Source: an uncultured Alphaproteobacteria bacterium | GTDB lineage: Bacteria; Pseudomonadota; Alphaproteobacteria; Methylaequorales; Methylaequoraceae | Length of the DNA: 64,000 bases | NCBI GenBank assembly: GCA_902530985.1 | Contig: CACACI010000002.1 | Coordinates: forward strand, 18,461 to 82,460 | Reading direction: 5' to 3' | Part shown: piece after piece, positions 1-64,000 of the stretch | Position numbering within the stretch: the first letter of the stretch is position 1 | Layout: the number at the start of each line of letters is the position of its first letter | Translations under genes and position numbers: made by a program | The notes under the pieces: model-generated | What the model was told of the DNA's origin: nothing | Seen by the model: only the letters and a program-made list of their open reading frames with translations | Database searches by the model: none

Positions 1-984
1 AACTTTGTAAGCTCAACTGATCTTTATGGGGGAACCTGGAATTTATTTTCAAATACTCTAAAGGAAATGGGAATTGAATGTAGGTTTGTTGACCCCGCTA
101 AACCAGAACAATTTGAAAACGCAATCGACGAAAAAACAAGATGTATATATGCTGAAACACTACCAAATCCAAAGTTAAATGTTTTTCCAATAAATGAAGT
201 TTCAAAAATTGGTAAAAAACACAAAGTTCCGATTATTCTAGATAATACTGCTGCACCCTATATTTGTAAGCCAATTTCTCATGGTGCTAATATCGTTGTG
301 TATTCTACAACAAAATATATTGGTGGTCATGGTGTCTCTATTGGAGGGCTAATTATTGATGGTGGTAATTTTGATTGGGAAGCAGCTGGAACAAGATTCC
401 CTATGTTAAACTCACCAGACCCTTCCTATCATGGTGCTGTGTGGTCTGAGGCTGCAAAGCCACTTGGACCAATAGCTTACATACTCAGAGCTAGGGTAAT
501 ACTCTTAAGGGATTATGGTTCATCAATGAGCCCATTCAATGCATTTACTTTTATTCAAGGCCTAGAAACTTTACCCTTAAGAATGCAACGACATTGCGAA
601 AACGCAAAAAAAATTGCTGATTATTTATCAAATCATAAAAAGATAGATAAAGTTATTTATCCATCTATGATGACAGGAATGATGCTAGAGAGAGCAAAAA
701 AATATATGTCACATGGGACAGGTGCTTTGGTCGGTTTTGAATTAAAAGATGGAGAAAGTTCTGGTAAAAAATTTATAGACAATCTCAATTTATTCTATCA
801 CGTTGCAAATATTGGTGACGCAAGGTCACTTGCAATTCATCCTTCATCAACTACTCACTCCCAGCTTTCAAATGAAGACAAACTTTCAGCTGGTGTTACC
901 CCTGGTTACGTAAGATTATCTGTAGGGATAGAGCATATCGATGATTTAATTGAAGATTTGGACCAAGCTTTAGATAAAGCATAG
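1..984 (+). CDS. metY: O-acetylhomoserine/O-acetylserine sulfhydrylase (Cys/Met-metabolism PLP enzyme), 5'-truncated by the window edge
   Basis: Frame 1 is open from nt 1 (NFVSSTDLYGGTWNLF precedes the listed Met). PLP-lysine motif STTKYIGGHG. Family-typical C-terminal half. Confidence 0.85.
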   Translation, partial: NFVSSTDLYGGTWNLFSNTLKEMGIECRFVDPAKPEQFENAIDEKTRCIYAETLPNPKLNVFPINEVSKIGKKHKVPIILDNTAAPYICKPISHGANIVVYSTTKYIGGHGVSIGGLIIDGGNFDWEAAGTRFPMLNSPDPSYHGAVWSEAAKPLGPIAYILRARVILLRDYGSSMSPFNAFTFIQGLETLPLRMQRHCENAKKIADYLSNHKKIDKVIYPSMMTGMMLERAKKYMSHGTGALVGFELKDGESSGKKFIDNLNLFYHVANIGDARSLAIHPSSTTHSQLSNEDKLSAGVTPGYVRLSVGIEHIDDLIEDLDQALDKA

Positions 985-987
985 TTA

Positions 988-1989
988 ATGACTTATTTTA
1001 AGTCTAAAGGATTTCCATACCATCGAGGAAGAAGGTTGAGGAACAACTCGTATACACGCGAAATGATATCTGAAACTTCGCTTTCAGTTAATGATCTTAT
1101 AATGCCCTATTTTATTCGAGATCATAATGAAGACTTTGAGATCTTGGGTATGGATGGTGTCAAAAGATATGATGAAAAAGAATTAGTTGAAGAAATAGCC
1201 AGAATATTAGACCTTGGAATAAAATCAATCTCTATTTTTCCAAAAATCCCTGATAGTAAGAAATCTCCTGATGGCAGTGAATCAATCAATGAGAATAATA
1301 TTGTTTGCAAAACCTTAAGAAAACTAAAAAAAAGGTTTGATAATCTTCAGGTTATTTGTGATGTAGCACTTGATGCATATACAACAAGTGGACATGACGG
1401 AATTATTGATAAAAATGGTGTCATAAACAATGACATGACTATCGAAAGACTATCAGAGATGTCTGTAAATTTTGCAAAAAATGGCTGTGATATAGTTGCA
1501 CCAAGTGATATGATGGATGGAAGAGTTAAATCCATTAGAGAAAGTCTAGAAAAAAATAGATTCTCCAACACATGCATTTTATCATATAGTTCTAAATTTT
1601 GTTCTAATCTATATTTACCATTTCGTGAGGCACTTGGCAGTAAAGACAATCTAGGTAACTCTAGTAAATCTTCTTACCAAATTGATTTCAGGAATAGAAA
1701 TGAAGCAATTAAGGAATCACTTGAGGATATTCATGAAGGAGCAGATATTGTTATGGTAAAACCAGCAGGCTACTATCTCGATATAATTAGAGATATAAGA
1801 AACTCTTGCTTAATTCCCATAGCAGCTTATCAAGTAAGTGGCGAGTATATGATGATTAAGAAGGCCTCTGAAAATAATATCGTTGATTACAAGGAGTTTG
1901 TTTTGGAGAGTCTATATTGTATAAAAAGAGCTGGCGCAGATATTATTTTTTCATATTTCTCTAAGGAGGTAGCTGAATGGTTAAGTTAA
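988..1989 (+). CDS. hemB: porphobilinogen synthase (delta-aminolevulinate dehydratase)
   Basis: 333 aa. N-terminal HRGRRLR, active-site lysine context DIVMVKPA, AYQVSGEY near the C-terminus. Confidence 0.9.
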   Translation: MTYFKSKGFPYHRGRRLRNNSYTREMISETSLSVNDLIMPYFIRDHNEDFEILGMDGVKRYDEKELVEEIARILDLGIKSISIFPKIPDSKKSPDGSESINENNIVCKTLRKLKKRFDNLQVICDVALDAYTTSGHDGIIDKNGVINNDMTIERLSEMSVNFAKNGCDIVAPSDMMDGRVKSIRESLEKNRFSNTCILSYSSKFCSNLYLPFREALGSKDNLGNSSKSSYQIDFRNRNEAIKESLEDIHEGADIVMVKPAGYYLDIIRDIRNSCLIPIAAYQVSGEYMMIKKASENNIVDYKEFVLESLYCIKRAGADIIFSYFSKEVAEWLS

Positions 1990-2067
1990 TAATTCAAAGA
2001 ATAAACTTGATTTTTTAAGCTTATAATATTAAAAAAAATCAAATTAAATTATTAATCAGGAGATTTT

Positions 2068-3249
2068 ATGTCAAGAAAACACCCAGGTAGATTTCATATA
2101 GCAATTCCAGGCCCAACAAATATTCCAGAAAGAATTTTAAATGCAATGCATATTTCTTCTGAAGATCAAAGAAATCCTGAAATTCCTGATTTAACAATAC
2201 CTCTTTATAAGGATGTAAAAAAAGTTTTTAAATCAGAAAAGGGTACTGTTTTTCTTTTTCCTGGCTCTGGAACTGGAGCTTGGGAATCTGCAATAATAAA
2301 CACAATGTCTCCTAATGAAAAAGTGCTAATTTATCGTTTTGGACAATTTAGTCATCTATGGACTGATATGTTCAAAAGACTTGGTCTAGATGTTGAAGTT
2401 GAAGATAGAGAATGGGGGACTGGAACGCCGCCTGAAGAAGTTGAAAAAACGTTAAAAGCTGATACTGAACATAAAATAAAGGTTGTTTGTGTTACTCAAA
2501 ATGAAACTGCAACTGGAGTTTCATCTCATGTTGAAGATGTGAGAAAGGCTATGGATGCAGCCAACCATCCTGCTCTTCTTTTTGTTGATGGAGTTAGTTC
2601 TATTGCATCAATTGATTTTAGAATGGATGAATGGAAAGTAGATTGTGCGATTTCTGGATCACAAAAAGGTTTTATGCTTCCATCTGGTATGGCTATTATG
2701 TGTGTTAGCGAAAAGGCGATAGAAGCTCATAAAACAGCTGAGTTAAAAAGATGTTATTATTCTTGGGAAGATCAGATTGCAACCAATAAAGATGGTTATT
2801 TTCCATATACTCCGCAAATTCCAATGTTAAGAGCTCTACAAGAATCTTGCAACATGCTATTTGAAGAAGGTCTCGAAAATGTATTTAAACGTCATCACAG
2901 AATAGCAGAAGGGGTTAGACAAGCAGTACTGCAGGGGTGGAATCTTAATTTATGTGCTAAAGAAAAATATTGGTATTCAGATACTGTAACTGCAGTTGTT
3001 GTTCCAGAAGATAAGGATGCTAAAGAAGTATTGTCCACAGCTTTTAATAAATATCATCTTTCTTTAGGAGCAGGCTTAACTCAAGTAGCTGGAAAAGTTT
3101 TTAGAATTGGTCATCTTGGAGACTTAAATGAACTTCAAGCAGCAGCCTTTATATCTGGTGCTGAAATGGCTATGATAGATTCTGGAATAAATGTTAAACC
3201 AGGAAGTGGAATGGCCGCTGCTTCAGAATATTGGAGAAAGAATCTATAA
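2068..3249 (+). CDS. class V aminotransferase, serine-glyoxylate / alanine-glyoxylate type
   Basis: 393 aa. PLP-lysine motif SGSQKGFMLPSG. AGGAG 5 nt upstream of the ATG. Followed by hydroxypyruvate reductase and glycerate kinase genes. Confidence 0.75.
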   Translation: MSRKHPGRFHIAIPGPTNIPERILNAMHISSEDQRNPEIPDLTIPLYKDVKKVFKSEKGTVFLFPGSGTGAWESAIINTMSPNEKVLIYRFGQFSHLWTDMFKRLGLDVEVEDREWGTGTPPEEVEKTLKADTEHKIKVVCVTQNETATGVSSHVEDVRKAMDAANHPALLFVDGVSSIASIDFRMDEWKVDCAISGSQKGFMLPSGMAIMCVSEKAIEAHKTAELKRCYYSWEDQIATNKDGYFPYTPQIPMLRALQESCNMLFEEGLENVFKRHHRIAEGVRQAVLQGWNLNLCAKEKYWYSDTVTAVVVPEDKDAKEVLSTAFNKYHLSLGAGLTQVAGKVFRIGHLGDLNELQAAAFISGAEMAMIDSGINVKPGSGMAAASEYWRKNL

Positions 3250-3255
3250 AGTCTT

Positions 3256-4227
3256 ATGAAAAATATAAAAGTATTAGTAACCAGAAAATGGCCCAAAAAC
3301 GTTGAAACAAAGTTATCTCAAACCTTTAATGTGAAGTTAAATAATTCTGATAAACCTTTAACGGAGTTAGAGTTAATAAAAGCAATGCAGGATTACGATG
3401 CCCTATTACCTACAGTAACTGATAAAATAAGCGACAATGTTATTAGTTGTGAAAATAGAAAAGTAAAAGTTATAGGCAATTTTGGTGTTGGTTTCAACAA
3501 TATTGATATTGATTCTGCAAAAAAAAATCAAGTTGTGGTAACTAATACACCAGAAGTCCTCACTGATTGCACTGCTGACATTGCAATGTTATTAATGCTT
3601 GGTATTGCTAGAAGAGCCAGTGAAGGTGAGCCACATGTCAGAAATAGTGAATGGTCTGGCTGGAGGCCTACTCATATGATGGGAACAAAAGTAACAGGAA
3701 AAATTCTTGGTCTTGTCGGAATGGGGAGAATTGCTCAAGCTGTGGCACAAAAGTCTCATTTTGGATTTGGTATGAAAATAATATACTTTGATCCTTATTT
3801 TAAAGATGAAAAAATTAAAGAAAAATTCTCTGCAAAGTCTTGCAATTCTATTGATGAACTTCTATCAGAAGCAGATTTTGTATCCCTTCATTGTCCATCA
3901 ACACCAGAAACTCAAGGTTTAATCAACAATGATAAATTAAAAAAAATGAAACAATCTGGATATCTAATTAATACTGCAAGAGGTGATATTGTAGTTGAAG
4001 ACGATTTGATATCTGCACTCAGGAATAATTTGATTCAAGGTGCTGGTTTAGATGTATTCTTAAATGAACCAAATGTGCCAGAAGGTTTAAGAAATTTATC
4101 AAATGTATTTTTATTACCTCATTTAGGTAGTGCTACTGAAGAGACTAGAGAGGCAATGGGAATGAGAGTTTTTTCTAATTTAACTAGTTTCTTCGATGGA
4201 AAAGAGCCTGTTGATAGAGTGGTTTAG
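3256..4227 (+). CDS. D-isomer-specific 2-hydroxyacid dehydrogenase (glyoxylate/hydroxypyruvate reductase)
   Basis: 323 aa. NAD-binding GLVGMGRIAQ. Catalytic region NTARG ... PHLGSAT. Confidence 0.8.
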   Translation: MKNIKVLVTRKWPKNVETKLSQTFNVKLNNSDKPLTELELIKAMQDYDALLPTVTDKISDNVISCENRKVKVIGNFGVGFNNIDIDSAKKNQVVVTNTPEVLTDCTADIAMLLMLGIARRASEGEPHVRNSEWSGWRPTHMMGTKVTGKILGLVGMGRIAQAVAQKSHFGFGMKIIYFDPYFKDEKIKEKFSAKSCNSIDELLSEADFVSLHCPSTPETQGLINNDKLKKMKQSGYLINTARGDIVVEDDLISALRNNLIQGAGLDVFLNEPNVPEGLRNLSNVFLLPHLGSATEETREAMGMRVFSNLTSFFDGKEPVDRVV

Positions 4228-4233
4228 TTCATA

Positions 4234-5583
4234 ATGAACTCAAAAAGAGTTTTTAAAAGTTCGAATTCTTTATTGTTAGAGCTTTTTAAAGTTGGAATAT
4301 CAAATGTTCAACCAAGAAAAATTCTCAAGAAATTTCTTAAAGTATTAGATCAAGAAATTGTTGTTCTAGATAAAAACAATAAAAATATATATAAGAACAT
4401 TAAAAGCATTATCCCAATTTGTGTTGGGAAAGCATCAGTTGATATGGCTAAAAGTGCAATGTCCATTCTCAAAGATCATAAAAATAAAATCTCTGAAGGG
4501 ATATTAGTAGTTAATGAAGAAAATTTTAAAGAAATACCAGGTTTTAAATGTTTCATGTCCGGGCATCCAGTTCCCAATAGAAATGGATTAATAGCTTCAA
4601 AATTTATTGAAAGCAAATTAAAAAAACTTGGTCAGAAAGATCTAGTATTATTTTTTTTGTCAGGGGGTGGATCAGCACTCATGCCATACCCTGCTGGAGA
4701 AATAAAGCTTTCTGAGAAAATAAAAATTAATCAATCTTTACTTAGTTCTGGTGCTAATATTATAGAGATAAATACAGTAAGAAAACATCTATCAAAAATT
4801 AAGGGAGGTAATTTTTTAAAGATGTCTTTTCCATCACAAGTGCATAGTTTTATTTTATCAGATGTTGTTGGTGATGATTTAAGTTCTATTTCTAGTGGAC
4901 CAACAGTTCCTGACGAAACTACATTTGAGGATGTACAAAATATTTTGAAAAAATATGATATTTGGAATGAAGTATCTCCATCAATAAAATCTTATATTCA
5001 AATAGGACAAAGAGATTCAAACCTAGAAACACCTGACAAAAAAAGTGTTTTATTTAGTAGCGTAAAAAACACTCTTATAGGGAGTAATTATTTGTGTCTC
5101 AAAAGTATAGACGAATACTGTAAATCAAAAAATATTTTGTCAAAATTATGGAAATATAATATTGAAGGTGATGTTAAGGATATTGTAAAGAGTTTTATTA
5201 AAGATCTTAAAGTTTTTAATTATTCAAAACCTATAGTTTTGATATCTGGAGGCGAAAGTACAGTAAAGATTAAAGGAAATGGCAAAGGAGGAAGAAATCA
5301 AGAATTGGCTTTACATTTTATCAAACAAGTAAATGATTATTTACCAAATCTAAAATTTACATTATTATCTGCTGGTACGGATGGTCGAGATGGTCCAACA
5401 AATGCTGCAGGTGCTATTGTGAATGAAAAAAGTATCGAGTTAATAAATAAAAATGATATTAATCTTGAAAATGAATTAAAAAATAATAACTCATATGAAG
5501 TCTTGAAAAAAATCAATTCACTTGTAATAATTAATGGGACAAACACAAATGTTGCGGATTTACAATTGCTTATAATAAATTAA
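4234..5583 (+). CDS. glycerate 2-kinase (DUF4147/MOFRL family)
   Basis: 449 aa. Motifs FLSGGGSAL, SGGESTV, GKGGRNQELAL and GTDGRDGPTNAAGA are typical of MOFRL glycerate kinases. Confidence 0.75.
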   Translation: MNSKRVFKSSNSLLLELFKVGISNVQPRKILKKFLKVLDQEIVVLDKNNKNIYKNIKSIIPICVGKASVDMAKSAMSILKDHKNKISEGILVVNEENFKEIPGFKCFMSGHPVPNRNGLIASKFIESKLKKLGQKDLVLFFLSGGGSALMPYPAGEIKLSEKIKINQSLLSSGANIIEINTVRKHLSKIKGGNFLKMSFPSQVHSFILSDVVGDDLSSISSGPTVPDETTFEDVQNILKKYDIWNEVSPSIKSYIQIGQRDSNLETPDKKSVLFSSVKNTLIGSNYLCLKSIDEYCKSKNILSKLWKYNIEGDVKDIVKSFIKDLKVFNYSKPIVLISGGESTVKIKGNGKGGRNQELALHFIKQVNDYLPNLKFTLLSAGTDGRDGPTNAAGAIVNEKSIELINKNDINLENELKNNNSYEVLKKINSLVIINGTNTNVADLQLLIIN

Positions 5584-6303
5584 ATGGAAACACTTAAAAA
5601 TAATAAATTACTAGCTAAAAGCTCTACAGAGTTTCCTTGCTCCTACATAAAAGGAAATCTTGAAAGAAGAATTTATATAAATATTTCATCTCCTTTGAAA
5701 GAAGATCAAATTGTATCTGATTTAACAAGAAAAGGTTTTAGGAGAAATTATAATCATATGTATATCCCAAATTGTAGAAACTGCAATTCATGTATTTCAT
5801 CAAGAATAAATATTCAAAAATTTATTTTTACAAAAAGTAATAAAAGAAATCTAAAGAATAACGATGATTTATTTCTTATTAACAATAATGATTATACAAA
5901 AAAAAGATTTCATCTATTTAAAAAATATTGTAGAGCAAGGCATGCTGATGGACAAATGAAGAATATGTCAGAAGGAGAATTTGTAAATTTTTTTCATAAT
6001 TCAATTAATAAAACGGAAATTTATGATTTAGTCGATAATAATGGTTATCTTTATGGATCAATTCTTCTAGATGTTATTGAAGAAGGTTATTCGGCAGTTT
6101 ATAGCTTTTTTGACCCCAAATTAAATAAAAGAAGTTTAGGAAAAAATATGATTTTAAAAGTAATTACAAAGTTAAAAGAAGTTAAAAGTTCTTTCCTTTA
6201 TCTTGGATACTGGGTTAAAGAGTCAGAAAATATGAATTATAAATCTTCTTTCAATAATGTTGAATATTTTGTTGATGGTAACTGGAAAAATATTGTGTCA
6301 TAA
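5584..6303 (+). CDS. bpt: arginyl-tRNA/leucyl-tRNA protein transferase (N-end rule, Bpt/Ate family)
   Basis: 239 aa. Cys cluster CSY...CRNCNSC, FRRNYNHMYIP and a GYWV motif near the C-terminus. Confidence 0.75.
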   Translation: METLKNNKLLAKSSTEFPCSYIKGNLERRIYINISSPLKEDQIVSDLTRKGFRRNYNHMYIPNCRNCNSCISSRINIQKFIFTKSNKRNLKNNDDLFLINNNDYTKKRFHLFKKYCRARHADGQMKNMSEGEFVNFFHNSINKTEIYDLVDNNGYLYGSILLDVIEEGYSAVYSFFDPKLNKRSLGKNMILKVITKLKEVKSSFLYLGYWVKESENMNYKSSFNNVEYFVDGNWKNIVS

Positions 6304-7002
6304 ATTATGAATGTGATTAATTATCTGATTTCTAAATATAAATTTATGTTTCTTGTTTTCTAAAATTTTAAAAAAAAAAAAACTAGTGATTTTTAGAGCA
6401 TCAAGATAATCATTATAGAAATCATTCTTAAAGTTTTCTTTCATACACATTGGAATTTTAAATAATCTCTTAGAATATTTTTTTCCAACATCATAACTCA
6501 CTGCATTACCTGTTTTTGGTGATATATAATAAGTATCATGAGCTTTCCCAGATACAGAGCAGATACTAATATTTAATCCGTATCCTAGATGTTTTAAAAA
6601 ATTAATTTCCCAATTAACATATTGACCTAACAAAAAAGAATGATCTTTTCTAGTTATTATCGATAAATTAGTTATATCTTCATAAATTTTAGAATTCTTT
6701 TCCCAAAGAGGAAGAAATCTTATACATAGCTCAGATGCTGAAGCTTTAATCATTGAAAATAAGTAATCATCAAAATTATTTGGTTTTTGTTGTTCAAAGA
6801 TCAAATAACCTAGAGCATTTTCATTTCGGGCACTCCAAGTAAAATCAATCTTATCGAAGTTTATTAAATTAGTTTTTTGTTTTGTTGATCTTTTTGCGAG
6901 TCCTTTAATTAAACCATTTTCTTTTGAAAAAACATATAATATTTTAGATTTTTCTCCAAATTCCTTTGAATATAAAAAAAAACCCTCGTCAATTATCTTC
7001 AT
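6298..7002 (-). CDS. recO: DNA repair protein RecO
   Basis: 234 aa. Position directly downstream of rnc-era (conserved lepB-rnc-era-recO order). Divergent sequence, so the call leans on synteny and size. Confidence 0.7.
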   Translation of the reverse strand: MKIIDEGFFLYSKEFGEKSKILYVFSKENGLIKGLAKRSTKQKTNLINFDKIDFTWSARNENALGYLIFEQQKPNNFDDYLFSMIKASASELCIRFLPLWEKNSKIYEDITNLSIITRKDHSFLLGQYVNWEINFLKHLGYGLNISICSVSGKAHDTYYISPKTGNAVSYDVGKKYSKRLFKIPMCMKENFKNDFYNDYLDALKITSFFFFKILENKKHKFIFRNQIINHIHNL

Positions 7003-7011
7003 ACAAATAGA

Positions 7012-7851
7012 TTACTTTTTTTTAACAATTAAATTTAGAAATACTTTTTTGTTTAATAAATTTTCAATATCTAATCTAGACCTAGATCCAATCATTTTAA
7101 TCTTCTCACCTTTTTTTCCTATTAATATTGATTTTTGTGACTCTTTATTAACTAAAATATCTTGGTAAATATATACAATTCCTTTTTTGCTCTCAATTCT
7201 GGTTTTTACTTCGGCTGAGTATGGAATTTCTTTATTTAAAAAATGAAATATTTTTTCTCTAGTTATTTCAGAAATTTGAAAGTCTAAGTTTTTATTTGTC
7301 TTAATTTTATTATCAAACATCCACTTACTCTTGGGTGCATTGAAAATTAATCTCTTTATTAAAAAGTCAATACCATAGGTTTTTTTTGCTGATATCATAA
7401 AGGTTTCTAAAAAGTTTATTTCTGAATTTAGAAATTTAGATACCTCTAGAAGACGTCTATTTTCAACCAAATCAATTTTATTTAATACTAAGAAATTTTT
7501 AGGAAACCTTTTTGTTACAGTTAAAATTAAATTTAATAATTTCTTATTTAATTTTTTTTTTAAATCAAAAATAAATAAGTTATAATCTATTTTTCGTTCT
7601 TGATTTAATAATACTCTTGAAATTTGTTTTTCATTAAATTTTGTATTTTCAATAATGCCTGGAGTATCTGTCAATACAAGTTGAGTTTTCTTGATATTTA
7701 TAATTCCTGAAATTTCATCTTTTGTGGTTTGAACTTTAGGACTAACTATTGAAATTTTTTTTTTAATAATACAGTTTAATAATGTTGATTTACCAGCATT
7801 AGCAAAACCTGTAAGAAGGATTGATCCACACTTAAAATTTTCTGTTTTCAA
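7012..7851 (-). CDS. era: GTPase Era
   Basis: G1 GFANAGKSTLLN, G3 DTPG, G4 NKID and a C-terminal KH-like domain. Overlaps the rnc stop. Confidence 0.9.
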   Translation of the reverse strand: MKTENFKCGSILLTGFANAGKSTLLNCIIKKKISIVSPKVQTTKDEISGIINIKKTQLVLTDTPGIIENTKFNEKQISRVLLNQERKIDYNLFIFDLKKKLNKKLLNLILTVTKRFPKNFLVLNKIDLVENRRLLEVSKFLNSEINFLETFMISAKKTYGIDFLIKRLIFNAPKSKWMFDNKIKTNKNLDFQISEITREKIFHFLNKEIPYSAEVKTRIESKKGIVYIYQDILVNKESQKSILIGKKGEKIKMIGSRSRLDIENLLNKKVFLNLIVKKK

Positions 7852-8497
7852 TTTCTTTTAAAAGTTTTTTTGCAGCATCAATTTCTGCATCCTGTTTATT
7901 CTTTCCTTTTCCAATAGCTTGGAGACCTTCAATATGTTTAACACTAATTGTAAAATGAGGGTTATGTTCTGGTCCCTCTTTACTTAAACATATGTATTCT
8001 GGTAATTTGTTGTTTTTTTTCAAACACCATTCTTGCAACCTCGATTTTGGGTCATATTTTGAAAGGTCAATCCTTTCAATCTCATTCCTCCAAAGTTTAT
8101 TAACTATCATTTCTATTGTTTTAAAATTAGAATCAAGAAAAATTGCCGCTATTAATGCTTCTAATGAATTAGCTTTTATGGATTCAATTGAAAGCTCATT
8201 TAACTCTTTTGAAATTTTTAAATGATTTCCTAAACAAATTCTATCTGCAACTTTTTTTAATGTTTCCTTACAAACTAAAAAAGCTAATTTCTTTGCCAGC
8301 TCTCCTTCTGAATCATATTTAAAATCATTATAAATTTTTTTCGAAATTATTAATCCTAGTACTCTATCACCAAGAAATTCAAGTTTCTCATAATTTTCTG
8401 TATTTTTACCTAAACTTGAATGAGTTAAAGCTCTATTTAATAGTTCATGATTTTTAAAATCATACCCTATAGTATTAAGCAATTTAGATAACTCCAT
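7832..8497 (-). CDS. rnc: ribonuclease III
   Basis: RNase III signature EKLEFLGDRVL and a C-terminal dsRBD (GPEHNPHF...GKGKNKQDAE). Confidence 0.9.
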   Translation of the reverse strand: MELSKLLNTIGYDFKNHELLNRALTHSSLGKNTENYEKLEFLGDRVLGLIISKKIYNDFKYDSEGELAKKLAFLVCKETLKKVADRICLGNHLKISKELNELSIESIKANSLEALIAAIFLDSNFKTIEMIVNKLWRNEIERIDLSKYDPKSRLQEWCLKKNNKLPEYICLSKEGPEHNPHFTISVKHIEGLQAIGKGKNKQDAEIDAAKKLLKEIENRKF

Positions 8498-9258
8498 TAT
8501 TTCTCATCTTTAGGAAGAAGGCTAACAATAAATCTGTCTTTTCTTAGAGCTGCAAACCAAGTCCAAATTTTAAAAAAACTACCAATCTCCGTATCAAATG
8601 ATATTAAAACAATTTCAGCACGACCAACAAGATTTTCTCTAGGTATCATTCCAATAAACCTGCTATCTTGAGAATTATCTCTATTGTCACCTAGTACAAA
8701 AAATTTATCTTCAGGTATTATAATTTTGTTAAAATTATTCGTATTTAATCCTACAAAGGTTTTTTCAAATTCATAAACCTCATAACTTAAATTATTTGGC
8801 AGAACTTCCTTAATTCTTGATACGTCAAAAGATTTATATTTTTCATTAGATATTTTTTCAAATTCAATTTTTTTTTCATTAATATATAATATATTGTCTT
8901 TTAACTCAATCGTATCTCCTGGAAGACCTATTACTCGTTTAATATAATCAGTCCTGTTATCTTCAGGTGTTTTAAAAACAACTATCTCACCTCTTTTTGG
9001 TTCCTTTGAAAATATTCTTCCTGGGATGATTGGAATACTAAATGGTAAAGAGTGTTTTGAGAATCCATAAGAAAATTTTGAAACAAACAAATAATCACCA
9101 ACTTTCAAATTAGGGTACATTGAACCAGATGGTATGCTAAATGGTTCATAACAAAAACTCCTAATTAAAAGAGCAGCAAGAATGGCATAAAATAAAGAAA
9201 TTAGGTTTTTCTTATATTTTGAATCAATATTCTTTTCTTTAAAAAAAATGTTTTTCAT
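8497..9258 (-). CDS. lepB: signal peptidase I
   Basis: N-terminal TM segment, catalytic Ser box SGSMYPNL, Lys box YIKRVIGLPGD and GDNRDNSQDSR. Confidence 0.9.
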   Translation of the reverse strand: MKNIFFKEKNIDSKYKKNLISLFYAILAALLIRSFCYEPFSIPSGSMYPNLKVGDYLFVSKFSYGFSKHSLPFSIPIIPGRIFSKEPKRGEIVVFKTPEDNRTDYIKRVIGLPGDTIELKDNILYINEKKIEFEKISNEKYKSFDVSRIKEVLPNNLSYEVYEFEKTFVGLNTNNFNKIIIPEDKFFVLGDNRDNSQDSRFIGMIPRENLVGRAEIVLISFDTEIGSFFKIWTWFAALRKDRFIVSLLPKDEK

Positions 9259-9282
9259 TTTTGGATTTTATTACAAAAAATA

Positions 9283-10017
9283 TCAAATACTAGGGTCATT
9301 TATAATTTTCATAAAATTTTTAACAGTTTTTTCAAGACCACTAAATAATGACTGAGAAATCAAAAAGTGGCCAACATTAAGTTCTACTATATTTGATATA
9401 AGTGATATTTCTCTAACATTCTCATAATTTAAACCATGTCCTGCATGGCAATCTATTCCTAATTTCATACAATAATTGGCGGCATTCTTTATTCTATTTA
9501 ATTCAACCGTATGATTACTTTTTTTATAACACCGCGAGTATTTTCCTGTATGAATTTCAACAACCTTAACACCCAATTCGTGTGCTGAGTGAATTTGATC
9601 TAATTCAGGGTCAACAAATAATGATAGCTTTGTTCCATTTGCCACAATCTCAGGAATAAAATCTCCAAGATAATTTTTCTGATTTTTTACATCGAGCCCT
9701 CCTTCGGTAGTTAACTCTTCTCTTCTTTCTGGAACGATACAACATGCATAAGGTTGTATTTTTAAACAAATATTTTTCATTTCATTTGTTGCTGCCATTT
9801 CTAGATTTAAAGGTAAAAAGTTGTTTTTTTTTAGGTCTTCAACATCTTTGTCTAAGATATGTCTTCTATCTTCTCTTAAGTGAACAGTAATTAAATCTAC
9901 ATTTATCTTCTTAAGAAGATGAGCAACCTCATTAAGATCTGGAAAATTCTCATTTCTTGCATTTCTTAATGTTGCCACGTGATCAATATTAACTCCTAAT
10001 CTTATTTTTTTTTTCAT
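9283..10017 (-). CDS. pdxJ: pyridoxine 5'-phosphate synthase
   Basis: LGVNIDHVATLRNAR at the N-terminus and HAGHGLNY. 244 aa. Confidence 0.9.
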   Translation of the reverse strand: MKKKIRLGVNIDHVATLRNARNENFPDLNEVAHLLKKINVDLITVHLREDRRHILDKDVEDLKKNNFLPLNLEMAATNEMKNICLKIQPYACCIVPERREELTTEGGLDVKNQKNYLGDFIPEIVANGTKLSLFVDPELDQIHSAHELGVKVVEIHTGKYSRCYKKSNHTVELNRIKNAANYCMKLGIDCHAGHGLNYENVREISLISNIVELNVGHFLISQSLFSGLEKTVKNFMKIINDPSI

Positions 10018-10438
10018 AAAATCTTTTTTCTAAATAAAACTTACTAACTTTAAAAGTAATAAACCATATTATAATTGCAATAGGTAAGCTACCAAGTAAT
10101 GTAGGAAAAAATAATTCATTAAAATTTTCTATTAAAAAACTTATTTTGAACTCGTAATGATCGAGTGGACTATAAAAAAAGATTATTCCAATCTTATATG
10201 CGACATAAAAGAAAAAAGGGAAAGTCCATGGATTTCCAACTACTGAACCAACTGTTGCTGCTATTATATTTCCTCTCATAGCAATAGTCCCTAAATAACA
10301 GATTATTAAATGTAAACCCAAAAGAGGAGTAAAAGAAATTGATATCCCCCATGCTAATCCAATAGAAACTGACTCAGGAAAGTCTCTAATTCTATAGATC
10401 CTCATTTTTAATGTTCTTATGAATTTTTTAATATTCAT
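9989..10438 (-). CDS. DUF2062-like small membrane protein
   Basis: 149 aa with 3-4 hydrophobic helices. Sits between spoT and pdxJ and overlaps the pdxJ start by 29 nt. Confidence 0.55.
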   Translation of the reverse strand: MNIKKFIRTLKMRIYRIRDFPESVSIGLAWGISISFTPLLGLHLIICYLGTIAMRGNIIAATVGSVVGNPWTFPFFFYVAYKIGIIFFYSPLDHYEFKISFLIENFNELFFPTLLGSLPIAIIIWFITFKVSKFYLEKRFYEKKNKIRS

Positions 10439-10450
10439 AGAATTATTTTA

Positions 10451-12589
10451 TTAAACTCTGGAAACACTCTCAACAAAGTCAGACGTTCTAAGTGAAACGA
10501 TAACCTTGCTCAGATGATTTTTATTTTTAACGTCGATGTCTATATATATTCTAAAAAAATCATTATTCCTTTCAGTGATTTTTAGATTTCTAATATTGCT
10601 TAGCGATTTTGCAATTATTGATGATAAAACTCCAAGAGCTCCAATTTTATTTTTTATAAGGACACTAATTTTAGCTGCAAATTCTTTTTTTTTATAAAAT
10701 AACTTCTCCCAGGAAACTTCCATAATTTTTGATTTACTTGCTTTTTCTTTTTTTAATTCTTCACACATATTTAAGTGAACGATTAAACCCTTATCTTCAA
10801 CTATAAATGCTACTGCACGATCTCCAGGAATTGGGTTGCAACAATTTGCAAAATGAATGCTCATTCCAGGTGTAAGTCCCTTTAGGTTTAAAGGAAGATT
10901 TGTAAGTTCTTTTTTTTCTCTTATTTTATTAAGTAAAATAATTTTATCGTTTTTATTTAGTAATTTTTTTTCTGGAAACATTGATGAAATAATTTTAACA
11001 GGTGAAATTTGTCCATTACCAATTGCTTTAAATAAATCATCAATATCTTTAATTTTGAATTTCTCCAAAATAGTTTTTACATTTCTCTCAGAATATCTCA
11101 TTTTTTGACTTTTAAATTGATTAATCAATATTTCTTTACCTAATTTCTTAAAATCGTCATCTTCTTTTATTTGAAGAAACCTCTTAATGCATGCCCTTGC
11201 CTTTCCTGTTATTGATAAATTTAACCATTCAGGTGAAAGAGAATTGTCTTCACCACAAATAATTTCAACCTGGTCTCCATTTTTCAATTTTGTATAAAGA
11301 GGTTTTATTGAATTATTGATCTTTACCCCAACACAAGAATAACCAACATCGGAATGTACGGAAAAAGCAAAATCTAAAGGCATAGCTCCTTTTGGCAATG
11401 CAACTAAATCACCTTTTGGCGAAAAAACGAAAACCTGATCAGTATACATTTGCATTTTTGTATGTTCCAGGAATTCTTCAGGTTCATTTGATTGGTCTAT
11501 TATATCTAATATCTGTCTGATCCATCTATACTGTTTACCATCTTTGGGATTAAGCTTATCTTTATAAATCCAATGAGCGGCAACCCCAAATTCAGCTTTT
11601 TCGTTCATCTCAAAAGATCTAATTTGAATTTCTATTCTTTGATTTAGTGGACCAATTAGAGTCGTGTGAATTGATTGATATCCATTAGGTTTTGGTGTCG
11701 AGATGTAGTCTTTAAATCTACCTGGAACATATGAATAATCCTGATGAAGAAGGCCAAGCACACTGTAACATGTTTTAACATCATTAACTAGAATAGTAAA
11801 AGCCATTATATCTGATAGCTGTGAAAAATTTACAGATTTAATTTTCATCTTTTTCCAAATAGAATATGGCGTTTTCTCTCTTCCAAAAACTTTAAATAAT
11901 ATTTTATTTTTTATAAGAAATTCCTTTATGTTTTTTAAAATTTTATCAACTACGTCTTCATCTTGCTGTCTTAACATAGACAACCTTTGCATTATAGATT
12001 CTCTTAATTCAGGCTCTGTAATTTTGAAACTTAAATCATCTAACTCTTTTCTTATCTCATCCATCCCTAATCTTTCAGCTAGAGGAGAATATATTTCAAG
12101 TGTTTCAAATGAAATTCTTTTTTTTTTGTTCTCATCTTCTATAAAATTTAATGTTCTCATATTGTGAAGTCTGTCAGCTAGCTTTACGAAAAGAACACGA
12201 ATATCTTTGGAAGTTGCTAATAATAATTTTCTAAAATTTTCAGCTTGATTAAATTTATCAGATCTACCTTCAAGTTTTGATAGTTTTGTAACTCCATCAA
12301 CAAGTAACGAGATTTCCTCTCCAAAGTTTTCTTTTATATCAACTAAATTAAAATTTGTATCTTCCACTACATCATGAAGAAGTGCAGTTATTATAGTCCT
12401 AGAATCAAATTTGTGATCAGCTAAAATACCAGCCACCTCTAATGGGTGAGAAAAATAAGGGTCTCCAGAAGCTCTAGTTTGACTTCCATGGGCTCGCATT
12501 GAAAAAACATAGGCTTTATTTAAAAGCACCTCTTCAACTTGTGGGTCGTATGATTTAACTTTCTCTAATAATTCAACTTGTCTTAACAC
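10451..12589 (-). CDS. spoT: bifunctional (p)ppGpp synthetase/hydrolase, RelA/SpoT family
   Basis: 712 aa. HD hydrolase motif HDVVEDT, synthetase region YQSIHT, TGS and a C-terminal ACT-like domain. Confidence 0.9.
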   Translation of the reverse strand: MLRQVELLEKVKSYDPQVEEVLLNKAYVFSMRAHGSQTRASGDPYFSHPLEVAGILADHKFDSRTIITALLHDVVEDTNFNLVDIKENFGEEISLLVDGVTKLSKLEGRSDKFNQAENFRKLLLATSKDIRVLFVKLADRLHNMRTLNFIEDENKKKRISFETLEIYSPLAERLGMDEIRKELDDLSFKITEPELRESIMQRLSMLRQQDEDVVDKILKNIKEFLIKNKILFKVFGREKTPYSIWKKMKIKSVNFSQLSDIMAFTILVNDVKTCYSVLGLLHQDYSYVPGRFKDYISTPKPNGYQSIHTTLIGPLNQRIEIQIRSFEMNEKAEFGVAAHWIYKDKLNPKDGKQYRWIRQILDIIDQSNEPEEFLEHTKMQMYTDQVFVFSPKGDLVALPKGAMPLDFAFSVHSDVGYSCVGVKINNSIKPLYTKLKNGDQVEIICGEDNSLSPEWLNLSITGKARACIKRFLQIKEDDDFKKLGKEILINQFKSQKMRYSERNVKTILEKFKIKDIDDLFKAIGNGQISPVKIISSMFPEKKLLNKNDKIILLNKIREKKELTNLPLNLKGLTPGMSIHFANCCNPIPGDRAVAFIVEDKGLIVHLNMCEELKKEKASKSKIMEVSWEKLFYKKKEFAAKISVLIKNKIGALGVLSSIIAKSLSNIRNLKITERNNDFFRIYIDIDVKNKNHLSKVIVSLRTSDFVESVSRV

Positions 12590-12639
12590 ATAAAAATTTT
12601 ATGCCAAAAAAAAGAATTTTCAAATACGAAATTAATTTT

Positions 12640-13101
12640 TTATGTTTTTTCTTCTTTTAAGTCAGGGGCTGGAGAATCTTCAGCAACAACTTCATCTTCT
12701 GGGTTAGAGTTTTTCTTTTGACTTATTAATTTTTGAATTTCATTTTGAGTCATATAGATTTTTTTTCTCTTTTTTTCAGAGGCATTTTCTTTTTCAAAGT
12801 TATCAAATGATACTTGTGATGCATTTTCATTCATCGGAACTGTTTCGTCATCATCAATATCAGTATCTTCAACTGGTTGATATCTTTGAGCAGCATTAAC
12901 TATTGAGTCCCATGTTTTGATTAAATCTATTTTCTTTTCAGCTATTTCTCTTAATGCAATCACAGTATTTTTATCGTTATCTATGGAAACACCAGCTTCA
13001 GTACCTGATGTAAGATCTCTAGCTCGGTTACAAGCATATATTACTAACTGGAATCTGTTAGGTATAGATGTTGTGCAATCTTCTGTGGTTACTCTTGCCA
13101 T
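12640..13101 (-). CDS. rpoZ: DNA-directed RNA polymerase omega subunit with an extended acidic/lysine-rich C-terminal tail
   Basis: N-terminus MARVTTEDC...[14 protein letters not shown] is the omega core. 153 aa, so the tail is longer than usual. Confidence 0.8.
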
Positions 13102-13106
13102 AAACT

Positions 13107-13598
13107 TTATGTTATTCTTATATTAAAAATATTTTGGTTTGCAAGAGTTTTTATCATATTTTTTGCACTTTTGTTTAGAACTGGGTGAATCCATTCTTCA
13201 TCTATATCACAAACTGGTTGCATAACAAACTTTCGTAAGTGCATCCTGGGGTGTGGTAAAATTAAATTTGTAGTATTTAAAACTTGATCGTTATATGTCA
13301 ATAAATCTAGATCTATAGTTCTTGCTTCATTTTTTTTATTCCTAACTCTTTTAAAAGCTTTTTCTATAAGAATCAAATTTTCAAGGATTTCTTGAGGAGA
13401 TAGATTTGATTTTATTTTGATAGCTCCATTTACATACCAAGGCTGATTAGATTTTGGTATCGGTTCTGTTTCATAAAATTTGGAAATTTTTTCTACATTA
13501 AATTTTTTTTTTAGTAATTTGATAGCCTGTAAACAATTCTGAAGTGGTGAACCAAAAGAGTCAGAATTTAAATTAGATCCTATAGCTATTAAAATCAA
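13107..13598 (-). CDS. folK: 2-amino-4-hydroxy-6-hydroxymethyldihydropteridine pyrophosphokinase
   Basis: 163 aa. RTIDLDLL and [15 protein letters not shown] motifs. Confidence 0.85.
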
Positions 13599-14053
13599 TG
13601 TTTCTCCAACCTAGCTTTTTCTTTTTTCCAATCTTGTTGTTTTTTATACTCCCTTAAATCCTTTTTTTTCCTTCCTTTAGATATACCAAGTAAAATCTTT
13701 ATAAATCCTTTTTTATTAAAATGAAGATCTAGAGGAATCATTGTTAGACCATTTTGTTTAATTTTCATATTAATTTTGCTAATTTCATTTTTTTTTAGAA
13801 GTAGTTTCTTAGGCCTGATATTACTCAATTTTTTTTCATTGTTATGATATGCCTTCAGATCTACATGAAGATTAATAATCCAAAATTCACCTTTTTTGAA
13901 AACAGCATATGAATTATCTAAAGAAACGCTCCCTCCCCTTATTGATTTAACTTCAGGTCCCTGAAGAACTATCCCAACCTCTATTTTTTCAGTTATATGA
14001 TAGTTAAATTTGGCTTTTCTATTTTGAGCTATTATGGAAATTAATTTTTTCAC
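13595..14053 (-). CDS. smpB: SsrA-binding protein
   Basis: IAQNRKAKFNY, GPEVKSIR and a basic C-terminal tail. 152 aa. Confidence 0.9.
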   Translation of the reverse strand: MKKLISIIAQNRKAKFNYHITEKIEVGIVLQGPEVKSIRGGSVSLDNSYAVFKKGEFWIINLHVDLKAYHNNEKKLSNIRPKKLLLKKNEISKINMKIKQNGLTMIPLDLHFNKKGFIKILLGISKGRKKKDLREYKKQQDWKKEKARLEKH

Positions 14054-14056
14054 TAA

Positions 14057-14941
14057 TCATTCAATTAGATCAAGATTCTTCAGAGATTTATCAATTTCAT
14101 TCATTGTTGATTTACTTACTGGTGTTAAAGGCAATCTTAGTAAATTTTTACATTTTTTAAGTTTACTTAAAGCATATTTTACTGGACATGGGCTTGTTTC
14201 AAGAAAAAGAGCTTTATTCAGAGCATATAATTGAAAATTCAATTTCATTGATTCTTCAATATTTCTATCTCGCCATGAATTATAAATCTGAGCACATAAT
14301 TTTGGAGCAACGTTAGCTGTTACAGATATGCAACCAATCCCACCATTTACTAAAAAAGCTAAGAAAGTTGCATCTTCCCCAGATAGTTGATGAAAATTTG
14401 CACCACAATTAAGTTTAACATCCATTGGTGAAGCTAAATCAGAGGTTGCATCTTTAACTCCAACAATGTTATGAATTTTTGATAATTTTTTTATTAATTC
14501 TATTGATATTTTGACTACAGATCTTCCTGGAATATCGTAAAGATAAATTGGAAATTGTTCAATTTTGTTGGCAATAGTCTTAAAGTGCTGGTAGAGCCCC
14601 TCCTCGCTGGGCTTGTTGTAATAAGGTGTTACTAGAAGTGTTGCATCTGCTTTTGATTTTTTGGCATGCTGGACTAATTCTATTGTTTCTGAAGTAGAGT
14701 TAGAACCACAACCTGCCATAACCGGTATTCTAGAATTACATTTCTTGATTATAAATTCAGTGACTTTTTTGTGTTCATCATGACTTAATGTCGGAGATTC
14801 ACCTGTTGTACCACATGAAACCAAACCATGCGAACCTTCAGAAATTAAAAATTCTACATGCTTTTCAAGAGATTCATAGTCTATTTCATAATCTTTTGTA
14901 AATGGGGTTATTACAGCTGGAATCGAACCTTTAAATATCAT
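14057..14941 (-). CDS. dapA: 4-hydroxy-tetrahydrodipicolinate synthase
   Basis: 294 aa. GTTGESPTLS, TPYYNKP and Schiff-base lysine context VGVKDA. Confidence 0.9.
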   Translation of the reverse strand: MIFKGSIPAVITPFTKDYEIDYESLEKHVEFLISEGSHGLVSCGTTGESPTLSHDEHKKVTEFIIKKCNSRIPVMAGCGSNSTSETIELVQHAKKSKADATLLVTPYYNKPSEEGLYQHFKTIANKIEQFPIYLYDIPGRSVVKISIELIKKLSKIHNIVGVKDATSDLASPMDVKLNCGANFHQLSGEDATFLAFLVNGGIGCISVTANVAPKLCAQIYNSWRDRNIEESMKLNFQLYALNKALFLETSPCPVKYALSKLKKCKNLLRLPLTPVSKSTMNEIDKSLKNLDLIE

Positions 14942-15019
14942 TTTGCTCCTAGTTACACAATAAAATAATTATAATATTCTTATTGTTAATTATTTTCTAG
15001 GAAATAATAATAAGAGTTT

Positions 15020-16960
15020 ATGATAAGAGATTATTTAAGAATTAAGTTTTTTTTTTTTTTAATTTTTTTCATTTCTCAACCCTGCCATGCTTTAGATTCT
15101 CCGAAAGTTAAGGCTAGACCAGAAATAAAAATTGCATCTTTTGAAGATGTTTTTGAACAAATAAAAAAACAAAATTGGGCTATGGCTGTTGTCATAGCAG
15201 ATGATTATAAAAATAATTATTTGTCTTCTTACATTAGATGGCTTGATATAACAAGACCAGGAAGCAATCATTCATTCATTCATCTTAAAAATTTTTACCT
15301 CAAACATAAACATTGGCCTAAAGCAGACATAATTCTTGAAAAGATTGAATCTTCGATAGATGATAAAATAGATAAAAATAAAGTTGTAAATTGGTTTAAA
15401 AACAATCCTCCTAAAACATCTAAAGGTAAAATCGATTACCTTGAAGCTCTTATAAAAACAGGAAAAGTTTCAGATAAAAAAAATAGAATAAAAAATATTT
15501 GGATTAATTCCAACTTAACCTATAAACAACAAAAATATTTCGTTAAAAAATACAGTAATTTTTGGAATCAAACAGATAACTGGAAACGATTCAATAGACT
15601 TATATATGAAGGAAAGAATATTTCTGCAAGAAGGACACTTAATAGAATTTCTGGCGATTTAAGGAAACTTGGAGAAGCAAGGTTAGGTTTGAGTAGAAGA
15701 GCAGGTAATGTATCTATATTAATAAAAAATGTTCCGACAAGTCTAAAGAATGATCCTGGACTTGTGTATGAGAGAATGAGGTGGAGAAGAAAGGCAAAAT
15801 TAGATTCAGCCGCAGATCTATTGATACCCCCCCCTAAAAAAATTGAAAATGTAAGAAATTGGTGGATAAATTCAAGAATTGTCATTCGAAGACTCCTCAA
15901 TAAAAAAAAATTTTCTAAAGCTTATGCAATATTACAAAATCATAAACTTCCTTTAAATACAAAATCAGGATTAGAAGCTGAATGGCTTGCTGGGTGGGTA
16001 TCATTTTTTCATTTAAAAAAACAAACTCAAGCTATAAAGCATTTAGAAAAAGTTTTTAATAATTCTGACAATAATTTTAGATCCAAAGCAGCCTATTGGT
16101 TAGCACTTGCAAACATAGAAAACAAATCTGAACCATCAATTATTAAAAAATGGTACATAGAATCAGCAAAAAATAAATTCTCTTTTTATGGTCAAAATGC
16201 ATCATTAAAAATTAATAAATTTGATTTAAAGAAAAATACACATATTTTAAAAAAACCAACTGTTTATAATGACCTTTTAGAAGTAATTAAGATCATTATT
16301 GAATCAAGGCAAAAAATAAAAAAAACGTATCCATTTTTTGAAAAAGCCTTTGAATTGTGCTCCATAGATGAAGAAAAGTATTACATTCTTGAAAAAGCCT
16401 ATGAATTAGATAATAAAAGTATTGTTGGTAAACTATCAAAAAAATTAGAAAATCCATCAATTAAGTATTCATATCCTGAAATTCAAGAATTAGTTCCTAG
16501 GAAATTTAAAAACTCAAAATCAACTATTGCATTAATTCATTCAATAATTCATCAGGAAAGTAATTTTTCTATTAGTGCTTATAGTTCAGCCGGTGCGAGG
16601 GGCTTAATGCAACTAATGCCATTTACCGCCAAAAAAGTCTCTAGAGATTTAAAAATAAAATACTATAAAAAAAAACTCACTCAGAACCCTCAATATAATA
16701 TTTTACTTGGAACAACATATATTAATGAAATGCTTGTTAAATTTAGAAAGTCTCTTCCGTTAGCTTTAGCAGCATATAATGCAGGACCAGGAAGAGTGAA
16801 AATCTGGCTAAAGAGATATGGTGATCCCAGAACAAATCAAATAAGTTATGTTAATTGGATAGAGTCTATTCCAATTACTGAAACTAGGTTTTATGTCCAA
16901 AAAGTACTTTCAAATCTAAGAATTTATCAAAAAAAATATAATCTAGATTTGTACAAATAA
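15020..16960 (+). CDS. slt: soluble lytic murein transglycosylase (Slt70-like)
   Basis: 646 aa. Signal peptide, long helical N-terminal domain, C-terminal SLT motifs HQESNF...GLMQLMP...AYNAGPGRV. Confidence 0.8.
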   Translation: MIRDYLRIKFFFFLIFFISQPCHALDSPKVKARPEIKIASFEDVFEQIKKQNWAMAVVIADDYKNNYLSSYIRWLDITRPGSNHSFIHLKNFYLKHKHWPKADIILEKIESSIDDKIDKNKVVNWFKNNPPKTSKGKIDYLEALIKTGKVSDKKNRIKNIWINSNLTYKQQKYFVKKYSNFWNQTDNWKRFNRLIYEGKNISARRTLNRISGDLRKLGEARLGLSRRAGNVSILIKNVPTSLKNDPGLVYERMRWRRKAKLDSAADLLIPPPKKIENVRNWWINSRIVIRRLLNKKKFSKAYAILQNHKLPLNTKSGLEAEWLAGWVSFFHLKKQTQAIKHLEKVFNNSDNNFRSKAAYWLALANIENKSEPSIIKKWYIESAKNKFSFYGQNASLKINKFDLKKNTHILKKPTVYNDLLEVIKIIIESRQKIKKTYPFFEKAFELCSIDEEKYYILEKAYELDNKSIVGKLSKKLENPSIKYSYPEIQELVPRKFKNSKSTIALIHSIIHQESNFSISAYSSAGARGLMQLMPFTAKKVSRDLKIKYYKKKLTQNPQYNILLGTTYINEMLVKFRKSLPLALAAYNAGPGRVKIWLKRYGDPRTNQISYVNWIESIPITETRFYVQKVLSNLRIYQKKYNLDLYK

Positions 16961-16990
16961 GATTGTGGCATTTTTTTCTGATAATAAATA

Positions 16991-17023
16991 AATGACATAT
17001 TGACATTGTGCCAATATGTCATT
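16991..17023. promoter_or_regulatory. perfect 12-bp inverted repeat (AATGACATATTG-N9-CAATATGTCATT) overlapping the hsp20 promoter; operator-like
   Basis: Read directly. The arms at 16991-17002 and 17012-17023 are exact reverse complements. Confidence 0.5.
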
Positions 17024-17028
17024 ATATT
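17000..17028 (+). promoter_or_regulatory. sigma-70-like promoter of hsp20 (TTGACA-17 nt-TATATT)
   Basis: TTGACA at 17000-17005, a 17-nt spacer and TATATT at 17023-17028, about 60 nt upstream of the ATG at 17090. Confidence 0.5.
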
Positions 17029-17033
17029 AATCA

Positions 17034-17085
17034 ATATGCTGCCTTAAAGGGGCATATTAATAATAATCTTGCTTTATAAGGAGAT
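17034..17085 (+). promoter_or_regulatory. structured 5' UTR of hsp20 (two hairpins, the second pairing UCUUGCU with the SD); candidate ROSE-like RNA thermometer
   Basis: Hairpin AUAUGCUGCC-UUAAA-GGGGCAUAU (17034-17057). AUCUU (17066-17070) can pair with GGAGAU (17080-17085), which covers part of the AGGAG SD. A UUGCU motif lies opposite the SD. Confidence 0.3.
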
Positions 17086-17089
17086 ATAT

Positions 17090-17518
17090 ATGCAAAATAA
17101 TCTATCAACATTTGATAAAACTAAATTTATTCCATTTTCTGTTGGATTTGACGATTTATTTGATCGTTTATTTGAAATGGATATAAATTCTAAAAGTTAT
17201 CCACCCTATAATATTGTAAAAAATGATGAATATCATTACACAATTGAAATGGCTTTAGCTGGTTTTAATAAAAACCAAATCGAGGTTGAACAAGCTGACA
17301 GTAAACTCACTGTAAGGTCTGTGCTAACAGATAATGTTGATTCAAGTTCAAAAAATTTGATTCATCAAGGTATTTCTCAAAGATCTTTTGAAAGAAGTTT
17401 CACTCTCTCTGATGAAATACACATTAAATCAGCCGAACTCAAAGATGGAATGCTGAAAGTAAAGTTAGAAAAAATCATTCCTGATCATAAGAAGCCTAAA
17501 CTTATTACAATAAAATAA
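17090..17518 (+). CDS. small heat-shock protein, Hsp20/alpha-crystallin family
   Basis: Alpha-crystallin domain (YNIVKNDEYHYTIEMALAGF...LKDGMLKVKLEK). I prefer the ATG at 17090 with AGGAG 6 nt upstream (17079-17083) over the TTG at 17069 in the ORF track. Confidence 0.85.
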   Translation: MQNNLSTFDKTKFIPFSVGFDDLFDRLFEMDINSKSYPPYNIVKNDEYHYTIEMALAGFNKNQIEVEQADSKLTVRSVLTDNVDSSSKNLIHQGISQRSFERSFTLSDEIHIKSAELKDGMLKVKLEKIIPDHKKPKLITIK

Positions 17519-17531
17519 GTTTTTTAATCTA

Positions 17532-17553
17532 GCAGGGAGCATTGTCTCCCTGC
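17532..17553 (+). terminator. GC-rich hairpin downstream of hsp20 (GCAGGGAG-N6-CTCCCTGC)
   Basis: Perfect 8-bp stem 14 nt after the stop codon. No clear U-tract follows. Confidence 0.45.
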
Positions 17554-17592
17554 AACATTCAATATTGACAACATATTCCTAAAAAGATATTT

Positions 17593-17611
17593 AATAATAA
17601 TAATCATTATC
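17593..17611 (+). promoter_or_regulatory. Fur box upstream of the iron ABC transporter
   Basis: AATAATAATAATCATTATC matches the classical GATAATGATAATCATTATC at 17 of 19 positions and ends 8 nt before the fbpA ATG. Confidence 0.6.
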
Positions 17612-17619
17612 ATAGAATC

Positions 17620-18633
17620 ATGCCTCAATTAGTTTTTTTAATAATTTTATTAAGTTTTCAAAATATTTTTACAAAAGAAATTAATTTATTTACAACTCGA
17701 CACTATGATTCAGATCTTCAATTATATGAAGATTTTACAAAAGAGACTGGAATAAAAGTAAATGTTATATCAGGAAAATCAAAACCACTTGAAAAAAGAA
17801 TAATCGAAGAAGGTAAATCATGTATTGGTGATTTATTTTTTTTAGCTGATGCAGGTAGATTAGTTTCAGCAGAAAAAAAGGGACTATTCATAAAAATAAA
17901 ATCCCAATCAATTGAACAAAAAGTTCCAGAAAATTTTAGATCGCCTTATTGGGTTGGAATTACAAAAAGAGCAAGAATAATATACTACAACCCAAAAGAA
18001 ACGAAATTAGATGAAATTAAAAACTTAAGCTACGAGGATTTATCAAGTATCAAGTTTAAAAACTCAATAGCTATAAGACAATCAAATAACGTATATAATC
18101 AATCATTAGTTGCTTCTTTAATAGAAAACAATGGAATAGATTTTACAAAACAATGGTTAAAAAAGTTTGTTAAAAACTTTTCACGAAATCCAACCGGAAA
18201 TGATAGAGCTCAAATTCTATCTGTGGCTGCAGGTGAATCTAAATTTGCAATAGCAAATACATATTATTACGCTTTAATGGCTTCGGGGAAAAAAGGAGAG
18301 GATCAAAAGAAAGCCAGTAAAAAAGTTAAACCTTTATTTCCTAATCAACTTGACCGAGGAACCCATATGAACATCTCAGGCATAGGAATTCTCAAACACT
18401 CTCCAAATAAAGCCAATACAAAAAAATTTATTGAATTTCTTCTAACTCCTAAAGCTCAGAAACATATAGTTAATAACACTTATGAATACCCAATGATAGA
18501 AACTGTTACTCCATCTAAACTCATTCAAAAAATGGGAAATAATTTCAAGCAAGATAATTCAAGTAAAGTGTCAACTTATGGAAAATGGCAAAAGGAGGCT
18601 TTTAAACTTATGCGCAAAGCTGGGTGGAATTAG
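17620..18633 (+). CDS. fbpA: Fe(III) ABC transporter periplasmic substrate-binding protein
   Basis: 337 aa with a signal peptide. SBP family-1 architecture with the NTYYYAL tyrosine cluster. Fur box upstream, and a fused two-domain permease and an ATPase downstream. Confidence 0.75.
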   Translation: MPQLVFLIILLSFQNIFTKEINLFTTRHYDSDLQLYEDFTKETGIKVNVISGKSKPLEKRIIEEGKSCIGDLFFLADAGRLVSAEKKGLFIKIKSQSIEQKVPENFRSPYWVGITKRARIIYYNPKETKLDEIKNLSYEDLSSIKFKNSIAIRQSNNVYNQSLVASLIENNGIDFTKQWLKKFVKNFSRNPTGNDRAQILSVAAGESKFAIANTYYYALMASGKKGEDQKKASKKVKPLFPNQLDRGTHMNISGIGILKHSPNKANTKKFIEFLLTPKAQKHIVNNTYEYPMIETVTPSKLIQKMGNNFKQDNSSKVSTYGKWQKEAFKLMRKAGWN

Positions 18634-18639
18634 ATCAAG

Positions 18640-20250
18640 GTGAAATATCCCAACCACTTTCTAGACACAAATAAAACTTTATATGCATTTGTATTCGTAA
18701 TTGCTATTTTTTCAATAATACCACTCTTTTCGATAATCATTAATTCAACAACATTAAACTATAGTTATATAGAATCTAGTGGTCTTTTTGAATTCTTTAA
18801 AAATTCATTAATAATTCTTTTTTGGGTTATAATTCTTACTTCTTTTTTTGGTGTCTTTTCGGCATACTTAATTACTTTTTATAATTTTCCAGGAGTAAGT
18901 TTTTTTAGATATGCTTTAATTCTTTCTTTTGCAATTCCTCCTTATATTTTTGGTTATTCACTATCTGCTTTTTTTGAAAACTATGGAATTGGTTATTCAT
19001 TTTTTACAAACTTTTTTAAGTTAGATGATGCCAATAGTTTTTTGCCGAATTTAACCCCAATAACAAATTGTATTTTATCTTTATCTTTCACATTATACGG
19101 ATATATCTATCTATTATCTAAAACTTCATTCCTAAATCAATCAGGAAATCTTGTTGATCTAGGAAAAAGTTTAGGTTTCAATTCTTTTAAAAAGTTTACA
19201 AATATTATAATCCCATCTGCAAGACCAGCAATTTTCATTGGAATAAGTTTAGTATCTATGGAAACATTAGCTGACTTTGGAACAGTTTCATATTTTGGTG
19301 TTTCTACATTTACCACCGAAATCTATAATTCTTGGTTTATATTTGACGATTTAAAAACATCAAATTTTTTATCATTATTTCTATTAATATTTGTTTTGAT
19401 ATTTTTTATTATTGAAAAAATATCAAGAAAAAATTCTAAATTTCACAAATTAAAAAACGATAGTAAGAATAAAAGATTACAATTAAATGGTTTTAGTGCC
19501 CTAGCAGCTTTCCTTTTCTGTTTCAGCCTTTTTTTTATAAGTTTTATTTTTCCATTTTCACAAATGATTTTTTGGTCTTATAAATTTCCTGAATATTATA
19601 AGAATTTAAATCTAATTAGACTAAATTTAAATACTTTTACTTTAATTCTTTTTACTTCATTTTTTATTATTATTTTTTCTTTTATAGTAAATTTTGGAAA
19701 CCGAGCATTAAAAAGTAAATTTCTTAATTTAATATCAACCTTGTCTATTTCAGGATATGCCATACCTGGTATCATAATTTCAGTTTCAATAATTAGTTTT
19801 ATTTCACTAATGAGCAATCTTTTTGATGTTAACTTAAAATCAATCTTCATAGGAACATTTTATGGTCTAATAATAGGATATTTCTTTAGATTTTATTCGA
19901 TTTCTTATAACAGCATAAAATCTGATTATTTAAAAATAAACTACTCGATTGATGAGTCTGCTTACCTTCTTGGTTTTAACAAATTTAAAACCTTCTCGGA
20001 GATTCATTGGCCAATCATGAAAAAAAATACTTTTTTTATTTTTGTGCTAATCTCCATTGAAATAACAAAAGAACTTCCAATTACATTAATTCTTCGTCCT
20101 TTTAATTTTGATACTTTTTCAACAAAAGCCTATCATTTCGCATCTCAAGATTTAATTGAAGCAGCCTCAATACCTTCAATGTTTTTAATTTTCTGGGCTA
20201 GTATCTTGATACTTATCTCATTTAAATCCTTTTTTGACGATGAAAAATGA
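18640..20250 (+). CDS. fbpB: Fe(III) ABC transporter permease (duplicated two-module type)
   Basis: 536 aa, about 12 TM helices in two repeated halves, each with an EAA-like loop. GTG start. Confidence 0.8.
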   Translation: MKYPNHFLDTNKTLYAFVFVIAIFSIIPLFSIIINSTTLNYSYIESSGLFEFFKNSLIILFWVIILTSFFGVFSAYLITFYNFPGVSFFRYALILSFAIPPYIFGYSLSAFFENYGIGYSFFTNFFKLDDANSFLPNLTPITNCILSLSFTLYGYIYLLSKTSFLNQSGNLVDLGKSLGFNSFKKFTNIIIPSARPAIFIGISLVSMETLADFGTVSYFGVSTFTTEIYNSWFIFDDLKTSNFLSLFLLIFVLIFFIIEKISRKNSKFHKLKNDSKNKRLQLNGFSALAAFLFCFSLFFISFIFPFSQMIFWSYKFPEYYKNLNLIRLNLNTFTLILFTSFFIIIFSFIVNFGNRALKSKFLNLISTLSISGYAIPGIIISVSIISFISLMSNLFDVNLKSIFIGTFYGLIIGYFFRFYSISYNSIKSDYLKINYSIDESAYLLGFNKFKTFSEIHWPIMKKNTFFIFVLISIEITKELPITLILRPFNFDTFSTKAYHFASQDLIEAASIPSMFLIFWASILILISFKSFFDDEK

Positions 20251-20263
20251 ATTATAAAAAATA

Positions 20264-21340
20264 ATGAAAAAATTTTTTGAAGTTAATGATGCAACTTTTT
20301 CATCAAATAAAGAACACAACATTAGAAAAATTAATTTTAATATTTCCAAAAGAGGGGAAATCATTTGCTTGCTTGGTCCATCTGGAGTGGGTAAAACTAC
20401 CATTTTGAGAACCATAGCAGGTTTAGAGAGACTTAAAAGTGGAGAAATATGGCTTTCTGGCCAGCTTATATCATCAACTAATGTATCTATTAACCCAGAA
20501 AAAAGAAAAATTGCTTTATCTTTTCAAGATAACTGTTTATTTCCTCACAAAAACGTTTTAGAAAACATAACAGTAGGCCTTCAAAAAGAAAATACTAGAA
20601 ATTTTTTGTATTCACCTAATGAGATTCTAAAAATTTTTCAATTGGAAAAAATAAAAAATAAATTTCCACATGAAGTAAGTTCTGGAGAAGCTCAGAGGGT
20701 TTCTCTTGCAAGATCTTTAATATCTTCACCTGATCTTCTGCTACTAGATGAACCGTTCTCAAATATAGATCCAATATTAAAAGAAGAGTTACAGAAATCA
20801 ATTAAAGATATTCTGAAAAAAACTGGCACTTCTGCTATCATTGTTACTCACGACCCAAATGAGGCCTTCTACCTTGCAGATAAATGTGGGATTATAATTA
20901 ATAACAGTTTAGAACAGTTTGACACCCCATATAATATATATCATTTTCCAGGTACTTTAAATGTGGTGAATTTTTTAAAAAGGGGAACTCTTGTTAATGT
21001 TAGAATATTGTCAAAAACTCAACTTAAACATCATTACCTTGGAATCATAAATGGTAAGTTTGGTTGTTCTAATTTAAACCCATTTAATGTTGGCAATTCT
21101 GTTAAATTATTAATTCAACCCGAAGATTTACATCATGATGATAATAGTAAGTTAAAATTAAAGATAATTGATAGAAAATTTAGAGGTACCAATTTTATTT
21201 ATACACTTACCACGCCTAAAAAAGAATTAATTCCAGTTCTTGTAGAATCACATCACCAACATTTTCATGAAAAAAATGAAGAATTTGGCATAAAAACACC
21301 AATAAACATTGATCATTTAGTTTGCTTTGAAAAAAATTAG
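20264..21340 (+). CDS. fbpC: Fe(III) ABC transporter ATP-binding protein
   Basis: Walker A GPSGVGKTT, signature SSGEAQRV, Walker B LLLLDEP and a C-terminal TOBE-like regulatory domain. Confidence 0.85.
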   Translation: MKKFFEVNDATFSSNKEHNIRKINFNISKRGEIICLLGPSGVGKTTILRTIAGLERLKSGEIWLSGQLISSTNVSINPEKRKIALSFQDNCLFPHKNVLENITVGLQKENTRNFLYSPNEILKIFQLEKIKNKFPHEVSSGEAQRVSLARSLISSPDLLLLDEPFSNIDPILKEELQKSIKDILKKTGTSAIIVTHDPNEAFYLADKCGIIINNSLEQFDTPYNIYHFPGTLNVVNFLKRGTLVNVRILSKTQLKHHYLGIINGKFGCSNLNPFNVGNSVKLLIQPEDLHHDDNSKLKLKIIDRKFRGTNFIYTLTTPKKELIPVLVESHHQHFHEKNEEFGIKTPINIDHLVCFEKN

Positions 21341-21383
21341 ATCTTATACTTTACAATTTTTTTTTTAAAATTATTGTATTCTT

Positions 21384-21587
21384 ATGAATGAAGAAAAACT
21401 AAATCTTTCAGTGAGAAAATTTCTTAAAAATGTAGGTATCAACTCTCAAAGAAGTATTGAAAAAAAAGTCAGAGAAAAAGTAAATTCTGCACAAATAAGT
21501 GGTTCAAAAAAAATTATAATTGAAGCTAGAATTATCTCTGAGGAATTAGAGCTTGATGAAACCATCAATGGTGAAATAGAAATTTAA
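21384..21587 (+). CDS. small conserved-looking hypothetical protein (67 aa)
   Basis: ORF only. Charged helical protein (LSVRKFLKNVGINSQRSIEKKV). No function recognised. Confidence 0.4.
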   Translation: MNEEKLNLSVRKFLKNVGINSQRSIEKKVREKVNSAQISGSKKIIIEARIISEELELDETINGEIEI

Positions 21588-21590
21588 AAG

Positions 21591-21815
21591 TTGAAAAACA
21601 ACTCGAATGAAATAAAAAAAAATTTTGAATTTTGTGACAACAAAGACAAAAGTTTTAATGAGAATATTTTATGTACTCAAGATGATTTTCATAAATCAAT
21701 TGAAGGTAATGCGATTGTTTTTATAATTGTTTATGTTTTTTTAGTTTTATTCATTGCATTGTTATTTCAACTTTCTAAAAAAGATTTCTCAAATAGAGGT
21801 AAAAACAATAAATAA
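21591..21815 (+). CDS. hypothetical single-TM protein
   Basis: ORF with one hydrophobic helix. TTG start. Overlaps the next ORF by 62 nt in another frame. Confidence 0.25.
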   Translation: MKNNSNEIKKNFEFCDNKDKSFNENILCTQDDFHKSIEGNAIVFIIVYVFLVLFIALLFQLSKKDFSNRGKNNK

Positions 21816-22221
21816 CCCATTTGTTATAATTGTAATATTACTCTGTATTCATTATTTACTGATATTTGCTATGAAAATGATTTCAGATCTTTTTGAACTC
21901 AAAGGTTTTTTCATAACGAATATATTAAGAAAAAAAAAGAATTGCTTAATTTTTATCTTAGTATTTTCAATTTTTTATATTTTATGTTCAATGATTATAT
22001 TTAACATGCTCGGTATATCAAATTTACAAATTTTAAATTTTTTGTTTTCTTTTTTAATTATTTTTGAGGTTTGTATTAAAATTTCTCAATCAGATAGATT
22101 TATTTCTTGGATTGGAGATAGTTTAGATAAAACCATTAGAATATTTATAATGTTTATTATAAGCCTTAACTGTACTTACTTTTTTACAAGACTTACCCTA
22201 CAAGTTATTGAAACTTATTAA
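21754..22221 (+). CDS. hypothetical multi-TM membrane protein
   Basis: ORF with about 4 hydrophobic helices. The true start may be the ATG at 21871. Confidence 0.35.
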   Translation: MHCYFNFLKKISQIEVKTINNPFVIIVILLCIHYLLIFAMKMISDLFELKGFFITNILRKKKNCLIFILVFSIFYILCSMIIFNMLGISNLQILNFLFSFLIIFEVCIKISQSDRFISWIGDSLDKTIRIFIMFIISLNCTYFFTRLTLQVIETY

Positions 22222-22227
22222 GATTTA

Positions 22228-22929
22228 CTAAAATAAACTACCTTCTAAAAATTTTTGGACTAACTTATTTTTTGATTGAAGAAAGTTATATTTTTTCGAT
22301 ATTTCAATTATTTTACCTTCATTCATAAATAATATTTCATCCGCAAGTCTTTTTGCTTGAAACAAATCATGAGTAACCATTATGACCTTTAAATTTTGTT
22401 TTTCTTTGATTAAATATCTCTCAATTCTTTTGGTAAATTCCATATCGAGATTAGAACTAGGTTCATCTAAAATTAAAAGATTTGGTCTATTCACCAAAGT
22501 TCTTATAAAAGATAAATATTGTTTATTTCCTTCTGAGAGCTTTCTGGCTGAAATCTTTTCTTTGCCTAAAAAACCAAAATATTTTAAGAGAAAAATAACT
22601 CTTTTATTTATTAATTCTTTATCATATCCTTTGATTTCCATAGGATAAGCAAGGTTATTAAAAACATCCCTTCTTAAAAAAGTAATATTTTGTGATAAAT
22701 AACCTGTGTTTGGAATCTTTCCATTAAGTCTAATAGATAACTGTCCATTATGAGGTTTAATTAATCCTTTAATAATTTTAGTTAAGAGTGATTTTCCCGA
22801 ACCATTAGGACCAAGGATCATTGTTATTCCATTTGTAGATATATTTGCTGAAAGATCTTTAAAAAAAAACTTGTTATTAACGCTATAGTTTATTCCTTTG
22901 AGATTTATAAGATCTTTAGTTTTAGTCAT
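22228..22929 (-). CDS. ABC transporter ATP-binding protein (tungstate/molybdate-type small importer)
   Basis: Walker A GPNGSGKS, signature LSEGNKQ, Walker B LLILDEP. Confidence 0.8.
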   Translation of the reverse strand: MTKTKDLINLKGINYSVNNKFFFKDLSANISTNGITMILGPNGSGKSLLTKIIKGLIKPHNGQLSIRLNGKIPNTGYLSQNITFLRRDVFNNLAYPMEIKGYDKELINKRVIFLLKYFGFLGKEKISARKLSEGNKQYLSFIRTLVNRPNLLILDEPSSNLDMEFTKRIERYLIKEKQNLKVIMVTHDLFQAKRLADEILFMNEGKIIEISKKYNFLQSKNKLVQKFLEGSLF

Positions 22930-23617
22930 AAGAATATTTCTTTGAAATTGTTTTCATCACCATAACTATAGCATTTATGGAAATTGAGATTACTATCAAT
23001 ACAATGCCCAAGGACATAGCCATGGACAAGTTTCCTTTTGAAGTCTCTAAGGCAATAGTTGTTGTCATTACTCTCGTGTAATGAATTATATTACCCCCAA
23101 CAATTATTATAGCTCCAACTTCAGATAAAGCCCTTCCAAGACCGGTTAGGATGCAAGTAATTAAAGAAATTCTGGCATCAAAAACTGTAGTTTTAATTCT
23201 ACTAACTAAATCGACCTCAAAGGTATCAAATATCTCATTATACTCGTCAAAAATTTGTCCTAAAAGTTCGGTGCTAACGGAAACAATAATAGGAAGAATT
23301 ATTATAACTTGTGCAACAACCATTATTGATGGAGTATATAAAATATTAAAAAAACCTAATGGTCCAGTTTGAGAAAAAAGGATATATAATAAAAGGCCTA
23401 CAAAAACAGGCGGTAATGCCATCATTGCATTAAAAAATATTATGATAGTTTTCTTACCATAAAAACTTTTTGAAGATAATATTCCCGCTATTGGCAACCC
23501 TATAATGGTAGAAAGAATTAAAGCTAAGAAGGACACCCTCAATGACAACCATATTATTTCGTATAAATCGGAGTCAAAAGAGAAAATAAGTTTCAATGAA
23601 TCAGATAACACACCCAC
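22922..23617 (-). CDS. ABC transporter permease (TupB-like)
   Basis: 231 aa, 5-6 TM helices, EAA-type loop GRALSEVGAIIIVGGN. Confidence 0.7.
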   Translation of the reverse strand: MGVLSDSLKLIFSFDSDLYEIIWLSLRVSFLALILSTIIGLPIAGILSSKSFYGKKTIIIFFNAMMALPPVFVGLLLYILFSQTGPLGFFNILYTPSIMVVAQVIIILPIIVSVSTELLGQIFDEYNEIFDTFEVDLVSRIKTTVFDARISLITCILTGLGRALSEVGAIIIVGGNIIHYTRVMTTTIALETSKGNLSMAMSLGIVLIVISISINAIVMVMKTISKKYSYD

Positions 23618-23621
23618 TTAT

Positions 23622-23855
23622 TCAAATATCATGTTTTCCAATTATAACTGCAGCTGCTGGAAAAATACATGTAACAACATTACCTTTGCCTAGGTCCATA
23701 TCTTTACATATATCAACCGGAACAGCAGCATGAATAAAACTACCTGTCATATTTCCATCTGCATCTGTTTGTTCAACTGAAACCCTAGAATAACTTGAAC
23801 CGTGAATAACTGAAGTAACTTTACCTTTTATTTGATTTTTTGCACTTATACGCAT
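23622..23855 (-). CDS. molybdenum-pterin-binding (Mop/TOBE) domain protein
   Basis: MRISAKNQIKGKVTSV is the canonical Mop/TOBE N-terminus. I prefer this Met to the upstream one at 23870. Confidence 0.75.
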   Translation of the reverse strand: MRISAKNQIKGKVTSVIHGSSYSRVSVEQTDADGNMTGSFIHAAVPVDICKDMDLGKGNVVTCIFPAAAVIIGKHDI

Positions 23856-23890
23856 TAATGAACCTTTCAAAAAAATATTAAATAATTAAT

Positions 23891-24784
23891 TTATTTTTTT
23901 TTCCATAAATAAACAAGACCTGCTGCAGAAATATTATGCCAGAGACTAAATAAAGCGGATGGAAGGGCAACTAACTTCGAATAATGAATTAAAGCCAAAG
24001 TCATCCCAAGGCCAGAGTTTTGCATGGCAACTTCTATGGCAATTGTTTTTTTTACATCAATTGGATATTTTAAAAAATTAGTAATTTTAAGGGCAAAATA
24101 AAGTCCAAATAAGTTGTGAAAAATTATTCCAAGAACCATTTTATAAGAAATATTTTCTAGACTATCAAAATTAACTGCAAAGATTATAGCAATAATAAAT
24201 GCTATTATGACTTCTGAAAAAAATGGAAAAAATTTAGTATAATTTTTTTCCTGTTTATCAAAAATTATTTTTACAATTAAACCGGACAAAACAGGAAAAA
24301 AAATAATAAAAAAAGTTGACCTTAATAGACCAATTAAATCAATTTTGATACTCTCATCAGCCAGAAAAAATATTATAAACGGAGTTAAAATAACTGCTAA
24401 TCCAGTTGAAGCAAAAGTACAAAATATGGATAAAGAAATATTAGCCCTACAAATGTAGGCTATTACATTTGAAGCTGTCCCTCCTGGACATGCACCTAAA
24501 ATAATAAACCCCAAGGCAATTTCTTTAGGAAAATTAAATAACTTTACGATAATAAAAGCAAGCAATGGCATAATCGAAAACTGTAAAAATAATGTTGTAA
24601 AAATCCAAAATGGTTTCTTTAATATTGCTTTGATCTCATCAAGTTTAATAGTCATCCCCATTCCAAACATAACTAAACCTAATAGAATTGGAATTAAGGA
24701 TTTATATACAACAAAAAAGTCTGGGAAAACTAAACTTAGTGATAAAAAGATTATTATTAGTATTATAAAACTTGACCTATGCAA
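23891..24784 (-). CDS. bile acid:sodium symporter (BASS/SBF) family transporter
   Basis: 297 aa, about 9 TM helices, family motif GACPGGTASN. Confidence 0.8.
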   Translation of the reverse strand: MHRSSFIILIIIFLSLSLVFPDFFVVYKSLIPILLGLVMFGMGMTIKLDEIKAILKKPFWIFTTLFLQFSIMPLLAFIIVKLFNFPKEIALGFIILGACPGGTASNVIAYICRANISLSIFCTFASTGLAVILTPFIIFFLADESIKIDLIGLLRSTFFIIFFPVLSGLIVKIIFDKQEKNYTKFFPFFSEVIIAFIIAIIFAVNFDSLENISYKMVLGIIFHNLFGLYFALKITNFLKYPIDVKKTIAIEVAMQNSGLGMTLALIHYSKLVALPSALFSLWHNISAAGLVYLWKKK

Positions 24785-24804
24785 ATAAACACCTCAAGAT
24801 AATC

Positions 24805-25242
24805 CTAGTTTTCATAGTCTCTTAACATCTTTTTTATTTCAATACCATGCATCTCTTCTTGTTTAATCATCTCTCTAGCATATTCTTCAATATATAAACT
24901 TTTATTTTCTGAATGATCTAATAGATCTTGATATAGACCTATTGCTTTTTGTTCATGGTTAAGGCTCTCATTTAATAAATCTTTGATTGAATGTTTATTA
25001 GTTTCTTCAATTTCAGGTATTGCTTGAGATGGATGGCCATCTAAACCAGTTAACAATTCTCCGGCAGCATGAGCATGATCTAGTGATTCTTTGGCTTGTT
25101 CTCGAAAAAATTTGTCAAGACTAAGTCTATGAGGACCCGTTACCATTAATGCAAAATGAGTATATTTGACAACCCCAGCAAGTTCATATTTAAGAATATT
25201 ATTCAGAGTTGCGATAGTTTTTTTTAAATCAATATTTTTCAT
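24805..25242 (-). CDS. ferritin-like / bacterioferritin family protein
   Basis: 145 aa four-helix pattern with di-iron ligand contexts (ELAGV...ESLDHAH...LNHEQKA...EEMHG). Confidence 0.7.
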   Translation of the reverse strand: MKNIDLKKTIATLNNILKYELAGVVKYTHFALMVTGPHRLSLDKFFREQAKESLDHAHAAGELLTGLDGHPSQAIPEIEETNKHSIKDLLNESLNHEQKAIGLYQDLLDHSENKSLYIEEYAREMIKQEEMHGIEIKKMLRDYEN

Positions 25243-25337
25243 TATAAATTCTCCACATTTTTAAAATAATTAATATTTAATGATGAGATAACAAAAAATA
25301 TTAATTAGTGGAAGGAAAAGCAATCATTTTCTTTTTG

Positions 25338-25353
25338 TGGCATTAATTTTGCT
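25338..25353 (+). promoter_or_regulatory. sigma-54 -24/-12 promoter motif TGGCATTAATTTTGCT
   Basis: GG-N10-GC spacing and flanks match TGGCAC-N5-TTGCW. Exactly 11 nt separate the motif from the ATG at 25365. Confidence 0.6.
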
Positions 25354-25364
25354 CATATTTACCA

Positions 25365-26225
25365 ATGATAAAAGAAATACCAAAATTAGACTGGGGCGGC
25401 TTTATTTTACTAGAATATCTTCTATCAAAAAAAGCTTTCCCTAAGAATTTTAAAGTCCTTGATATTGGTGGAGCTCTAGGAAATCATTCTCAAATAATGA
25501 GAAAATTTGGTTTATCCGTTGATTTGATTGACAAATATGAAAAAAAAGCAGAATTTATTGGAGATTTTAATAAATACCAATTTCAATCAAAATACGATAT
25601 GATTTTTTGCTCACATGTTATAGAGCATCAAAGAAATCAGGGAGCATTCTTAGATAAGATTTATGATACATTAAAAGATAACGGAGATTTAGTCATTTCT
25701 GGTCCAAAACACCCTGCAGAGAGATTTGTTGAGGGACATATTTCTACAACTATATTACCAGTATTTATGCAAATATTAATCTATGCTGGATTTGATTGTA
25801 AAAATGGTAAGATTATGTCTCTTGCTGGTATTGAAAATTCATTCATTGTTAAAAAAGCCAAAAATTTTTCATTAGATGAAAGAGACGAAACTGGTTACAA
25901 ATGGACAGACAAGCATCACGCGCGAGCACCTAATAAACTAGTTGCTGGTTATGAATTACCTGCTATTAATCTAGATTTATATAATTGTAATATATTTAAA
26001 GTTCATATCAAAGACTCTACAAACAATTTAAATAATAAACCTAAAATTGGACTTATTTATAAACCTCCATCAAAATATAAAAAAAAAAAAGTAAATTTTT
26101 TTTTAAACCTTTGGAAGCAATTTTTTCTTTTTGATTCAAATTTAAAAGAATTAGCAAATCCTAAAAATATTATCCCCTCAAGCCAACAAAGTTCGAGTAA
26201 ACAATACATTCAATTTCAAATTTGA
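25365..26225 (+). CDS. class I SAM-dependent methyltransferase with a lysine/asparagine-rich C-terminal extension
   Basis: Motif I VLDIGGALG, acidic post-I LID, motif II DMIFCSHVIEH, motif III LKDNGDLVISGP. Confidence 0.55.
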   Translation: MIKEIPKLDWGGFILLEYLLSKKAFPKNFKVLDIGGALGNHSQIMRKFGLSVDLIDKYEKKAEFIGDFNKYQFQSKYDMIFCSHVIEHQRNQGAFLDKIYDTLKDNGDLVISGPKHPAERFVEGHISTTILPVFMQILIYAGFDCKNGKIMSLAGIENSFIVKKAKNFSLDERDETGYKWTDKHHARAPNKLVAGYELPAINLDLYNCNIFKVHIKDSTNNLNNKPKIGLIYKPPSKYKKKKVNFFLNLWKQFFLFDSNLKELANPKNIIPSSQQSSSKQYIQFQI

Positions 26226-26240
26226 AGATTAATAAGAAAT

Positions 26241-26256
26241 ACTTTTTATAAAAAGT
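26241..26256. terminator. AT-only palindrome ACTTTTTATAAAAAGT between convergent genes (weak bidirectional terminator candidate)
   Basis: Perfect 16-nt palindrome read directly. Low stability. Confidence 0.2.
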
Positions 26257-26299
26257 TAAGTTAAATCAGATTACTTAATAGTATTAGTTATAATAAGTT

Positions 26300-26647
26300 T
26301 TAAATATCACGATAAGATTTATAAAACTTTATTTTTTTCTTAATTATTCCAAGACGACTAGCCCTTGTATCATGCATTTTTTCAATCATTTTTTTGTTAA
26401 GATTAATGATATTTGAAATTTGAGGTTGAAGATTTTCATCAATTGGGTTTTTTTGCTTGATAATATCTTTTAAAATTTTCTGTCTTACTTTTTCTAGATG
26501 AACAATTTTTTCAGGATTTCCATTATCAATCAAATTTGTCATAGAAACACTCAATTCTTCAAGTCTCTGAATTTGTTTGGTTAAATTTTCATTGTAGGAA
26601 CATTCATCACCCTTTAAAAATTTATCTGATAACATTCTCAGCTCCAT
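26300..26647 (-). CDS. hypothetical coiled-coil protein downstream of a fliS paralog (FliT/FlgN-like position)
   Basis: 115 aa, predicted helical. Overlaps the end of the upstream fliS-like gene. The functional call rests on position only. Confidence 0.35.
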   Translation of the reverse strand: MELRMLSDKFLKGDECSYNENLTKQIQRLEELSVSMTNLIDNGNPEKIVHLEKVRQKILKDIIKQKNPIDENLQPQISNIINLNKKMIEKMHDTRASRLGIIKKKIKFYKSYRDI

Positions 26648-27023
26648 TCTCGCTCATATAGTTAAAATTAAACATCGTATCTAGATTAACGGCGGATTTT
26701 AAAATTTCTTTACCTTTAAGCCCTGTAATCCCATCAATTAACTTTTTCCTACAGAATTCATAAAATTTAAATAAATCAGCAGATAAATTAAGTTCTTTGT
26801 CAAAATCAAGGCTTGTTTGAAGCGTATAGATAATTGTTAGTGCTTTAGAGAAATTTTTCTGTCTAATTTCATCTATCTCTTTTTTTTCTATTTTTTGAGA
26901 TACAATATCCAAAGCTTTCATTAATTCATAATTAATTTTTTTAAATATTTCAAATGGATCTGCTTGTTCTAAACCACCATTCTGGCTTTTTTTATAAAAT
27001 TTCTTTGCTTGACTAAGTTTCAT
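26622..27023 (-). CDS. flagellar export chaperone FliS-like protein (paralog A)
   Basis: 133 aa. Core FSKALTIIYTLQTSLDFDKELNLSADLFKFYEFCRKKL aligns with the FliS pattern KA..II..L...LD.....a..L..lY.y....L. Confidence 0.55.
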   Translation of the reverse strand: MKLSQAKKFYKKSQNGGLEQADPFEIFKKINYELMKALDIVSQKIEKKEIDEIRQKNFSKALTIIYTLQTSLDFDKELNLSADLFKFYEFCRKKLIDGITGLKGKEILKSAVNLDTMFNFNYMSENGAENVIR

Positions 27024-27098
27024 AAGCTATTATTTCTCTATGATCAACGCTAATTACAATTATGTTGACCCAATTGCTAATAAATTTGTAGATAATGT

Positions 27099-27114
27099 AG
27101 CAAAAGGTGTGCCA
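27099..27114 (-). promoter_or_regulatory. sigma-54 -24/-12 promoter motif TGGCACACCTTTTGCT (minus strand)
   Basis: Exact TGGCAC-N5-TTGCT, 75 nt upstream of the fliS-like ATG at 27023. Confidence 0.65.
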
Positions 27115-27376
27115 CATCCAGTCGTAGATAGAAACATTATTAGAGGTGTTGATGAAAATCATAATCTTAACCATTACAATAGAGAAAACTCTGATTTATT
27201 AAAAAAAAACCTATATAGTCCAAAACTAGCTCCAAGTATTGGAATCAGTACAGAGGCTTTTCTAAAATCAAGACAACTTTTTGGTCCAATTTACTTTCAT
27301 AATGAAAGTATCACAAGATATCTGATGATTTCGACCATAAAAACCTCAGCTTCGCAACAAAGAAATAGTATTGATT

Positions 27377-29083
27377 TTATGATTTAGTCTCAACATCAGC
27401 TCTAAATGCCTCAGCTTCCAAATAACTTATAAATAAATCATTTTCACTAAAGATACCTATAATCCTTCCTTTTTTATCTACAACAGGAATAGATTCACCT
27501 ACAAAATCCTTGCATTTTTCTATTGTCGTTGAAAGATCTTCATCAGCCTCGATTTTTAAAAATTTAGATTTTTTAACATCCTGAATTTTTTGATCTAATT
27601 TATAAGATAATAATAATGGAAGTGAAATTTTTCCAAATAATTTGTCATTAGCTCCTATATAATAACCTTCACTACACTCTTTCTCTTTAAATTTTTCAAT
27701 AGCTTCCGCAACTGAAATATTACCTCTTAATTTCAAAAAGTTTTTATCAACTATTTCACTAATTTTTTTTCTTTGTAGAAAAAGAATATCTCTGCCAACT
27801 GTTATATCTATTTTTCGGTTATTAAGTAATTGATCAAATGTAGACTGTCCAATTAATTGAGAAGAAACTATAGTTGCAACCACTATACAAACTCCAGCCG
27901 AAAGTGCTGCTTGGTAATTCGAAGTTAATTCAAAGATTATTAAAACATTTGCAATTGGACCTCCAATAATACAACTACCTAATGCAGACATAGACGATAG
28001 GATAATTAAAAAAGGATTTACATCTGTTAAAATAAAGGAACCCACTCCTGCTGAAACAACACCCATACTTGCCCCTAAAAATAAAGCAGGTGCAAAAATA
28101 CCTCCAACTAAACCCATTCTAATACATACAGTAGTCAGAAATAATTTGAGAATAAGAAAAATAATTGCTAAATTTAAATCAATTCTATTATTCAATAAAT
28201 TATTGATTGTTTCTGAACCAATCCCAGTTACCTCAGGAAACTTGATGGCTACAATACCACAAATAAGTGCTGCATAAGCTGGCATCAAATAGGTTTTTGA
28301 ACCAAAATTATTTAAAAAATTCAAACTTTTATTAGTTATCAAATATGAATACAAACTAGCTAGCAAACCAGCAAAAATGCCTGCTACTATTATAACAATA
28401 ATATTTAGAGGACTATTACCGGTTACAACTGGGATATCAAATGTAGGTTCATAATTAAAAACCTCTACGGTAAAAAAGTATGAAATAATAGAAGATAAAA
28501 GTATAGGTGAAAAGCTAGCTAAAGACTGATGACGAAGTACTACTTCTCTTGCATATATTAATCCAGCAAGTGGCGCTCCAAAACCAGCAGAAATAGCAGC
28601 AGCCACTCCAGAACTCACTAATATTTTATAATCTGGAGCATATGAAAATAATTTCTTAATTTCCGCACCAATTGTTCCACCAAAATGAACTAATGGTCCG
28701 TATTGACCAACTGAACTTCCGCATGAAATTGACAAAATTGAGGCAATTGAAGTCAAAAATCCTGATTTTATATTTAGTTCCTCATCATCTTTATGAACTG
28801 AAAGTATAACGTCAGGTGGACCATGCCACCTTTTTCCTTGATTAAAATTTCTTATTATTCCAACAATAAGGCCAACTAAAAATGGTACAATTAAAAAGAA
28901 AAAAATGATTTTTATTACTAATTCATTATAACTGAAATGATGTTGATTAACTAATTCTGTGTAGTCTGTCCTTAATAAGTTTGATAGGTAATTTACCAAG
29001 TAAAGGAATATCTGGACTAGAACAGCTACAGATGAGCCTACAACTAGTCCAGTAAGAATTACCGAAATTATTCTTCCAACCAT
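27377..29083 (-). CDS. ClC-family chloride channel / H+-Cl- exchanger with a C-terminal CBS pair
   Basis: 568 aa. Selectivity-filter motifs GSSVGQYGP and GGIFAPALFLGA. Two CBS-like repeats at the C-terminus. Confidence 0.85.
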   Translation of the reverse strand: MVGRIISVILTGLVVGSSVAVLVQIFLYLVNYLSNLLRTDYTELVNQHHFSYNELVIKIIFFFLIVPFLVGLIVGIIRNFNQGKRWHGPPDVILSVHKDDEELNIKSGFLTSIASILSISCGSSVGQYGPLVHFGGTIGAEIKKLFSYAPDYKILVSSGVAAAISAGFGAPLAGLIYAREVVLRHQSLASFSPILLSSIISYFFTVEVFNYEPTFDIPVVTGNSPLNIIVIIVAGIFAGLLASLYSYLITNKSLNFLNNFGSKTYLMPAYAALICGIVAIKFPEVTGIGSETINNLLNNRIDLNLAIIFLILKLFLTTVCIRMGLVGGIFAPALFLGASMGVVSAGVGSFILTDVNPFLIILSSMSALGSCIIGGPIANVLIIFELTSNYQAALSAGVCIVVATIVSSQLIGQSTFDQLLNNRKIDITVGRDILFLQRKKISEIVDKNFLKLRGNISVAEAIEKFKEKECSEGYYIGANDKLFGKISLPLLLSYKLDQKIQDVKKSKFLKIEADEDLSTTIEKCKDFVGESIPVVDKKGRIIGIFSENDLFISYLEAEAFRADVETKS

Positions 29084-29122
29084 TAGATTTTATTCTATGG
29101 CATAGGAAAAAAATAACAAATA

Positions 29123-29542
29123 CTAAATCGAAGGTTTTATTTTAACCCATGAATCATACAAGGTCTTTGCAATCTCTTTTGAAGAATCTATAAACTTATA
29201 TTCTTGTTTTTCATAAACCATTTTCATTGCAAATCTGATATGCCTATAGAGTTCTCTAAAATTTTCACTTATTTTTTTTGTTTTTTCATTTTCAAAATCA
29301 AGCATATAATGAAGTCCGGATGCGATTCTATCAATTTTGTAAGCTAGTTGACTAGCTTTTGTAGTACCATTTTTATCCTTAGAATTTGTAGATAAATCCT
29401 CAAGATTATCAACAAGTCCTTTATATAACTTTAAAATAATATTATACTTTTCCTTTGAACTAAGTTTTTCGTTTTCTTTAATTTGATCAGTCTTTAAAAC
29501 TGTTTTAGTTTTTTCTGTTTTAATTTGATTTTCCATTTCCAT
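29123..29542 (-). CDS. FliS-like flagellar chaperone (paralog B)
   Basis: 139 aa. AYKIDRIASGLHYMLDFENE...FRELYRHIRFAM...IAKTLYDSWVKI parallels the E. coli FliS helices, including the terminal aW motif. Confidence 0.5.
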   Translation of the reverse strand: MEMENQIKTEKTKTVLKTDQIKENEKLSSKEKYNIILKLYKGLVDNLEDLSTNSKDKNGTTKASQLAYKIDRIASGLHYMLDFENEKTKKISENFRELYRHIRFAMKMVYEKQEYKFIDSSKEIAKTLYDSWVKIKPSI

Positions 29543-29581
29543 AACTCCTTTGATAATTTAAACGACATAATTAATAAATGT

Positions 29582-30346
29582 TTAGAGAATTAATAGTTTT
29601 TTATTTTCCTCTACTTCATTAGCTTTGGAAACCATAGCTATTGCATACTTCTGAATGAGTGTTTTTTTCATCAATTTAGCTGTTTCCAATGCAAAGTTCG
29701 TATCCATTAGCCTTGCAGCTGATTCTAACTCCTTGGATGCCAGTGCATTTGCTGTATTCTGATAACCACCAAGAGAACTAATATGTCCTGCTACATGTCC
29801 AAGAGAAGTCTGTATAGATCCAATTGCTGTATCCGCTGTTGTATTAGCATTAGTTGCATCAGTAATGTTAGTTGCAGCAATGCCAGCAGTAGTTTTGATG
29901 GTAGTTGTATTACCATCAACATCTTTAACCGTGTTAAATGTTTTTGCACTTGTACCTAGGATTGTTAAGGAGTGAAATTTTAAGGTCGATACAATATCGT
30001 CTATCGAGTCACTTACTGCTATTGCATCGGCATTTAAAGCAGCAGTATCAGATGCACTATTTGATGAATTTGTATCAGCAACGCCTATTTCTCTTAGTCT
30101 TGTTGCTAAGGAAGCTAATTCTATGAGTGCAGACTCTGTTACGTTTAATAAATCTAACCCAACACTAGTTGTAGAAACCACGCTTTTATTTGATTTTCCA
30201 TCAGCAGTAAGAGTTAATCCTTGAGCAAAGTCACCAGATGTACCTCCTGCTAAAATATTTAAACCAGTTGTAAGTCTAGATATCGATCTCCTGACTTTTT
30301 CTTCAGTTTGTCCTAATTTAATAGCTGGAAATAGTGCCAGTGACAT
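29582..30346 (-). CDS. divergent short flagellin-like protein (254 aa)
   Basis: Flagellin N-domain remnants (RLTTGLNI..., ESALIELASLATRLREIGV) and C-domain (LMDTNFALETAKLMKKTLIQKYAIAMVSKAN). Lacks the canonical DDAAG motif. Confidence 0.6.
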   Translation of the reverse strand: MSLALFPAIKLGQTEEKVRRSISRLTTGLNILAGGTSGDFAQGLTLTADGKSNKSVVSTTSVGLDLLNVTESALIELASLATRLREIGVADTNSSNSASDTAALNADAIAVSDSIDDIVSTLKFHSLTILGTSAKTFNTVKDVDGNTTTIKTTAGIAATNITDATNANTTADTAIGSIQTSLGHVAGHISSLGGYQNTANALASKELESAARLMDTNFALETAKLMKKTLIQKYAIAMVSKANEVEENKKLLIL

Positions 30347-30352
30347 TCATTA

Positions 30353-30748
30353 CTAACCAAAAGCCGGAGCTTTTTTAACAGCTAAACCAACTCTATCCCA
30401 TCCTTCAGTGATATCATCAAGAATCTGAATACAACCATCTAGAAAATCAAAATCTTTATTATCTCTTACTCTTACTACTGAAAAAAGACAATGTTTATAT
30501 AGATAATCCAGATCTTTAGAAATAGGTGTTGGTCGCTTTTTATCGATTGTATCTATTAGTAAATAAAGGTTTTTAATTGTATCTTCACATAGTTTAGTTG
30601 GATGAGTTTTATTTTTTTTTTCATCTTTCAAAACTTGGATTTGGTTCAACGTAATATTAATTATTTTTTTAATATTGTTAATTGCATTAAAAGTAGCCTC
30701 TTTATTATCAACTACGAAAATACCTTTAACTGTTTTTTCTCCATTCAT
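30353..30748 (-). CDS. fliS: flagellar export chaperone FliS (paralog C, in the canonical position after fliD)
   Basis: 131 aa. TIKNLYLLIDTIDKK...ISKDLDYLYKHCLFSV...ILDDITEGWDRV fits the FliS helix pattern. Immediately downstream of fliD. Confidence 0.6.
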   Translation of the reverse strand: MNGEKTVKGIFVVDNKEATFNAINNIKKIINITLNQIQVLKDEKKNKTHPTKLCEDTIKNLYLLIDTIDKKRPTPISKDLDYLYKHCLFSVVRVRDNKDFDFLDGCIQILDDITEGWDRVGLAVKKAPAFG

Positions 30749-30819
30749 CGTTACTGCTCCATTAATAATTGTACAGAATATATAACGACAAAATTATATT
30801 TATATTTAGTTTTTAATTA

Positions 30820-32487
30820 TTATTCGTTTCTTTTAAAAGCGTTCTCAAGAAGGTTGGAGGTTTCATTTAAGCCTGCAATAGCGCTTTCCATTGCAGAGTA
30901 TTGAGTTTCGTATCTAGAGTATAATGATGCAATCCTATCATTAAGGTTGTCTTGCTTTGTTGCAAGTTCACTTAAACGTTGTCTTGAACCAGCAAGCTTG
31001 CTCTCAATTAAACCATTAAACTTCAAAAATGTATCAAGTTTTTCCTGTAATTGAGTTATAAAACTTCTACCGTAATGAATTGTACCTGAGGTATTTGCAG
31101 AATTTATTGTTAATGCCATTCCATTTGGATCACCAGATGCTACAGTATAAGTTGTTCCAGACTTAGAGGTGGATACTCCTCCAACAGTTGCTGAGCCAGA
31201 GCTAACTGAAACAGCATAAGAACCTGGTGTTGTATCTGCTATACTATACCTTAATGGAATAATATTAGCATTATCACTTACGATTTGATCTTTAAAAAAA
31301 CTTCTTAAAGATTCAGCATTATTCTTGAATGATCTTTCCAACATGCTTGGGTCTGCAAAACTAAGAGTCCCATCTCTCAATGTTTTAACACCTAAATTGG
31401 ATAAATAATATGGCCCACCTTCATAACCGGCAATTGCAGATGAATTACTTTCTCTCATTTCAGACATAAGACTTCTAAGTAATGAATCTCCTGCCAACAA
31501 ACCCGATTCCTCATTATTTGGATCATCTTCTCTGTAGGACTGTAGAGATTTCATTACATCATTAAATGTTGTCACAAAATCTGTTATCGAAGTCCTTGCA
31601 GCTTCTAGATCAACTTCACTTTTAATTGTAATTGCAGAATCTGAAGTCGATAATAAATCAAGAGTCATTCCAGAATATAGATCATCTATATTGTTTGAAG
31701 ATCTTGTCATGCTGACACCATCAACTGTAAAACTTGAATTTGTGCCTGCTACTCTTTGTGTTAATTGAGCACCATCAGTTGTATCATATGCATATACTGG
31801 ACTTGAAGCATGATTATCAGTAATCTTCATTTCATTCGCTGCACCAAATTGACTTTTTAGAGATAACATATAATTAGAACCATCATAAAGAATCACTGCA
31901 GTAACATCTTGTTGACCATCATTATCAGAATCACTTGCCGCACTGTTAATCATATCTCTTAATTGTGCAAGAGTAGTTGATGAACTTGCTGTAACTGAAA
32001 CGGCATCCAAGGAATTAGCAGTATGTGACTGTCCTCCACCCTGTGTAGGATCTGCTGACCATGTTCCAAATGCAATATTTATTGTTCTTGCACCAACAGT
32101 AGTACTTGCCGAGGACAAAGATGGTCCTGTAAGAGTATGTGCTTTTGCCAGAGAAGTAACAGTTAAAGATGAATTCACTGATTGTGCAGCGCTATTACCG
32201 TTAGCTGAAAAAGTTGCAACAGTTTTGTCTGAAGTTGAACCTTGGTATCCAAGTGAATTATTTTTTTGAATTAATTCTAAGTTATCATTAAAAACTTTTA
32301 AATTACTTTTTATTTGAGAAAAAGCTGAAATTTGTGCTTTATAATCAGCCTCTTTATTTTCTAGTTGTTCTTTTGTTCCATCAGTTTCTGCTTTAACTAA
32401 AGCATCGATAAGTGCAGTAGTATCAATACCTGAACCAACGCCTAGTTTTGTTAAGATTTCAGGTTTATTATTAGCAACTGAGGTCAT
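30820..32487 (-). CDS. fliD: flagellar filament cap protein (HAP2)
   Basis: 555 aa. N-terminus LGVGSGIDTTALIDALVKAE...YKAQISAFSQIKSNL and a C-terminal coiled coil typical of FliD. Confidence 0.85.
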   Translation of the reverse strand: MTSVANNKPEILTKLGVGSGIDTTALIDALVKAETDGTKEQLENKEADYKAQISAFSQIKSNLKVFNDNLELIQKNNSLGYQGSTSDKTVATFSANGNSAAQSVNSSLTVTSLAKAHTLTGPSLSSASTTVGARTINIAFGTWSADPTQGGGQSHTANSLDAVSVTASSSTTLAQLRDMINSAASDSDNDGQQDVTAVILYDGSNYMLSLKSQFGAANEMKITDNHASSPVYAYDTTDGAQLTQRVAGTNSSFTVDGVSMTRSSNNIDDLYSGMTLDLLSTSDSAITIKSEVDLEAARTSITDFVTTFNDVMKSLQSYREDDPNNEESGLLAGDSLLRSLMSEMRESNSSAIAGYEGGPYYLSNLGVKTLRDGTLSFADPSMLERSFKNNAESLRSFFKDQIVSDNANIIPLRYSIADTTPGSYAVSVSSGSATVGGVSTSKSGTTYTVASGDPNGMALTINSANTSGTIHYGRSFITQLQEKLDTFLKFNGLIESKLAGSRQRLSELATKQDNLNDRIASLYSRYETQYSAMESAIAGLNETSNLLENAFKRNE

Positions 32488-32517
32488 ATCATTTTAACGT
32501 CCTAAAAAGACATTAGT

Positions 32518-34077
32518 TTACTGGAATAAAATTAAAACATTTTGCATCGTTCTTGATGCTTGAGAAATCATATTCATTCCAGATTGTTGAAGAATTTGTG
32601 ATTTTGCTAGTCTAGCAGATTCTGCAGCAAAATTAGCATCTGTAATTCTTGCTCTCGATGTTTGTTGGTTAGTTGATACATTTGTTAGGTTATCAATTAC
32701 AACATTCATTCTACTCATAATTGCACCAAACTTTGCGCGTTCCATATGAACCCTATCAAGTGCTCTATCAATTACTTTTAAAGCATCAACAGCGCCTGCT
32801 ACAGTTCTTATATCAATTGCACCAACTTGATTTAAAGTTGCAGTACCTGGTGCAGCCTCATATAAACCACCACCAGCATTACCTGCAACGGTAAAAGTTT
32901 GTGATGAATGAAATGTTATTTGTCCTGTGAATCTTACCGAATCGAGGTTACCACTACTGTGGTTAGTATCTACAAGAGTAGTAATTTGCGTAGCTGCAGA
33001 ATCAGTTTGATCTTGAGACATTGCTGTTAATGTAAATTTTGTGTTTCCATTTGTAACAGTTGCAAAATCAACTGCTTCAATAATTAAATCCTCACCTTCA
33101 TCTTGTACCATTATAATATTAGATTTATCTGCACTCAATGTAGCCCTAACTCCTGTATTAGCAGTATAGGCATTAATTGCATCACGAAGGTTTGTCATAT
33201 CTGAATTTCCGACTGCTGCCGCAACATTAATTGTTGCAGAGATTGCCTGAGCAGATGTATTTTTACCGAATAAATTAAAAGATACTACATGATCTGTTGC
33301 AGCATCAGAACTATTAACTTGCATTTTAACGGTAGTAGTTGCAGTTGCACTTACACCAGTATTATCAAATTTAGCATTAACTAACTCAACAATATCTTTT
33401 GCTGAATTCCCAGCTTTCACGTCAATAGTTGTTTGTCCTACTAATCCAGTAATTGTTAGATCATCGCCATCTACCACTCTACTTGTAACAGAAGCATTTG
33501 CACCAACCACACCCTCAGATGCTAAGTTATTAGCTGTACCAGCCTCATCCATACTTGTTGAACTTTGATATGCACCTATTTTATCGACTCTCATATTTGC
33601 AACGGAGATAACTGCTTTTTCTCTTTCATGTGAACCGATTTGAAAACGTCTATCAGCAAAAGTACCATCTAGCACAGCAATTTCATTAAATGTGGTATCT
33701 CTTGCAACTCTATCCATTTCTTGAATTAATTGGTTAGCTTCCGTTTGTAGATAAATTCTTTGTTCTGCATTTAAAATATCAGTTGCAGCTTGGATTGATA
33801 ATTCTCTAATTCTTTGTAAAGCTTGTGAATGTTCATTGATTGCACTTTCTGCAACTTGTGCCATAGATAATACATCTGATGCATTTCTGATCGACATATC
33901 TAAAGCTCTAACCGTTGCCAACATTCTATCACTAATTGCTGCTCCGGCTGCATCATCTCCAGCATTATTAATTCTTTTACCTGAAGAGATTCTTTCCATT
34001 GCCTGAAGCATTTCTCGTTCAGTCTTTATAATATGCTTTAATGACGCGTGAGTATTTACTGTGCTAACGCTAACCAT
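32518..34077 (-). CDS. fliC: flagellin, long form (519 aa)
   Basis: N-domain SSGKRINNAGDDAAGAAISDRM...RNASD, C-domain ITDANFAAESARLAKSQILQQSGMNMISQA. AGGAG RBS. Confidence 0.9.
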   Translation of the reverse strand: MVSVSTVNTHASLKHIIKTEREMLQAMERISSGKRINNAGDDAAGAAISDRMLATVRALDMSIRNASDVLSMAQVAESAINEHSQALQRIRELSIQAATDILNAEQRIYLQTEANQLIQEMDRVARDTTFNEIAVLDGTFADRRFQIGSHEREKAVISVANMRVDKIGAYQSSTSMDEAGTANNLASEGVVGANASVTSRVVDGDDLTITGLVGQTTIDVKAGNSAKDIVELVNAKFDNTGVSATATTTVKMQVNSSDAATDHVVSFNLFGKNTSAQAISATINVAAAVGNSDMTNLRDAINAYTANTGVRATLSADKSNIIMVQDEGEDLIIEAVDFATVTNGNTKFTLTAMSQDQTDSAATQITTLVDTNHSSGNLDSVRFTGQITFHSSQTFTVAGNAGGGLYEAAPGTATLNQVGAIDIRTVAGAVDALKVIDRALDRVHMERAKFGAIMSRMNVVIDNLTNVSTNQQTSRARITDANFAAESARLAKSQILQQSGMNMISQASRTMQNVLILFQ

Positions 34078-34112
34078 TTATATTTCTCCTTAAATTTTTC
34101 ACATAGGTTATC

Positions 34113-34128
34113 TGCAAATAGAATGCCA
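34113..34128 (-). promoter_or_regulatory. sigma-54 -24/-12 promoter motif TGGCATTCTATTTGCA (minus strand) upstream of fliC
   Basis: GG-N10-GC with TTGCA. 35 nt lie between the motif and the fliC ATG at 34077. Confidence 0.75.
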
Positions 34129-34261
34129 AAATATTTATTTACCATATATTAAATAAAACCCCATCATATAGTTATTTTAGAGTAAAAATATTACAAAATG
34201 TAGTGTTAGATTTTTGACAAAAAAAAAGTTGGTTGAATGTAGATAATTTTAATCTTTTAAA

Positions 34262-34308
34262 GTATTAAAAAAAAAGATAAAGGAGGTTAAATTATTAACC
34301 TCCTTTAT
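34262..34308 (-). terminator. rho-independent terminator after the tandem short flagellin genes
   Basis: Perfect 14-bp stem ATAAAGGAGGTTAA / TTAACCTCCTTTAT (34277-34308) with a 4-nt loop, followed on the minus strand by a T-run (CTTTTTTTTT). Confidence 0.7.
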
Positions 34309-34328
34309 TTACAGATTGTCTTAGATTT

Positions 34329-35087
34329 TTATTGTAGAACTGCTAAAACCGCAGAACTTGCTTGGTTAGCTTGCGCAACCATAGCCATCGCTGATTGGTT
34401 CAAGATAGAAAATTTTGCTAAGTTCGCAGATGATCTTGCAAAATCTGTATCCTGAATACGAGCAGCAGCAGCTTCTGAGTTTGCAGAAAGTGCATACAAG
34501 TTACCTTGATGTCCTTTAAGAGCAGCTATACCAGCAGCCATAGAACCAAGAGCTTTTGCTATCTTACCCAATTGAGTGTCAGCATTAGCTCTACCAGCAG
34601 CCAAAGTAATACCAGCAGCAGCACCAAGTGTAGATAATCCACCATCAAGATCTGTTGTGAATGCCATAGCAGCAGTTAACATTGATACACCGTTAAGAGC
34701 GGAATTATCAATTGCATTACCAGCAGCTAGTATTGCATTCTCTTCAGCAGTGATAGCAGCTTCTTGGTTAGCATCTAGAAAATCAGCATTCAAATCTTGA
34801 ACAGCTAATTCTCTTAATCTAGTTGCTAAAGCAGCTATTTCTAAAAGCGCAGACTCACCCGCTTGCAAGAATGAAATACCATCCTCAACATTACGAGCAG
34901 CAGCCATAGCACTTCTACCTTCAGCTCTAAGAGTATGAGCAACAGAGGCACCAGCCGCGTCACCACCATACATAGACCTAACACCAGTAGATAAACGGGC
35001 AATCGCTTCGTTCATTCCGTGTCTTGCTTTTGCTGCAGCGTTTCCAGCTAGAAAAGCACCAACAGCAGCGTTACTTACAGATGTCAT
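34329..35087 (-). CDS. short flagellin (252 aa, Ala-rich)
   Basis: ARLSTGVRSMYGGDAAGASV...RNVEDGISFLQAGESALLEI...RLRELAVQ and C-terminal IQDTDFARSSANLAKFSILNQSAMAMVAQANQ. Confidence 0.8.
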   Translation of the reverse strand: MTSVSNAAVGAFLAGNAAAKARHGMNEAIARLSTGVRSMYGGDAAGASVAHTLRAEGRSAMAAARNVEDGISFLQAGESALLEIAALATRLRELAVQDLNADFLDANQEAAITAEENAILAAGNAIDNSALNGVSMLTAAMAFTTDLDGGLSTLGAAAGITLAAGRANADTQLGKIAKALGSMAAGIAALKGHQGNLYALSANSEAAAARIQDTDFARSSANLAKFSILNQSAMAMVAQANQASSAVLAVLQ

Positions 35088-35106
35088 AATTTTTTCTCCT
35101 TATGAT

Positions 35107-35862
35107 TTAGTTTAGTAAAGTTAATATATTAGCCATAGCTTGGTTTGCTTGCGCAACCATCGCTAAAGCAGATTGGTTTAGGATATTGCTTTGAGCTAAG
35201 TTCGTAGCTTCCTTAGCAAAATCAGTATCCTGAATTCTTGAAGCAGCAGAGCGTGCGTTGGCAGTTAATGAGTACATATTACTTTGATGCCCTTTTAACG
35301 CATTTATTCCCGCGGCCACTTGCCCCAAAGACGTTGATATAGTTCCCATTGCTGTATCAGCATTACTAACACCACTTTGAATGTTCGGTTTTTTTACCGC
35401 TCCAAGTTGTGAAAGTGTTCCTTTATTATTGATGGCAACTAAAAAAGTTGAAAGTAAATCTTTGTTATTTAATTTTGTATTACTAATTTTTTGTGCAGCT
35501 GAAACAATTTCATTCTCTTCAGATGTAATTGCTGCCTCTTGTTCAGGTGATAGAAAGTCAGCATTTAATTTTTGAACACCAAGCTCTCTTAATCTTGTAT
35601 TTAAAGTCGCTAATTCTAATAAAACAGCTTCTGTTGCTTGAAGAAAAGAAATTCCATCCTCAGCATTTCTTGCTGCAACATTAGCACTTCTAGCTTGAGT
35701 GGTTATATTACTTGCAACTGCTTGCCCAGCAGGGTCATAACCATTAAGTGTTCTAATTCCTGTTGAAAGACGACCCATTGATGCTGTCAATGTTCTTCTT
35801 GCTTTCGCAGAGGCGTTAACTGCATAAACGGCTCCATTTGTGTATGTCGAAAGTGATGGCAT
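35107..35862 (-). CDS. short flagellin (251 aa), tandem paralog of 34329-35087
   Basis: Same N- and C-domain motifs (GRLSTGIRTLNGYDPAGQAV..., IQDTDFAKEATNLAQSNILNQSALAMVAQANQ). GGAG RBS. Confidence 0.8.
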   Translation of the reverse strand: MPSLSTYTNGAVYAVNASAKARRTLTASMGRLSTGIRTLNGYDPAGQAVASNITTQARSANVAARNAEDGISFLQATEAVLLELATLNTRLRELGVQKLNADFLSPEQEAAITSEENEIVSAAQKISNTKLNNKDLLSTFLVAINNKGTLSQLGAVKKPNIQSGVSNADTAMGTISTSLGQVAAGINALKGHQSNMYSLTANARSAASRIQDTDFAKEATNLAQSNILNQSALAMVAQANQAMANILTLLN

Positions 35863-36032
35863 AATTAATTCTCCTATTTCTTTCCATTAAACTGCAATCT
35901 ATTAATCTAATAAATTGTCATATAAACAAACGACTTCTGTCAGATTTGTTAAGTTTTTAAACTAATTATTTAGTTTTTAATTGAATTATTGAGTTTTTTT
36001 GTATAATTAAATTTAATTAAGATAATTTAATC

Positions 36033-36539
36033 ATGGTAGATAAAATTGATAAGCTATTTTGTCCGGACTTTGTTTATAATATATGTGTGGGCTTAACTGT
36101 TAAAGACTTTCTAGTCAGACAGATGTCACTAGAAATGGTTTCTAAAAATTATTCAGACGCAATATCAACTCATTATAAAAATGTTGAAGAAATAGAAATG
36201 GCAGCTCCAGCAGAAGAAATTTTAAGATTCTTGTCAGAACGAAAAAACCCAATGTTTGAAGCTCATGAATTAGCAATAAATTATGTTTATTGGAAATTTA
36301 AATATGATGGTAGAAGTGAAAGAAAGATCAAAGGTATTTTTAAAAACTCTTTAAAAGGTGACAAGGAAAGAAAATATAACAGTAACAAAGCTGTAACAGA
36401 TTTTAAAGCATACTCTTTCTCATTAAGGTCAGGTCATTTTGAAAGAGCACCAGCAGGTTGGGATATTGCTAAAGAAGAAGATCTTCATGAACTTGGAGAG
36501 ATTGTAAAAAAAGAGCCTAATATTGATGACTTTATTTAG
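36033..36539 (+). CDS. hypothetical protein, the only credible plus-strand gene inside the flagellar locus
   Basis: 168-aa ORF that abuts the flgL stop. No motif recognised. Confidence 0.4.
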   Translation: MVDKIDKLFCPDFVYNICVGLTVKDFLVRQMSLEMVSKNYSDAISTHYKNVEEIEMAAPAEEILRFLSERKNPMFEAHELAINYVYWKFKYDGRSERKIKGIFKNSLKGDKERKYNSNKAVTDFKAYSFSLRSGHFERAPAGWDIAKEEDLHELGEIVKKEPNIDDFI

Positions 36540-37820
36540 TTAACTAATAAAATCAAATAAATTTAGTTTTGCAATATTTATAAATGCCTTTTGTGATGCT
36601 TCTTGACTTGTTAGTTGAGATTGAAGACTTGTTACGAGACTAGCTAAATCAGCATCTTGTAATTGACTTACATCTTGACTGATTAGAATTTTACGTTCCT
36701 CTAACACGTCTCTTAATCTTTCAGAACTATTCATCCTAGCCCCAACTTTTGCTCTTTGATTTGATACGTGACTTTGAATTGTTACAATTTCATCAAGTCG
36801 ACTAGCAATAGTTTGATCTTTATCATATATGGTTTGCATGTTAGAAAGATTATTCCCTGCTGCATCCACAGCTCGAAATGAGAAAAAAGAAGTTGGAGTG
36901 ATTTGTGCTTTATCAATACCAGTAATTTGCAAGTTTCCAAAATCAATATCGTGTCCAAAAGTATTCACTAGTTTTAGTGTTTTATTTGAATCCTCCAAAG
37001 TAGCGGTTATATCTAAGTTTGCAGAATTAATTGCCGATGCTACATCACTAAGGTCATCACCAGTTATATCCAAAGAGAAATCGTTAGATTTTTCACCTGA
37101 TTTAATTGTAAATGCATATGTTCCAGGATCAGCATTGGTAAGTGTAATTTTCGCAATTCCTTCAGCTTTTGCCTCCTCTACACCACCAGCAGCTGTTCTA
37201 ATAGATCTACTTATATTATCAATAGCTGCAAATAGATCTGTAGAAACACCTTCCGATGTAACAATATCTTGAAAAACTGTACTACCATCAATTGAAGTTT
37301 CAACTAACCGTGATTCTGTTACTTGTAAATTTAAAACTCCTCTATCCCCTTTATACTCAACCATCCCATTTGCATCCATTTTAAAAGGACTTGTTTTTGT
37401 TTTATAACCAGCATAAATGAAAGTACCCGTTGAATCTTGAGTATTAGCTAATGTCATCAATTCACTTTTCATTTCATCAAACTCTATAGCAATTGCTTCA
37501 CGATCCATTACACCATATATGTCATTAGCTGCCTGAATAGAAAGTTCTTTTGCTCTTATAAAAACATTATTAATAGATTCCATTGTTGCATCCATTAAAT
37601 GAAGTCTATCTAGAGCAATATTAGAATTTTCAATAAATCTATTAACTTTGCTTAGATTATCTTTCATTCCTGATAATTGAACTGCACCAACTGGATCATC
37701 AGATGCAAAAATTATATTTTTTCCCGATGAAATTTTATCCTGAATCTTCTGGATATTTTCCATATTTTTGGAAAATTGACTAAGTTGTTGTTCGCTAAAG
37801 AGTTTATTACTAATTTTCAT
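36540..37820 (-). CDS. flgL: flagellar hook-filament junction protein (HAP3)
   Basis: 426 aa. SSGKNIIFASDDPVGA...AKELSIQAAND N-domain and a flagellin-type C-terminal helix. Confidence 0.85.
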   Translation of the reverse strand: MKISNKLFSEQQLSQFSKNMENIQKIQDKISSGKNIIFASDDPVGAVQLSGMKDNLSKVNRFIENSNIALDRLHLMDATMESINNVFIRAKELSIQAANDIYGVMDREAIAIEFDEMKSELMTLANTQDSTGTFIYAGYKTKTSPFKMDANGMVEYKGDRGVLNLQVTESRLVETSIDGSTVFQDIVTSEGVSTDLFAAIDNISRSIRTAAGGVEEAKAEGIAKITLTNADPGTYAFTIKSGEKSNDFSLDITGDDLSDVASAINSANLDITATLEDSNKTLKLVNTFGHDIDFGNLQITGIDKAQITPTSFFSFRAVDAAGNNLSNMQTIYDKDQTIASRLDEIVTIQSHVSNQRAKVGARMNSSERLRDVLEERKILISQDVSQLQDADLASLVTSLQSQLTSQEASQKAFINIAKLNLFDFIS

Positions 37821-37831
37821 GGTAGTAATGT

Positions 37832-37847
37832 AGCAATATTCATGCCT
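37832..37847 (-). promoter_or_regulatory. sigma-54-like motif AGGCATGAATATTGCT (minus strand) in the flgK-flgL spacer
   Basis: Invariant GG-N10-GC and TTGCT are retained, and the first T is replaced by A. Exactly 11 nt to the flgL ATG. Confidence 0.5.
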
Positions 37848-37859
37848 TTACTTAAAAAT

Positions 37860-40800
37860 TTACTTTGATACAACTCTCATTAAGGAATCAAAAAGCTCTC
37901 TTGCAGTTTGAATTATTCTTGCATTAGCTGAGAAAGCCTGTTGAAATTGAATAAGTGAAGCCGCTTCTTCATCAAGAGAAACGCCTGATTTTTCATCCTC
38001 AAGTGCAATGGCTTCTTCTTTACTAGCCAGTGCATCTTGCGCTTCCATTTGACTACTTCTAACTGTTGCTCCAATTTCAGTTGCAGTTTGATTAAAGATA
38101 TCTTGGAAACTTCCAGAGTTTTTTCCGTTAACATCAGATGTTTGAAGGTCAATCATTTTAAGAATATTTCTATTATCGCCAATACCGTCATTATTATTCA
38201 AAACTGTAAAAGAATCTTTGACTTTAGCATCACCAGTCAATCGAAACGATTTTTCAACAGCACTAATAACTCCATCATCTGGAACCAATCTTGAAGCAAT
38301 TGTATGACCAGTTGCATTGTCAATTACCTCTATCTTTTTATTATTTGTCGAATCAACTTGTATTTTGAATTCTTCGTCAACATTGCTTGCAATTACTTCC
38401 CCATAACTAGATGCAATCTTTTTTGATCCATTTCCTGTCATAAGAATTATAAGATCCTCTGAGGGTATATTAGATATTGATAAATTATTTCCTATAAGGG
38501 ATTTTACGCTATTTGATGGAACTTCAAGATCTATTGCATGTGAGCCAGAAACATCTGATGTAAAAGATTGAGCCCTAATTCCATCACCTAAAACATTTAA
38601 ATTAATTTGACTTGTTTTAAAACCAAAAGCCTCTGCTTGTGCATGATCACCAGCAGTAATTCTATCAACAATAATTTGTTTTTTATCTGTTTCTTTAATA
38701 ATAGTTATTTGCGCATTTGTGTCACTAATTTGATTAATCTCAGCAGTAATTCCAATAGCTGAGGATGGTGTTGATGTATTATCATTTAATAATGCACTTG
38801 CAAAAACTGTTGAGAAAGTATCTCCAGCATGACCATTCCCTCCTCCGAATGAAAGCAATGTGAGAGGTTCTTGCGTAGCATTGCCGAAAGTTGAAGCTAA
38901 ACTAAATGTATTGGCATCTACAACCTTTGCAAAATATGAAGTTCCATTTGTTAAACCATTGAGAGCTGTTCCTCCTGCTGTATATTTTATTTTGTCACCA
39001 GTTTTGAAACCATGGCCAGTAGATGTTAATGTTGTAGATGAACCACCCACTCCAGTAGTATTGATTGTCTTAGTATTTGATTTTATAAATACTCCAATTG
39101 GGCTTGCATTATCCTTTATCTTCATGTGAAAGTGCGTAGTATTGCTACCAGCTGGTGTTGTAATTGAAGAACCCGTGAATGTTGATTTAATATCTTCACT
39201 TTTCATACCAAATAATTTGGCATTGTCATCGTTTGTGGAGTCTACAGGGAATGAGAACTGAGAAGCTGAAAGTGTTTTACCACCAGATATATATAAATTT
39301 TTCTCCGGATCGAAAGTATCTAAAGCGTTTCCTCCAACTCCACTGGCACCGATAGTGATAACTGATGGTGGAGTGTTAGTTGCCAAGGTATAGTTGCTTG
39401 CTAGTTTAAATCTATGAGCATCCACTTTTACAGCGTAATAAGTTTGGCCATCAACTAAACCGCCACGAGGACTAGAAAATTTGTCTGAGACACTTCCGCC
39501 TGTTCCCCCAGTGATTGTAATTACAGCTCCACCGGATGTTGCCGCAAGCTGAAAGCTATTTGCTGATCTATTTTTTACAAAATATGTTGTTCCGTCAACT
39601 AACCCAGATATTGGAAGGCTTCCCCCTTTTTTGTATACTACTGGATCGTTATTAGCAAAATCATTTGCAATTGATATTGTATTAGTTGAATTAAATGCGG
39701 TTGTATCTACTGTTACTTTTTCAGCTGCATTATACGTAACTGCATCTCCAGTTTTTAAATTATGTTCTGTTGCCGTTATTGTATCAGTTCCTCCTAGTCC
39801 AGTTGTATTAACTGTTATCGGATCAGGATTTTCAAAATAAGCAGTAACTAAATCTTTCTCTCCTCCTGACACGATTACTTCACCGTTTTCCATAGATAAA
39901 GCATAGGTAAGTCCATCGTAATTGATTCTAAAACTTGAACCATCTTTAGGAATTGATTGAACTGCTGTTCCTATAACTTCCGAAGATGGACTATTAGCTC
40001 TCAATCCGTCAGCAATTTTTTTTGCAATTTCTGATGGTTGAAGACTTTCATTTTTTGAAATATCAACGGTAGTTGTAAACGCAGCCCCATTTCCATCAGC
40101 CGGGATTGTTAATCCATAAGAAAGTACTGAACTAGATGCACTTAGACCATCTGGATGGCTATTAGAAAAATCACCTTGTAGAACAATTGGTTTAATTGTC
40201 TTTATTTCTCCAGTGCTTGATGATGTAACATTTAAAAAACCATCATTTAGAGCATTTTGCACTCCCGTAACGGTTGTCCCTCCTCCGTTATTAGACGTAC
40301 TTATTGCGGATGACGAGCTTATTTGTAATTCACCGCTGAACCTTGCAGCTTTAAAGTTAGTATTGTCTAAAGTAACTGTAACAGGAGAAGAAAATGAAGA
40401 AAAATCATTTTTTAATACCTCCATTTCAACAGTATTAGGTGATGAAAATGAGGATATTTGAATATCATCACCATCAAGATTCTCCATAATTATATGTTTT
40501 TTATCTGATGATAAATTTGCAACTACACCTGTTCTTCCAGAAAAATTATTGATTGAATTGGCTAAATTTGTCAAATCAGTTGATAATATAGATGCAGAAA
40601 TATCGGCATCATTAGCTACTCCAGCTTTACTTAATAAATTAAATGAAATAGTTCCATTTGAAGCAGGAGCAGAAATTTTTACCTTTGTTGATGCTGTTGC
40701 TTCTATACCTAAAGTTTTTGCCTCATCATTTACTAACTTAGCAACAAAACCTGCAGAAGATTCAATTGGAACTGTGATATTCTTAGATTTTCCCGTTGTA

Positions 40801-42950
40801 GTTGAATTTAAAGTAAGAGTGTAAGCTGCACTCACATGACTTGCTGGTACTGTTGTAGCGTGGCGTTGAGCATTAGCTGCTGTTCCATTGGCTCCGTAAC
40901 TTATAAGATAATTTCCTCCAACGGTTGATCTAGAAATATCTATGCCTCGGTATTTTTCATTGCCTGTACCATTGAGATAATCAGCTCTATATTCTGCAAA
41001 TCTATTAAACCCATTTTCTTCAGTAAGAAACTCAGCGATCTCTGAATCAGATAGAACTTCTCCAGCAAGATGTCTTCCCTCTCTTGTAAAAATTTGTAGT
41101 TTGCTAGCTGATGTAATTGATGGATTAATTACATTTGCATTAATTGTTGTTGCTGCTGAAATTGCTCCCGATGAAAATTGCTTATTATTGCTTGCAATAG
41201 TCAAGGTTGAACCACCTCCTGATGCATAAAGCCCCATGGATCTAAAACTATGAGCATTACCTGAAACGTCTCTACTTCTATTTAAAACATCAGTTAATTT
41301 TGTTAAAGATTCTACTCCTGTTAAATCCACTGTTACAGAACTTGAGTCTGCCATAGTAACAGTTATGGAAGTTAACGAAGATAAATCAGATGATGATAAC
41401 CCAAATTGAATTTCAGGTTGTGCTTTATATGAACTTAAATTTACAAATGATGTTCCTGACTGAATTATAGCTGCACCGCCATCCGTTGAAAAATTCGAAG
41501 ATGTAACTGGGCTTAAACCATTAGAAAAAATATTATCGAGATTTTTTACAGTTGTTTTATCTTCAAAATTAATTGGTGCAATTTCTTCAAGTTTAGCTGT
41601 ACCAGTGTTAGATGAACTTGCGCTAATAAGTGTTTTTGCTCCTGCTGCAAAATCTTGAGGTCTTTCGAGCAAAAAACTCATACCTTTTGATGCACTACTT
41701 GGAACTATTGAAAATTCATCTCCATCTAATGGTTCCCCAAAAAAAGATATTTTAAAACCCTCAGCCTCAATTGTTTGATTTCCAGTAATTGGATTTTTTA
41801 AACTATCTGAAGTCAACTTCCAAATCTCTTCATTTTTATGATAAATGACTTTGTATTCTTCACTTTTTATTTTAACTGGATCAGTAATAAAAACTGCTAC
41901 CCCAACACTTGACCTGTTTGTTGGATTTTCTATAGCTTGAAGACTTGAAACTGTAAACATTTGCTTACCCTTTTTGCCATCTAAATCTAATCCTCCTTGA
42001 TTAACCTCATTGAATTTTTGAGAAAGAAGACTTGCTAGGTTGTCAATTTCTTTCAGAGTATCATCTGCTAAAGCATAAGAAGAAACTAAACCGTTTATCA
42101 AGCCAGCTTGAATTTGATTTGTTGCTATTTTATTTATTCCTACTACTGGTTGAAGTCTTGATCCTTGGTTAACAACATCTATCTGAGTCGTAGAATCATT
42201 TCCTTGTAAAGCTTCAACATTAGAACTAACAATCAAAGGACCAGACCCTGATTTACCTAACCTAATATCGGCTTGACCCTTATCTCCATACCTTACTGAA
42301 ATTTGAGTTAATTCGGATAATTGATTTAAAAGTAGATCTCGTTGATCTAATAAAGCATTTGATCCGCCAGTAGCAACTCCAGAAGCTAAAATTTTTGCAT
42401 TTATGTTTGATATTTGATCAGTTAATAAATTTACCGAGGTCACAGAATTCTTGGTTTTATCAATAATTTGATTTTTTAAATTATCTATTCTTTCTGAATA
42501 CAAATTAAATTGTGATGCAAGATCTTTTCCTTTTTCAATAGCCACAATTCTTGATGCCTGATCATCTGGATAGGCTGCAATATCTTGTAATGAATTAAAA
42601 AAATCTCCTATTGCTGAACTAAGATTTGTATCAGTTGGAAGTAGAAGATTTTCTAAATCTCTAACTTCATCAGCAAATGAATCAGCACCTTTAAATGTAG
42701 AGGATGCTTGTCTAGCTTTATCAATTAAAAATTCATCAAATGCTCTTCTTATCTGCTCTACTCTTACACCCAAACCAGTTTGATCAGAAATTTCGGTAAC
42801 ACCCCCACCTGCACCTGTTACTTCCTCGAGTGCAACATCTCTTTTCTTATAACCATCAGTATTAACGTTAGCAATGTTTTGACCAGTAACTGCTAATGAT
42901 TGTCTGTATGATTGAAGACCACTTTTTCCTATATCAAATAAACTTGGCAT
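37860..42950 (-). CDS. flgK: flagellar hook-associated protein 1 (HAP1), giant 1,696-aa form
   Basis: Canonical N-terminus GLQSYRQSLAVTGQNIANVNTDGYKKR and C-terminus EEAASLIQFQQAFSANARIIQTARELF. More than 1,000 aa of Ser/Thr/Gly-rich insert lie between them. Confidence 0.85.
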   Translation of the reverse strand: MPSLFDIGKSGLQSYRQSLAVTGQNIANVNTDGYKKRDVALEEVTGAGGGVTEISDQTGLGVRVEQIRRAFDEFLIDKARQASSTFKGADSFADEVRDLENLLLPTDTNLSSAIGDFFNSLQDIAAYPDDQASRIVAIEKGKDLASQFNLYSERIDNLKNQIIDKTKNSVTSVNLLTDQISNINAKILASGVATGGSNALLDQRDLLLNQLSELTQISVRYGDKGQADIRLGKSGSGPLIVSSNVEALQGNDSTTQIDVVNQGSRLQPVVGINKIATNQIQAGLINGLVSSYALADDTLKEIDNLASLLSQKFNEVNQGGLDLDGKKGKQMFTVSSLQAIENPTNRSSVGVAVFITDPVKIKSEEYKVIYHKNEEIWKLTSDSLKNPITGNQTIEAEGFKISFFGEPLDGDEFSIVPSSASKGMSFLLERPQDFAAGAKTLISASSSNTGTAKLEEIAPINFEDKTTVKNLDNIFSNGLSPVTSSNFSTDGGAAIIQSGTSFVNLSSYKAQPEIQFGLSSSDLSSLTSITVTMADSSSVTVDLTGVESLTKLTDVLNRSRDVSGNAHSFRSMGLYASGGGSTLTIASNNKQFSSGAISAATTINANVINPSITSASKLQIFTREGRHLAGEVLSDSEIAEFLTEENGFNRFAEYRADYLNGTGNEKYRGIDISRSTVGGNYLISYGANGTAANAQRHATTVPASHVSAAYTLTLNSTTTGKSKNITVPIESSAGFVAKLVNDEAKTLGIEATASTKVKISAPASNGTISFNLLSKAGVANDADISASILSTDLTNLANSINNFSGRTGVVANLSSDKKHIIMENLDGDDIQISSFSSPNTVEMEVLKNDFSSFSSPVTVTLDNTNFKAARFSGELQISSSSAISTSNNGGGTTVTGVQNALNDGFLNVTSSSTGEIKTIKPIVLQGDFSNSHPDGLSASSSVLSYGLTIPADGNGAAFTTTVDISKNESLQPSEIAKKIADGLRANSPSSEVIGTAVQSIPKDGSSFRINYDGLTYALSMENGEVIVSGGEKDLVTAYFENPDPITVNTTGLGGTDTITATEHNLKTGDAVTYNAAEKVTVDTTAFNSTNTISIANDFANNDPVVYKKGGSLPISGLVDGTTYFVKNRSANSFQLAATSGGAVITITGGTGGSVSDKFSSPRGGLVDGQTYYAVKVDAHRFKLASNYTLATNTPPSVITIGASGVGGNALDTFDPEKNLYISGGKTLSASQFSFPVDSTNDDNAKLFGMKSEDIKSTFTGSSITTPAGSNTTHFHMKIKDNASPIGVFIKSNTKTINTTGVGGSSTTLTSTGHGFKTGDKIKYTAGGTALNGLTNGTSYFAKVVDANTFSLASTFGNATQEPLTLLSFGGGNGHAGDTFSTVFASALLNDNTSTPSSAIGITAEINQISDTNAQITIIKETDKKQIIVDRITAGDHAQAEAFGFKTSQINLNVLGDGIRAQSFTSDVSGSHAIDLEVPSNSVKSLIGNNLSISNIPSEDLIILMTGNGSKKIASSYGEVIASNVDEEFKIQVDSTNNKKIEVIDNATGHTIASRLVPDDGVISAVEKSFRLTGDAKVKDSFTVLNNNDGIGDNRNILKMIDLQTSDVNGKNSGSFQDIFNQTATEIGATVRSSQMEAQDALASKEEAIALEDEKSGVSLDEEAASLIQFQQAFSANARIIQTARELFDSLMRVVSK
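38815..39830 (-). repeat. internal protein-level repeats in FlgK (motif h-x-F/L-K-T-G-D-x-V/I-x-Y ... GL-x-x-G-x-x-Y-F/Y-x-K/V ... F-x-LA ... G-G)
   Basis: For example HNLKTGDAVTYNA, PVVYKKGGSLPISGLVDGTTYFVKNRSANSFQLAAT, GGLVDGQTYYAVKVDAHRFKLASN and HGFKTGDKIKYTAGGTALNGLTNGTSYFAKVVDANTFSLAST. Confidence 0.6.
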
Positions 42951-43268
42951 TTATTTTCCTCTAACTCCAAATTGTCTGATAAGAGCTTCTGCTATTCCAA
43001 AGCTATGGTTTTTTGAAATAGTTTTAGCGTATTCCTGATCTAAAAGAGATTCATAAGTTTCACTTCCTTGATTTGCAAACAAGCTTTCAGCTAATTTAGC
43101 CTTTCTTGCACTCTTCAACATTTGATAAACAAATAATGACTCAAACTCTTGAGCAACATCTTTAAGTTCAGCATCTTTATTAATTTTATTTGTCTTTATT
43201 GATGAGATATTCTCATCAATATTTGTTTTTATTTTTGCTATGGGGTTACTATCCATGAATCTAACCAA
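42951..43268 (-). CDS. flgJ: flagellar rod-binding protein (FlgJ N-terminal domain only, no muramidase domain)
   Basis: 105 aa. The Rod_binding signature FESLFVYQMLKSARK. The stop abuts the flgK start. Confidence 0.75.
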   Translation of the reverse strand: MVRFMDSNPIAKIKTNIDENISSIKTNKINKDAELKDVAQEFESLFVYQMLKSARKAKLAESLFANQGSETYESLLDQEYAKTISKNHSFGIAEALIRQFGVRGK

Positions 43269-43272
43269 ATCT

Positions 43273-44391
43273 CTATATTATTATAAGTTCAGCTCTTAAT
43301 GCTCCCGCTGTTCTCAAGGCCTCAAGTATTGCAACCATGTCTGTTGCCGTTGTTCCGGTCTCATTTAAAGCATCAACAAGAGTCTGAAGCTCAATACCAG
43401 GATCAAAAACAAATGCTCTGGCTGGATCTTCATTGACCTCAATCTGAGAATCTGCTGCAGTAGTAGCAGCTGTTCCAGAAACTGTTGCCGATGTTCCAAC
43501 AACGGTTCCAGTTCCTTCAGATAAAAGCTTTGTATCTTCTTGTATTTTTACTGATAAACTTCCATGTGCAACTGCAGCTGGAGAAATTCTTACATCCCCT
43601 CCAATTACTACTGTCCCTGTTCTTGAGTTTACAACAACTTTAGCTTTAGGCGTGACTGGCTCAAAATTAATATTCTCTAATAAGCCAATAAATGATACTT
43701 TTTGTGATGGGTTTGCAGGAGTCCTTACTTTAATTGAAATCGAATCCATTGGTATCGCAACTTCTGGTCCAAATGTTTCGTTAATAGTATTTGCAATTCT
43801 GTTTGCTTGAGAAAAGTCTGCTTGATGAAGGTTGAGAACAATATTATCTTTTTCCAAAAAAGTATTTTCTACCAACTTTTCAACAGTTGCACCTCCAGGT
43901 ATCCTTCCCACAGTGGGAGTTCCTTGAATAGTTGTTGAACCATCTGCTCCTTCAACACCCAATCCACCAACTACTAAGTTTCCTTGAGCAATAGCATAAA
44001 CATCTCCATCAGCACCTTTTAAGGCAGTCATCAACAAAGTACCACCCTTTAAAGATTTAGCTTTTCCTATTGTTGAAACAGTTACATCAATTGTTTGTCC
44101 GGGTTTAGAAAATGGAGGTAAGTTTGCTGTAACCATAACATTTGCTGAGTTAGTTGCATCTATATCTGCTGTATTTGCAATTACGCCAAATTGTGAGATC
44201 ATTGCAGCAATGCTTTGTTTAGTTAAATTAACACTACCGTCACCAGTTTTTGCAAGGCCTATAACTAAACCATAACCTACCAACTGATTAGATCTGACAC
44301 CTGCAAGAGAAACCATATCTTTTATTCTGTCAGCTAAGGCTGAGTTACTAATAAAAAATAAAGCAAAAAAATATATTAATAAATTTCTCAT
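43273..44391 (-). CDS. flgI: flagellar P-ring protein
   Basis: Signal peptide [34 protein letters not shown] and a C-terminal [20 protein letters not shown] prefer the start at 44391, which avoids overlap with flgH (the ORF track starts at 44421). Confidence 0.9.
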
Positions 44392-44398
44392 TCTAATT

Positions 44399-45091
44399 TT
44401 AGAAAGGAGATACATAAGCAAAATATCTACTCAACCAACCTTTCGTAACACTATCGTTCATATCACCTGTACCAGTATAGGAAATCTCAGCATCAGCTAC
44501 TTTTTTAGAAGAAACGGTATTTGATGATGAAATATCATCAGGTCTAATTACACCAGCAAGTCTTATATATTCCGTTCCACTATTATATGCGAGTTTTCTT
44601 TGCCCTTTAACCTCTAGATTGCCATTTGGATAAACTCTCACAATTGTAACTGATATTGTTCCAGTAAGACTATTTGATTGAGCAGCAGTTCCTGAACCTG
44701 TAAAGGCTTGGGTAGTTCCACCTCGAAGATTATCTTCTTTCACACCACCTGGAAAAAATAGTTTACCAATCAATGATGAAGGACCAAATAATGCTTCAGG
44801 TAAATCAAACGTATATGAATCACTCTTAGATAATGATTCTGTTCCAGCATTAGCAGCTGTCATAGTCTCTTCTAAAGTGATTGTAATAATATCTCCGACT
44901 CTGTTTGCTCTTCTATCTGAAGCAAAAAGACCGCCGTCGCCATCGTATACTGCACCTTCAGTAGCATTATTAATATTCTCAAAGTTAGAAAAATCAGGTT
45001 GAATACTTTTAAACTCTTCTCCTATTTTATCTTCCATATAAGTAGAGCAACTTTGAATACTAAAAAGAAATAAAAATAAAATAAATTTCAT
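44399..45091 (-). CDS. flgH: flagellar L-ring lipoprotein
   Basis: Lipobox [16 protein letters not shown] and [20 protein letters not shown]. Confidence 0.85.
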
Positions 45092-45099
45092 TGAATTTC

Positions 45100-45888
45100 C
45101 TATAAATTATTACTTACAAATCTAAGCATTTCATCTACTGAGGTGATTGCTTTAGAATTTACTTCATAGGCTCTTTGTGTTTCAATCATATCTACTAGTT
45201 CTTGAACAACGTTTACGTTTGAACTTTCTAGAGCACCTTGAATAATTTTACCAAAACCTGCAGCAAAAGGGTTTTCAATCACAGGGGGACCACTAGAAGT
45301 CGTTTCAACGTAAAAGTTCTCTCCTATAGGTTGCAAACCTGTTCTGTTCTGAAAATCTGCTAACTGAAGCTGTCCAACTTCCTGAGCTTCAACCTGTTCA
45401 GGTATTTGAACCGAAACAATTCCATCAGCTGAAACGTTAATTTTTGTAGCCTCAGCAGGTATCGCGATTTCTGGTTGGATAATGAAACCACTATTAGTTG
45501 TTAAGATGCCCTCATTATTTCTCGAAAATGCACCATTACGCGTATAAACAATTTGTCCATCTGGTAATAAAACTTGAAAAAAACCTCCGCCATCTACAGC
45601 TAAATCAAGAGAATTATCTGTTGAAACAATACTACCTTGTGAATGTAATTTATTTGAATTTACAATATTTACTCCAGTACCGACTGAAAAACCAGATGTT
45701 AATTCTGTATCAACTGATGTTTGAGCACCACTACTTCTAATTATTTGATATAGTAAAGATTCAAAATTTGCTCTATCTCTTTTAAAACCATTTGTGTTAA
45801 CATTTGCAAGATTATTTGAAATAATCTGCATTCTAACTTGTTGGGCATTCAGACCAGTTTTTGCGACATGCATTGCGTTTATTGCCAT
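45100..45888 (-). CDS. flgG: flagellar distal rod protein
   Basis: 262 aa. TGLNAQQVRMQIISNNLANVNTNGFKRDR and C-terminal ALESSNVNVVQELVDMIETQRAYEVNSK. Confidence 0.9.
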   Translation of the reverse strand: MAINAMHVAKTGLNAQQVRMQIISNNLANVNTNGFKRDRANFESLLYQIIRSSGAQTSVDTELTSGFSVGTGVNIVNSNKLHSQGSIVSTDNSLDLAVDGGGFFQVLLPDGQIVYTRNGAFSRNNEGILTTNSGFIIQPEIAIPAEATKINVSADGIVSVQIPEQVEAQEVGQLQLADFQNRTGLQPIGENFYVETTSSGPPVIENPFAAGFGKIIQGALESSNVNVVQELVDMIETQRAYEVNSKAITSVDEMLRFVSNNL

Positions 45889-45926
45889 TGTAATCCTCTT
45901 TCTAGCTAAAGTTTTATAAGTTTATT

Positions 45927-45942
45927 TGCAAAACACATGCCA
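45927..45942 (-). promoter_or_regulatory. sigma-54 -24/-12 promoter motif TGGCATGTGTTTTGCA (minus strand) upstream of flgG
   Basis: GG-N10-GC with TTGCA. 38 nt lie between the motif and the flgG ATG at 45888. Confidence 0.75.
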
Positions 45943-45986
45943 CGAAAACATACGAGAAATCATAATAAGAAAGAAGTTTAAATTAT

Positions 45987-46502
45987 TTATTTAATTAAAA
46001 TATTTGGATCTATAAAATGACTAAATTTAGCATTCATATTTGATATATCATTCCATGACTTCAAATCAAATTTCAATGAAATGATAGATGATGTAACAAA
46101 TCGTATGTCTGAAATTTTTTTATACCCTTCAGTCTCGCATAAGAAATAGTTAACAAAGAATAATATCTTAGGCTCATGTGTAATTATTAATAAACTTTTA
46201 GAATCTTCAACTTTACCAAGCTTTATTAAAAAATCTTCTTCATTACCATTGTAAAGATCATAATCATTGATTATCTTTATTTCTTTATACTTCAAATCAT
46301 CTAATAAAGAATCACGAGTTTGTATTGTCCTTAGTGATGGTGAACAAAATATTAAATCAAATTCTATTTTCTTTTCTTTAAGAAATTTTGAAACTACTTT
46401 AGTTTTTTTAATTCCTTTTTTTGAAATAGGTCTCTCAAAATCATCTCCATTGTAATTATTACAATCTGATTTTGCATGCCTCATAAAACTTAAATATAAC
46501 AT
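45987..46502 (-). CDS. histidine phosphatase superfamily protein, SixA-like phosphohistidine phosphatase
   Basis: 171 aa. N-terminal LSFMRHAKS (RHG-type motif) and CSPSLRTIQT. Size fits SixA. Confidence 0.6.
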   Translation of the reverse strand: MLYLSFMRHAKSDCNNYNGDDFERPISKKGIKKTKVVSKFLKEKKIEFDLIFCSPSLRTIQTRDSLLDDLKYKEIKIINDYDLYNGNEEDFLIKLGKVEDSKSLLIITHEPKILFFVNYFLCETEGYKKISDIRFVTSSIISLKFDLKSWNDISNMNAKFSHFIDPNILIK

Positions 46503-46574
46503 ACAAAGAATTATAGTTTTTATTTGTAAATATCAAAACTTTGAAAAAAAATTATCTAAGCCAAGAGTATTGAT

Positions 46575-46748
46575 TTAAATACTTAAATCATACATTCTAA
46601 TTTTAGATGAATATTTAGCTAACTTTCGTATTATTGATATATTATTTGGATCTAATGATAATTTCTTATTAAGGTTGTCTATTTTTAGACCGATACTAGA
46701 AAGTAATAATTCTTTCTCTTGATTGATTGAAATTGATAAATCATCCAT
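46575..46748 (-). CDS. small hypothetical protein (57 aa), trimmed from the 82-aa track ORF
   Basis: An internal ATG at 46748 lies exactly 11 nt downstream of a sigma-54 motif. Sequence MDDLSISINQEKELLL...DPNNISIIRKLAKYSSKIRMYD. Confidence 0.3.
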   Translation of the reverse strand: MDDLSISINQEKELLLSSIGLKIDNLNKKLSLDPNNISIIRKLAKYSSKIRMYDLSI

Positions 46749-46759
46749 AATACCCCGGG

Positions 46760-46775
46760 TGCAATCAATATGCCA
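46760..46775 (-). promoter_or_regulatory. sigma-54 -24/-12 promoter motif TGGCATATTGATTGCA (minus strand)
   Basis: Exact consensus spacing. Overlaps the start codon of the divergent HAD gene (46770). Confidence 0.55.
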
Positions 46776-47453
46776 TATAAATATCCAGATAAGATTAAAC
46801 TTATTATTTTTGATGTTAATCAAACAATGTTTTCTTTAAATGAAATTAAAAAAAGGTTTGTTAAAAATAAATTAAAAAAAGTTTGGGTTGATATTTGGTT
46901 TAATTCTATCCTCAAGGAGGGTTTTTCATATTCATTAAGTGGAAATTTTATTAATTTCAAAACAATTGGAATAAATGAACTTAAAAAAATTTTTTTGCAA
47001 AATAATAGATCTATTAAAAGAGATATTTTGATTGACATTATGGAGGGATTTAAATATTTGGATGTTCATCCAGATATCTTAAAAACATTAAATTTTCTAA
47101 AAAATGAAAATTTAAAAGTAATAACACTCACTAACGGTTCAGCCATAAATACAAGAGTTCTATTAAAAAAAAATAAATTGGAAGGGTTAGTCGATCATTG
47201 CTTATCAATCGAAAATTTCAAGGTATGGAAACCTCACAAAAATGTTTATTTAAAAACCTGTAAAATCATGGAAATAAATCCTAAAAATTCTTTAATGATT
47301 GCTGCACACGGTTGGGACATCAATGGAGCAAAGCTTGCTGGCTTAAAAACAGGTTATATAAGTAGGTACGAAAAGAATATAAGTGATTTTTATTATAAAC
47401 CCGATTATTTTGGCAAAGATAGTTATGATGTAATTAGGCAATTAAAACTCTAA
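46770..47453 (+). CDS. HAD-superfamily hydrolase, haloacid dehalogenase type II-like
   Basis: 227 aa. Motif I IIFDVNQTMF, motif II TLTNGS, motif IV-like AAHGWDINGA. Confidence 0.7.
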   Translation: MPYKYPDKIKLIIFDVNQTMFSLNEIKKRFVKNKLKKVWVDIWFNSILKEGFSYSLSGNFINFKTIGINELKKIFLQNNRSIKRDILIDIMEGFKYLDVHPDILKTLNFLKNENLKVITLTNGSAINTRVLLKKNKLEGLVDHCLSIENFKVWKPHKNVYLKTCKIMEINPKNSLMIAAHGWDINGAKLAGLKTGYISRYEKNISDFYYKPDYFGKDSYDVIRQLKL

Positions 47454-48004
47454 TCTTTTCTCCATTTTATACTACATCCAGCACTAGGGAATTGTTTAAT
47501 TGGACCAACTTGAGTTTTGCTAATTTTTGTCATTGCATTTAAAAGCTCGTTATTTTGATTAACAAATTCAAGATTCTTCATTTCTGAAATTCTTCCTCTA
47601 TAATTTAATTCACCTAATCTATTATATCCGAAAAAGTCTGGAGTGCATACTGCACCATAAGCTTTTGCAGTTTCTTGAAATTCGTCTAATAAATATGGAA
47701 ATTTGAAATGATTTTCTTTTGCAAACAACTTCATATTAGTAAAATTATCTTCTGGATAGTTTTTATAATCGTTTGGCATTATTGCTACTGAATGTATACC
47801 TATTTTCTCTAGTTTACTGGTTGTTTTCACAAGTCTTGATAAAATCGCCTTAACATATGGACAATGATTACATATAAACATTATTAGCGTTCCATTCTGA
47901 CCAATAATATCTTCTAATTTATATTTTTTATCATCTATATTTAAAAGGGAAAAATCTATAATCTTCTTACCGAAGTCACATACAGGAGAACTAAGTAGAA
48001 CCAT
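47450..48004 (-). CDS. thioredoxin-fold thiol-disulfide oxidoreductase (AhpC/TSA-like)
   Basis: 184 aa. Redox motif FICNHCPYV (CxxC). Confidence 0.75.
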   Translation of the reverse strand: MVLLSSPVCDFGKKIIDFSLLNIDDKKYKLEDIIGQNGTLIMFICNHCPYVKAILSRLVKTTSKLEKIGIHSVAIMPNDYKNYPEDNFTNMKLFAKENHFKFPYLLDEFQETAKAYGAVCTPDFFGYNRLGELNYRGRISEMKNLEFVNQNNELLNAMTKISKTQVGPIKQFPSAGCSIKWRKD

Positions 48005-48006
48005 AA

Positions 48007-48420
48007 TTAATCGCTTATGAAATGTAATTGAACATGTCTTATTCTATCAGATAGTCTATGTTCCAACAAGAATATCCCTTGCCAGGTTCCTAGTATTAGT
48101 TCTCGATTCCTAATACTTAGGCTTAAATGGGTTTGTGTAAGTAAACTTTTAAGATGTGCTGGCATATCATCTGGCCCCTCACTTTCATGATTATATTTTT
48201 TTTCAGGTGCAATTTGTTCTAAAAATATTCTTATATCTTTTAGAACTGATGGATCAGCATTTTCTTGTATTAAAAGAGAACAACTTGTGTGCATAATTGA
48301 CAGATTCAATAATCCATCAATTATTTCGAATCTATTAATTTCTTCTTTAATATCATTAGTTATATCTAAGAATTTTTTATTCGAAGTTTTAAAAGACAAT
48401 TTTTTAAAAATTTGTGACAT
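48007..48420 (-). CDS. YjbQ/UPF0047 family protein (secondary thiamine-phosphate synthase-like)
   Basis: MHTSCSLLIQENADPSVLKD...GPDDMPAHLKS...GTWQGIFLLEHR. I prefer the start at 48420 (MSQIF), because the upstream extension overlaps a promoter and small ORF on the other strand. Confidence 0.8.
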   Translation of the reverse strand: MSQIFKKLSFKTSNKKFLDITNDIKEEINRFEIIDGLLNLSIMHTSCSLLIQENADPSVLKDIRIFLEQIAPEKKYNHESEGPDDMPAHLKSLLTQTHLSLSIRNRELILGTWQGIFLLEHRLSDRIRHVQLHFISD

Positions 48421-48431
48421 TTTTTTCCCTA

Positions 48432-48460
48432 TTGACAGTATATCATACACAGAATAATAT
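48432..48460 (+). promoter_or_regulatory. sigma-70-like promoter TTGACA-17 nt-TAATAT
   Basis: Read directly. Followed by GGAAGGA (48471-48477) and the ATG at 48485. Confidence 0.45.
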
Positions 48461-48484
48461 AATTGTTTTTGGAAGGACATTAAA

Positions 48485-48580
48485 ATGGCTAAAAAAATCA
48501 AAGTTGACCCTAAAAAAGTCAAAAAAGAAGAACTTCAAGGAATTTTTTCAAAAGTCTTAGATAAACTAAAATCTGGCTAA
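48485..48580 (+). CDS. small lysine-rich ORF (31 aa), below the ORF-track size cutoff
   Basis: MAKKIKVDPKKVKKEELQGIFSKVLDKLKSG. Preceded by a good promoter and an SD-like GGAAGGA 7 nt upstream. Confidence 0.3.
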   Translation: MAKKIKVDPKKVKKEELQGIFSKVLDKLKSG

Positions 48581-48590
48581 ATTTAATTTT

Positions 48591-48737
48591 ATGGAAAAAA
48601 TTTGGATTGAGTGTCAAAAATGCGGCTCAGTCTTCTGGATCTATTCTGACGAAATAGGAACGATTTACCCAAAAAGATCAATAGATTACCAAATATGTTC
48701 CAATTGTGAACAAGATCTAAATTTAAAAAACAAATGA
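48591..48737 (+). CDS. small zinc-ribbon protein (48 aa), below the ORF-track size cutoff
   Basis: MEKIWIECQKCGSVFWIYSDEIGTIYPKRSIDYQICSNCEQDLNLKNK has two CxxC pairs. Its stop overlaps the next start (ATGA). Confidence 0.4.
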   Translation: MEKIWIECQKCGSVFWIYSDEIGTIYPKRSIDYQICSNCEQDLNLKNK

Positions 48738-48985
48738 AGGAATATCTTCTTTCCTTAAACAACGAGATTGGTATCTACTTCACAATACTCAAAATATTTC
48801 TATATTTTTGTATAGGTTCTTTTTTTTTGATTATTCTGAACAGTATTATAAAACTATTTAATTTTTTATTTTCAAAGTTTAGTAAAGAACTTTTAATAAA
48901 CCGTTTAAACTTTATATTTAAAATTTTAGCTTTTATGATAATTTCAACTTCTATAGGTTGGATAATAATTTATATAATATTTTAA
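48734..48985 (+). CDS. small two-TM membrane protein
   Basis: 83-aa ORF with two hydrophobic helices, translationally coupled to the zinc-ribbon ORF. Confidence 0.4.
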   Translation: MKEYLLSLNNEIGIYFTILKIFLYFCIGSFFLIILNSIIKLFNFLFSKFSKELLINRLNFIFKILAFMIISTSIGWIIIYIIF

Positions 48986-48991
48986 TTTCTA

Positions 48992-50191
48992 ATGAATAAA
49001 ATTTCTAGTTTTGCAGTTCTTTTAATTGGATTCTGTTTTTCTTTTTTAATGTTAAATCCGATTGCTTTTGGTATATCGCTTAGCACAGGTATTTTAATTC
49101 TTACTTTCATTCATAATAATAAAGTCTTCAAACAATCAATTGAAATTATAAAAAAAACCAAAAGGCTCGATTTGTTAATATTTTTTTTATTTTTAATTTC
49201 ATTTTCTTTGGCTTCTTACAACTCAATCCAGATTAGCAGGTCAATACCTGTAATAATTTATTTAATATTATTTATTTTATTTGCCTTTGTAATTCATTTA
49301 ATATTTTCTGGAAATAAAAAATCTTTAGAATTAATCTTTAAATATTTTACATTAAGTCTTTTAGCTAACTCATTAATTATTTTCTTTTATAATATAACAA
49401 ACTATGAATTGGGATTTGATTTAATAAAGTTCAAGGGGTACATGAGTTTAATTTCATTGCTTACAATAATTAATTTCTTTTTTTTTAAATCAAAATTAAA
49501 TCTTATTTCAATAGCCGTTTTAATACCAAATATTTTTATGACTGGTTCAAGTTCGAGCATTTTAGGATTAATATGTGGATTTACTTTTTGTCTTAGTTAT
49601 TTAGTATTTAAAAAATATCTAAAATTTAAAAACAAAAAAATAATGCTAACGATTATTATATTAGTTATAGTTCTTCCTTCAATATTATTTTTTTCAGAAA
49701 AACTTCCTGGAAAATTTGACGATGAGTCAATTAAAAACTTCGAATACATTATACCCATTCAACTTATTGACCCTCACCGACAATTTATATGGGGTTTTTC
49801 AATAAACAAATTTAAAGATAAACCTTTGTTTGGACATGGTCCAGATTCATCTAATTTTATAGAAGGAAGTCAAATAGATATTGGCTCAGAACATACTGGT
49901 GACATGAACTTTATACCAAGTCATCCTCATAATTTCTTAATCGAATTACTGCTTGAAACTGGGATCATTGGAACCTTTTTATTTATAATTTTACTATTAA
50001 ATATAAACTCAAAGATTTGGAATTTAAATTCAAATACAAAGTTTAGGTTATTTCTAATTTTTTTTAATTCTTATTTTTGGTGCTCTTCATTAGTAAATTT
50101 TTCGTTTTGGCTTGGTTGGTGGCAAGGAAGTTACTATCTGCTACTTAGTTTGATAGCATCAAAAGGGTTTATCGAAAGAAAAATAAATTAA
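48992..50191 (+). CDS. O-antigen ligase / O-antigen polymerase family (Wzy_C) membrane protein
   Basis: 399 aa, about 10-12 TM helices. A large loop is followed by SHPHNFLIELLLETGIIG, typical of the WaaL/PglL/Wzy_C family. Confidence 0.7.
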   Translation: MNKISSFAVLLIGFCFSFLMLNPIAFGISLSTGILILTFIHNNKVFKQSIEIIKKTKRLDLLIFFLFLISFSLASYNSIQISRSIPVIIYLILFILFAFVIHLIFSGNKKSLELIFKYFTLSLLANSLIIFFYNITNYELGFDLIKFKGYMSLISLLTIINFFFFKSKLNLISIAVLIPNIFMTGSSSSILGLICGFTFCLSYLVFKKYLKFKNKKIMLTIIILVIVLPSILFFSEKLPGKFDDESIKNFEYIIPIQLIDPHRQFIWGFSINKFKDKPLFGHGPDSSNFIEGSQIDIGSEHTGDMNFIPSHPHNFLIELLLETGIIGTFLFIILLLNINSKIWNLNSNTKFRLFLIFFNSYFWCSSLVNFSFWLGWWQGSYYLLLSLIASKGFIERKIN

Positions 50192-50260
50192 TAATCTTAT
50201 ATACAAATAATTTGCTATCTTAATTTAGTTATTAACAAATATAAATTTTCTTCAAAAAAT

Positions 50261-50276
50261 TGGCATAAAAATTGTA
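50261..50276 (+). promoter_or_regulatory. weak sigma-54-like motif TGGCATAAAAATTGTA
   Basis: Correct -24 element and spacing, but the -12 element reads GT instead of GC. Confidence 0.3.
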
Positions 50277-50322
50277 CAAAGCTTGTGTGTCAAACATTAA
50301 TCAATCATCTGAAAGAAATGAA

Positions 50323-51975
50323 ATGAATTCAATGGTTTCTGGTAATAATATTGATATTATATCAAAATTTTCTGCAATAATTAAAGATAAAAATAATTTC
50401 AAATCAGTTAGACTCCAAGGTCAAATTTATTTTAAAAATAAATATAATAGAAATAATAAATCTGATTTAGGTAATCTCTTAATGGCGGCCAATGATTATT
50501 CAATCGGAGACCCATTAAGTTCACTTAAAAGGCTTAGATTTATAATTAAAAATGATCCAAAATGTTCTTCAGCACATAATTTATATATAAAAATTGTTTT
50601 AAAAATAGGTCAGAACAAATTAATTGAAAATGCTCTTAAAGATGCAGTTAGGTATATCCCAAATAACCATTCATTTTTAAGTATGTGGGGTAAACATCTA
50701 CTTTTTGATGGAAAAAAGTTTGAAGCACTAGAATATTTAGAAAAATCAGTTGAAATGAATCCTCAAGATTGCTCTTATTGGATCGATCTAGGTTTTTGTT
50801 ACTATATTACAAGAAATATAAAGATGGCGACTTTATGTCTTGAAACTGCCAAAAAAATTAATCCAAATCACTTAAGATGCTTGAATTTTGCCCCACTATT
50901 ATTTCAAGAGGAATCCAAGTATGATGAAGCTATAAAAATTCATGAATACGCTTTAAATTTATATCCAGGTGATAATGCAATTATTACAGATCTTGCAATG
51001 TTATACCTAAAAGTAGGTAAAAAAAAAGAAGGATATAAACTGTATCATTCAATTAAACCATCCAGAAGATCTAATTTCTACAAACTAATAGATATTAAAA
51101 AAACTTCATTCAAAAAAAATCATATAAAGGCAATTGAGGCTATTGAAGATCTAAATAAAACTCATCTATCAGTAAGTAAAAAATATAGAATTTTAGTTTT
51201 CTTAGAACAAGGTTGTGGCGACATATTAAATTTTTATAGATTTTTAGACCCTCTTATAAAAAAAGGACATTCAATAACAGTCCTAACACATCAGAAACCT
51301 ATGATACCTCTTTTAAAGTTTTATGTACAAAGTGAAAAGATAAATTTACTTTCAGAAATTAAATATGAAGATATTAAAAGTTTTCAATATAAAACCTTTA
51401 TTCTCAATATCCCACATCTATTGAATATTGAGAAAAAGCCTCCTCCCCCTATCTTATTTTATTTAAAAGAATTAAAGAAAAATAAAAAGAACTTGGTTAC
51501 TCGATTAAGAAAATTTTTATCAACTAAAAAAAAAAATATTGGAGTTTCATGGAAAGGAAATAAAAGGCATCTTTATGATGAATCAAGATCAATTGATTTA
51601 AAGTTATTTAGCAAAATATTTGAAAATAAAAAGAATAATTTTTTTATAATAGATAAAGAAATAAGCAATAAAGAAAGAACTTTTCTATCTAAATTTAACA
51701 ATATTGTATTTTGTGACGAATTAATTAGTGATTGGAGTGATACTGCAGTAATTGTATCAGAATTAGATGAGGTGATTTCTGTTGATACCTCATTAGCTCA
51801 TATTTCTGGAACATTAAATAAACCAACACAAATCTTAATAGCTAAAGATCCTGATTGGAGATGGGGTTTAAAAGGAATGCAAACAGAATGGTATAAATCT
51901 GTTAGATTAAAAAGGCAAGCTAATCCAGACAATTGGACAGATGTTATGACTAGTTTATGTGATGAATTAAAATAG
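50323..51975 (+). CDS. TPR-repeat protein fused to a GT-B (GT9/heptosyltransferase-like) glycosyltransferase domain
   Basis: The N-terminal half has TPR-like repeats. The C-terminal half has GVSWKGNKRH...VISVDTSLAHISGTLNKPTQILI...DWRWG. I prefer the in-frame ATG at 50323 to the TTG at 50272. Confidence 0.65.
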   Translation: MNSMVSGNNIDIISKFSAIIKDKNNFKSVRLQGQIYFKNKYNRNNKSDLGNLLMAANDYSIGDPLSSLKRLRFIIKNDPKCSSAHNLYIKIVLKIGQNKLIENALKDAVRYIPNNHSFLSMWGKHLLFDGKKFEALEYLEKSVEMNPQDCSYWIDLGFCYYITRNIKMATLCLETAKKINPNHLRCLNFAPLLFQEESKYDEAIKIHEYALNLYPGDNAIITDLAMLYLKVGKKKEGYKLYHSIKPSRRSNFYKLIDIKKTSFKKNHIKAIEAIEDLNKTHLSVSKKYRILVFLEQGCGDILNFYRFLDPLIKKGHSITVLTHQKPMIPLLKFYVQSEKINLLSEIKYEDIKSFQYKTFILNIPHLLNIEKKPPPPILFYLKELKKNKKNLVTRLRKFLSTKKKNIGVSWKGNKRHLYDESRSIDLKLFSKIFENKKNNFFIIDKEISNKERTFLSKFNNIVFCDELISDWSDTAVIVSELDEVISVDTSLAHISGTLNKPTQILIAKDPDWRWGLKGMQTEWYKSVRLKRQANPDNWTDVMTSLCDELK

Positions 51976-52089
51976 ATCTTTTTTTAATATATATTTTTTT
52001 ACCAACCATAAATCATTAAATTTATCAATTTTAAAGATTTCAATTTCTTATAATAAACTATATTTATTTAATTATTTTTATAATGAAAC

Positions 52090-52105
52090 TGGTACGAATA
52101 TTGCT
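52090..52105 (+). promoter_or_regulatory. sigma-54 -24/-12 promoter motif TGGTACGAATATTGCT upstream of the plus-strand sugar operon
   Basis: Matches TGGYACG-N4-TTGCW. 37 nt lie before the ATG at 52143. Confidence 0.6.
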
Positions 52106-52142
52106 GTTTAATTTAACTAACTTGTAAGTATCGAAAGTTAAA

Positions 52143-53282
52143 ATGAAAACACTAAAATTAGCAATTGCAATACCAACATACAATAGATTATCTAAACTCA
52201 AACAATTACTTAAATCAATTGATACGCAAAACTATTGCAAGGATTTGGAATTATATCTATTTGTTTCAAATATAGCTTCAACTGATGGTACAGGCGAGTT
52301 TTTAGAGAATGAAAAGAAAAAAAGAAAAAATTTAACAATCTATAATCAACCTCAAGATCAGACTTTAAAACCAAATATATTCTATCTTAATAAAATCATA
52401 TCTTCAGATATTCAATGGGTTTGGTTTATGGGAGATGATGATAAATTATCAGAAAAAGAGTCTCTTCAAAAAGTATATGAATGTCTAAAAACAAATAGCA
52501 CTAAAAACTTAGAATTCGTTTGTGTTTGTGAAAAAAGAAGGTCAATGAATACTTCTAAAGTCTTTATTGATAAAGTTTTTAATCTTTGCAATAAATTTGG
52601 ATACCATGAAATGTTAGGTTGGATTTCTGGTATCATATTAAAAAAACAAACATTCCAAAAAGTATTTGATGATTTTGCACAATCTGTAAAAACTCAATAC
52701 CAGAATTTTGATGATTCCATAACTTCTGCTTATCCCCATTCAGCATCAATTCTAAAGTATACTCATAATAAAAACGGATTATTCTATGATATAGGTCTAG
52801 TTGAGCCTCAAGATACATTTCAGACAATAGAAACACAAAAAAGATGGGTAGAAGAAAATATGGTATGGAGATATTTTCATGTTATAGATGATATTGAAAA
52901 TTTAATAAATCTAAATATTCTTAAACCAAATAGTTTAAGTCTTTCTTTTTTTAGATATCACACCTATTACCTTTGGGATCACTTAATTTTCCTAACATTT
53001 AAAAGATTACCTAAATATATTCATTCCAGCGATGATATTGAGGATGTTAATAATTATATACGTATTCTTACAAATAATTTATGTAGATTATTAAAAACAG
53101 AAAACTTTCTCAGAGATGTTAAGGATAAAAAAGATCTAGCTCTAAAAATAACTATGTGTATTAATTATTTGCAGATTTATGTATCTAATAATTTTTCAGA
53201 GGAAATTAGAGTTAATTTATTTGATAATTTAACCAATCTCATCCAGATTCCAAATTTTCCATTTCAAATTTATTTAGAGTAA
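52143..53282 (+). CDS. family 2 glycosyltransferase with a C-terminal extension
   Basis: AIAIPTYNRLSKLKQLLKSI...VSNIASTDGT...FMGDDD (GT-A fold, DxD). Confidence 0.65.
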   Translation: MKTLKLAIAIPTYNRLSKLKQLLKSIDTQNYCKDLELYLFVSNIASTDGTGEFLENEKKKRKNLTIYNQPQDQTLKPNIFYLNKIISSDIQWVWFMGDDDKLSEKESLQKVYECLKTNSTKNLEFVCVCEKRRSMNTSKVFIDKVFNLCNKFGYHEMLGWISGIILKKQTFQKVFDDFAQSVKTQYQNFDDSITSAYPHSASILKYTHNKNGLFYDIGLVEPQDTFQTIETQKRWVEENMVWRYFHVIDDIENLINLNILKPNSLSLSFFRYHTYYLWDHLIFLTFKRLPKYIHSSDDIEDVNNYIRILTNNLCRLLKTENFLRDVKDKKDLALKITMCINYLQIYVSNNFSEEIRVNLFDNLTNLIQIPNFPFQIYLE

Positions 53283-53285
53283 TTA

Positions 53286-54605
53286 ATGGAACATTTAAAT
53301 GACATAAGAAAGAAAATTTCAGATTTAGTTATTCACTATTCGAATATAAAATACGCAAAAAAAAATTTTACTCCTGGATTTGATAAAGTTCAAGTTTCAG
53401 GAAAAGTTTTAGATCATGACGAAACAGTTAATATGGTTGATGCTGCTTTAGATGGGCATTTAACTACTGGAAGATTTAACATAGAGTTTGAAAAAAAATT
53501 GTCTAGATTTCTTAATACGAGATCTTTACTCACCGTGAATTCTGGATCCTCAGCTAATTTAATTGCCTTTTCCAGTCTTACTTCACCCAAACTTGGTTCA
53601 AGAGCTATTAAACCAGGAGATGAAGTAATCACTGTTGCTGCTGGATTTCCTACGACAATTAATCCAATACTTTTGTATAAAGCTATTCCTGTTTTTGTAG
53701 ATGTCAAAATGGGTAATTATAATATTGATGAAGAAAGAATAGAAAGAGCAATAACTAAAAAAACAAAGGCTATTATGCTTGCTCACACCCTTGGAAATCC
53801 CTTTAATTTGAGCACTATTATAAAAATTTGTAAAAAATATAATTTATGGCTAGTTGAAGATTCTTGTGATGCACTTGGTTCAAAATTTAATGGCCAGAAC
53901 GTTGGTACTTTTGGAGATTTTGGAACTTTAAGTTTTTATCCAGCTCACCACATTACAATGGGAGAAGGAGGAGCAGTTTTTACCAATAATATTAAATTAA
54001 AGAAAATTGCAGAATCAATAAGAGATTGGGGTAGAGACTGTTTTTGTGCACCAGGTAAGGACAACTCATGTGGAAGAAGGTTTTGTTGGAAACTTGGCAA
54101 TCTTCCAGATGGTTATGATCATAAATACATTTATTCTAATTTAGGTTTTAATCTTAAAATTACAGATATGCAGGCTGCATGTGGTTTAGGACAATTAAAA
54201 AAACTAAATAATTTTATTAAAAAAAGAAATTATAATTTTAATTACTTACTTAAAAAGTTTGGAAGTTTAGAAGAATTTTTTATTTTGCCGGAAAAAACAA
54301 TTAATTCTGAACCTTCATGGTTTGGCTTCCCGTTAACCATTCGAGATAATAGATATTTTAATAGAAATGAATTGATTAAATATTTAGAACATAAAAATAT
54401 TCATTCAAGACTTTTATTTGCAGGAAATGTTTTAAAACAACCTTATATGATTGGGCAAACATACAGAGTTTCAGGAACATTAGAAAATACAGAAAAAATC
54501 TTATTTGATACATTTTGGTTAGGAGTTTTTCCAGGTTTAGAAATTCAAATGCTTGATTATGTAATAGATTCAATTTCAGAATATATATTATTCAAAAAAA
54601 AATAA
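53286..54605 (+). CDS. rfbH: NDP-4-keto-6-deoxyhexose 3-dehydrase (RfbH/DdhC/E1-type, DegT family)
   Basis: 439 aa. In the DegT-family motif SFYPAHHITMGEGG, His occupies the position of the usual PLP lysine. A Cys-rich segment CFCAPGKDNSCGRRFC is consistent with an Fe-S site. Confidence 0.75.
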   Translation: MEHLNDIRKKISDLVIHYSNIKYAKKNFTPGFDKVQVSGKVLDHDETVNMVDAALDGHLTTGRFNIEFEKKLSRFLNTRSLLTVNSGSSANLIAFSSLTSPKLGSRAIKPGDEVITVAAGFPTTINPILLYKAIPVFVDVKMGNYNIDEERIERAITKKTKAIMLAHTLGNPFNLSTIIKICKKYNLWLVEDSCDALGSKFNGQNVGTFGDFGTLSFYPAHHITMGEGGAVFTNNIKLKKIAESIRDWGRDCFCAPGKDNSCGRRFCWKLGNLPDGYDHKYIYSNLGFNLKITDMQAACGLGQLKKLNNFIKKRNYNFNYLLKKFGSLEEFFILPEKTINSEPSWFGFPLTIRDNRYFNRNELIKYLEHKNIHSRLLFAGNVLKQPYMIGQTYRVSGTLENTEKILFDTFWLGVFPGLEIQMLDYVIDSISEYILFKKK

Positions 54606-54674
54606 TTGTTTAAAACAAAAATCTATTATTATGAAATTAATAAAAGATAAAAAATAAAAAATAGAGAAACACTA

Positions 54675-55850
54675 TTGAGAAAAAGAAATAATATTTTTAT
54701 TATAATTCCTGCTAGAGGTGGATCGAAATCAATTAAAAGTAAGAATCTCCATATTGTAAACAAAAAACCGTTATTACAATGGACATTAGAGGAATCAAAA
54801 AAGGTAAAATCAGTCAGCAGAATAATTGTATCAACAGATGATAAGAATATAAAGGAATTTGCAAAAGAGTTTTGTGTAGATGTGGTTGATAGACCTAAAC
54901 AAATCAGTAATGACAACTCATCATCTGAAAGTGCGATTCTTCACACCTTAAAAAATTATAATGAAAAAAATATTATTCCAGAAATTATTGTTTTTTTACA
55001 ATGTACGTCACCATTAATATCATTTTGTGATATTGAAAAAGGAATAAAATATTTAAATGAAAACAGGCTTGATTCAACATTTGCATGCGCTTCTTTCGAT
55101 GGCTTTATTTGGAAAAAGAATAATAAACAATTTGAAGGAATCAATCATGATCATAGTAAGAGGTTAATGAGACAAAAACGATCAATAGAATATTTAGAGG
55201 CTGGTTCAATTTATATTATGAGAACAAAAAGTTTTTTGAAAGATAAATATCGTTTTTGCGGAAAATGTGAACCTTTCTTAATTGATAAGAAAAAAGTGTT
55301 AGACATTAATGATTATCAAGATGCTGACATAGCAGAAATTTATTTAAAAAATATTATTGTAAAAAATAAAATAATTTTAAATCAACCAAAAGCATTGATA
55401 ATGGATTTTGATGGAGTGCATACTAATAATAAAGTCTATTTAGATTCTAATGGCAATGAATTAGTCTTATGCTCACGAAGCGATGGTATGGGGCTAAAGC
55501 AATTAAAAGAAAATTCAAATATTAAATTATTAATTATTTCTAATGAACAAAATCAAGTGGTTCAAAAAAGAGCAACAAAATTAAATATTGAATGTATTCA
55601 AACTAATGGGAAAAAGATTGAAATACTAGATAACTGGCTAAAAGATAATACTCTAAAATATGAGGAGGTCATTTTTATAGGAAATGATATCAATGATATT
55701 GATTGTATTCAAAAAGTAGGAATAAGCTTTTGTCCGAATGACGCAGAGAATTTAATTAAGGAAAATGTGGATCACGTATTAAAACAAAGTGGGGGTAATG
55801 GGGCTATTAGAGAATTAACTAATATTTTATTATCTAAGATGAATGATTAA
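54675..55850 (+). CDS. neuA: fusion protein: CMP-nonulosonate/N-acylneuraminate cytidylyltransferase (N-terminal) plus KdsC-type HAD phosphatase (C-terminal)
   Basis: N-terminal IIIPARGGSKSIKSKN...LQCTSPL. C-terminal LIMDFDGVHTNN...SRSDGMGL...FIGNDINDI (HAD motifs I-IV). TTG start. Confidence 0.8.
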   Translation: MRKRNNIFIIIPARGGSKSIKSKNLHIVNKKPLLQWTLEESKKVKSVSRIIVSTDDKNIKEFAKEFCVDVVDRPKQISNDNSSSESAILHTLKNYNEKNIIPEIIVFLQCTSPLISFCDIEKGIKYLNENRLDSTFACASFDGFIWKKNNKQFEGINHDHSKRLMRQKRSIEYLEAGSIYIMRTKSFLKDKYRFCGKCEPFLIDKKKVLDINDYQDADIAEIYLKNIIVKNKIILNQPKALIMDFDGVHTNNKVYLDSNGNELVLCSRSDGMGLKQLKENSNIKLLIISNEQNQVVQKRATKLNIECIQTNGKKIEILDNWLKDNTLKYEEVIFIGNDINDIDCIQKVGISFCPNDAENLIKENVDHVLKQSGGNGAIRELTNILLSKMND

Positions 55851-56706
55851 AATCGGTAAAAATAATATTGGTAACTCTTATCCAATCTATGTAATTGCTG
55901 AAATTGGTATCAACCACAATGGAAACATAGAATTAGTGAAAACGTTAATTGACGAAGCCCATTTAGCAGGTGCTAATGCTGTTAAATTTCAAAAAAGAAC
56001 TCCACAAATTTGCGTTCCTGAAGAACAGAAATTAATTGAAAAAGATACTCCGTGGGGCAGGATGTCTTATTTAGAATATAAGGAAAAAATTGAGTTATCT
56101 AAAGATAATTATGAATTTATCGAGAAATATTGTAAAAAAAAAGGAATAGACTGGTTTACTTCATGTTGGGACATAGACTCCCTCGAATTTATAAAAAATT
56201 TTAATCCTGTTGCCTACAAGATTGCCTCAGCTTCATTAACTGACAAAATGCTATTAAAAGAACACTCTAAATTAAAAGAGCCTATAATTCTTTCTACTGG
56301 TATGTCTACCATGAAAGAGATAAAAAAAGCAGAACAAATTTTAAGTCACACTAATTTACTAATTGCGCATTCCACGAGTGCATATCCTTGTAAGTCTGAG
56401 GAACTTAATCTAAATGTAATCCAAACATTTGTTAAAGAGTTTGATCATCCAATTGGTTACTCTGGACACGAACTTGGAATTCAAACAACTCTGGCTGCAT
56501 GCGTTTTAGGAGCGTGTTTTATCGAAAGACACTTTACATTAGACAGGTCGATGTGGGGCACTGATCAAGCTGCATCACTTGAGCCGCCAGGTTTGAAAAA
56601 GTTAGTCAGAGATATTAGAGTTTTAGAAAAATCTTTAGGTGATGGAATAAAGAAAGTTTATGATTCAGAAAAAAGAATAAGAGATAAATTAAGATTGGTG
56701 AAATGA
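55843..56706 (+). CDS. neuB: NeuB-family nonulosonate (sialic-acid-type) synthase lacking the C-terminal SAF domain
   Basis: VIAEIGINHNGN...ANAVKFQKR...YKIASASLTD...STGMST...GYSGHE...IERHFTLDRSMWGTDQAASLEP. Ends at 287 aa, about 60 aa short of typical NeuB. Confidence 0.8.
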   Translation: MIKIGKNNIGNSYPIYVIAEIGINHNGNIELVKTLIDEAHLAGANAVKFQKRTPQICVPEEQKLIEKDTPWGRMSYLEYKEKIELSKDNYEFIEKYCKKKGIDWFTSCWDIDSLEFIKNFNPVAYKIASASLTDKMLLKEHSKLKEPIILSTGMSTMKEIKKAEQILSHTNLLIAHSTSAYPCKSEELNLNVIQTFVKEFDHPIGYSGHELGIQTTLAACVLGACFIERHFTLDRSMWGTDQAASLEPPGLKKLVRDIRVLEKSLGDGIKKVYDSEKRIRDKLRLVK

Positions 56707-57365
56707 AAAAAAAGATATTAAATATCAAAAAAAGTTTTGATTACGAAAATGCTTATATGCTCTCTGCCCCGGTAGAAAGAATAGGTAAGCTTGTAAGTAG
56801 ATTTGAGTTATTTAATAAGATAAAAGCTATACCAGGTGAAATAATAGAATGTGGAGTTTTCAAAGGATCCTCTTTATCTCAATTTTTAAAACTAAGGGCA
56901 CTTTATGGACATTCGTCCTCAAAAAAAATCATAGCATTTGACACTTTCGGAAAATTCCCTGAAAAATGTTCCTCTGATGATAAAAAGTATTTGAAAAATT
57001 TTACTAATGAAGCTGGCAATCAATCTATTGAAAAAAATGAATTATTAAAAATATTTAAACAATTGGGTGTTGATAAAAATTTAGACTTGATAAAGGGAAA
57101 TATTTTAAAAACACTTCCACAATTTATAAAATCAAATAAACATATAAAAATCTCTTTATTACATGTCGATGTAGATACTTATGAACCTACTAAACTCTGT
57201 TTAGAAATCCTATATCCTCATGTAGTGAAGAATGGTGTGGTTATCTTAGATGATTATGGTGCTTTTCCTGGTGCTAATAAAGCAATTGACGAATTTTTTA
57301 GTAATAAACCAAATGTTATTAAAACCTTACCTTACTCAAGTTATATAAGTTATGTCATTAAATAG
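56703..57365 (+). CDS. TylF/macrocin-O-methyltransferase family SAM-dependent methyltransferase
   Basis: GEIIECGVFKGSSL...LLHVDVDTYEPTK...GVVILDDYG. Confidence 0.75.
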   Translation: MKKKILNIKKSFDYENAYMLSAPVERIGKLVSRFELFNKIKAIPGEIIECGVFKGSSLSQFLKLRALYGHSSSKKIIAFDTFGKFPEKCSSDDKKYLKNFTNEAGNQSIEKNELLKIFKQLGVDKNLDLIKGNILKTLPQFIKSNKHIKISLLHVDVDTYEPTKLCLEILYPHVVKNGVVILDDYGAFPGANKAIDEFFSNKPNVIKTLPYSSYISYVIK

Positions 57366-58839
57366 GTATTTAAAACTTCTAGAACAATTTAATAATAAAA
57401 GTCTCAGTGTAAAATCAAAAAAACTGCTGGTCCTTTCTAATGATTCTAATGACTTTATAATTAATTGTTCTATTGCTCATGTTCTTGTAAAACTTGGCCA
57501 CAAAGTGACTTTATTTATCCAAAACTCCGATCAAAGTCTGAAAAAAAACTTCAATGGATTTAGTTTTCAAAGTATGTTTGCATCAATAATTAAAGTTATT
57601 ATTAAGAATGAAATTTATGTTGAATACGAAAAAGAAGTTGTTGGCAAGAATGCAAATATTTCGACAAAATTAAGAAAGAAAATTTATCGTCAGACTGAAG
57701 AGGATATTCAAAGGATTTTGAAAAATCCTCTTTATGAAAAGAATCAGAAAAATAAAAAGTTATTTGAGAAAATTCAAAAAAGAAACTTGGATTTTGCCAT
57801 TAAATTCAAATCATTTGTTAAAAAAAATAAATTTGATAATTATATTATTGACAGTGGATCATGGGCAGAATATGGAGTGGCGTTCTCAATTCTCCAAGAA
57901 CTAGGTAAAACAATAACTTGTTACGGTTATAAAAACGACAAAAACAGTATTATGATCTCAAAAAATACTCCTTTCAATGATTTGGATATTGATGAAGCTT
58001 GGAAGAAAATGAAAAACAAATCTATTCGTAAATCGTATTTTACAATTGAAAAGATCTCAAAAAAGAAATTTTATACAAAAGATGTTTTCTTAAATTTTCA
58101 TACCGAAGATCCATTAAATAAAGAAAAAGTTTATAAAAGATTATTTTTAAAAAAAAATAACTACACAATTTTAATTCTTACTAATCTTGCCTTTGATACA
58201 ACTGTTCTAACAAAAAAAACAAACCACTTGTTTAAATCTCATTTTGATTGGTTAAAAAAAACAATCAGCTTTTTGGCACAAAAAAATAACTGTAATATTA
58301 TTATTAGACCACATCCTGCTGAAAAATTAACAAATTGCAATATGTCATGTGAAAGGTATATCAATAATTATTTAGATAAGCTTGGCGACAATTTTACCAT
58401 ACTCCCAAGTCAAACTTCAATAAATACCTATGGTTTGATAGACATAGCAGATTTAGGTTTAGTATATTCCTCAGATATAGGTTGGGAAATGGTTTTGAAG
58501 AATAAACCAGTGATTTCTGGTGGAATGGGAGCTGCGTGGGGTAAAAATATTCAATATGATCCAAAAAGTTTGAGGGATTATTTTAATAAAATTAACTTTT
58601 TTGTTAAAAATAAAAATTTCACTTTACCTAATTTAAAAAAAACAAATGCAGTAAAATTTATGAATTTTTACATGCAAGAAGTACCTAAAACTTTTCCTTT
58701 CCCTTTGTTTGAATATTGGAATAACAATACATTTAATAAAGCAGTAAAAATTTTTCAAAGTTCAACAATATCTAAAAAATATAAAACAACTTTTGAAAAT
58801 TTAAGTAATCCTTTATTACGAAAAAAAGGTGTTATTTGA
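57352..58839 (+). CDS. putative glycosyltransferase, capsule-biosynthesis KpsS/KpsC-like (ulosonic-acid transferase-like)
   Basis: 495 aa. The C-terminal half IIIRPHPAEK...INTYGLIDIADLGLVYSSDIGWEMVLKNKPVISGG resembles the Capsule_synth family. Weak call. Confidence 0.4.
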   Translation: MSLNRYLKLLEQFNNKSLSVKSKKLLVLSNDSNDFIINCSIAHVLVKLGHKVTLFIQNSDQSLKKNFNGFSFQSMFASIIKVIIKNEIYVEYEKEVVGKNANISTKLRKKIYRQTEEDIQRILKNPLYEKNQKNKKLFEKIQKRNLDFAIKFKSFVKKNKFDNYIIDSGSWAEYGVAFSILQELGKTITCYGYKNDKNSIMISKNTPFNDLDIDEAWKKMKNKSIRKSYFTIEKISKKKFYTKDVFLNFHTEDPLNKEKVYKRLFLKKNNYTILILTNLAFDTTVLTKKTNHLFKSHFDWLKKTISFLAQKNNCNIIIRPHPAEKLTNCNMSCERYINNYLDKLGDNFTILPSQTSINTYGLIDIADLGLVYSSDIGWEMVLKNKPVISGGMGAAWGKNIQYDPKSLRDYFNKINFFVKNKNFTLPNLKKTNAVKFMNFYMQEVPKTFPFPLFEYWNNNTFNKAVKIFQSSTISKKYKTTFENLSNPLLRKKGVI

Positions 58840-58844
58840 ATAAA

Positions 58845-60311
58845 TTACTTGAATATAAATTTGTCATAATCAGGAAGATTATTGGGGTCAATACCAAGAC
58901 CTTTTTTTAACAAATTTTTATTTCTGGTATTATTCAATCTATTATCAACACTTCTAATTAAATCTTTACAGAAGTAGTCAATCATAATTTGAATATTTCC
59001 TTCACCAAATTCTTTTAAATTGAAAGAAAGGTTTGACTGTTGTTTCTCTATAAGAAATTTTGCAATTTCATACTCAATTTCAATTATATTTCCATATTTT
59101 ATGCTGCATAAATAAAAATTTTCTTCATATCTAAATCTGGCTTCCTTACTAACGACAAAATCACTCTTTTGAATTATTTCTCTCGTTTTTTTATCGTATG
59201 TAATTTTAAATGGAACGAAATTCCTAAGTGATTTTCCATGAATCTTGCCATTAATTATTGGACCAACCATCAATGGATCTTTTCCATTAAGTTTTCCCGA
59301 ATAAGCTTTAGCATCAACTCTGCATCCACTATTACACACATATTTATAATCACATTTTTTACATTCATTAAAAGCTAATGATCCATCATGCCAATTTCTT
59401 AGTTTTTTATATTGTTCAGATAAATCAATTTCATCATTAAATACATTTCCTAATCTTTCTGAAGAGAGATGTACACACGATCTTATGTCTCCATTGGGTA
59501 AGATATTTAACCTATGACCTCTTTGAGTAGGACACCCTCTTCCAACAAAATCTGCATACTTTTGAAGATCACCCAGCAAACATAGGGGATAGCTTACTAT
59601 TGTACTAACATCAATTCCAAACTCATCTCTCGCTTTTATAAGTTGATCTAAACACTCTAATGCTGATTTTTTTGATAATATATTTGGATTTTCATCATTT
59701 GTATTTTCATAATCTACCTCTGTTTCGTAATCAGGCCCAACTATCCGTGTGGCAAAAATCCTCTGACATCCTAATTTACTAGCAAGTTTTGCTGTCAGAT
59801 AAACTTGATTTTTATTAGAGTTGTGAACAACCATATTTGCACTAACCCTAAACCCAACCTTTATAGCGTCTTCAATTCCACTTGTTATTCTATCAAATGC
59901 ATTTTTACTATTAACCAATTTATTTGTAACATCAGACAAATACGATGGTAAACTTGTCAAAATATGATCACAACCCGAGTCAAATAATCTTTGTAGTCTC
60001 TCTATTCTTTTGGCTTTTATTGAAAGATTACTATTTACAGAAGTTGAAATATTATTTTCTTTAAGTTTTTTGTTAAGATATAAAAGCATCTCAAAGTTTG
60101 CAAAAGCTTCACCACCAGATGATATAACATGAAAGACTTCAAAATTTATAAATTGTCTTACTAATTGATCTATTTTACCTTTATCTAGTTTTAAAGATCC
60201 CATCGAAAGATCTCTGTCAAAATTAAAACAATAAACACACTTTTCATTACAAATATCAGTAATTTCTAAATCTACTGTTGTTGGCGTTCTATAAATTCTT
60301 CGAGGTCTCAT
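58845..60311 (-). CDS. radical SAM enzyme with a canonical SPASM domain and a C-terminal extension of about 130 aa
   Basis: CNEKCVYC (CX3CX2C). SPASM motifs C-X13-G-X4-C (GCPTQRGHRLNILPNGDIRSC) and CX2CX5CX3C (CKKCDYKYVCNSGC). Confidence 0.85.
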   Translation of the reverse strand: MRPRRIYRTPTTVDLEITDICNEKCVYCFNFDRDLSMGSLKLDKGKIDQLVRQFINFEVFHVISSGGEAFANFEMLLYLNKKLKENNISTSVNSNLSIKAKRIERLQRLFDSGCDHILTSLPSYLSDVTNKLVNSKNAFDRITSGIEDAIKVGFRVSANMVVHNSNKNQVYLTAKLASKLGCQRIFATRIVGPDYETEVDYENTNDENPNILSKKSALECLDQLIKARDEFGIDVSTIVSYPLCLLGDLQKYADFVGRGCPTQRGHRLNILPNGDIRSCVHLSSERLGNVFNDEIDLSEQYKKLRNWHDGSLAFNECKKCDYKYVCNSGCRVDAKAYSGKLNGKDPLMVGPIINGKIHGKSLRNFVPFKITYDKKTREIIQKSDFVVSKEARFRYEENFYLCSIKYGNIIEIEYEIAKFLIEKQQSNLSFNLKEFGEGNIQIMIDYFCKDLIRSVDNRLNNTRNKNLLKKGLGIDPNNLPDYDKFIFK

Positions 60312-60315
60312 TGAT

Positions 60316-61215
60316 TTATTGATCTATATCCTTTCTAGAAATAATTTGCATAAGGGAAAAATTTCCTTCAGGCACATCAAGTTTTTTAAAATCAACTACA
60401 TTTAGTTTACATTTTTTTAGTAAATTTAGAATTGATTTTTTTGAAAAAAAATTTATATGTTCGTGCCAATGTCTTTTATCTTGATAGGATTTTTCTTTAT
60501 TATTAATTTCAATCATAAGTTTTTCATAAGGAATTTCGACATATAACAATGACCTTGAACTCATATTTTTTTTTATATCAATTAGAGTTTCAGATGGATA
60601 GGAAACGTGTTCAAGAACATTACTACAAATTATTAAATCATATGTTTTATTTTTTAAATCAGATTTTTTGACCTTAACAGCACCTTTAACAGTTTTTGAG
60701 TCTCCTAAATCATAAATATGAATGCTTTTATTATTATTTTTAAACGGCGTATTTTTACCAGTATCACCTCCCCAGTCCAAAATGCTTACTGGCAATTTCA
60801 CATTTCTTTCGATAAATTCCTCTACTTTATCTAGGTACGTGATACCTTTTATTAGTTCAGTATTTCTTTTTTTATAATTTTTTTCATATTTTTCTCGAAG
60901 TTTAGTATACCGACTGTTTCTATAACCAGTGTAAAGGTTTGAAAGTTCTTTTTCTGAAAATCTGATATCTAGAAATAAAAAATTACACTTACTACACATC
61001 AGAGTATTGCATATAGAGTAAGTCTGTCCCTTACTAATTGTTTTAAGCCCCCAACTCTTGTCTATTTTAATTTGCTTCCAATTAAAAACCCTTTCAGCAA
61101 TAAAAGGCATTAAAACTGCTGGACTGTTTTTTAATTTTTTTGAACCACAGCAAATACAAAATTCAGCAATTCTATCTTTAGGTAAATTTTTAAAATCTTG
61201 TTCAATTTGTTTCAT
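60316..61215 (-). CDS. SAM-dependent methyltransferase with an N-terminal zinc ribbon
   Basis: CICCGSKKL...CSKCNFLF (4 Cys). ILDWGGDTG and DLIICSNVLEHV class I methyltransferase motifs. Confidence 0.6.
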   Translation of the reverse strand: MKQIEQDFKNLPKDRIAEFCICCGSKKLKNSPAVLMPFIAERVFNWKQIKIDKSWGLKTISKGQTYSICNTLMCSKCNFLFLDIRFSEKELSNLYTGYRNSRYTKLREKYEKNYKKRNTELIKGITYLDKVEEFIERNVKLPVSILDWGGDTGKNTPFKNNNKSIHIYDLGDSKTVKGAVKVKKSDLKNKTYDLIICSNVLEHVSYPSETLIDIKKNMSSRSLLYVEIPYEKLMIEINNKEKSYQDKRHWHEHINFFSKKSILNLLKKCKLNVVDFKKLDVPEGNFSLMQIISRKDIDQ

Positions 61216-63106
61216 TCGTAAAATCTCTCATTGAATATGATTTTTTGTCAATTGGACCTGAGATCAATTTTTTTAATTCTTTAATCTCTAATAAAGGTGT
61301 CATATCTTCTATTGGTGAGGAAACCATTGTCCCATTATCCAATTTATATGCCGAACATTTAGGAATTAATTTTTCATCTTTATTTACGAAAATTTCATAA
61401 ATAATGAGTTCATCCGTGTTCAAAGTTTTTTTGATTTTATTAAAATCAGAATATTTTTTTATAACATATGATTTGATACCAATTGCTCTAGCAATCCTAG
61501 ATATAGAGGACGTTTCCATTCCAGAATTTTTGTTAATCCCTATAAATCTTCCTTTAAAATAGTTTTTTTGAGTATTTCTTATAGATACATAACCTTGATT
61601 ATTTATTAGAAAAATCTTTGCTTTACATTTGTTTGTTTTTAAAGTTTGTAACTCTTGAAGATTCATCATCGCACTTCCATCACCTTCATATAAAAATAAG
61701 TTTTTTTTTATTTGTGAACTAGCACCAACTAAAGCTGGGAACCCATAACCCATTGAACCTAACCCTGTTGTAAGAAATGTTTTTTGATTTCTTTTATTTT
61801 CAAAATGCGTATAAAAAACTTCAATACATAGACCTGAACTTCCTGTAACAATAGTACTATTTGGTGGAATTATTTTTGACAATAAATTTACAGTGCTATA
61901 AATACTCATACTATTCTTTTTTCTTAATTCGCTTTTTCCATACTTTGTTTTAAGATTGTTGCAAAAATTTATCCATCTAGTATTTTTATTTTTATATTCA
62001 TGATCTTTTAACTTGACTAATAAATCCGGCAAAAAATATTTACAATCAAATTTTAGTTTTTTAAATCTTCTGGGATGCTTCTTTAGTTCACCCTCATCAA
62101 TATCTATACAATAGATTACTGCATTTTTTGCAAAATTATCAGGATTGAAGGCCGTAACAATTCTATCTAATCTTGCCCCAATACTAATTAATAAATCACA
62201 GTTTTGAATTGTTAAATTAGCATTTCGTTTTGCCACTACCCCAGGTCTTCCAATGTAAAGAGGATCATTAAAAGCTAAAAGATCAATCATTGGCCAAGTA
62301 ACGCATACAGGAATATTTGAATACTTAATCAATTCAATAGCTAATTTTTCTGATTTTGAACTTTTAACTCCATGCCCCATTAAAAATAATGGCTTCTTAG
62401 ATTTTATAATCTTATTTATTAAATCATTGGGTATTTGTTTTTTAGCCTCAATTATTTCATTCTTCAGGAAAGGTTTATAATCAAAAGGAATTTTAACTTT
62501 TTGGGATTGAATGTCTAAAGGAATATCAATCAAACATGGTCCAGGTCTTCCATTTTTTGAAAGATTTACAATTTTGCTAAGTTTCTGTAAAAAATTCTGA
62601 TGATCTGTAATTGTTTCAGAATACTTGGTTATCCCTTTGACCATCGAAACTATATCAACTTCTTGTGGACCCTTTTGCCTTAATTTCTTTTCAAAATTAA
62701 TATCATCCGTTTTAACTTGACCTGAAATGACCAAAAGAGGAATCGAATCAATCCATGATCCAGCTATACCTGTTATCGAGTTAGTAGCTCCGGGACCAGT
62801 TGTTACCAATGCAACCCCTATTCCTTTGTTGAGCCTTGAATATGCTTCGGCAGCAATTACTGCAGATTGTTCATTATGAGTACAAATACATTTAATATCT
62901 GGGTGTCGTCCTACTGCATCAACAAGAAACATATTTCCACCACCAGGCACAAGAAAGACAGTGTTTGTTCCAATTTTGGAAAGATAATCAAAAAGAAGAT
63001 AAGAAAGTGTATCTTCTTTTTGTTTTAAATTAATTCCCCTAAATTCTAAATTTTTGTCATCTAAATTATTTATTAGAGGTTCATTATTATAATTAATTTT
63101 ATCCAT
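61202..63106 (-). CDS. thiamine-diphosphate-dependent enzyme, acetolactate-synthase-large-subunit-like
   Basis: 634 aa. N-terminal Pyr domain (VFLVPGGGNM...NEQSAVIAAEAYSR...TGPGATN). ThDP motif GDGSAMMNLQELQT...INNQGY. Confidence 0.85.
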   Translation of the reverse strand: MDKINYNNEPLINNLDDKNLEFRGINLKQKEDTLSYLLFDYLSKIGTNTVFLVPGGGNMFLVDAVGRHPDIKCICTHNEQSAVIAAEAYSRLNKGIGVALVTTGPGATNSITGIAGSWIDSIPLLVISGQVKTDDINFEKKLRQKGPQEVDIVSMVKGITKYSETITDHQNFLQKLSKIVNLSKNGRPGPCLIDIPLDIQSQKVKIPFDYKPFLKNEIIEAKKQIPNDLINKIIKSKKPLFLMGHGVKSSKSEKLAIELIKYSNIPVCVTWPMIDLLAFNDPLYIGRPGVVAKRNANLTIQNCDLLISIGARLDRIVTAFNPDNFAKNAVIYCIDIDEGELKKHPRRFKKLKFDCKYFLPDLLVKLKDHEYKNKNTRWINFCNNLKTKYGKSELRKKNSMSIYSTVNLLSKIIPPNSTIVTGSSGLCIEVFYTHFENKRNQKTFLTTGLGSMGYGFPALVGASSQIKKNLFLYEGDGSAMMNLQELQTLKTNKCKAKIFLINNQGYVSIRNTQKNYFKGRFIGINKNSGMETSSISRIARAIGIKSYVIKKYSDFNKIKKTLNTDELIIYEIFVNKDEKLIPKCSAYKLDNGTMVSSPIEDMTPLLEIKELKKLISGPIDKKSYSMRDFTNETN

Positions 63107-63134
63107 TTAATTTGTTTAAAAAGTGTTTATTTGG

Positions 63135-63150
63135 TGCAATTATAATGCCA
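63135..63150 (-). promoter_or_regulatory. sigma-54 -24/-12 promoter motif TGGCATTATAATTGCA (minus strand) upstream of the ThDP-MT-rSAM operon
   Basis: Exact consensus spacing. 28 nt lie before the ATG at 63106. Confidence 0.6.
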
Positions 63151-63161
63151 TACTATTAGGC

Positions 63162-64000
63162 GTGAAGCCCAAGAAACTTAGTATTTTTAATATTGGTGAG
63201 GAAGATTTAGAATTAATTCTCGCCAAGTTAAAAACATCAATCGTAAAGCTTAAAAATTCTAAAATCTTTATAACTGGTGGAACAGGATTTTTTGGAAAAT
63301 CTATATTAAGCGGATTATTACATCTAAATTTATCATTAAATTTAAATATTAAAATTTTTGTTTTATCAAGAAATCCAAAAAAATTTAAAAGAAAGTTTCC
63401 TGAGGTAAATAAATATAAAGAACTATTTTTTATTGAAGGTAATATTGTTAACTTTTCAACAATTGAAAATGGTTTTACTCATATTATTCATGGTGCTACA
63501 GAAACCTCAATTGAAGCACATCAAAAGATTTCCGATTTATCCGAAGTTATTATTGATGGCACTAGAAATATATTAAATTTTGCTAATAAAAAAAAAATTA
63601 ATAATATCCTTTATATTTCTTCGGGATCAGTTTATGGAAAACAGTCCATAAAAGACTTTATAAAGGTTAATGAAAACTCTGGTTTTTTTTTAAACTCGTC
63701 AAACTTTACTGATGCAAGCGGAATATTGAAAAAGTCTGCTGAATTACTTTGTAATTATTGGGCATCTGAAGCACCAGAAAAAACAATTAAAATTGCTAGA
63801 TGCTTTTCATTTGTAGGCCCATGGCTTCCCATTGACACTCATTTTGCTATAGGAAATTTTATAAAATCTGCAACAACAAATTCCGACATAATTATTCATA
63901 GCGATGGATCCTCGTTAAGAAGTTATTTGTATACATCAGATCTTGTTATTTGGTTGTTTAGAATTTTATTATTTGAAAAAAAGTTTCTTACCATAAATGT
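63162..64000 (+). CDS. NAD-dependent epimerase/dehydratase (SDR) family protein, 3'-truncated by the window edge
   Basis: Not in the ORF track, because the frame stays open to the window end. My translation gives KIFITGGTGFFGKSIL (Rossmann) ...ILYISSGSVYG. There is no in-frame ATG, so the start is a GTG at 63162 or 63123 and is uncertain. Confidence 0.7.
   Translation, partial: MKPKKLSIFNIGEEDLELILAKLKTSIVKLKNSKIFITGGTGFFGKSILSGLLHLNLSLNLNIKIFVLSRNPKKFKRKFPEVNKYKELFFIEGNIVNFSTIENGFTHIIHGATETSIEAHQKISDLSEVIIDGTRNILNFANKKKINNILYISSGSVYGKQSIKDFIKVNENSGFFLNSSNFTDASGILKKSAELLCNYWASEAPEKTIKIARCFSFVGPWLPIDTHFAIGNFIKSATTNSDIIIHSDGSSLRSYLYTSDLVIWLFRILLFEKKFLTIN

Follow-up and report, generated by a model that had tools for sequence, protein, structure and literature searches.

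Flagellar glycosylation islands reportedly belong to the flexible genomic islands of marine bacteria, as in populations of Alteromonas macleodii. Goon et al. 2003 (Mol Microbiol 50:659) are said to have described a sigma-54 promoter before Campylobacter jejuni Cj1293 (pseB). In Helicobacter pylori, the flaB-jhp0106 operon (HP0114, Maf/PseE) is transcribed from an RpoN promoter (PMC5368276). FlmG of Caulobacter crescentus joins an N-terminal TPR domain, which binds flagellin, to a C-terminal GT-B domain (PMC7591256). Its partners are a NeuB-type synthase and a cytidylyltransferase, and its expression is coupled to flagellar assembly (PMC7591256; bioRxiv 10.1101/2022.03.25.485807). The Caulobacter flmG, flmA and neuB genes are activated by CtrA, in the early tier (PMC7591256).

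Here, we analyzed a 64-kb stretch of DNA (the window) from an uncultured low-G+C marine alphaproteobacterium, whose sugar operons appear to carry the same type of promoter as its rod, hook-junction and flagellin genes. We consider it likely that a hypervariable island devoted to flagellin modification (glycosylation) extends from ~46.7 kb past 64 kb, adjoining the flagellar late-gene cluster and wired to the sigma-54 flagellar tier.

Sigma-54-type motifs in the window and among relatives

The motif TGGCAY-N5-TTGCW occurs in six exact copies in the window, compared with an average of 0.09 (never more than 2) in 100 dinucleotide-preserving shuffles, an enrichment of more than 60-fold. The first-pass annotation had likewise counted six copies, and its estimate of far fewer than one expected agrees with the shuffles. 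When sites with at least 10 of the 11 consensus positions were included, we found seven, where a first-order Markov model predicts 0.74. The annotation had further proposed comparing the density of the motif in coding and intergenic DNA. In a window that is 93% coding and 7% intergenic, all seven sites are intergenic, each aimed at a downstream start codon; by our own calculation, the chance of seven out of seven is ~9e-9.

The copies reported earlier before the flagellin (fliC), flgG, flgL and fliS-paralogue genes proved real. The predicted flgG promoter (45927..45942, minus strand), assigned from its motif match and its conservation, heads the flgG-H-I-J-K run. This copy is present in 80 of 80 related loci, which span 27-57% G+C, and lies 31-44 nt before the ATG; across these loci the sites comprise 32 distinct 16-mers, which invariably match the consensus at all 11 positions and are unconstrained in the spacer. 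The putative flgL promoter, AGGCATGAATATTGCT (37832..37847, minus strand), stands 11 nt before its ATG, and AGGCAC-N5-TTGCT is found 10-12 nt before flgL in L001, L003, L010, L011, L017 and L021. Another copy (34113..34128, minus strand; assigned from the motif match and the flagellin family matches) precedes the gene of a 519-aa flagellin whose best family matches are polar-flagellin models, and an exact copy (27099..27114, minus strand) precedes the fliS paralogue (26622-27023). In outgroup loci, the motif is also located before flgB, flgE, flgK, flgL and flagellin genes. On the evidence of the N-terminus of FlgG and of the family matches of the flagellin, the flagellar proteins appear to resemble those of the polar Vibrio or Rhodobacter Fla1 type.

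It might be argued that the motifs are functionless chance occurrences in AT-rich intergenic DNA, where base composition is unusual and short sequences can turn up repeatedly. However, the fixed positions of the motif are G+C-rich in a genome of 29.5% G+C, and the sites keep a consistent orientation and spacing to start codons and are conserved across the 80 loci and in front of orthologous sugar operons. We assign this explanation a negligible probability; the shuffle enrichment, the footprint at the GT2 operon described below and the conservation of the flgG copy effectively refute it.

Two of the exact copies were not described in the first reading. One candidate promoter (25338..25353, plus strand) is separated by 11 nt from the ATG of a gene for a SAM methyltransferase of 286 aa (25365-26225). 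The other (46760..46775, minus strand) lies 11 nt before a 57-aa ORF (46748-46575). This ORF is what remains of a helical-repeat/sulfotransferase gene of 586 aa, which L009 has in full; L003 carries a counterpart of 596 aa.

The two sugar operons and their predicted promoters

The gene identities proposed earlier for both sugar operons held in Pfam and NCBIfam scans, and the coordinates and spacings given for their promoters were confirmed. The first operon contains six genes (52143..58839, plus strand), namely GT2 (52143-53282), RfbH (53286-54605; an NCBIfam equivalog at 699 bits, the cut-off being 423), a fusion of a cytidylyltransferase with a KdsC/KDN-9-P-type phosphatase (54675-55850), a NeuB-like synthase (55843-56706), a TylF methyltransferase (56703-57365) and a protein that weakly resembles KpsS/Capsule_synth (57352-58839; E 0.002, below the Pfam cut-off). 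The genes abut or overlap, except for a 69-nt gap before 54675. L002 and L008 have this operon in common with the window, while the operon of L089 is without the cytidylyltransferase and NeuB pair, which is therefore an insertion or deletion module.

The predicted -24/-12 promoter of the GT2 operon, TGGTACGAATATTGCT (52090..52105, plus strand), lies 37 nt before the ATG at 52143; in the source genome its fourth position is T rather than C (TGGTAC). The same position is occupied by TGGCATAACTTTTGCT in L002, TGGCATAACATTTGCT in L008 and TGGCATGACAATTGCT in L089, and across these three orthologous operons the motif is the sole conserved block of otherwise diverged intergenic DNA. An independent position weight matrix (PWM), trained only on the flgG sites of relatives and scanned over 127,962 window positions, ranks this site 8th.

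The second, three-gene operon (58845..63106, minus strand; domain scans) encodes a ThDP (acetolactate-synthase-like) enzyme (61202-63106), a methyltransferase (60316-61215) and a radical SAM/SPASM enzyme (58845-60311), an order kept in L081, L083, L088 and L089. Its putative promoter, TGGCATTATAATTGCA (63135..63150, minus strand), is situated 28 nt before the ATG at 63106, within a 55-nt divergent intergenic region. On the other side of this region starts, with GTG, an NAD-dependent sugar dehydratase/epimerase gene (63162..64000, plus strand) that adjoins the ThDP gene in L081-L085 too. This gene extends past the end of the window, and the island therefore continues beyond it. Five orthologues (L081-L085), with ThDP proteins 76-94% identical, have the identical 16-mer at the identical 28-nt spacing.

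At this site, the entire 55-nt region is conserved, so the GG and GC positions are not singled out and the sigma-54 site is inseparable from an overlapping sigma-70-like TTCACG-N16-TATAAT. The spacer of the 16-mer reads TATAA and is followed by T, giving a perfect TATAAT, and the match scored 10/12 in a promoter scan. The block could thus be conserved as a sigma-70-type promoter, or as a control region shared by the divergent epimerase and ThDP genes, with the site unused by sigma-54 and its likeness to the motif coincidental. We regard this as very unlikely, because sigma-70-like matches are not enriched in the AT-rich region (96 found versus 102 expected), the exact motif is expected only 0.09 times per window, the site ranks 7th among the same 127,962 positions under the PWM trained elsewhere, and all other island units have the motif without TATAAT.

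Overall, the comparative data make a strong case, at the level of sequence, for the earlier proposal that these motifs are sigma-54 promoters: the flgG copy is kept in all 80 loci, the GT2 footprint in three, the ThDP site in five and the variant described next in eight.

The island and the probable acceptor of its sugars

The base of the island holds a gene for a Wzy_C (O-antigen-ligase/O-oligosaccharyltransferase-type) membrane protein (48992..50191, plus strand), upstream of which we found no sigma-54 motif. Beside it, as also in L002-L009, L021 and L027, lies a gene encoding a candidate flagellin O-glycosyltransferase (50323..51975, plus strand), with an N-terminal TPR and a C-terminal GT-B region according to domains, model and fold matches. 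The weaker copy previously noted before this gene, with GT for GC at -12, is indeed there (TGGCATAAAAATTGTA; 50261..50276, plus strand). As a putative variant promoter it is well kept, with TGGCAY-N5-TTGTA conserved before the orthologous gene in eight loci (including L002, L004, L006, L007, L008, L027 and L083); a GTG at 50287 is the gene start that fits a 562-aa database copy. Pfam detects TPR domains in the protein, there is a weak GT9 match, and homologues carry PF01075. The protein models (AlphaFold pLDDT 87, pTM 0.83) with the TPR and GT-B layout of protein O-glycosyltransferases, which is also that of Caulobacter FlmG, and in the PDB its fold is matched best by SPINDLY and OGT.

The content of the island differs among relatives. 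At the same island position, FliB, a sulfotransferase and other genes are found in L003 and L009, and in both the motif precedes the flagellin lysine-N-methylase FliB (scores of 190 and 217 bits, with the cut-off at 85) and also a sulfotransferase fusion. Together with the TPR/GT-B protein, the motif before FliB in these sister islands supports the first-pass proposal that the sugar genes are tied to the flagellar regulon, with flagellin as the likely target. The sugars of the island operons are thus most likely made for the flagellar filament. As for the product, our guess is a CDP-3,6-dideoxyhexose, possibly branched by the ThDP enzyme in the manner of yersiniose synthesis, along with an acid of the Kdo/Kdn/nonulosonic type.

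Alternatively, the sigma-54 promoters could be real but answer to a non-flagellar activator, with the sugars destined for LPS, capsule or general protein O-glycosylation via the Wzy_C-type enzyme and the flagellar link reflecting genomic proximity only. The promoter class alone does not point to a particular activator. Neither word enumeration nor the flgG footprint revealed an upstream activator site common to the promoters, so that a single activator for the flagellar and sugar promoters is hypothetical, and neither the window nor the 89 loci examined contain an rpoN or enhancer-binding protein gene. The Wzy_C gene at the base of the island is itself conserved, and the GT2 and KpsS-like enzymes also fit polysaccharide synthesis, the KpsS-like match pointing to capsule chemistry. 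RfbH-type 3,6-dideoxyhexoses are classic O-antigen sugars, and distant homologues of the ThDP module occur in L086 and L087 in sugar clusters without a flagellar gene in view. Nevertheless, we find this scenario unlikely. In a census of 587 kb from close relatives, ~64 of 74 motif sites precede a flagellar or island gene; the remainder, whose count roughly equals the chance number extrapolated from the Markov expectation, are without an ORF, inside flgK or before unidentified ORFs, and none precedes a recognisable gene of other function. Furthermore, FliB lies behind the motif in island variants, the TPR/GT-B enzyme is predicted to be of the soluble, protein-directed type, and a scan of the island ORFs revealed no Wzx, Wzz, ABC exporter or initiating phosphotransferase domain, with no flippase, polymerase-chain-length or export genes seen.

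What the sequences show directly is the motifs, with their statistics, placement and conservation, and the gene identities. For a flagellin-modification island, we infer from these a scheme that extends to sigma-54 dependence, the activator involved, the timing, flagellin acting as acceptor and the sugar chemistry. The TPR/GT-B gene, the six-gene GT2 operon and the convergent ThDP-methyltransferase-radical SAM operon would each have a -24/-12 promoter like those in front of flgG, flgL, the large flagellin gene and the fliS paralogue. RNA polymerase-sigma-54 would wait on the island promoters as a closed complex, firing only in the presence of an active flagellar enhancer-binding ATPase. The genes for activated-sugar synthesis and for the transferases would thus be switched on together with the rod, hook-junction and flagellin genes, and the sugars would be attached to flagellin in the cytoplasm, before export.

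Comparison with described systems

The locus shares with the Caulobacter flm system an alphaproteobacterial host, a TPR and GT-B transferase, a NeuB-type synthase and a cytidylyltransferase, the likeness to FlmG being one of architecture. The analogy with a Caulobacter-type hierarchy drawn in the first-pass annotation is imperfect, as flmG, flmA and neuB depend on CtrA and not on sigma-54/FlbD (PMC7591256). Moreover, the Caulobacter flm genes are scattered, whereas the modification genes of this locus form an island beside flagellar genes, under predicted sigma-54 control. As in the Vibrio FlrA/FlrC, Pseudomonas FleQ/FleR and Rhodobacter sphaeroides Fla1 FleQ/FleT tiers, rod, hook, hook-junction and one flagellin gene appear to lie behind -24/-12 promoters. 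Unlike those tiers, the locus has no recognisable upstream activator site, and its assignment to the polar, gamma-like type is tentative.

As in the Alteromonas macleodii islands, close relatives carry different, swapped sets of genes next to the flagellar cluster; to our knowledge, the description of those flexible islands does not include promoter-level wiring of each swapped module. The wiring proposed here resembles that of H. pylori and, reportedly, C. jejuni, in which a flagellin-glycosylation gene lies behind an RpoN promoter that either also serves middle flagellar genes or belongs to their promoter class. Those bacteria are Campylobacterota with Maf-type transferases and pseudaminic acid, in contrast to the TPR/GT-B transferase and the RfbH, ThDP and NeuB-like chemistry of this locus. 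In Helicobacter, a single transferase rides on the flaB promoter, whereas here the hypervariable island has several operons and each of its units would have its own promoter, those for sugar-nucleotide biosynthesis among them. Sigma-54 wiring of a flagellin-glycosylation gene, to which the arrangement predicted here is similar, is thus already known from Helicobacter; what differs here is that every unit of a hypervariable flagellin-sugar island appears to carry its own sigma-54-type promoter.

The motif in the window and across flagellar loci

The window holds six copies of TGGCAY-N5-TTGCW, each ahead of a start codon, as the first-pass annotation had counted, whereas 100 dinucleotide-preserving shuffles of the window yielded a mean of 0.09 copies and a maximum of 2. 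Four of these copies precede the 519-aa flagellin gene, flgG, a fliS paralogue and the ThDP gene, and the other two stand upstream of a 286-aa methyltransferase gene (25365) and of a 57-aa ORF (46748). A looser rule, GG-N10-GC plus at least 10 of the 11 positions of the consensus TGGCAC-N5-TTGCW, retrieved seven sites, where a first-order Markov model predicts 0.74. All seven are intergenic, although the non-coding share of the window is 7% (probability by chance about 9e-9 by our own calculation), and all are oriented at a start codon 11-75 nt away.

The two 16-mers proposed earlier as sigma-54 promoters of the sugar operons were found in place. The first, TGGTACGAATATTGCT, lies at 52090-52105 (+), 37 nt ahead of the ATG at 52143 that opens the GT2 operon; the second, TGGCATTATAATTGCA, lies at 63150-63135 (-), 28 nt ahead of the ATG at 63106 that opens the ThDP operon. 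Each matches 10 of the 11 consensus positions, with GG and GC exactly 10 nt apart. The site at 50261-50276, ahead of a gene for a TPR-containing candidate glycosyltransferase (the TPR gene, 50323-51975 (+)), matches 9 of 11 and has GT at -12. The resemblance claimed to copies before fliC, flgG, flgL and a fliS paralogue also held: the flgL copy is at 37832-37847 (AGGCATGAATATTGCT), and together with those of the 519-aa flagellin, flgG and the fliS paralogue it represents a promoter type common to flagellar genes of the window. A position weight matrix trained on the relatives' flgG sites only, and used to rank 127,962 window positions, placed the ThDP site 7th, the GT2 site 8th and the TPR-gene site 12th. 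Since this matrix is over-fitted to the flgG spacer, and also raises two coding false positives, we relied on consensus matching plus conservation instead.

Scanning for FlgG, with one genome per species, gave 80 loci. In 28 of them FlgG is 90-100% identical; these belong to uncultured marine Alphaproteobacteria, for the most part single-cell genomes (AG-895-B20, AG-911-L17 and others) alongside metagenome-assembled genomes (MAGs) that carry the label Rickettsiales or Pelagibacteraceae. FlgG identity falls to 70-75% in the remaining 52, among which are the SAR116 cluster, strain IMCC14465 and Candidatus Levibacter. The motif TGGCAY-N5-TTGCW stands 31-44 nt ahead of the flgG ATG in all 80 loci, which range from 27 to 57% G+C. 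These sites comprise 32 distinct 16-mers, in which the 11 consensus positions are invariant and the five spacer positions take every base. In a footprint of 15 flgG upstream regions, the only conserved blocks were the motif and the Shine-Dalgarno sequence with the ATG. In the more distant loci, the motif is also found ahead of flgB, flgE, flgK, flgL and flagellin genes. A fixed -24 GG, a fixed -12 GC, exact spacing and a free spacer are the signature of sigma-54 recognition. Because the consensus positions are fixed and the spacer is free across this range of base composition, we read the flgG-type motif as a sigma-54 promoter; no other explanation fits the pattern.

Pfam and NCBIfam scans upheld the gene names of the first-pass annotation, and Rfam and tRNA scans of the window (29.5% G+C) were empty. 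The flagellar late genes form a minus-strand cluster at 26.3-45.9 kb, comprising flgG, flgH, flgI, the rod-binding flgJ, flgK, flgL, two flagellins of about 250 aa, one of 519 aa, fliD, three fliS paralogues and a 254-aa flagellin-like gene whose product has the flagellin N-terminal domain only. Among the many filament genes at 26300-35862, the motif stands at the 519-aa flagellin and at neither of the two shorter ones. A sigma-28-like TGTCGTTW before two fliS genes was considered and dropped, as it is not significantly enriched (4 found, 1.7 expected). FlgK (37860-42950 (-)) has 1696 aa, several times the typical length, with a normal FlgK_D1 and C-terminal rod domain around a very large insert; the long form is kept at 82-83% identity in the related loci L001-L007. 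In outgroup loci, a hook protein of about 1430 aa follows the motif. One relative, L001 (PBAP01000021.1), is a 17.9-kb contig with a FlgG 100% identical to that of the window and neighbouring flagellar proteins at 74-92%; that it is filed under Flavobacteriales, in a MAG, probably reflects wrong binning.

Promoters of the sugar operons and the transferase gene

The GT2 operon has orthologues in the related loci L002 and L008 (GT2 78-79% identical) and in the metagenome contig L089 (68%), and all three carry a site in the same place (TGGCATAACTTTTGCT in L002, TGGCATAACATTTGCT in L008 and TGGCATGACAATTGCT in L089). In the four-way alignment of this intergenic region, the sole conserved block is the motif extended by one G (4/4). 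The window has a T (TGGTAC) where its relatives keep the canonical C. We consider it very likely that the GT2 site is a sigma-54 promoter.

The 5' end of the ThDP gene was recovered in five metagenome contigs (L081-L085; protein identity 76-94%), each with an identical 16-mer at an identical 28-nt spacing, that is, in six of six loci including the window. Here, the spacer is also invariant and the entire 55-nt divergent intergenic region is conserved, so that conservation does not single out the GG and GC. In addition, the spacer makes a TATAAT, giving a sigma-70-like TTCACG-N16-TATAAT, a kind of match that is not enriched in this AT-rich DNA (96 found, 102 expected). Given the invariant spacer, the conservation throughout the region and the overlapping TATAAT, the ThDP site is somewhat less secure as a sigma-54 promoter than the GT2 site.

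Inside the ThDP ORF, 81-120 nt past the ATG, lies an inverted repeat (62986-63025; 16-nt arms, 94% complementary, 8-nt loop, 13-pair stem) that scores as a terminator on both strands. As a candidate downstream enhancer it was rejected: L081 and L083 retain it, whereas in L082, L084 and L085 it has eroded even though the protein sequence is preserved. It is probably no conserved regulatory site.

The weak copy reported before the TPR gene proved to be real. The form TGGCAY-N5-TTGTA is kept in eight of eight orthologous loci: in the window (50261-50276), L002 (6158), L004 (5745), L006 (5812), L007 (5808), L008 (5797), L027 (5810) and L083 (2445). We take it to be a genuine, deliberately non-consensus site. 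Conservation of TTGT at -12 suggests that transcription of the transferase gene is tuned, its promoter being perhaps weaker or under less tight activator control. In L083, this GT promoter and the canonical promoter of an RfbF-like gene stand back to back, 100 nt apart, as a divergent pair (2445-2576); the RfbF-like gene, behind the canonical motif, encodes a glucose-1-phosphate cytidylyltransferase.

We then took a census of the motif, counting the GT variant, in the window and 37 closely related loci (587 kb). It yielded 74 sites, located ahead of flgG (29), the TPR gene (8), the ThDP gene (6), flgL (6), GT2 (4), FliB (2), a sulfotransferase fusion (2), a 298-aa protein (2), and one each of the RfbF-like cytidylyltransferase, the methyltransferase, the flagellin, the fliS paralogue and the remnant ORF. 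The remaining sites, about 10, have no ORF, lie inside flgK or precede unassigned ORFs; by our extrapolation, chance alone would give about 7 in 587 kb, which is roughly the same number. No recognisable housekeeping or otherwise non-flagellar, non-island gene stood behind the motif at any of the 74 sites, and from this absence we infer control by a flagellar activator.

The distance from motif to start codon is bimodal. One class, with gaps of 28-39 nt, has a Shine-Dalgarno sequence; the other, with gaps of 10-13 nt, comprises 19 sites without one, about one third of these promoters, and all but one of its start codons are ATG. Its members include flgL, FliB, the sulfotransferase fusion, the FlmG-like TPR gene in four relatives and the methyltransferase at 25365. 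In the window, they lie at 25338-25367, 37820-37847 and 46746-46775, and in related loci at L003 2898, 7522 and 18034, L004 5745, L006 5812, L007 5808, L009 7529, L027 5810, L001 8625, L011 18039, L017 8411 and L021 18374. The flgL start codon agrees with its family profile, and the FliB ATG in L003 is 5 residues ahead of the profile start. With so short a gap, transcription from the predicted sigma-54 start would begin at the A of the ATG or right beside it, so that the transcripts would be leaderless.

The window and the 80 loci were translated in six frames and searched by regular expressions for the RpoN box, GAFTGA and ESELFGH, with nothing usable found. The window has neither rpoN nor an activator gene, and the 80 loci showed no RpoN-box ORF and no activator-size ORF with GAFTGA. 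Similarly, mismatch-tolerant k-mer enumeration over nine upstream regions revealed no common activator word, and the footprint of 15 flgG upstream regions revealed no upstream activator site. As no shared upstream site was found, we infer a common activator rather than observe one.

Island content and the probable acceptor of the glycan

The island begins about 0.9 kb from flgG. The flagellar cluster is followed by three housekeeping genes and then by a Wzy_C protein (48992), the TPR protein and the GT2 operon. The last encodes, on the plus strand, GT2, RfbH (an NCBIfam equivalog at 699 bits, cut-off 423), a cytidylyltransferase fused to a KdsC/KDN-9-P-type phosphatase, a NeuB-like synthase, a TylF methyltransferase and a 495-aa KpsS-like protein with a sub-threshold Capsule_synth match, for which a PDB sequence search gave no informative match. 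Convergent to it runs the ThDP operon (ThDP enzyme, methyltransferase and radical SAM/SPASM protein), and a sugar dehydratase/epimerase gene, divergent from the ThDP gene, continues past the window edge. Between conserved flanks, the cargo differs in L002, L008, L003, L009 and L089. With its adjacency to flagellar genes and its variable content, the region has the hallmarks of a glycosylation island. The pair encoding the cytidylyltransferase/phosphatase and the NeuB-like synthase (54675-56706) is missing from the otherwise collinear operon of L089 (5234-5426), and by this comparison reads as a module that was gained or lost within the sigma-54 operon. Among distant ThDP homologues, L086 and L087, we looked for flagellar neighbours and saw none.

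Three lines point to flagellin as the acceptor, short of proof: the TPR/GT-B build of the transferase, the FliB and sulfotransferase variants behind the motif, and the missing export genes. Concerning the first, Pfam identified the TPR region, and homologues carry the GT9 domain PF01075. In a confident AlphaFold model built with 25 homologues (pLDDT 87, pTM 0.83), a TPR superhelix leads into a Rossmann-type domain with two lobes. Its best PDB fold matches are SPINDLY and OGT (E-values 3e-11 to 1e-8), both TPR plus GT-B protein O-glycosyltransferases, with low TM-scores because the domain orientation differs. Together, the Pfam result, the domain of the homologues and the modelled fold make the TPR gene a candidate for a dedicated protein-directed glycosyltransferase of the FlmG type. 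No Maf protein is present in the island.

Regarding the second line, FliB, a flagellin lysine-N-methylase, follows the motif directly in L003 (2924-4138) and L009 (2885-4129); the assignment is to the NCBIfam equivalog NF038110 (190 and 217 bits, cut-off 85). No fliB is present in the window. The same two loci carry the motif ahead of a 586-596-aa fusion (L009 7556-9316, 586 aa, intact; L003 7548-9338, 596 aa) whose N-terminal half consists of helical repeats and whose C-terminal domain is a sulfotransferase (PF13469). Such a two-part build, similar to that of FlmG, hints at sulfation of flagellin or its glycan. In the window, the 57-aa ORF at 46575-46748 (-), with its promoter at 46760, is an N-terminal remnant of this fusion.

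The third line bears on whether the island is instead an O-antigen or capsule gene cluster. When all island ORFs at 48.9-64 kb were scanned with Pfam and NCBIfam, the Wzy_C protein and the sub-threshold Capsule_synth match were the only parts of one to appear. The Wzy_C gene, at the base of the island, has no motif upstream. The scans found no flippase, chain-length, exporter or initiating-transferase domain, and hence no Wzx/Wzz, KpsMT/ABC exporter or initiating phosphoglycosyltransferase. The island extends past the window; over the part covered, it does not have the make-up of such a cluster.

Proposed regulation and comparison with known systems

Overall, we regard a flagellin-modification island under flagellar sigma-54 promoters as the likely explanation. 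In this scheme, sigma-54 holoenzyme would sit on the three island promoters and the flagellar promoters, and a flagellar AAA+ activator would open them together. Activated sugars would then come from the island operons. A CDP-3,6-dideoxyhexose, made via RfbH, is probably one of them; the RfbF-like gene of L083 likewise follows the motif. The ThDP enzyme may branch this hexose, as YerE does in yersiniose synthesis. Another would be a CMP-activated acid of Kdo/Kdn/nonulosonic type, for which the NeuB-like synthase and the cytidylyltransferase/phosphatase fusion would be responsible. Assembly of the glycan on flagellin, in the cytoplasm, would fall to the TPR/GT-B enzyme, GT2 and the KpsS-like protein. 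A bolder and rather doubtful reading is that of a portable plug-in for flagellin-modification genes, in which each swapped module brings or acquires its own -24/-12 promoter. On this reading, the short-gap class would yield leaderless transcripts, the absent upstream activator site would fit an activator working from solution, as H. pylori FlgR reportedly does, and the GT at -12 could give the transferase gene an expression level of its own, leakier or earlier than that of the others.

The reading as a flagellin-modification island offers a model of regulation for a streamlined marine alphaproteobacterial lineage of low G+C that is uncultured and sampled here through single-cell and metagenome-assembled genomes. 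Exotic sugars would, on this model, be made only while the flagellum is being built, and variable filament chemistry would stay on the flagellar clock whichever module is swapped in; filament variability probably matters for phage and grazer recognition. Since it is conserved in 80 of 80 loci, the motif can also be used as an annotation handle for flagellin-modification genes, with the ThDP/methyltransferase/radical SAM module, the sulfotransferase fusion and the 298-aa and 286-aa proteins as candidates.

Judging by the FlgG N-terminus and the flagellin family matches, the flagellar proteins here appear closer to the polar Vibrio / Rhodobacter Fla1 type, in which FleQ/FlrA and FlrC-type activators work with sigma-54. 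As in H. pylori, candidate flagellin-glycosylation genes stand here behind predicted sigma-54 promoters. Sigma-54 control has reportedly also been seen for Cj1293 of C. jejuni. In H. pylori, flaB and jhp0106 were experimentally shown to be transcribed from the flaB RpoN promoter (PMC5368276). Caulobacter FlmG, a flagellin pseudaminyl transferase, combines TPR and GT-B, and its TPR domain binds flagellin (PMC7591256; bioRxiv 10.1101/2022.03.25.485807); compared with this published description only, the TPR protein has the same architecture. The Caulobacter analogy drawn in the first-pass annotation stops short of the sugar genes, since flmG, flmA and neuB are CtrA-dependent there (PMC7591256). 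Not all alphaproteobacteria would thus follow the Caulobacter solution of CtrA control of flm genes. Variable flagellar glycosylation islands are reported from marine bacteria (PMC3542563). What may be new is that each module has a promoter of its own, that one spacing class is predicted to be leaderless and that the -12 variant is conserved.

Follow-up and report, generated by a model that had tools for sequence, protein, structure and literature searches.

Which sugar is made by a gene island in which an rfbH-type gene and a gene for a ThDP enzyme lie 6.6 kb apart, on opposite strands and in convergent operons? The DNA analysed (the window) comprises 64,000 nucleotides of a contig that stops 19 bases further on, so that nothing can be read beyond position 64000 in this assembly, and the genome holding it is 78% complete. 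An initial annotation had read this pair as the core of a branched, yersiniose-like deoxysugar pathway; both open reading frames and all the motifs that it quoted were recovered. Absent from it were a NeuB synthase and a cytidylyltransferase-HAD fusion located between the two genes. It is very probable that the island makes a branched CDP-3,6-dideoxyhexose of some kind for the cell surface or flagellum, with a branch that is likelier to be a long chain derived from a sugar acid than yersiniose's two-carbon unit.

The island is a neighbour of flagellar genes, and its own genes are distributed among four transcription units on both strands. The plus-strand operon runs GT2-rfbH-neuA-neuB-tylF-orf495; the ThDP gene shares the minus strand with a methyltransferase gene and a radical SAM gene, and the SDR gene diverges from it. 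The features are as follows.

48992..50191, plus strand: O-antigen-ligase-like membrane protein (PF04932 Wzy_C, 63 bits), possible LPS destination
50272..51975, plus strand: TPR repeats (TPR Pfams) and a GT9-like glycosyltransferase domain, candidate protein (flagellin) glycosyltransferase
52090..52105, plus strand: sigma-54-like -24/-12 box (TGGCA pattern) before the GT2-to-orf495 operon
52143..53282, plus strand: GT2 glycosyltransferase (PF00535), candidate CDP-sugar transferase, the substrate being putative
53286..54605, plus strand: RfbH/E1 CDP-4-keto-6-deoxyglucose 3-dehydrase, 439 aa (NF011936; PDB 3bcx)
54675..55850, plus strand: CMP-ulosonate cytidylyltransferase (PF02348, residues 9-185) fused to a KdsC/Kdn-9-P-type HAD phosphatase (TIGR01670, residues 240-390)
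55843..56706, plus strand: short NeuB-family PEP-dependent ulosonate synthase, 287 aa (PF03102, 262 bits; tree), candidate source of the ThDP donor
56703..57365, plus strand: TylF-type O-methyltransferase (PF05711; 46% homologue beside neuB in locus L193)
57352..58839, plus strand: 495-aa Capsule_synth-like protein, candidate CMP-ulosonate transferase (Atlas; L193 homologue)
58845..60311, minus strand: radical SAM/SPASM protein with CxxxCxxC at 21 (PF04055, TIGR04085; 42% homologue in L193)
60316..61215, minus strand: SAM methyltransferase with N-terminal Cys pairs (PF13489, Methyltransf_23), overlapping the ThDP gene by 14 bases
61202..63106, minus strand: YerE-like ThDP carboligase of a NeuB-coupled clade, 634 aa (domains, trees, structure matches, pocket residues)
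63135..63150, minus strand: sigma-54 -24/-12 box, 44 bases ahead of the ThDP start, identical in all three close relatives
63162..64000, plus strand: YerF-like extended SDR, cut off by the contig end (PF01370; alignment of 44 family members)

The dideoxyhexose core

By its sequence, the DegT-family protein is a true RfbH/E1 3-dehydrase, as initially annotated: it scores 698.9 bits against NF011936 RfbH (cut-off 423) and 564 bits (E 1.8e-168) against 3bcx, a CDP-6-deoxy-hexulose 3-dehydrase. The motifs SFYPAHH and DCFCAPG start at residues 216 and 251, and the residues marked are Cys194, 252, 254 and 262, His279 and His221, the last aligned with the site occupied by Lys in the variant 3bb8. The GT2 gene ends 3 bases ahead of rfbH, and GT2 homologues flank rfbH in locus L183 too. 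Neither rfbF nor rfbG was found in this assembly; the two genes directly follow the SDR gene in all three close relatives (L010-L012), which supports the pathway logic of the initial annotation. No E3 (DdhD) gene was found.

The SDR predicted at the window's edge is present, but its likely start is the GTG at 63162, conserved in L010-L012 where the protein is full length, and not 63123. Ser186 replaces the tyrosine of YxxxK in the family alignment; the catalytic Tyr is missing from all four kin SDRs and kept in the SDR beside the 5AHK-like ThDP enzyme.

In a sample of the order, a ThDP enzyme of YerE-like type is present in 6 of 42 genomes, the same six that have a full-length RfbH, and a seventh genome has a partial RfbH at a contig end. 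Among YerE-like loci of at least 15 kb, 38 of 47 contain rfbF, rfbG or rfbH, versus 0 of 11 acetohydroxyacid synthase (AHAS) loci. Such tracking argues against a reading in which the 3,6-dideoxyhexose that depends on RfbH is of the ordinary type, with no branch, and the sole substrate of the ThDP enzyme is an ulosonate, which it might decarboxylate or lengthen ahead of CMP activation, working with the other two enzymes of its operon (methyltransferase and radical SAM). This reading would suit the co-transcription of the ThDP and radical SAM genes, the second of which has its homologue in an ulosonate module, and the unexplained CMP-linked higher-carbon ulosonic acids mentioned for Magnetospirillum in a preprint (bioRxiv 10.64898/2026.04.20.719630). 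However, it needs a C4 reductase, yet the island's only SDR lacks the Tyr, and we consider it very unlikely.

The ThDP carboligase and its donor

The ThDP enzyme has all three TPP_enzyme domains, with GDGSAMM at 475 and NNQGY at 502; Glu79, the GDG at 475-477, Pro147 and Ser424 were marked. Its best NCBIfam labels are AHAS models, and its homologues carry the automated name acetolactate synthase. However, these scores fall far under the cut-off (321.8 versus 538), no ilvH neighbours the gene, and a separate ilvI fragment-ilvH-ilvC-leuA run, identified via translations, lies on another contig (C36). Grouping with AHAS, the check proposed in the initial annotation, was rejected (AU p 6.5e-5). 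An acetolactate synthase present in the island by chance, contradicted by tree and gene context, is thus a most improbable reading.

A grouping with the 5AHK-like enzyme (L154), to which the window enzyme is 27% identical, was also rejected (AU p 4.5e-5). We take 5AHK to be PpYerE, with which its PDB title (Pseudomonas protegens) and the rfbFGH genes beside the L154 homologue agree. By sequence, the best PDB match is 8rph (319 bits, versus 247 for 5ahk and at most 204 for AHAS), which also comes first by fold, narrowly (Z 44.9 versus 43.6); it is JanthE, described as a YerE-like enzyme (PMC12188165). In trees whose placed sequences do not include ErwE and MyGE themselves, the window enzyme falls inside a supported clade (FastTree 0.996 and 1.0; SH-aLRT 95 and 100).

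This clade is coupled to NeuB. Among its loci with at least 1.5 kb of upstream sequence, which share descent so that counts are not of independent events, 55 of 59 carry a NeuB-family gene no more than 3.6 kb upstream of the ThDP gene; in 28 of these the two genes share a strand and are at most 100 bases apart. Such an upstream gene is present in 1 of 21 other YerE-like loci and 0 of 13 AHAS loci. The slot is filled either by a NeuB-(SAF)-cupin fusion of ~500 aa or by a NeuB of ~288 aa with a stand-alone KdsC-like HAD, and a CMP-transferase was not found in 120 non-kin loci except for one marginal match (E 4e-4). In the sister group, HpcH-type aldolases adjoin the ThDP gene instead (7 of 21 loci), in line with the aldolase-fed scheme in the literature (PMC9306805). 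In three members of the NeuB-coupled clade that lack a neighbouring NeuB, one of 502-507 aa is encoded elsewhere in the genome, so supply in trans is possible. Against a ulosonate donor, one genome (G415) has a NeuB of ~517 aa although its YerE-like enzyme is aldolase-linked, so the ~500-aa fusion is not exclusive to the clade. No description of a NeuB-ThDP cassette was found in a literature search that reached part of the key 2024 work.

The pyruvate-pocket Phe and Val are missing: Pro147 stands at IlvG Phe109 and Ser424 at IlvG Val375, the latter position being Ser in 58 of 62 NeuB-linked enzymes and Val in all 13 AHAS and in L154. Of twelve clade-signature columns, eight are kept, including Asp135, Gly422-Ser423-Ser424 and Glu429, and four are lost, Arg at position 133 among them (the clade median is 12 kept). 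JanthE and MyGE accept pyruvate (PMC12188165, PMC9306805), and by analogy the roomier pocket would be compatible with pyruvate as donor.

It was initially proposed that the branch is a two-carbon unit from pyruvate, giving a yersiniose-like octose that is SDR-reduced and methylated. In its favour, the island encodes RfbH together with a YerE-like enzyme and a YerF-like SDR, several YerE-like enzymes take pyruvate in vitro (PMC12247030), and the ThDP gene adjoins no gene dedicated to donor supply. Nevertheless, the rejected 5AHK grouping and low identity, the replaced Phe109 and Val375, the NeuB-coupled clade and the Ser in place of the SDR tyrosine all point away from it, and we regard it as unlikely. 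The broader logic, that RfbH/E1 and a YerE-like carboligase give a C4-acyl-branched CDP-3,6-dideoxyhexose, is supported.

The NeuB synthase and the CMP-ulosonate module

The short NeuB scores under the NeuB and PseI equivalog cut-offs, with no SAF domain listed, and the HAD part of its neighbour scores 106.5 bits against TIGR01670, just below the cut-off of 106.95. In this genome, neither a ~500-aa NeuB (lacking in the three relatives too) nor any profile match to an HpcH-type aldolase was found, so the 287-aa NeuB is the only visible donor maker. Two points speak against a ulosonate donor: the gene lies 4.5 kb from the ThDP gene on the other strand, and its product has its own outlet in the fused CMP-transferase and the Capsule_synth-like protein. 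The latter has no Pfam match of its own; it matches Atlas clusters (0.97) in which 41% and 63% of members carry PF05159, and its 30% homologue in L193 matches PF05159.

L193, in genome G662, also holds the nearest NeuB homologue outside the three relatives (53-54%), whose neighbours are a CMP-transferase, a Capsule_synth protein, TylF and the same radical SAM protein. No YerE-like gene was found in G662 (96% complete), its sole ThDP-profile match being at AHAS level (331 bits). Five further short NeuB homologues (L194-L198) each have a CMP-transferase close by, and no ThDP match was found in 19 kb. From this context the TylF-type enzyme and the radical SAM protein, which has no listed B12-binding domain, probably go with a separate CMP-ulosonate module. 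The "two or three methyltransferases" of the initial annotation are two by Pfam, the third being the radical SAM/SPASM protein, and a methylated sugar stays plausible only for the Methyltransf_23 enzyme, which has 38-40% homologues in ThDP loci L024, L027 and L054.

Two interleaved but independent modules could accordingly be imagined, with the NeuB product going to CMP-ulosonate only and the ThDP enzyme drawing on a different keto acid, one bigger than pyruvate and supplied by central metabolism or by an enzyme encoded elsewhere; the product would still be a branched CDP-3,6-dideoxyhexose. The module of G662, the loss of four signature residues and of the adjacent NeuB-cupin fusion seen in relatives, and the incomplete genome favour this. 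Yet the three relatives have no other donor-making gene in their 22-kb island, the window enzyme keeps the Gly-Ser-Ser-Gly pocket motif and Glu429, and L067, next in the NeuB tree, has the same short NeuB subfamily in a ThDP operon. We hold it to be doubtful, and lean modestly towards a NeuB-made ulosonic acid that loses its carboxyl group and supplies a C6-C8 branch.

Proposed pathway and closest known systems

RfbF and RfbG, encoded just past the contig end if the relatives are a guide, would make CDP-4-keto-6-deoxyglucose, from which RfbH would take off the C3 hydroxyl using PMP and a [2Fe-2S] centre, as shown for its family. Since no E3 was found, its electrons would probably come from a general ferredoxin and ferredoxin reductase, by analogy with SpnQ. 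The short NeuB would join PEP to an aldose phosphate, and the HAD domain would dephosphorylate the product to a free ulosonic acid of 7-9 carbons. The ThDP enzyme, true to its class, would then decarboxylate this putative donor and join its C6-C8 acyl unit to the ketone at C4, so that the branched CDP-sugar would have 12-14 carbons. With its Tyr missing, the SDR may not carry out the normal reduction of the branch ketone. The product may be methylated by the neighbouring methyltransferase and attached by either the GT2 or the TPR-GT9 protein; for the latter, Atlas feature matches (0.96-0.97) to clusters with PF01075 on 38-53% of members are a lead only. The NeuA domain would also CMP-activate the same ulosonate, for the 495-aa protein to transfer as a second sugar. 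The box at 52090..52105 has one mismatch to the TGGCA pattern in the window and is exact in L010-L012; sigma-54 boxes in common with flagellar genes hint at flagellar glycosylation, and a flagellar glycan is somewhat more likely than O-antigen as the destination.

Among known systems, the yersiniose A pathway (DdhA-D, YerE, YerF; PMC12247030, PMC4509608) shares the RfbH/E1 orthologue, ThDP-dependent C4 branching and the YerF-like SDR. It differs in its carboligase, the window enzyme being distant from the 5AHK-like group and devoid of Phe109/Val375, and the island has four transcription units on both strands, a Tyr-less SDR and no DdhD/E3 that could be found. Among solved structures, JanthE (Janthinobacterium sp. 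HH01) is the nearest in both sequence and fold (30% identity; 596 residues aligned, C-terminal extension included), but it carries a CDG motif where the window enzyme has GDG, and the window's clade does not include its homologues L144/L146, which have no NeuB neighbour. The NeuB/HAD/cytidylyltransferase set presumably resembles Kdn-type CMP-ulosonate modules, with a short NeuB, a KdsC/Kdn-9-P-like HAD (108 bits against NF058599, below the cut-off of 180) and a cytidylyltransferase; here, however, it travels with TylF and radical SAM/SPASM proteins, interleaved with a CDP-dideoxyhexose pathway. SpnQ is likewise a [2Fe-2S] 3-dehydrase without a dedicated E3, using ferredoxin or flavodoxin pairs instead (PMC8987622), but its substrate is a dTDP-2,6-dideoxy sugar and not the CDP-sugar of E1. 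Pathways with long acyl branches are those of erwiniose (ErwE/F/I/J), caryophyllose (MMAR_2332) and gastriose (MyGE) (PMC9306805), with which the island has in common the core genes for CDP-4-keto-3,6-dideoxyglucose, the YerE-like ThDP carboligase, the YerF-like SDR and an aldol-type enzyme dedicated to making a long hydroxylated 2-keto acid donor. Their clusters use pyruvate aldolases (PMC9306805), whereas the window's clade uses PEP-dependent NeuB-family synthases; the window's synthase is shared with, or part of, a CMP-ulosonate module, the catalytic Tyr is missing from its SDR, and an E3 was not found. Altogether, the island can be seen as an uncharacterised variant of a known pathway.

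Gene layout and the 3-dehydrase

The window corresponds to bases 18461-82460 of contig C2 (82,479 bases), which belongs to an assembly (G000) of 1.12 Mb that is 78% complete. The genes of the island considered here are as follows.

53286-54605, plus strand: RfbH-type 3-dehydrase, 439 aa
54675-55850, plus strand: NeuA-HAD fusion
55843-56706, plus strand: NeuB-family protein, 287 aa
56703-57365, plus strand: TylF-type methyltransferase
57352-58839, plus strand: Capsule_synth-like protein, 495 aa (orf495)
61202-63106, minus strand: ThDP enzyme, 634 aa
63162-64000, plus strand: SDR, cut by the contig end

The plus-strand run (GT2, rfbH, neuA/HAD, neuB, tylF, orf495) meets the ThDP-methyltransferase-radical SAM run head-on at 58839/58845, and the SDR and ThDP genes are divergent, with 55 bases between them. 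Both genes singled out by the initial annotation are present and every motif it quoted is real, but the anatomy, with convergent runs and a divergent SDR, is unlike the one it implied. A third methyltransferase in the window was rejected. The three closest relatives found (L010-L012) show protein identities of 89-94%; genomes G424, G427 and G430 are counted as these same relatives on account of identical identities. Misassembly as the source of the mixed strands is ruled out, because gene order and strands are identical in all three.

The protein at 53286-54605 had been read as an RfbH/DdhC/E1 3-dehydrase, and this assignment is borne out, with C3-deoxygenation as the predicted reaction. It scores 698.9 bits against the NF011936 equivalog cut-off of 423 and matches E1 (3bcx, 564 bits) over its full length. 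Its Cys194, Cys252, Cys254, Cys262 and His279 match identical residues in 3bcx, so that the [2Fe-2S] cysteine motif is present; the cluster ligands are presumably among these five residues. His221 aligns with His220 of E1, a position occupied by Lys in the variant 3bb8. Replacement of the aminotransferase Schiff-base Lys by His is described as a feature of RfbH/DdhC/E1 3-dehydrases in PMC8987622. An aminotransferase identity was rejected.

The contig ends 19 bases past the window, and no other contig overlaps that end. Neither RfbF nor RfbG was found above cut-off in G000, an assembly 78% complete; in all three relatives both lie directly after the SDR, at the spot where the G000 contig ends, and exceed their cut-offs (421-427 and 450-458 bits). 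No E3/DdhD-like fusion (Fer2 and FAD/NAD domains in one chain) was detected in the four genomes searched, all of them incomplete assemblies. FAD_binding_6 matches in these genomes are frames of 255-263 aa and Fer2 matches have 111-113, 679-720 or 920-928 aa, none of them fused. SpnQ works with separate ferredoxin and FAD-protein pairs (PMC8987622). Because the 111-113-aa ferredoxins and 255-263-aa FAD-binding proteins exist and SpnQ uses such pairs, it is reasonable to suppose that a ferredoxin and a separate FAD-binding protein would substitute for E3. At locus L026, a 246-aa NAD-binding oxidoreductase right behind rfbH could act as a partial E3.

The ThDP enzyme and its donor

The ThDP enzyme contains three TPP domains, Glu79, GDG at 475 and NN at 502-503. 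It reaches no cut-off among the 25 NCBIfam models shown, the best being TIGR00118 (321.8 vs 538.35). Its PDB matches are led by 8rph (319 bits), followed by 5ahk (247) and acetohydroxyacid synthases (AHAS, at most 204); 8rph is JanthE, a YerE-like carboligase according to PMC12188165. JanthE also ranks first by fold for the AlphaFold model (pLDDT 85), by a margin of only 1.3 Z units that does not discriminate function. Gene contexts were gathered for the best 80 of 585 confirmed metagenome matches and for 40 of the 96 matches in a 400-genome phylum sample, spanning the score range. At least one of rfbF, rfbG and rfbH occurs in 38 of the 47 YerE-like loci of at least 15 kb, against 0/11 AHAS loci, and in the order sample such a ThDP enzyme and a full RfbH occur in the same 6 of 42 genomes.

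The comparison with acetolactate synthases suggested in the initial annotation favours a separate enzyme: trees place the ThDP enzyme outside the AHAS clade, and the AU test rejects its grouping with AHAS (p 6.5e-5). The AHAS residues Phe109, Val375, Gln377 and Trp464 (numbering of an annotated IlvG) are replaced by Pro147, Ser424, Leu426 and Thr512. No AHAS small subunit adjoins the gene, the neighbours of which are a methyltransferase and the SDR, and contig C36 of G000 holds a separate ilvI fragment together with ilvH, ilvC and leuA (recognised from translations). An AHAS identity was rejected. Among the 30 plasmid matches listed of 1544 records, all are at most 33% identical and the annotated ones are ilvB/ilvG-like. 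Because genes for CDP-4-keto-3,6-dideoxyglucose are nearby, the enzyme falls outside the AHAS clade and its nearest solved relative is YerE-like, it is classed as a YerE-like carboligase in the broad sense, with acyl transfer to a ketone as the predicted reaction. Given the rfb linkage, the match in 6/42 genomes, the trees and AU test, and the separate ilv genes on C36, the product is very probably a C4-acyl-branched CDP-3,6-dideoxyhexose.

The initial annotation went further, to a yersiniose-like sugar with a two-carbon branch. L154 was used as a stand-in for 5AHK (579 bits), which we take to be PpYerE, and L144 for JanthE (756 bits). The ThDP enzyme is 26.8% identical to L154 and 33% to L144, and the AU test rejects placing it together with L154 (p 4.5e-5); YerE of Yersinia itself is absent from the sequences compared, and strict yersiniose orthology is judged via the 5AHK-like L154. 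Phe109 and Val375, presumably the pyruvate-specificity residues of AHAS, are kept in 13/13 AHAS and in L154, with Pro147 and Ser424 in the ThDP enzyme. A source for this role was not found in the literature searched. In the YerF-like SDR, Ser186 stands at the position of the YxxxK tyrosine, as Ser does in all three relatives (4/4 kin sequences), with the Lys kept. Together these four observations speak against a yersiniose-like branch, and pyruvate as the ThDP donor, which that branch would call for, is improbable.

The catalytic Tyr is missing from 18 of the 37 SDRs of the window, its kin and other NeuB-type loci, against 0/7 others, L128-L130 being assigned to the NeuB-type clade in this count. 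Tyr-less YerF-like SDRs (with Leu, Ile or Ser) are found at 63162-64000 of the window and at L021, L023, L024, L027, L038, L045, L065, L069, L070, L080 and L128-L131. In a quick tree they sit on several separate branches, each next to a ThDP enzyme from the NeuB-type clade, and the loss apparently happened several times.

What feeds the enzyme is suggested by its relatives. The donor count drew on 120 non-kin loci, with 7 partial genes excluded from the tree and loci offering less than 1.5 kb of upstream sequence disregarded. A NeuB-family gene lies at most 3.6 kb upstream in 55/59 of the remaining loci of the window's clade, and in 28 of these it is within 100 bases and on the same strand; the counts are not independent events since the loci share ancestry. 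The corresponding figures are 1/21 for other YerE-like enzymes, where one more NeuB abuts downstream and an HpcH-type aldolase occurs in 7/21, and 0/13 for AHAS loci. The NeuB profiles derive from these loci themselves, and 6/6 members checked match PF03102. Within the clade the NeuB is of two kinds: a NeuB-(SAF)-cupin fusion of ~500 aa, or a protein of ~288 aa accompanied by a separate KdsC-like phosphatase. Apart from one marginal match, the loci, many of them short, yielded no CMP-transferase. Val375 is Ser in 58/62 NeuB-linked enzymes. In a published scheme, ErwE, MMAR_2332 or MyGE is supplied with a long hydroxylated keto acid by an aldolase (PMC9306805). By analogy, this scheme would also accommodate an ulosonate synthase that has no activating enzyme beside it and is coupled to a 2-keto-acid-decarboxylating enzyme. 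In the supplement of PMC9306805, "neuraminate" and "synthase" give 0 matches.

Other genes recur in this clade. In the sub-clade of L026, L063, L073 and L091, genes for a xylose-isomerase-like TIM barrel, a Gfo/Idh/MocA oxidoreductase and a classical SDR come after the ThDP gene. Beside the NeuB-cupin/ThDP pairs of L021, L023, L024, L027, L038, L065, L070, L075, L083, L132 and L135 stands a set made up of a C-methyltransferase-like protein, a ~170-aa protein without a Pfam match (Nudix-like by eye) and a radical SAM/SPASM protein.

Two interleaved modules

The nearest relatives with known context (L029, L033, L023 and L024) have a 500-aa NeuB 7-20 bases upstream of the ThDP gene; nearer homologues of the enzyme (P0004-P0018) are at 52-76%. 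A ~500-aa NeuB is absent beside the window's ThDP gene and from G000 and its three kin. The only unusual NeuB of G000 is the 287-aa protein, 4.5 kb from the ThDP gene, next to the fused CMP-transferase-HAD and the Capsule_synth-like protein. One operon unites a NeuB synthase, an HAD phosphatase, a CMP-transferase and a candidate transferase, the last being a feature-based lead. The NeuB/HAD module scores below the NeuB, PseI and Kdn-phosphatase equivalog cut-offs.

The island consists of two interleaved modules, since the same set of NeuA, Capsule_synth, NeuB, TylF and radical SAM genes occurs in G662, a genome without a YerE-like gene (970-8576 of L193, on contig C38 of G662; 54675-60311 in the window). 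The nearest outside homologue of the window's NeuB is that of G662, followed by the ThDP-coupled L067. The CMP-ulosonate module has this one outside example, because no homologue of its radical SAM protein was found at E 1e-50 in 400 phylum genomes, and in the order sample only the three kin carry one. This radical SAM/SPASM protein would imply radical chemistry on an ulosonate. At 8041-8747 of contig C60 in G424 (L181, L182), a NeuB-family gene lies in two frames, through sequencing error or as a pseudogene.

Of the 12 residues that form the clade signature, the ThDP enzyme has kept 8, among them the Gly-Ser-Ser pocket loop, Asp135 and Glu429, and has lost four. Three clade members without an adjoining NeuB carry a 502-507-aa NeuB elsewhere in the genome, so the linkage can be lost. 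G415, of the same family, also has such a NeuB, yet its YerE-like enzyme is aldolase-linked. With the adjacent synthase gone and four signature residues lost, the ThDP enzyme may have changed its donor to another long keto acid, which is possible but doubtful. We lean, by a little, towards the NeuB product as the ThDP donor; the free ulosonate coming from the HAD domain would then serve both modules. It is unlikely, though conceivable, that one ulosonate is used twice: CMP-activated and transferred, and also ThDP-decarboxylated and C-C-joined to CDP-3,6-dideoxy-4-ketoglucose. This would give a sugar of 13-14 carbons, its unreduced branch ketone ring-closed, forming a C-linked two-ring sugar on the flagellum under sigma-54 control. 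The ketone is taken as unreduced because the SDR Tyr is lost in 18/37 members from NeuB-type loci and 0/7 others.

Destination, distribution and comparison with known systems

The motif TGGCA-N6-TTGCW occurs six times in the window, against 0.34 expected, and genome-wide at 15 sites, against 3-9 in five simulations. Such sites precede flagellin and flgG, and a sigma-54 box 44 bases ahead of the ThDP gene is identical in 3/3 relatives. In the relatives, rfbF and the GT2 operon are each preceded by a box as well; the window copy of the latter, at 52090, has one mismatch. rpoN was found in all three relatives and was not found in G000. TPR-glycosyltransferase genes flank the island, in which neither a flippase nor a polymerase was seen; L011 and L012 have fliB close by. 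LPS is a possible destination, given lpxC in 4/4 genomes and a gene for an O-antigen-ligase-like protein two genes ahead of GT2.

The flagellar neighbourhood has further features of its own. FlgK (37860-42950) has 1696 aa, with a very long insertion between conserved ends and equal length in G424. The region 32518-35862 encodes a 519-aa flagellin and, upstream, two flagellin-like ORFs of ~250 aa, one with a weak flagellin match and the other with none at E 1e-25. A sigma-54 box at 46760-46775 (minus strand) lies near a short ORF fragment (46575-46823), the G424 equivalent of which is an intact 588-aa gene; the window's gene may be truncated. Another, at 25338-25353 (plus strand), lies 27 bases before a 286-aa ORF (25365-26225) without an NCBIfam match at E 1e-25, which may be another flagellar-regulon modifier.

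The ThDP enzyme is found at an identity of at least 89% in 4 of the 16 genus genomes searched. The site accepts alternative cassettes, because G415 has another YerE-like enzyme (35-36% identity), aldolase-linked, between similar TPR, GT2 and rfbH genes. This alternative cassette (L183, 5524-19499 on contig C28 of G415) holds TPR, GT2, an HpcH-type aldolase, the different YerE-like enzyme, radical SAM, rfbH and GT2 genes, with sigma-54 boxes. Because it occurs in 4/16 genus genomes and has an aldolase-fed version at a similar site in a family member, the island has the look of a surface-glycan cassette that can be swapped, which bears on phage recognition. No relative was found in the viral contigs searched.

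NeuB-fed branched-sugar synthesis was not found in the literature searched; Krug et al. 2024, who reportedly list over 200 YerE-like clusters, may already include NeuB-linked ones. Synthesis of branched sugars by YerE-like enzymes is established (PMC12247030, PMC4753412, PMC4509608, PMC8533242), and according to a review (PMC12247030) the majority of the predicted enzymes, which number more than 200, lack a known product. There is demand in biocatalysis for ThDP enzymes able to transfer acyl units to ketones. If a large, widespread clade does use PEP-derived ulosonic acids, this would be a new feeder route to branched sugars. Ulosonate donors would also predict monosaccharides of 12-14 carbons, not yet isolated, and would correct the annotations "acetolactate synthase" and "N-acetylneuraminate synthase", otherwise read as amino-acid or sialic-acid synthesis. 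The hypothesis is testable with four or five purified enzymes.

What sets this island apart is that the adjacent synthase has been lost, a CMP-ulosonate module is interleaved, the SDR is Tyr-less and the promoters are of flagellar type. A profile of 8 HpcH-type aldolases gave no match among the ORFs of G000, no such aldolase was found in L010-L012, and a BphI/BphJ-type aldolase-dehydrogenase pair is absent from the island by ORF annotation. Unlike the erwiniose, caryophyllose and gastriose pathways, which have an HpcH/citrate-lyase-type aldolase in the cluster, the island is without one. It also differs from the strict YerE/YerF pathway to yersiniose, as the 5AHK-like Phe109/Val375 pair is absent from its ThDP enzyme and its SDR has no intact YxxxK. 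Kdn-like CMP-ulosonate modules comprise a synthase, an HAD phosphatase, a CMP-transferase and a transferase, and the window's operon has the first three along with a candidate for the transferase.
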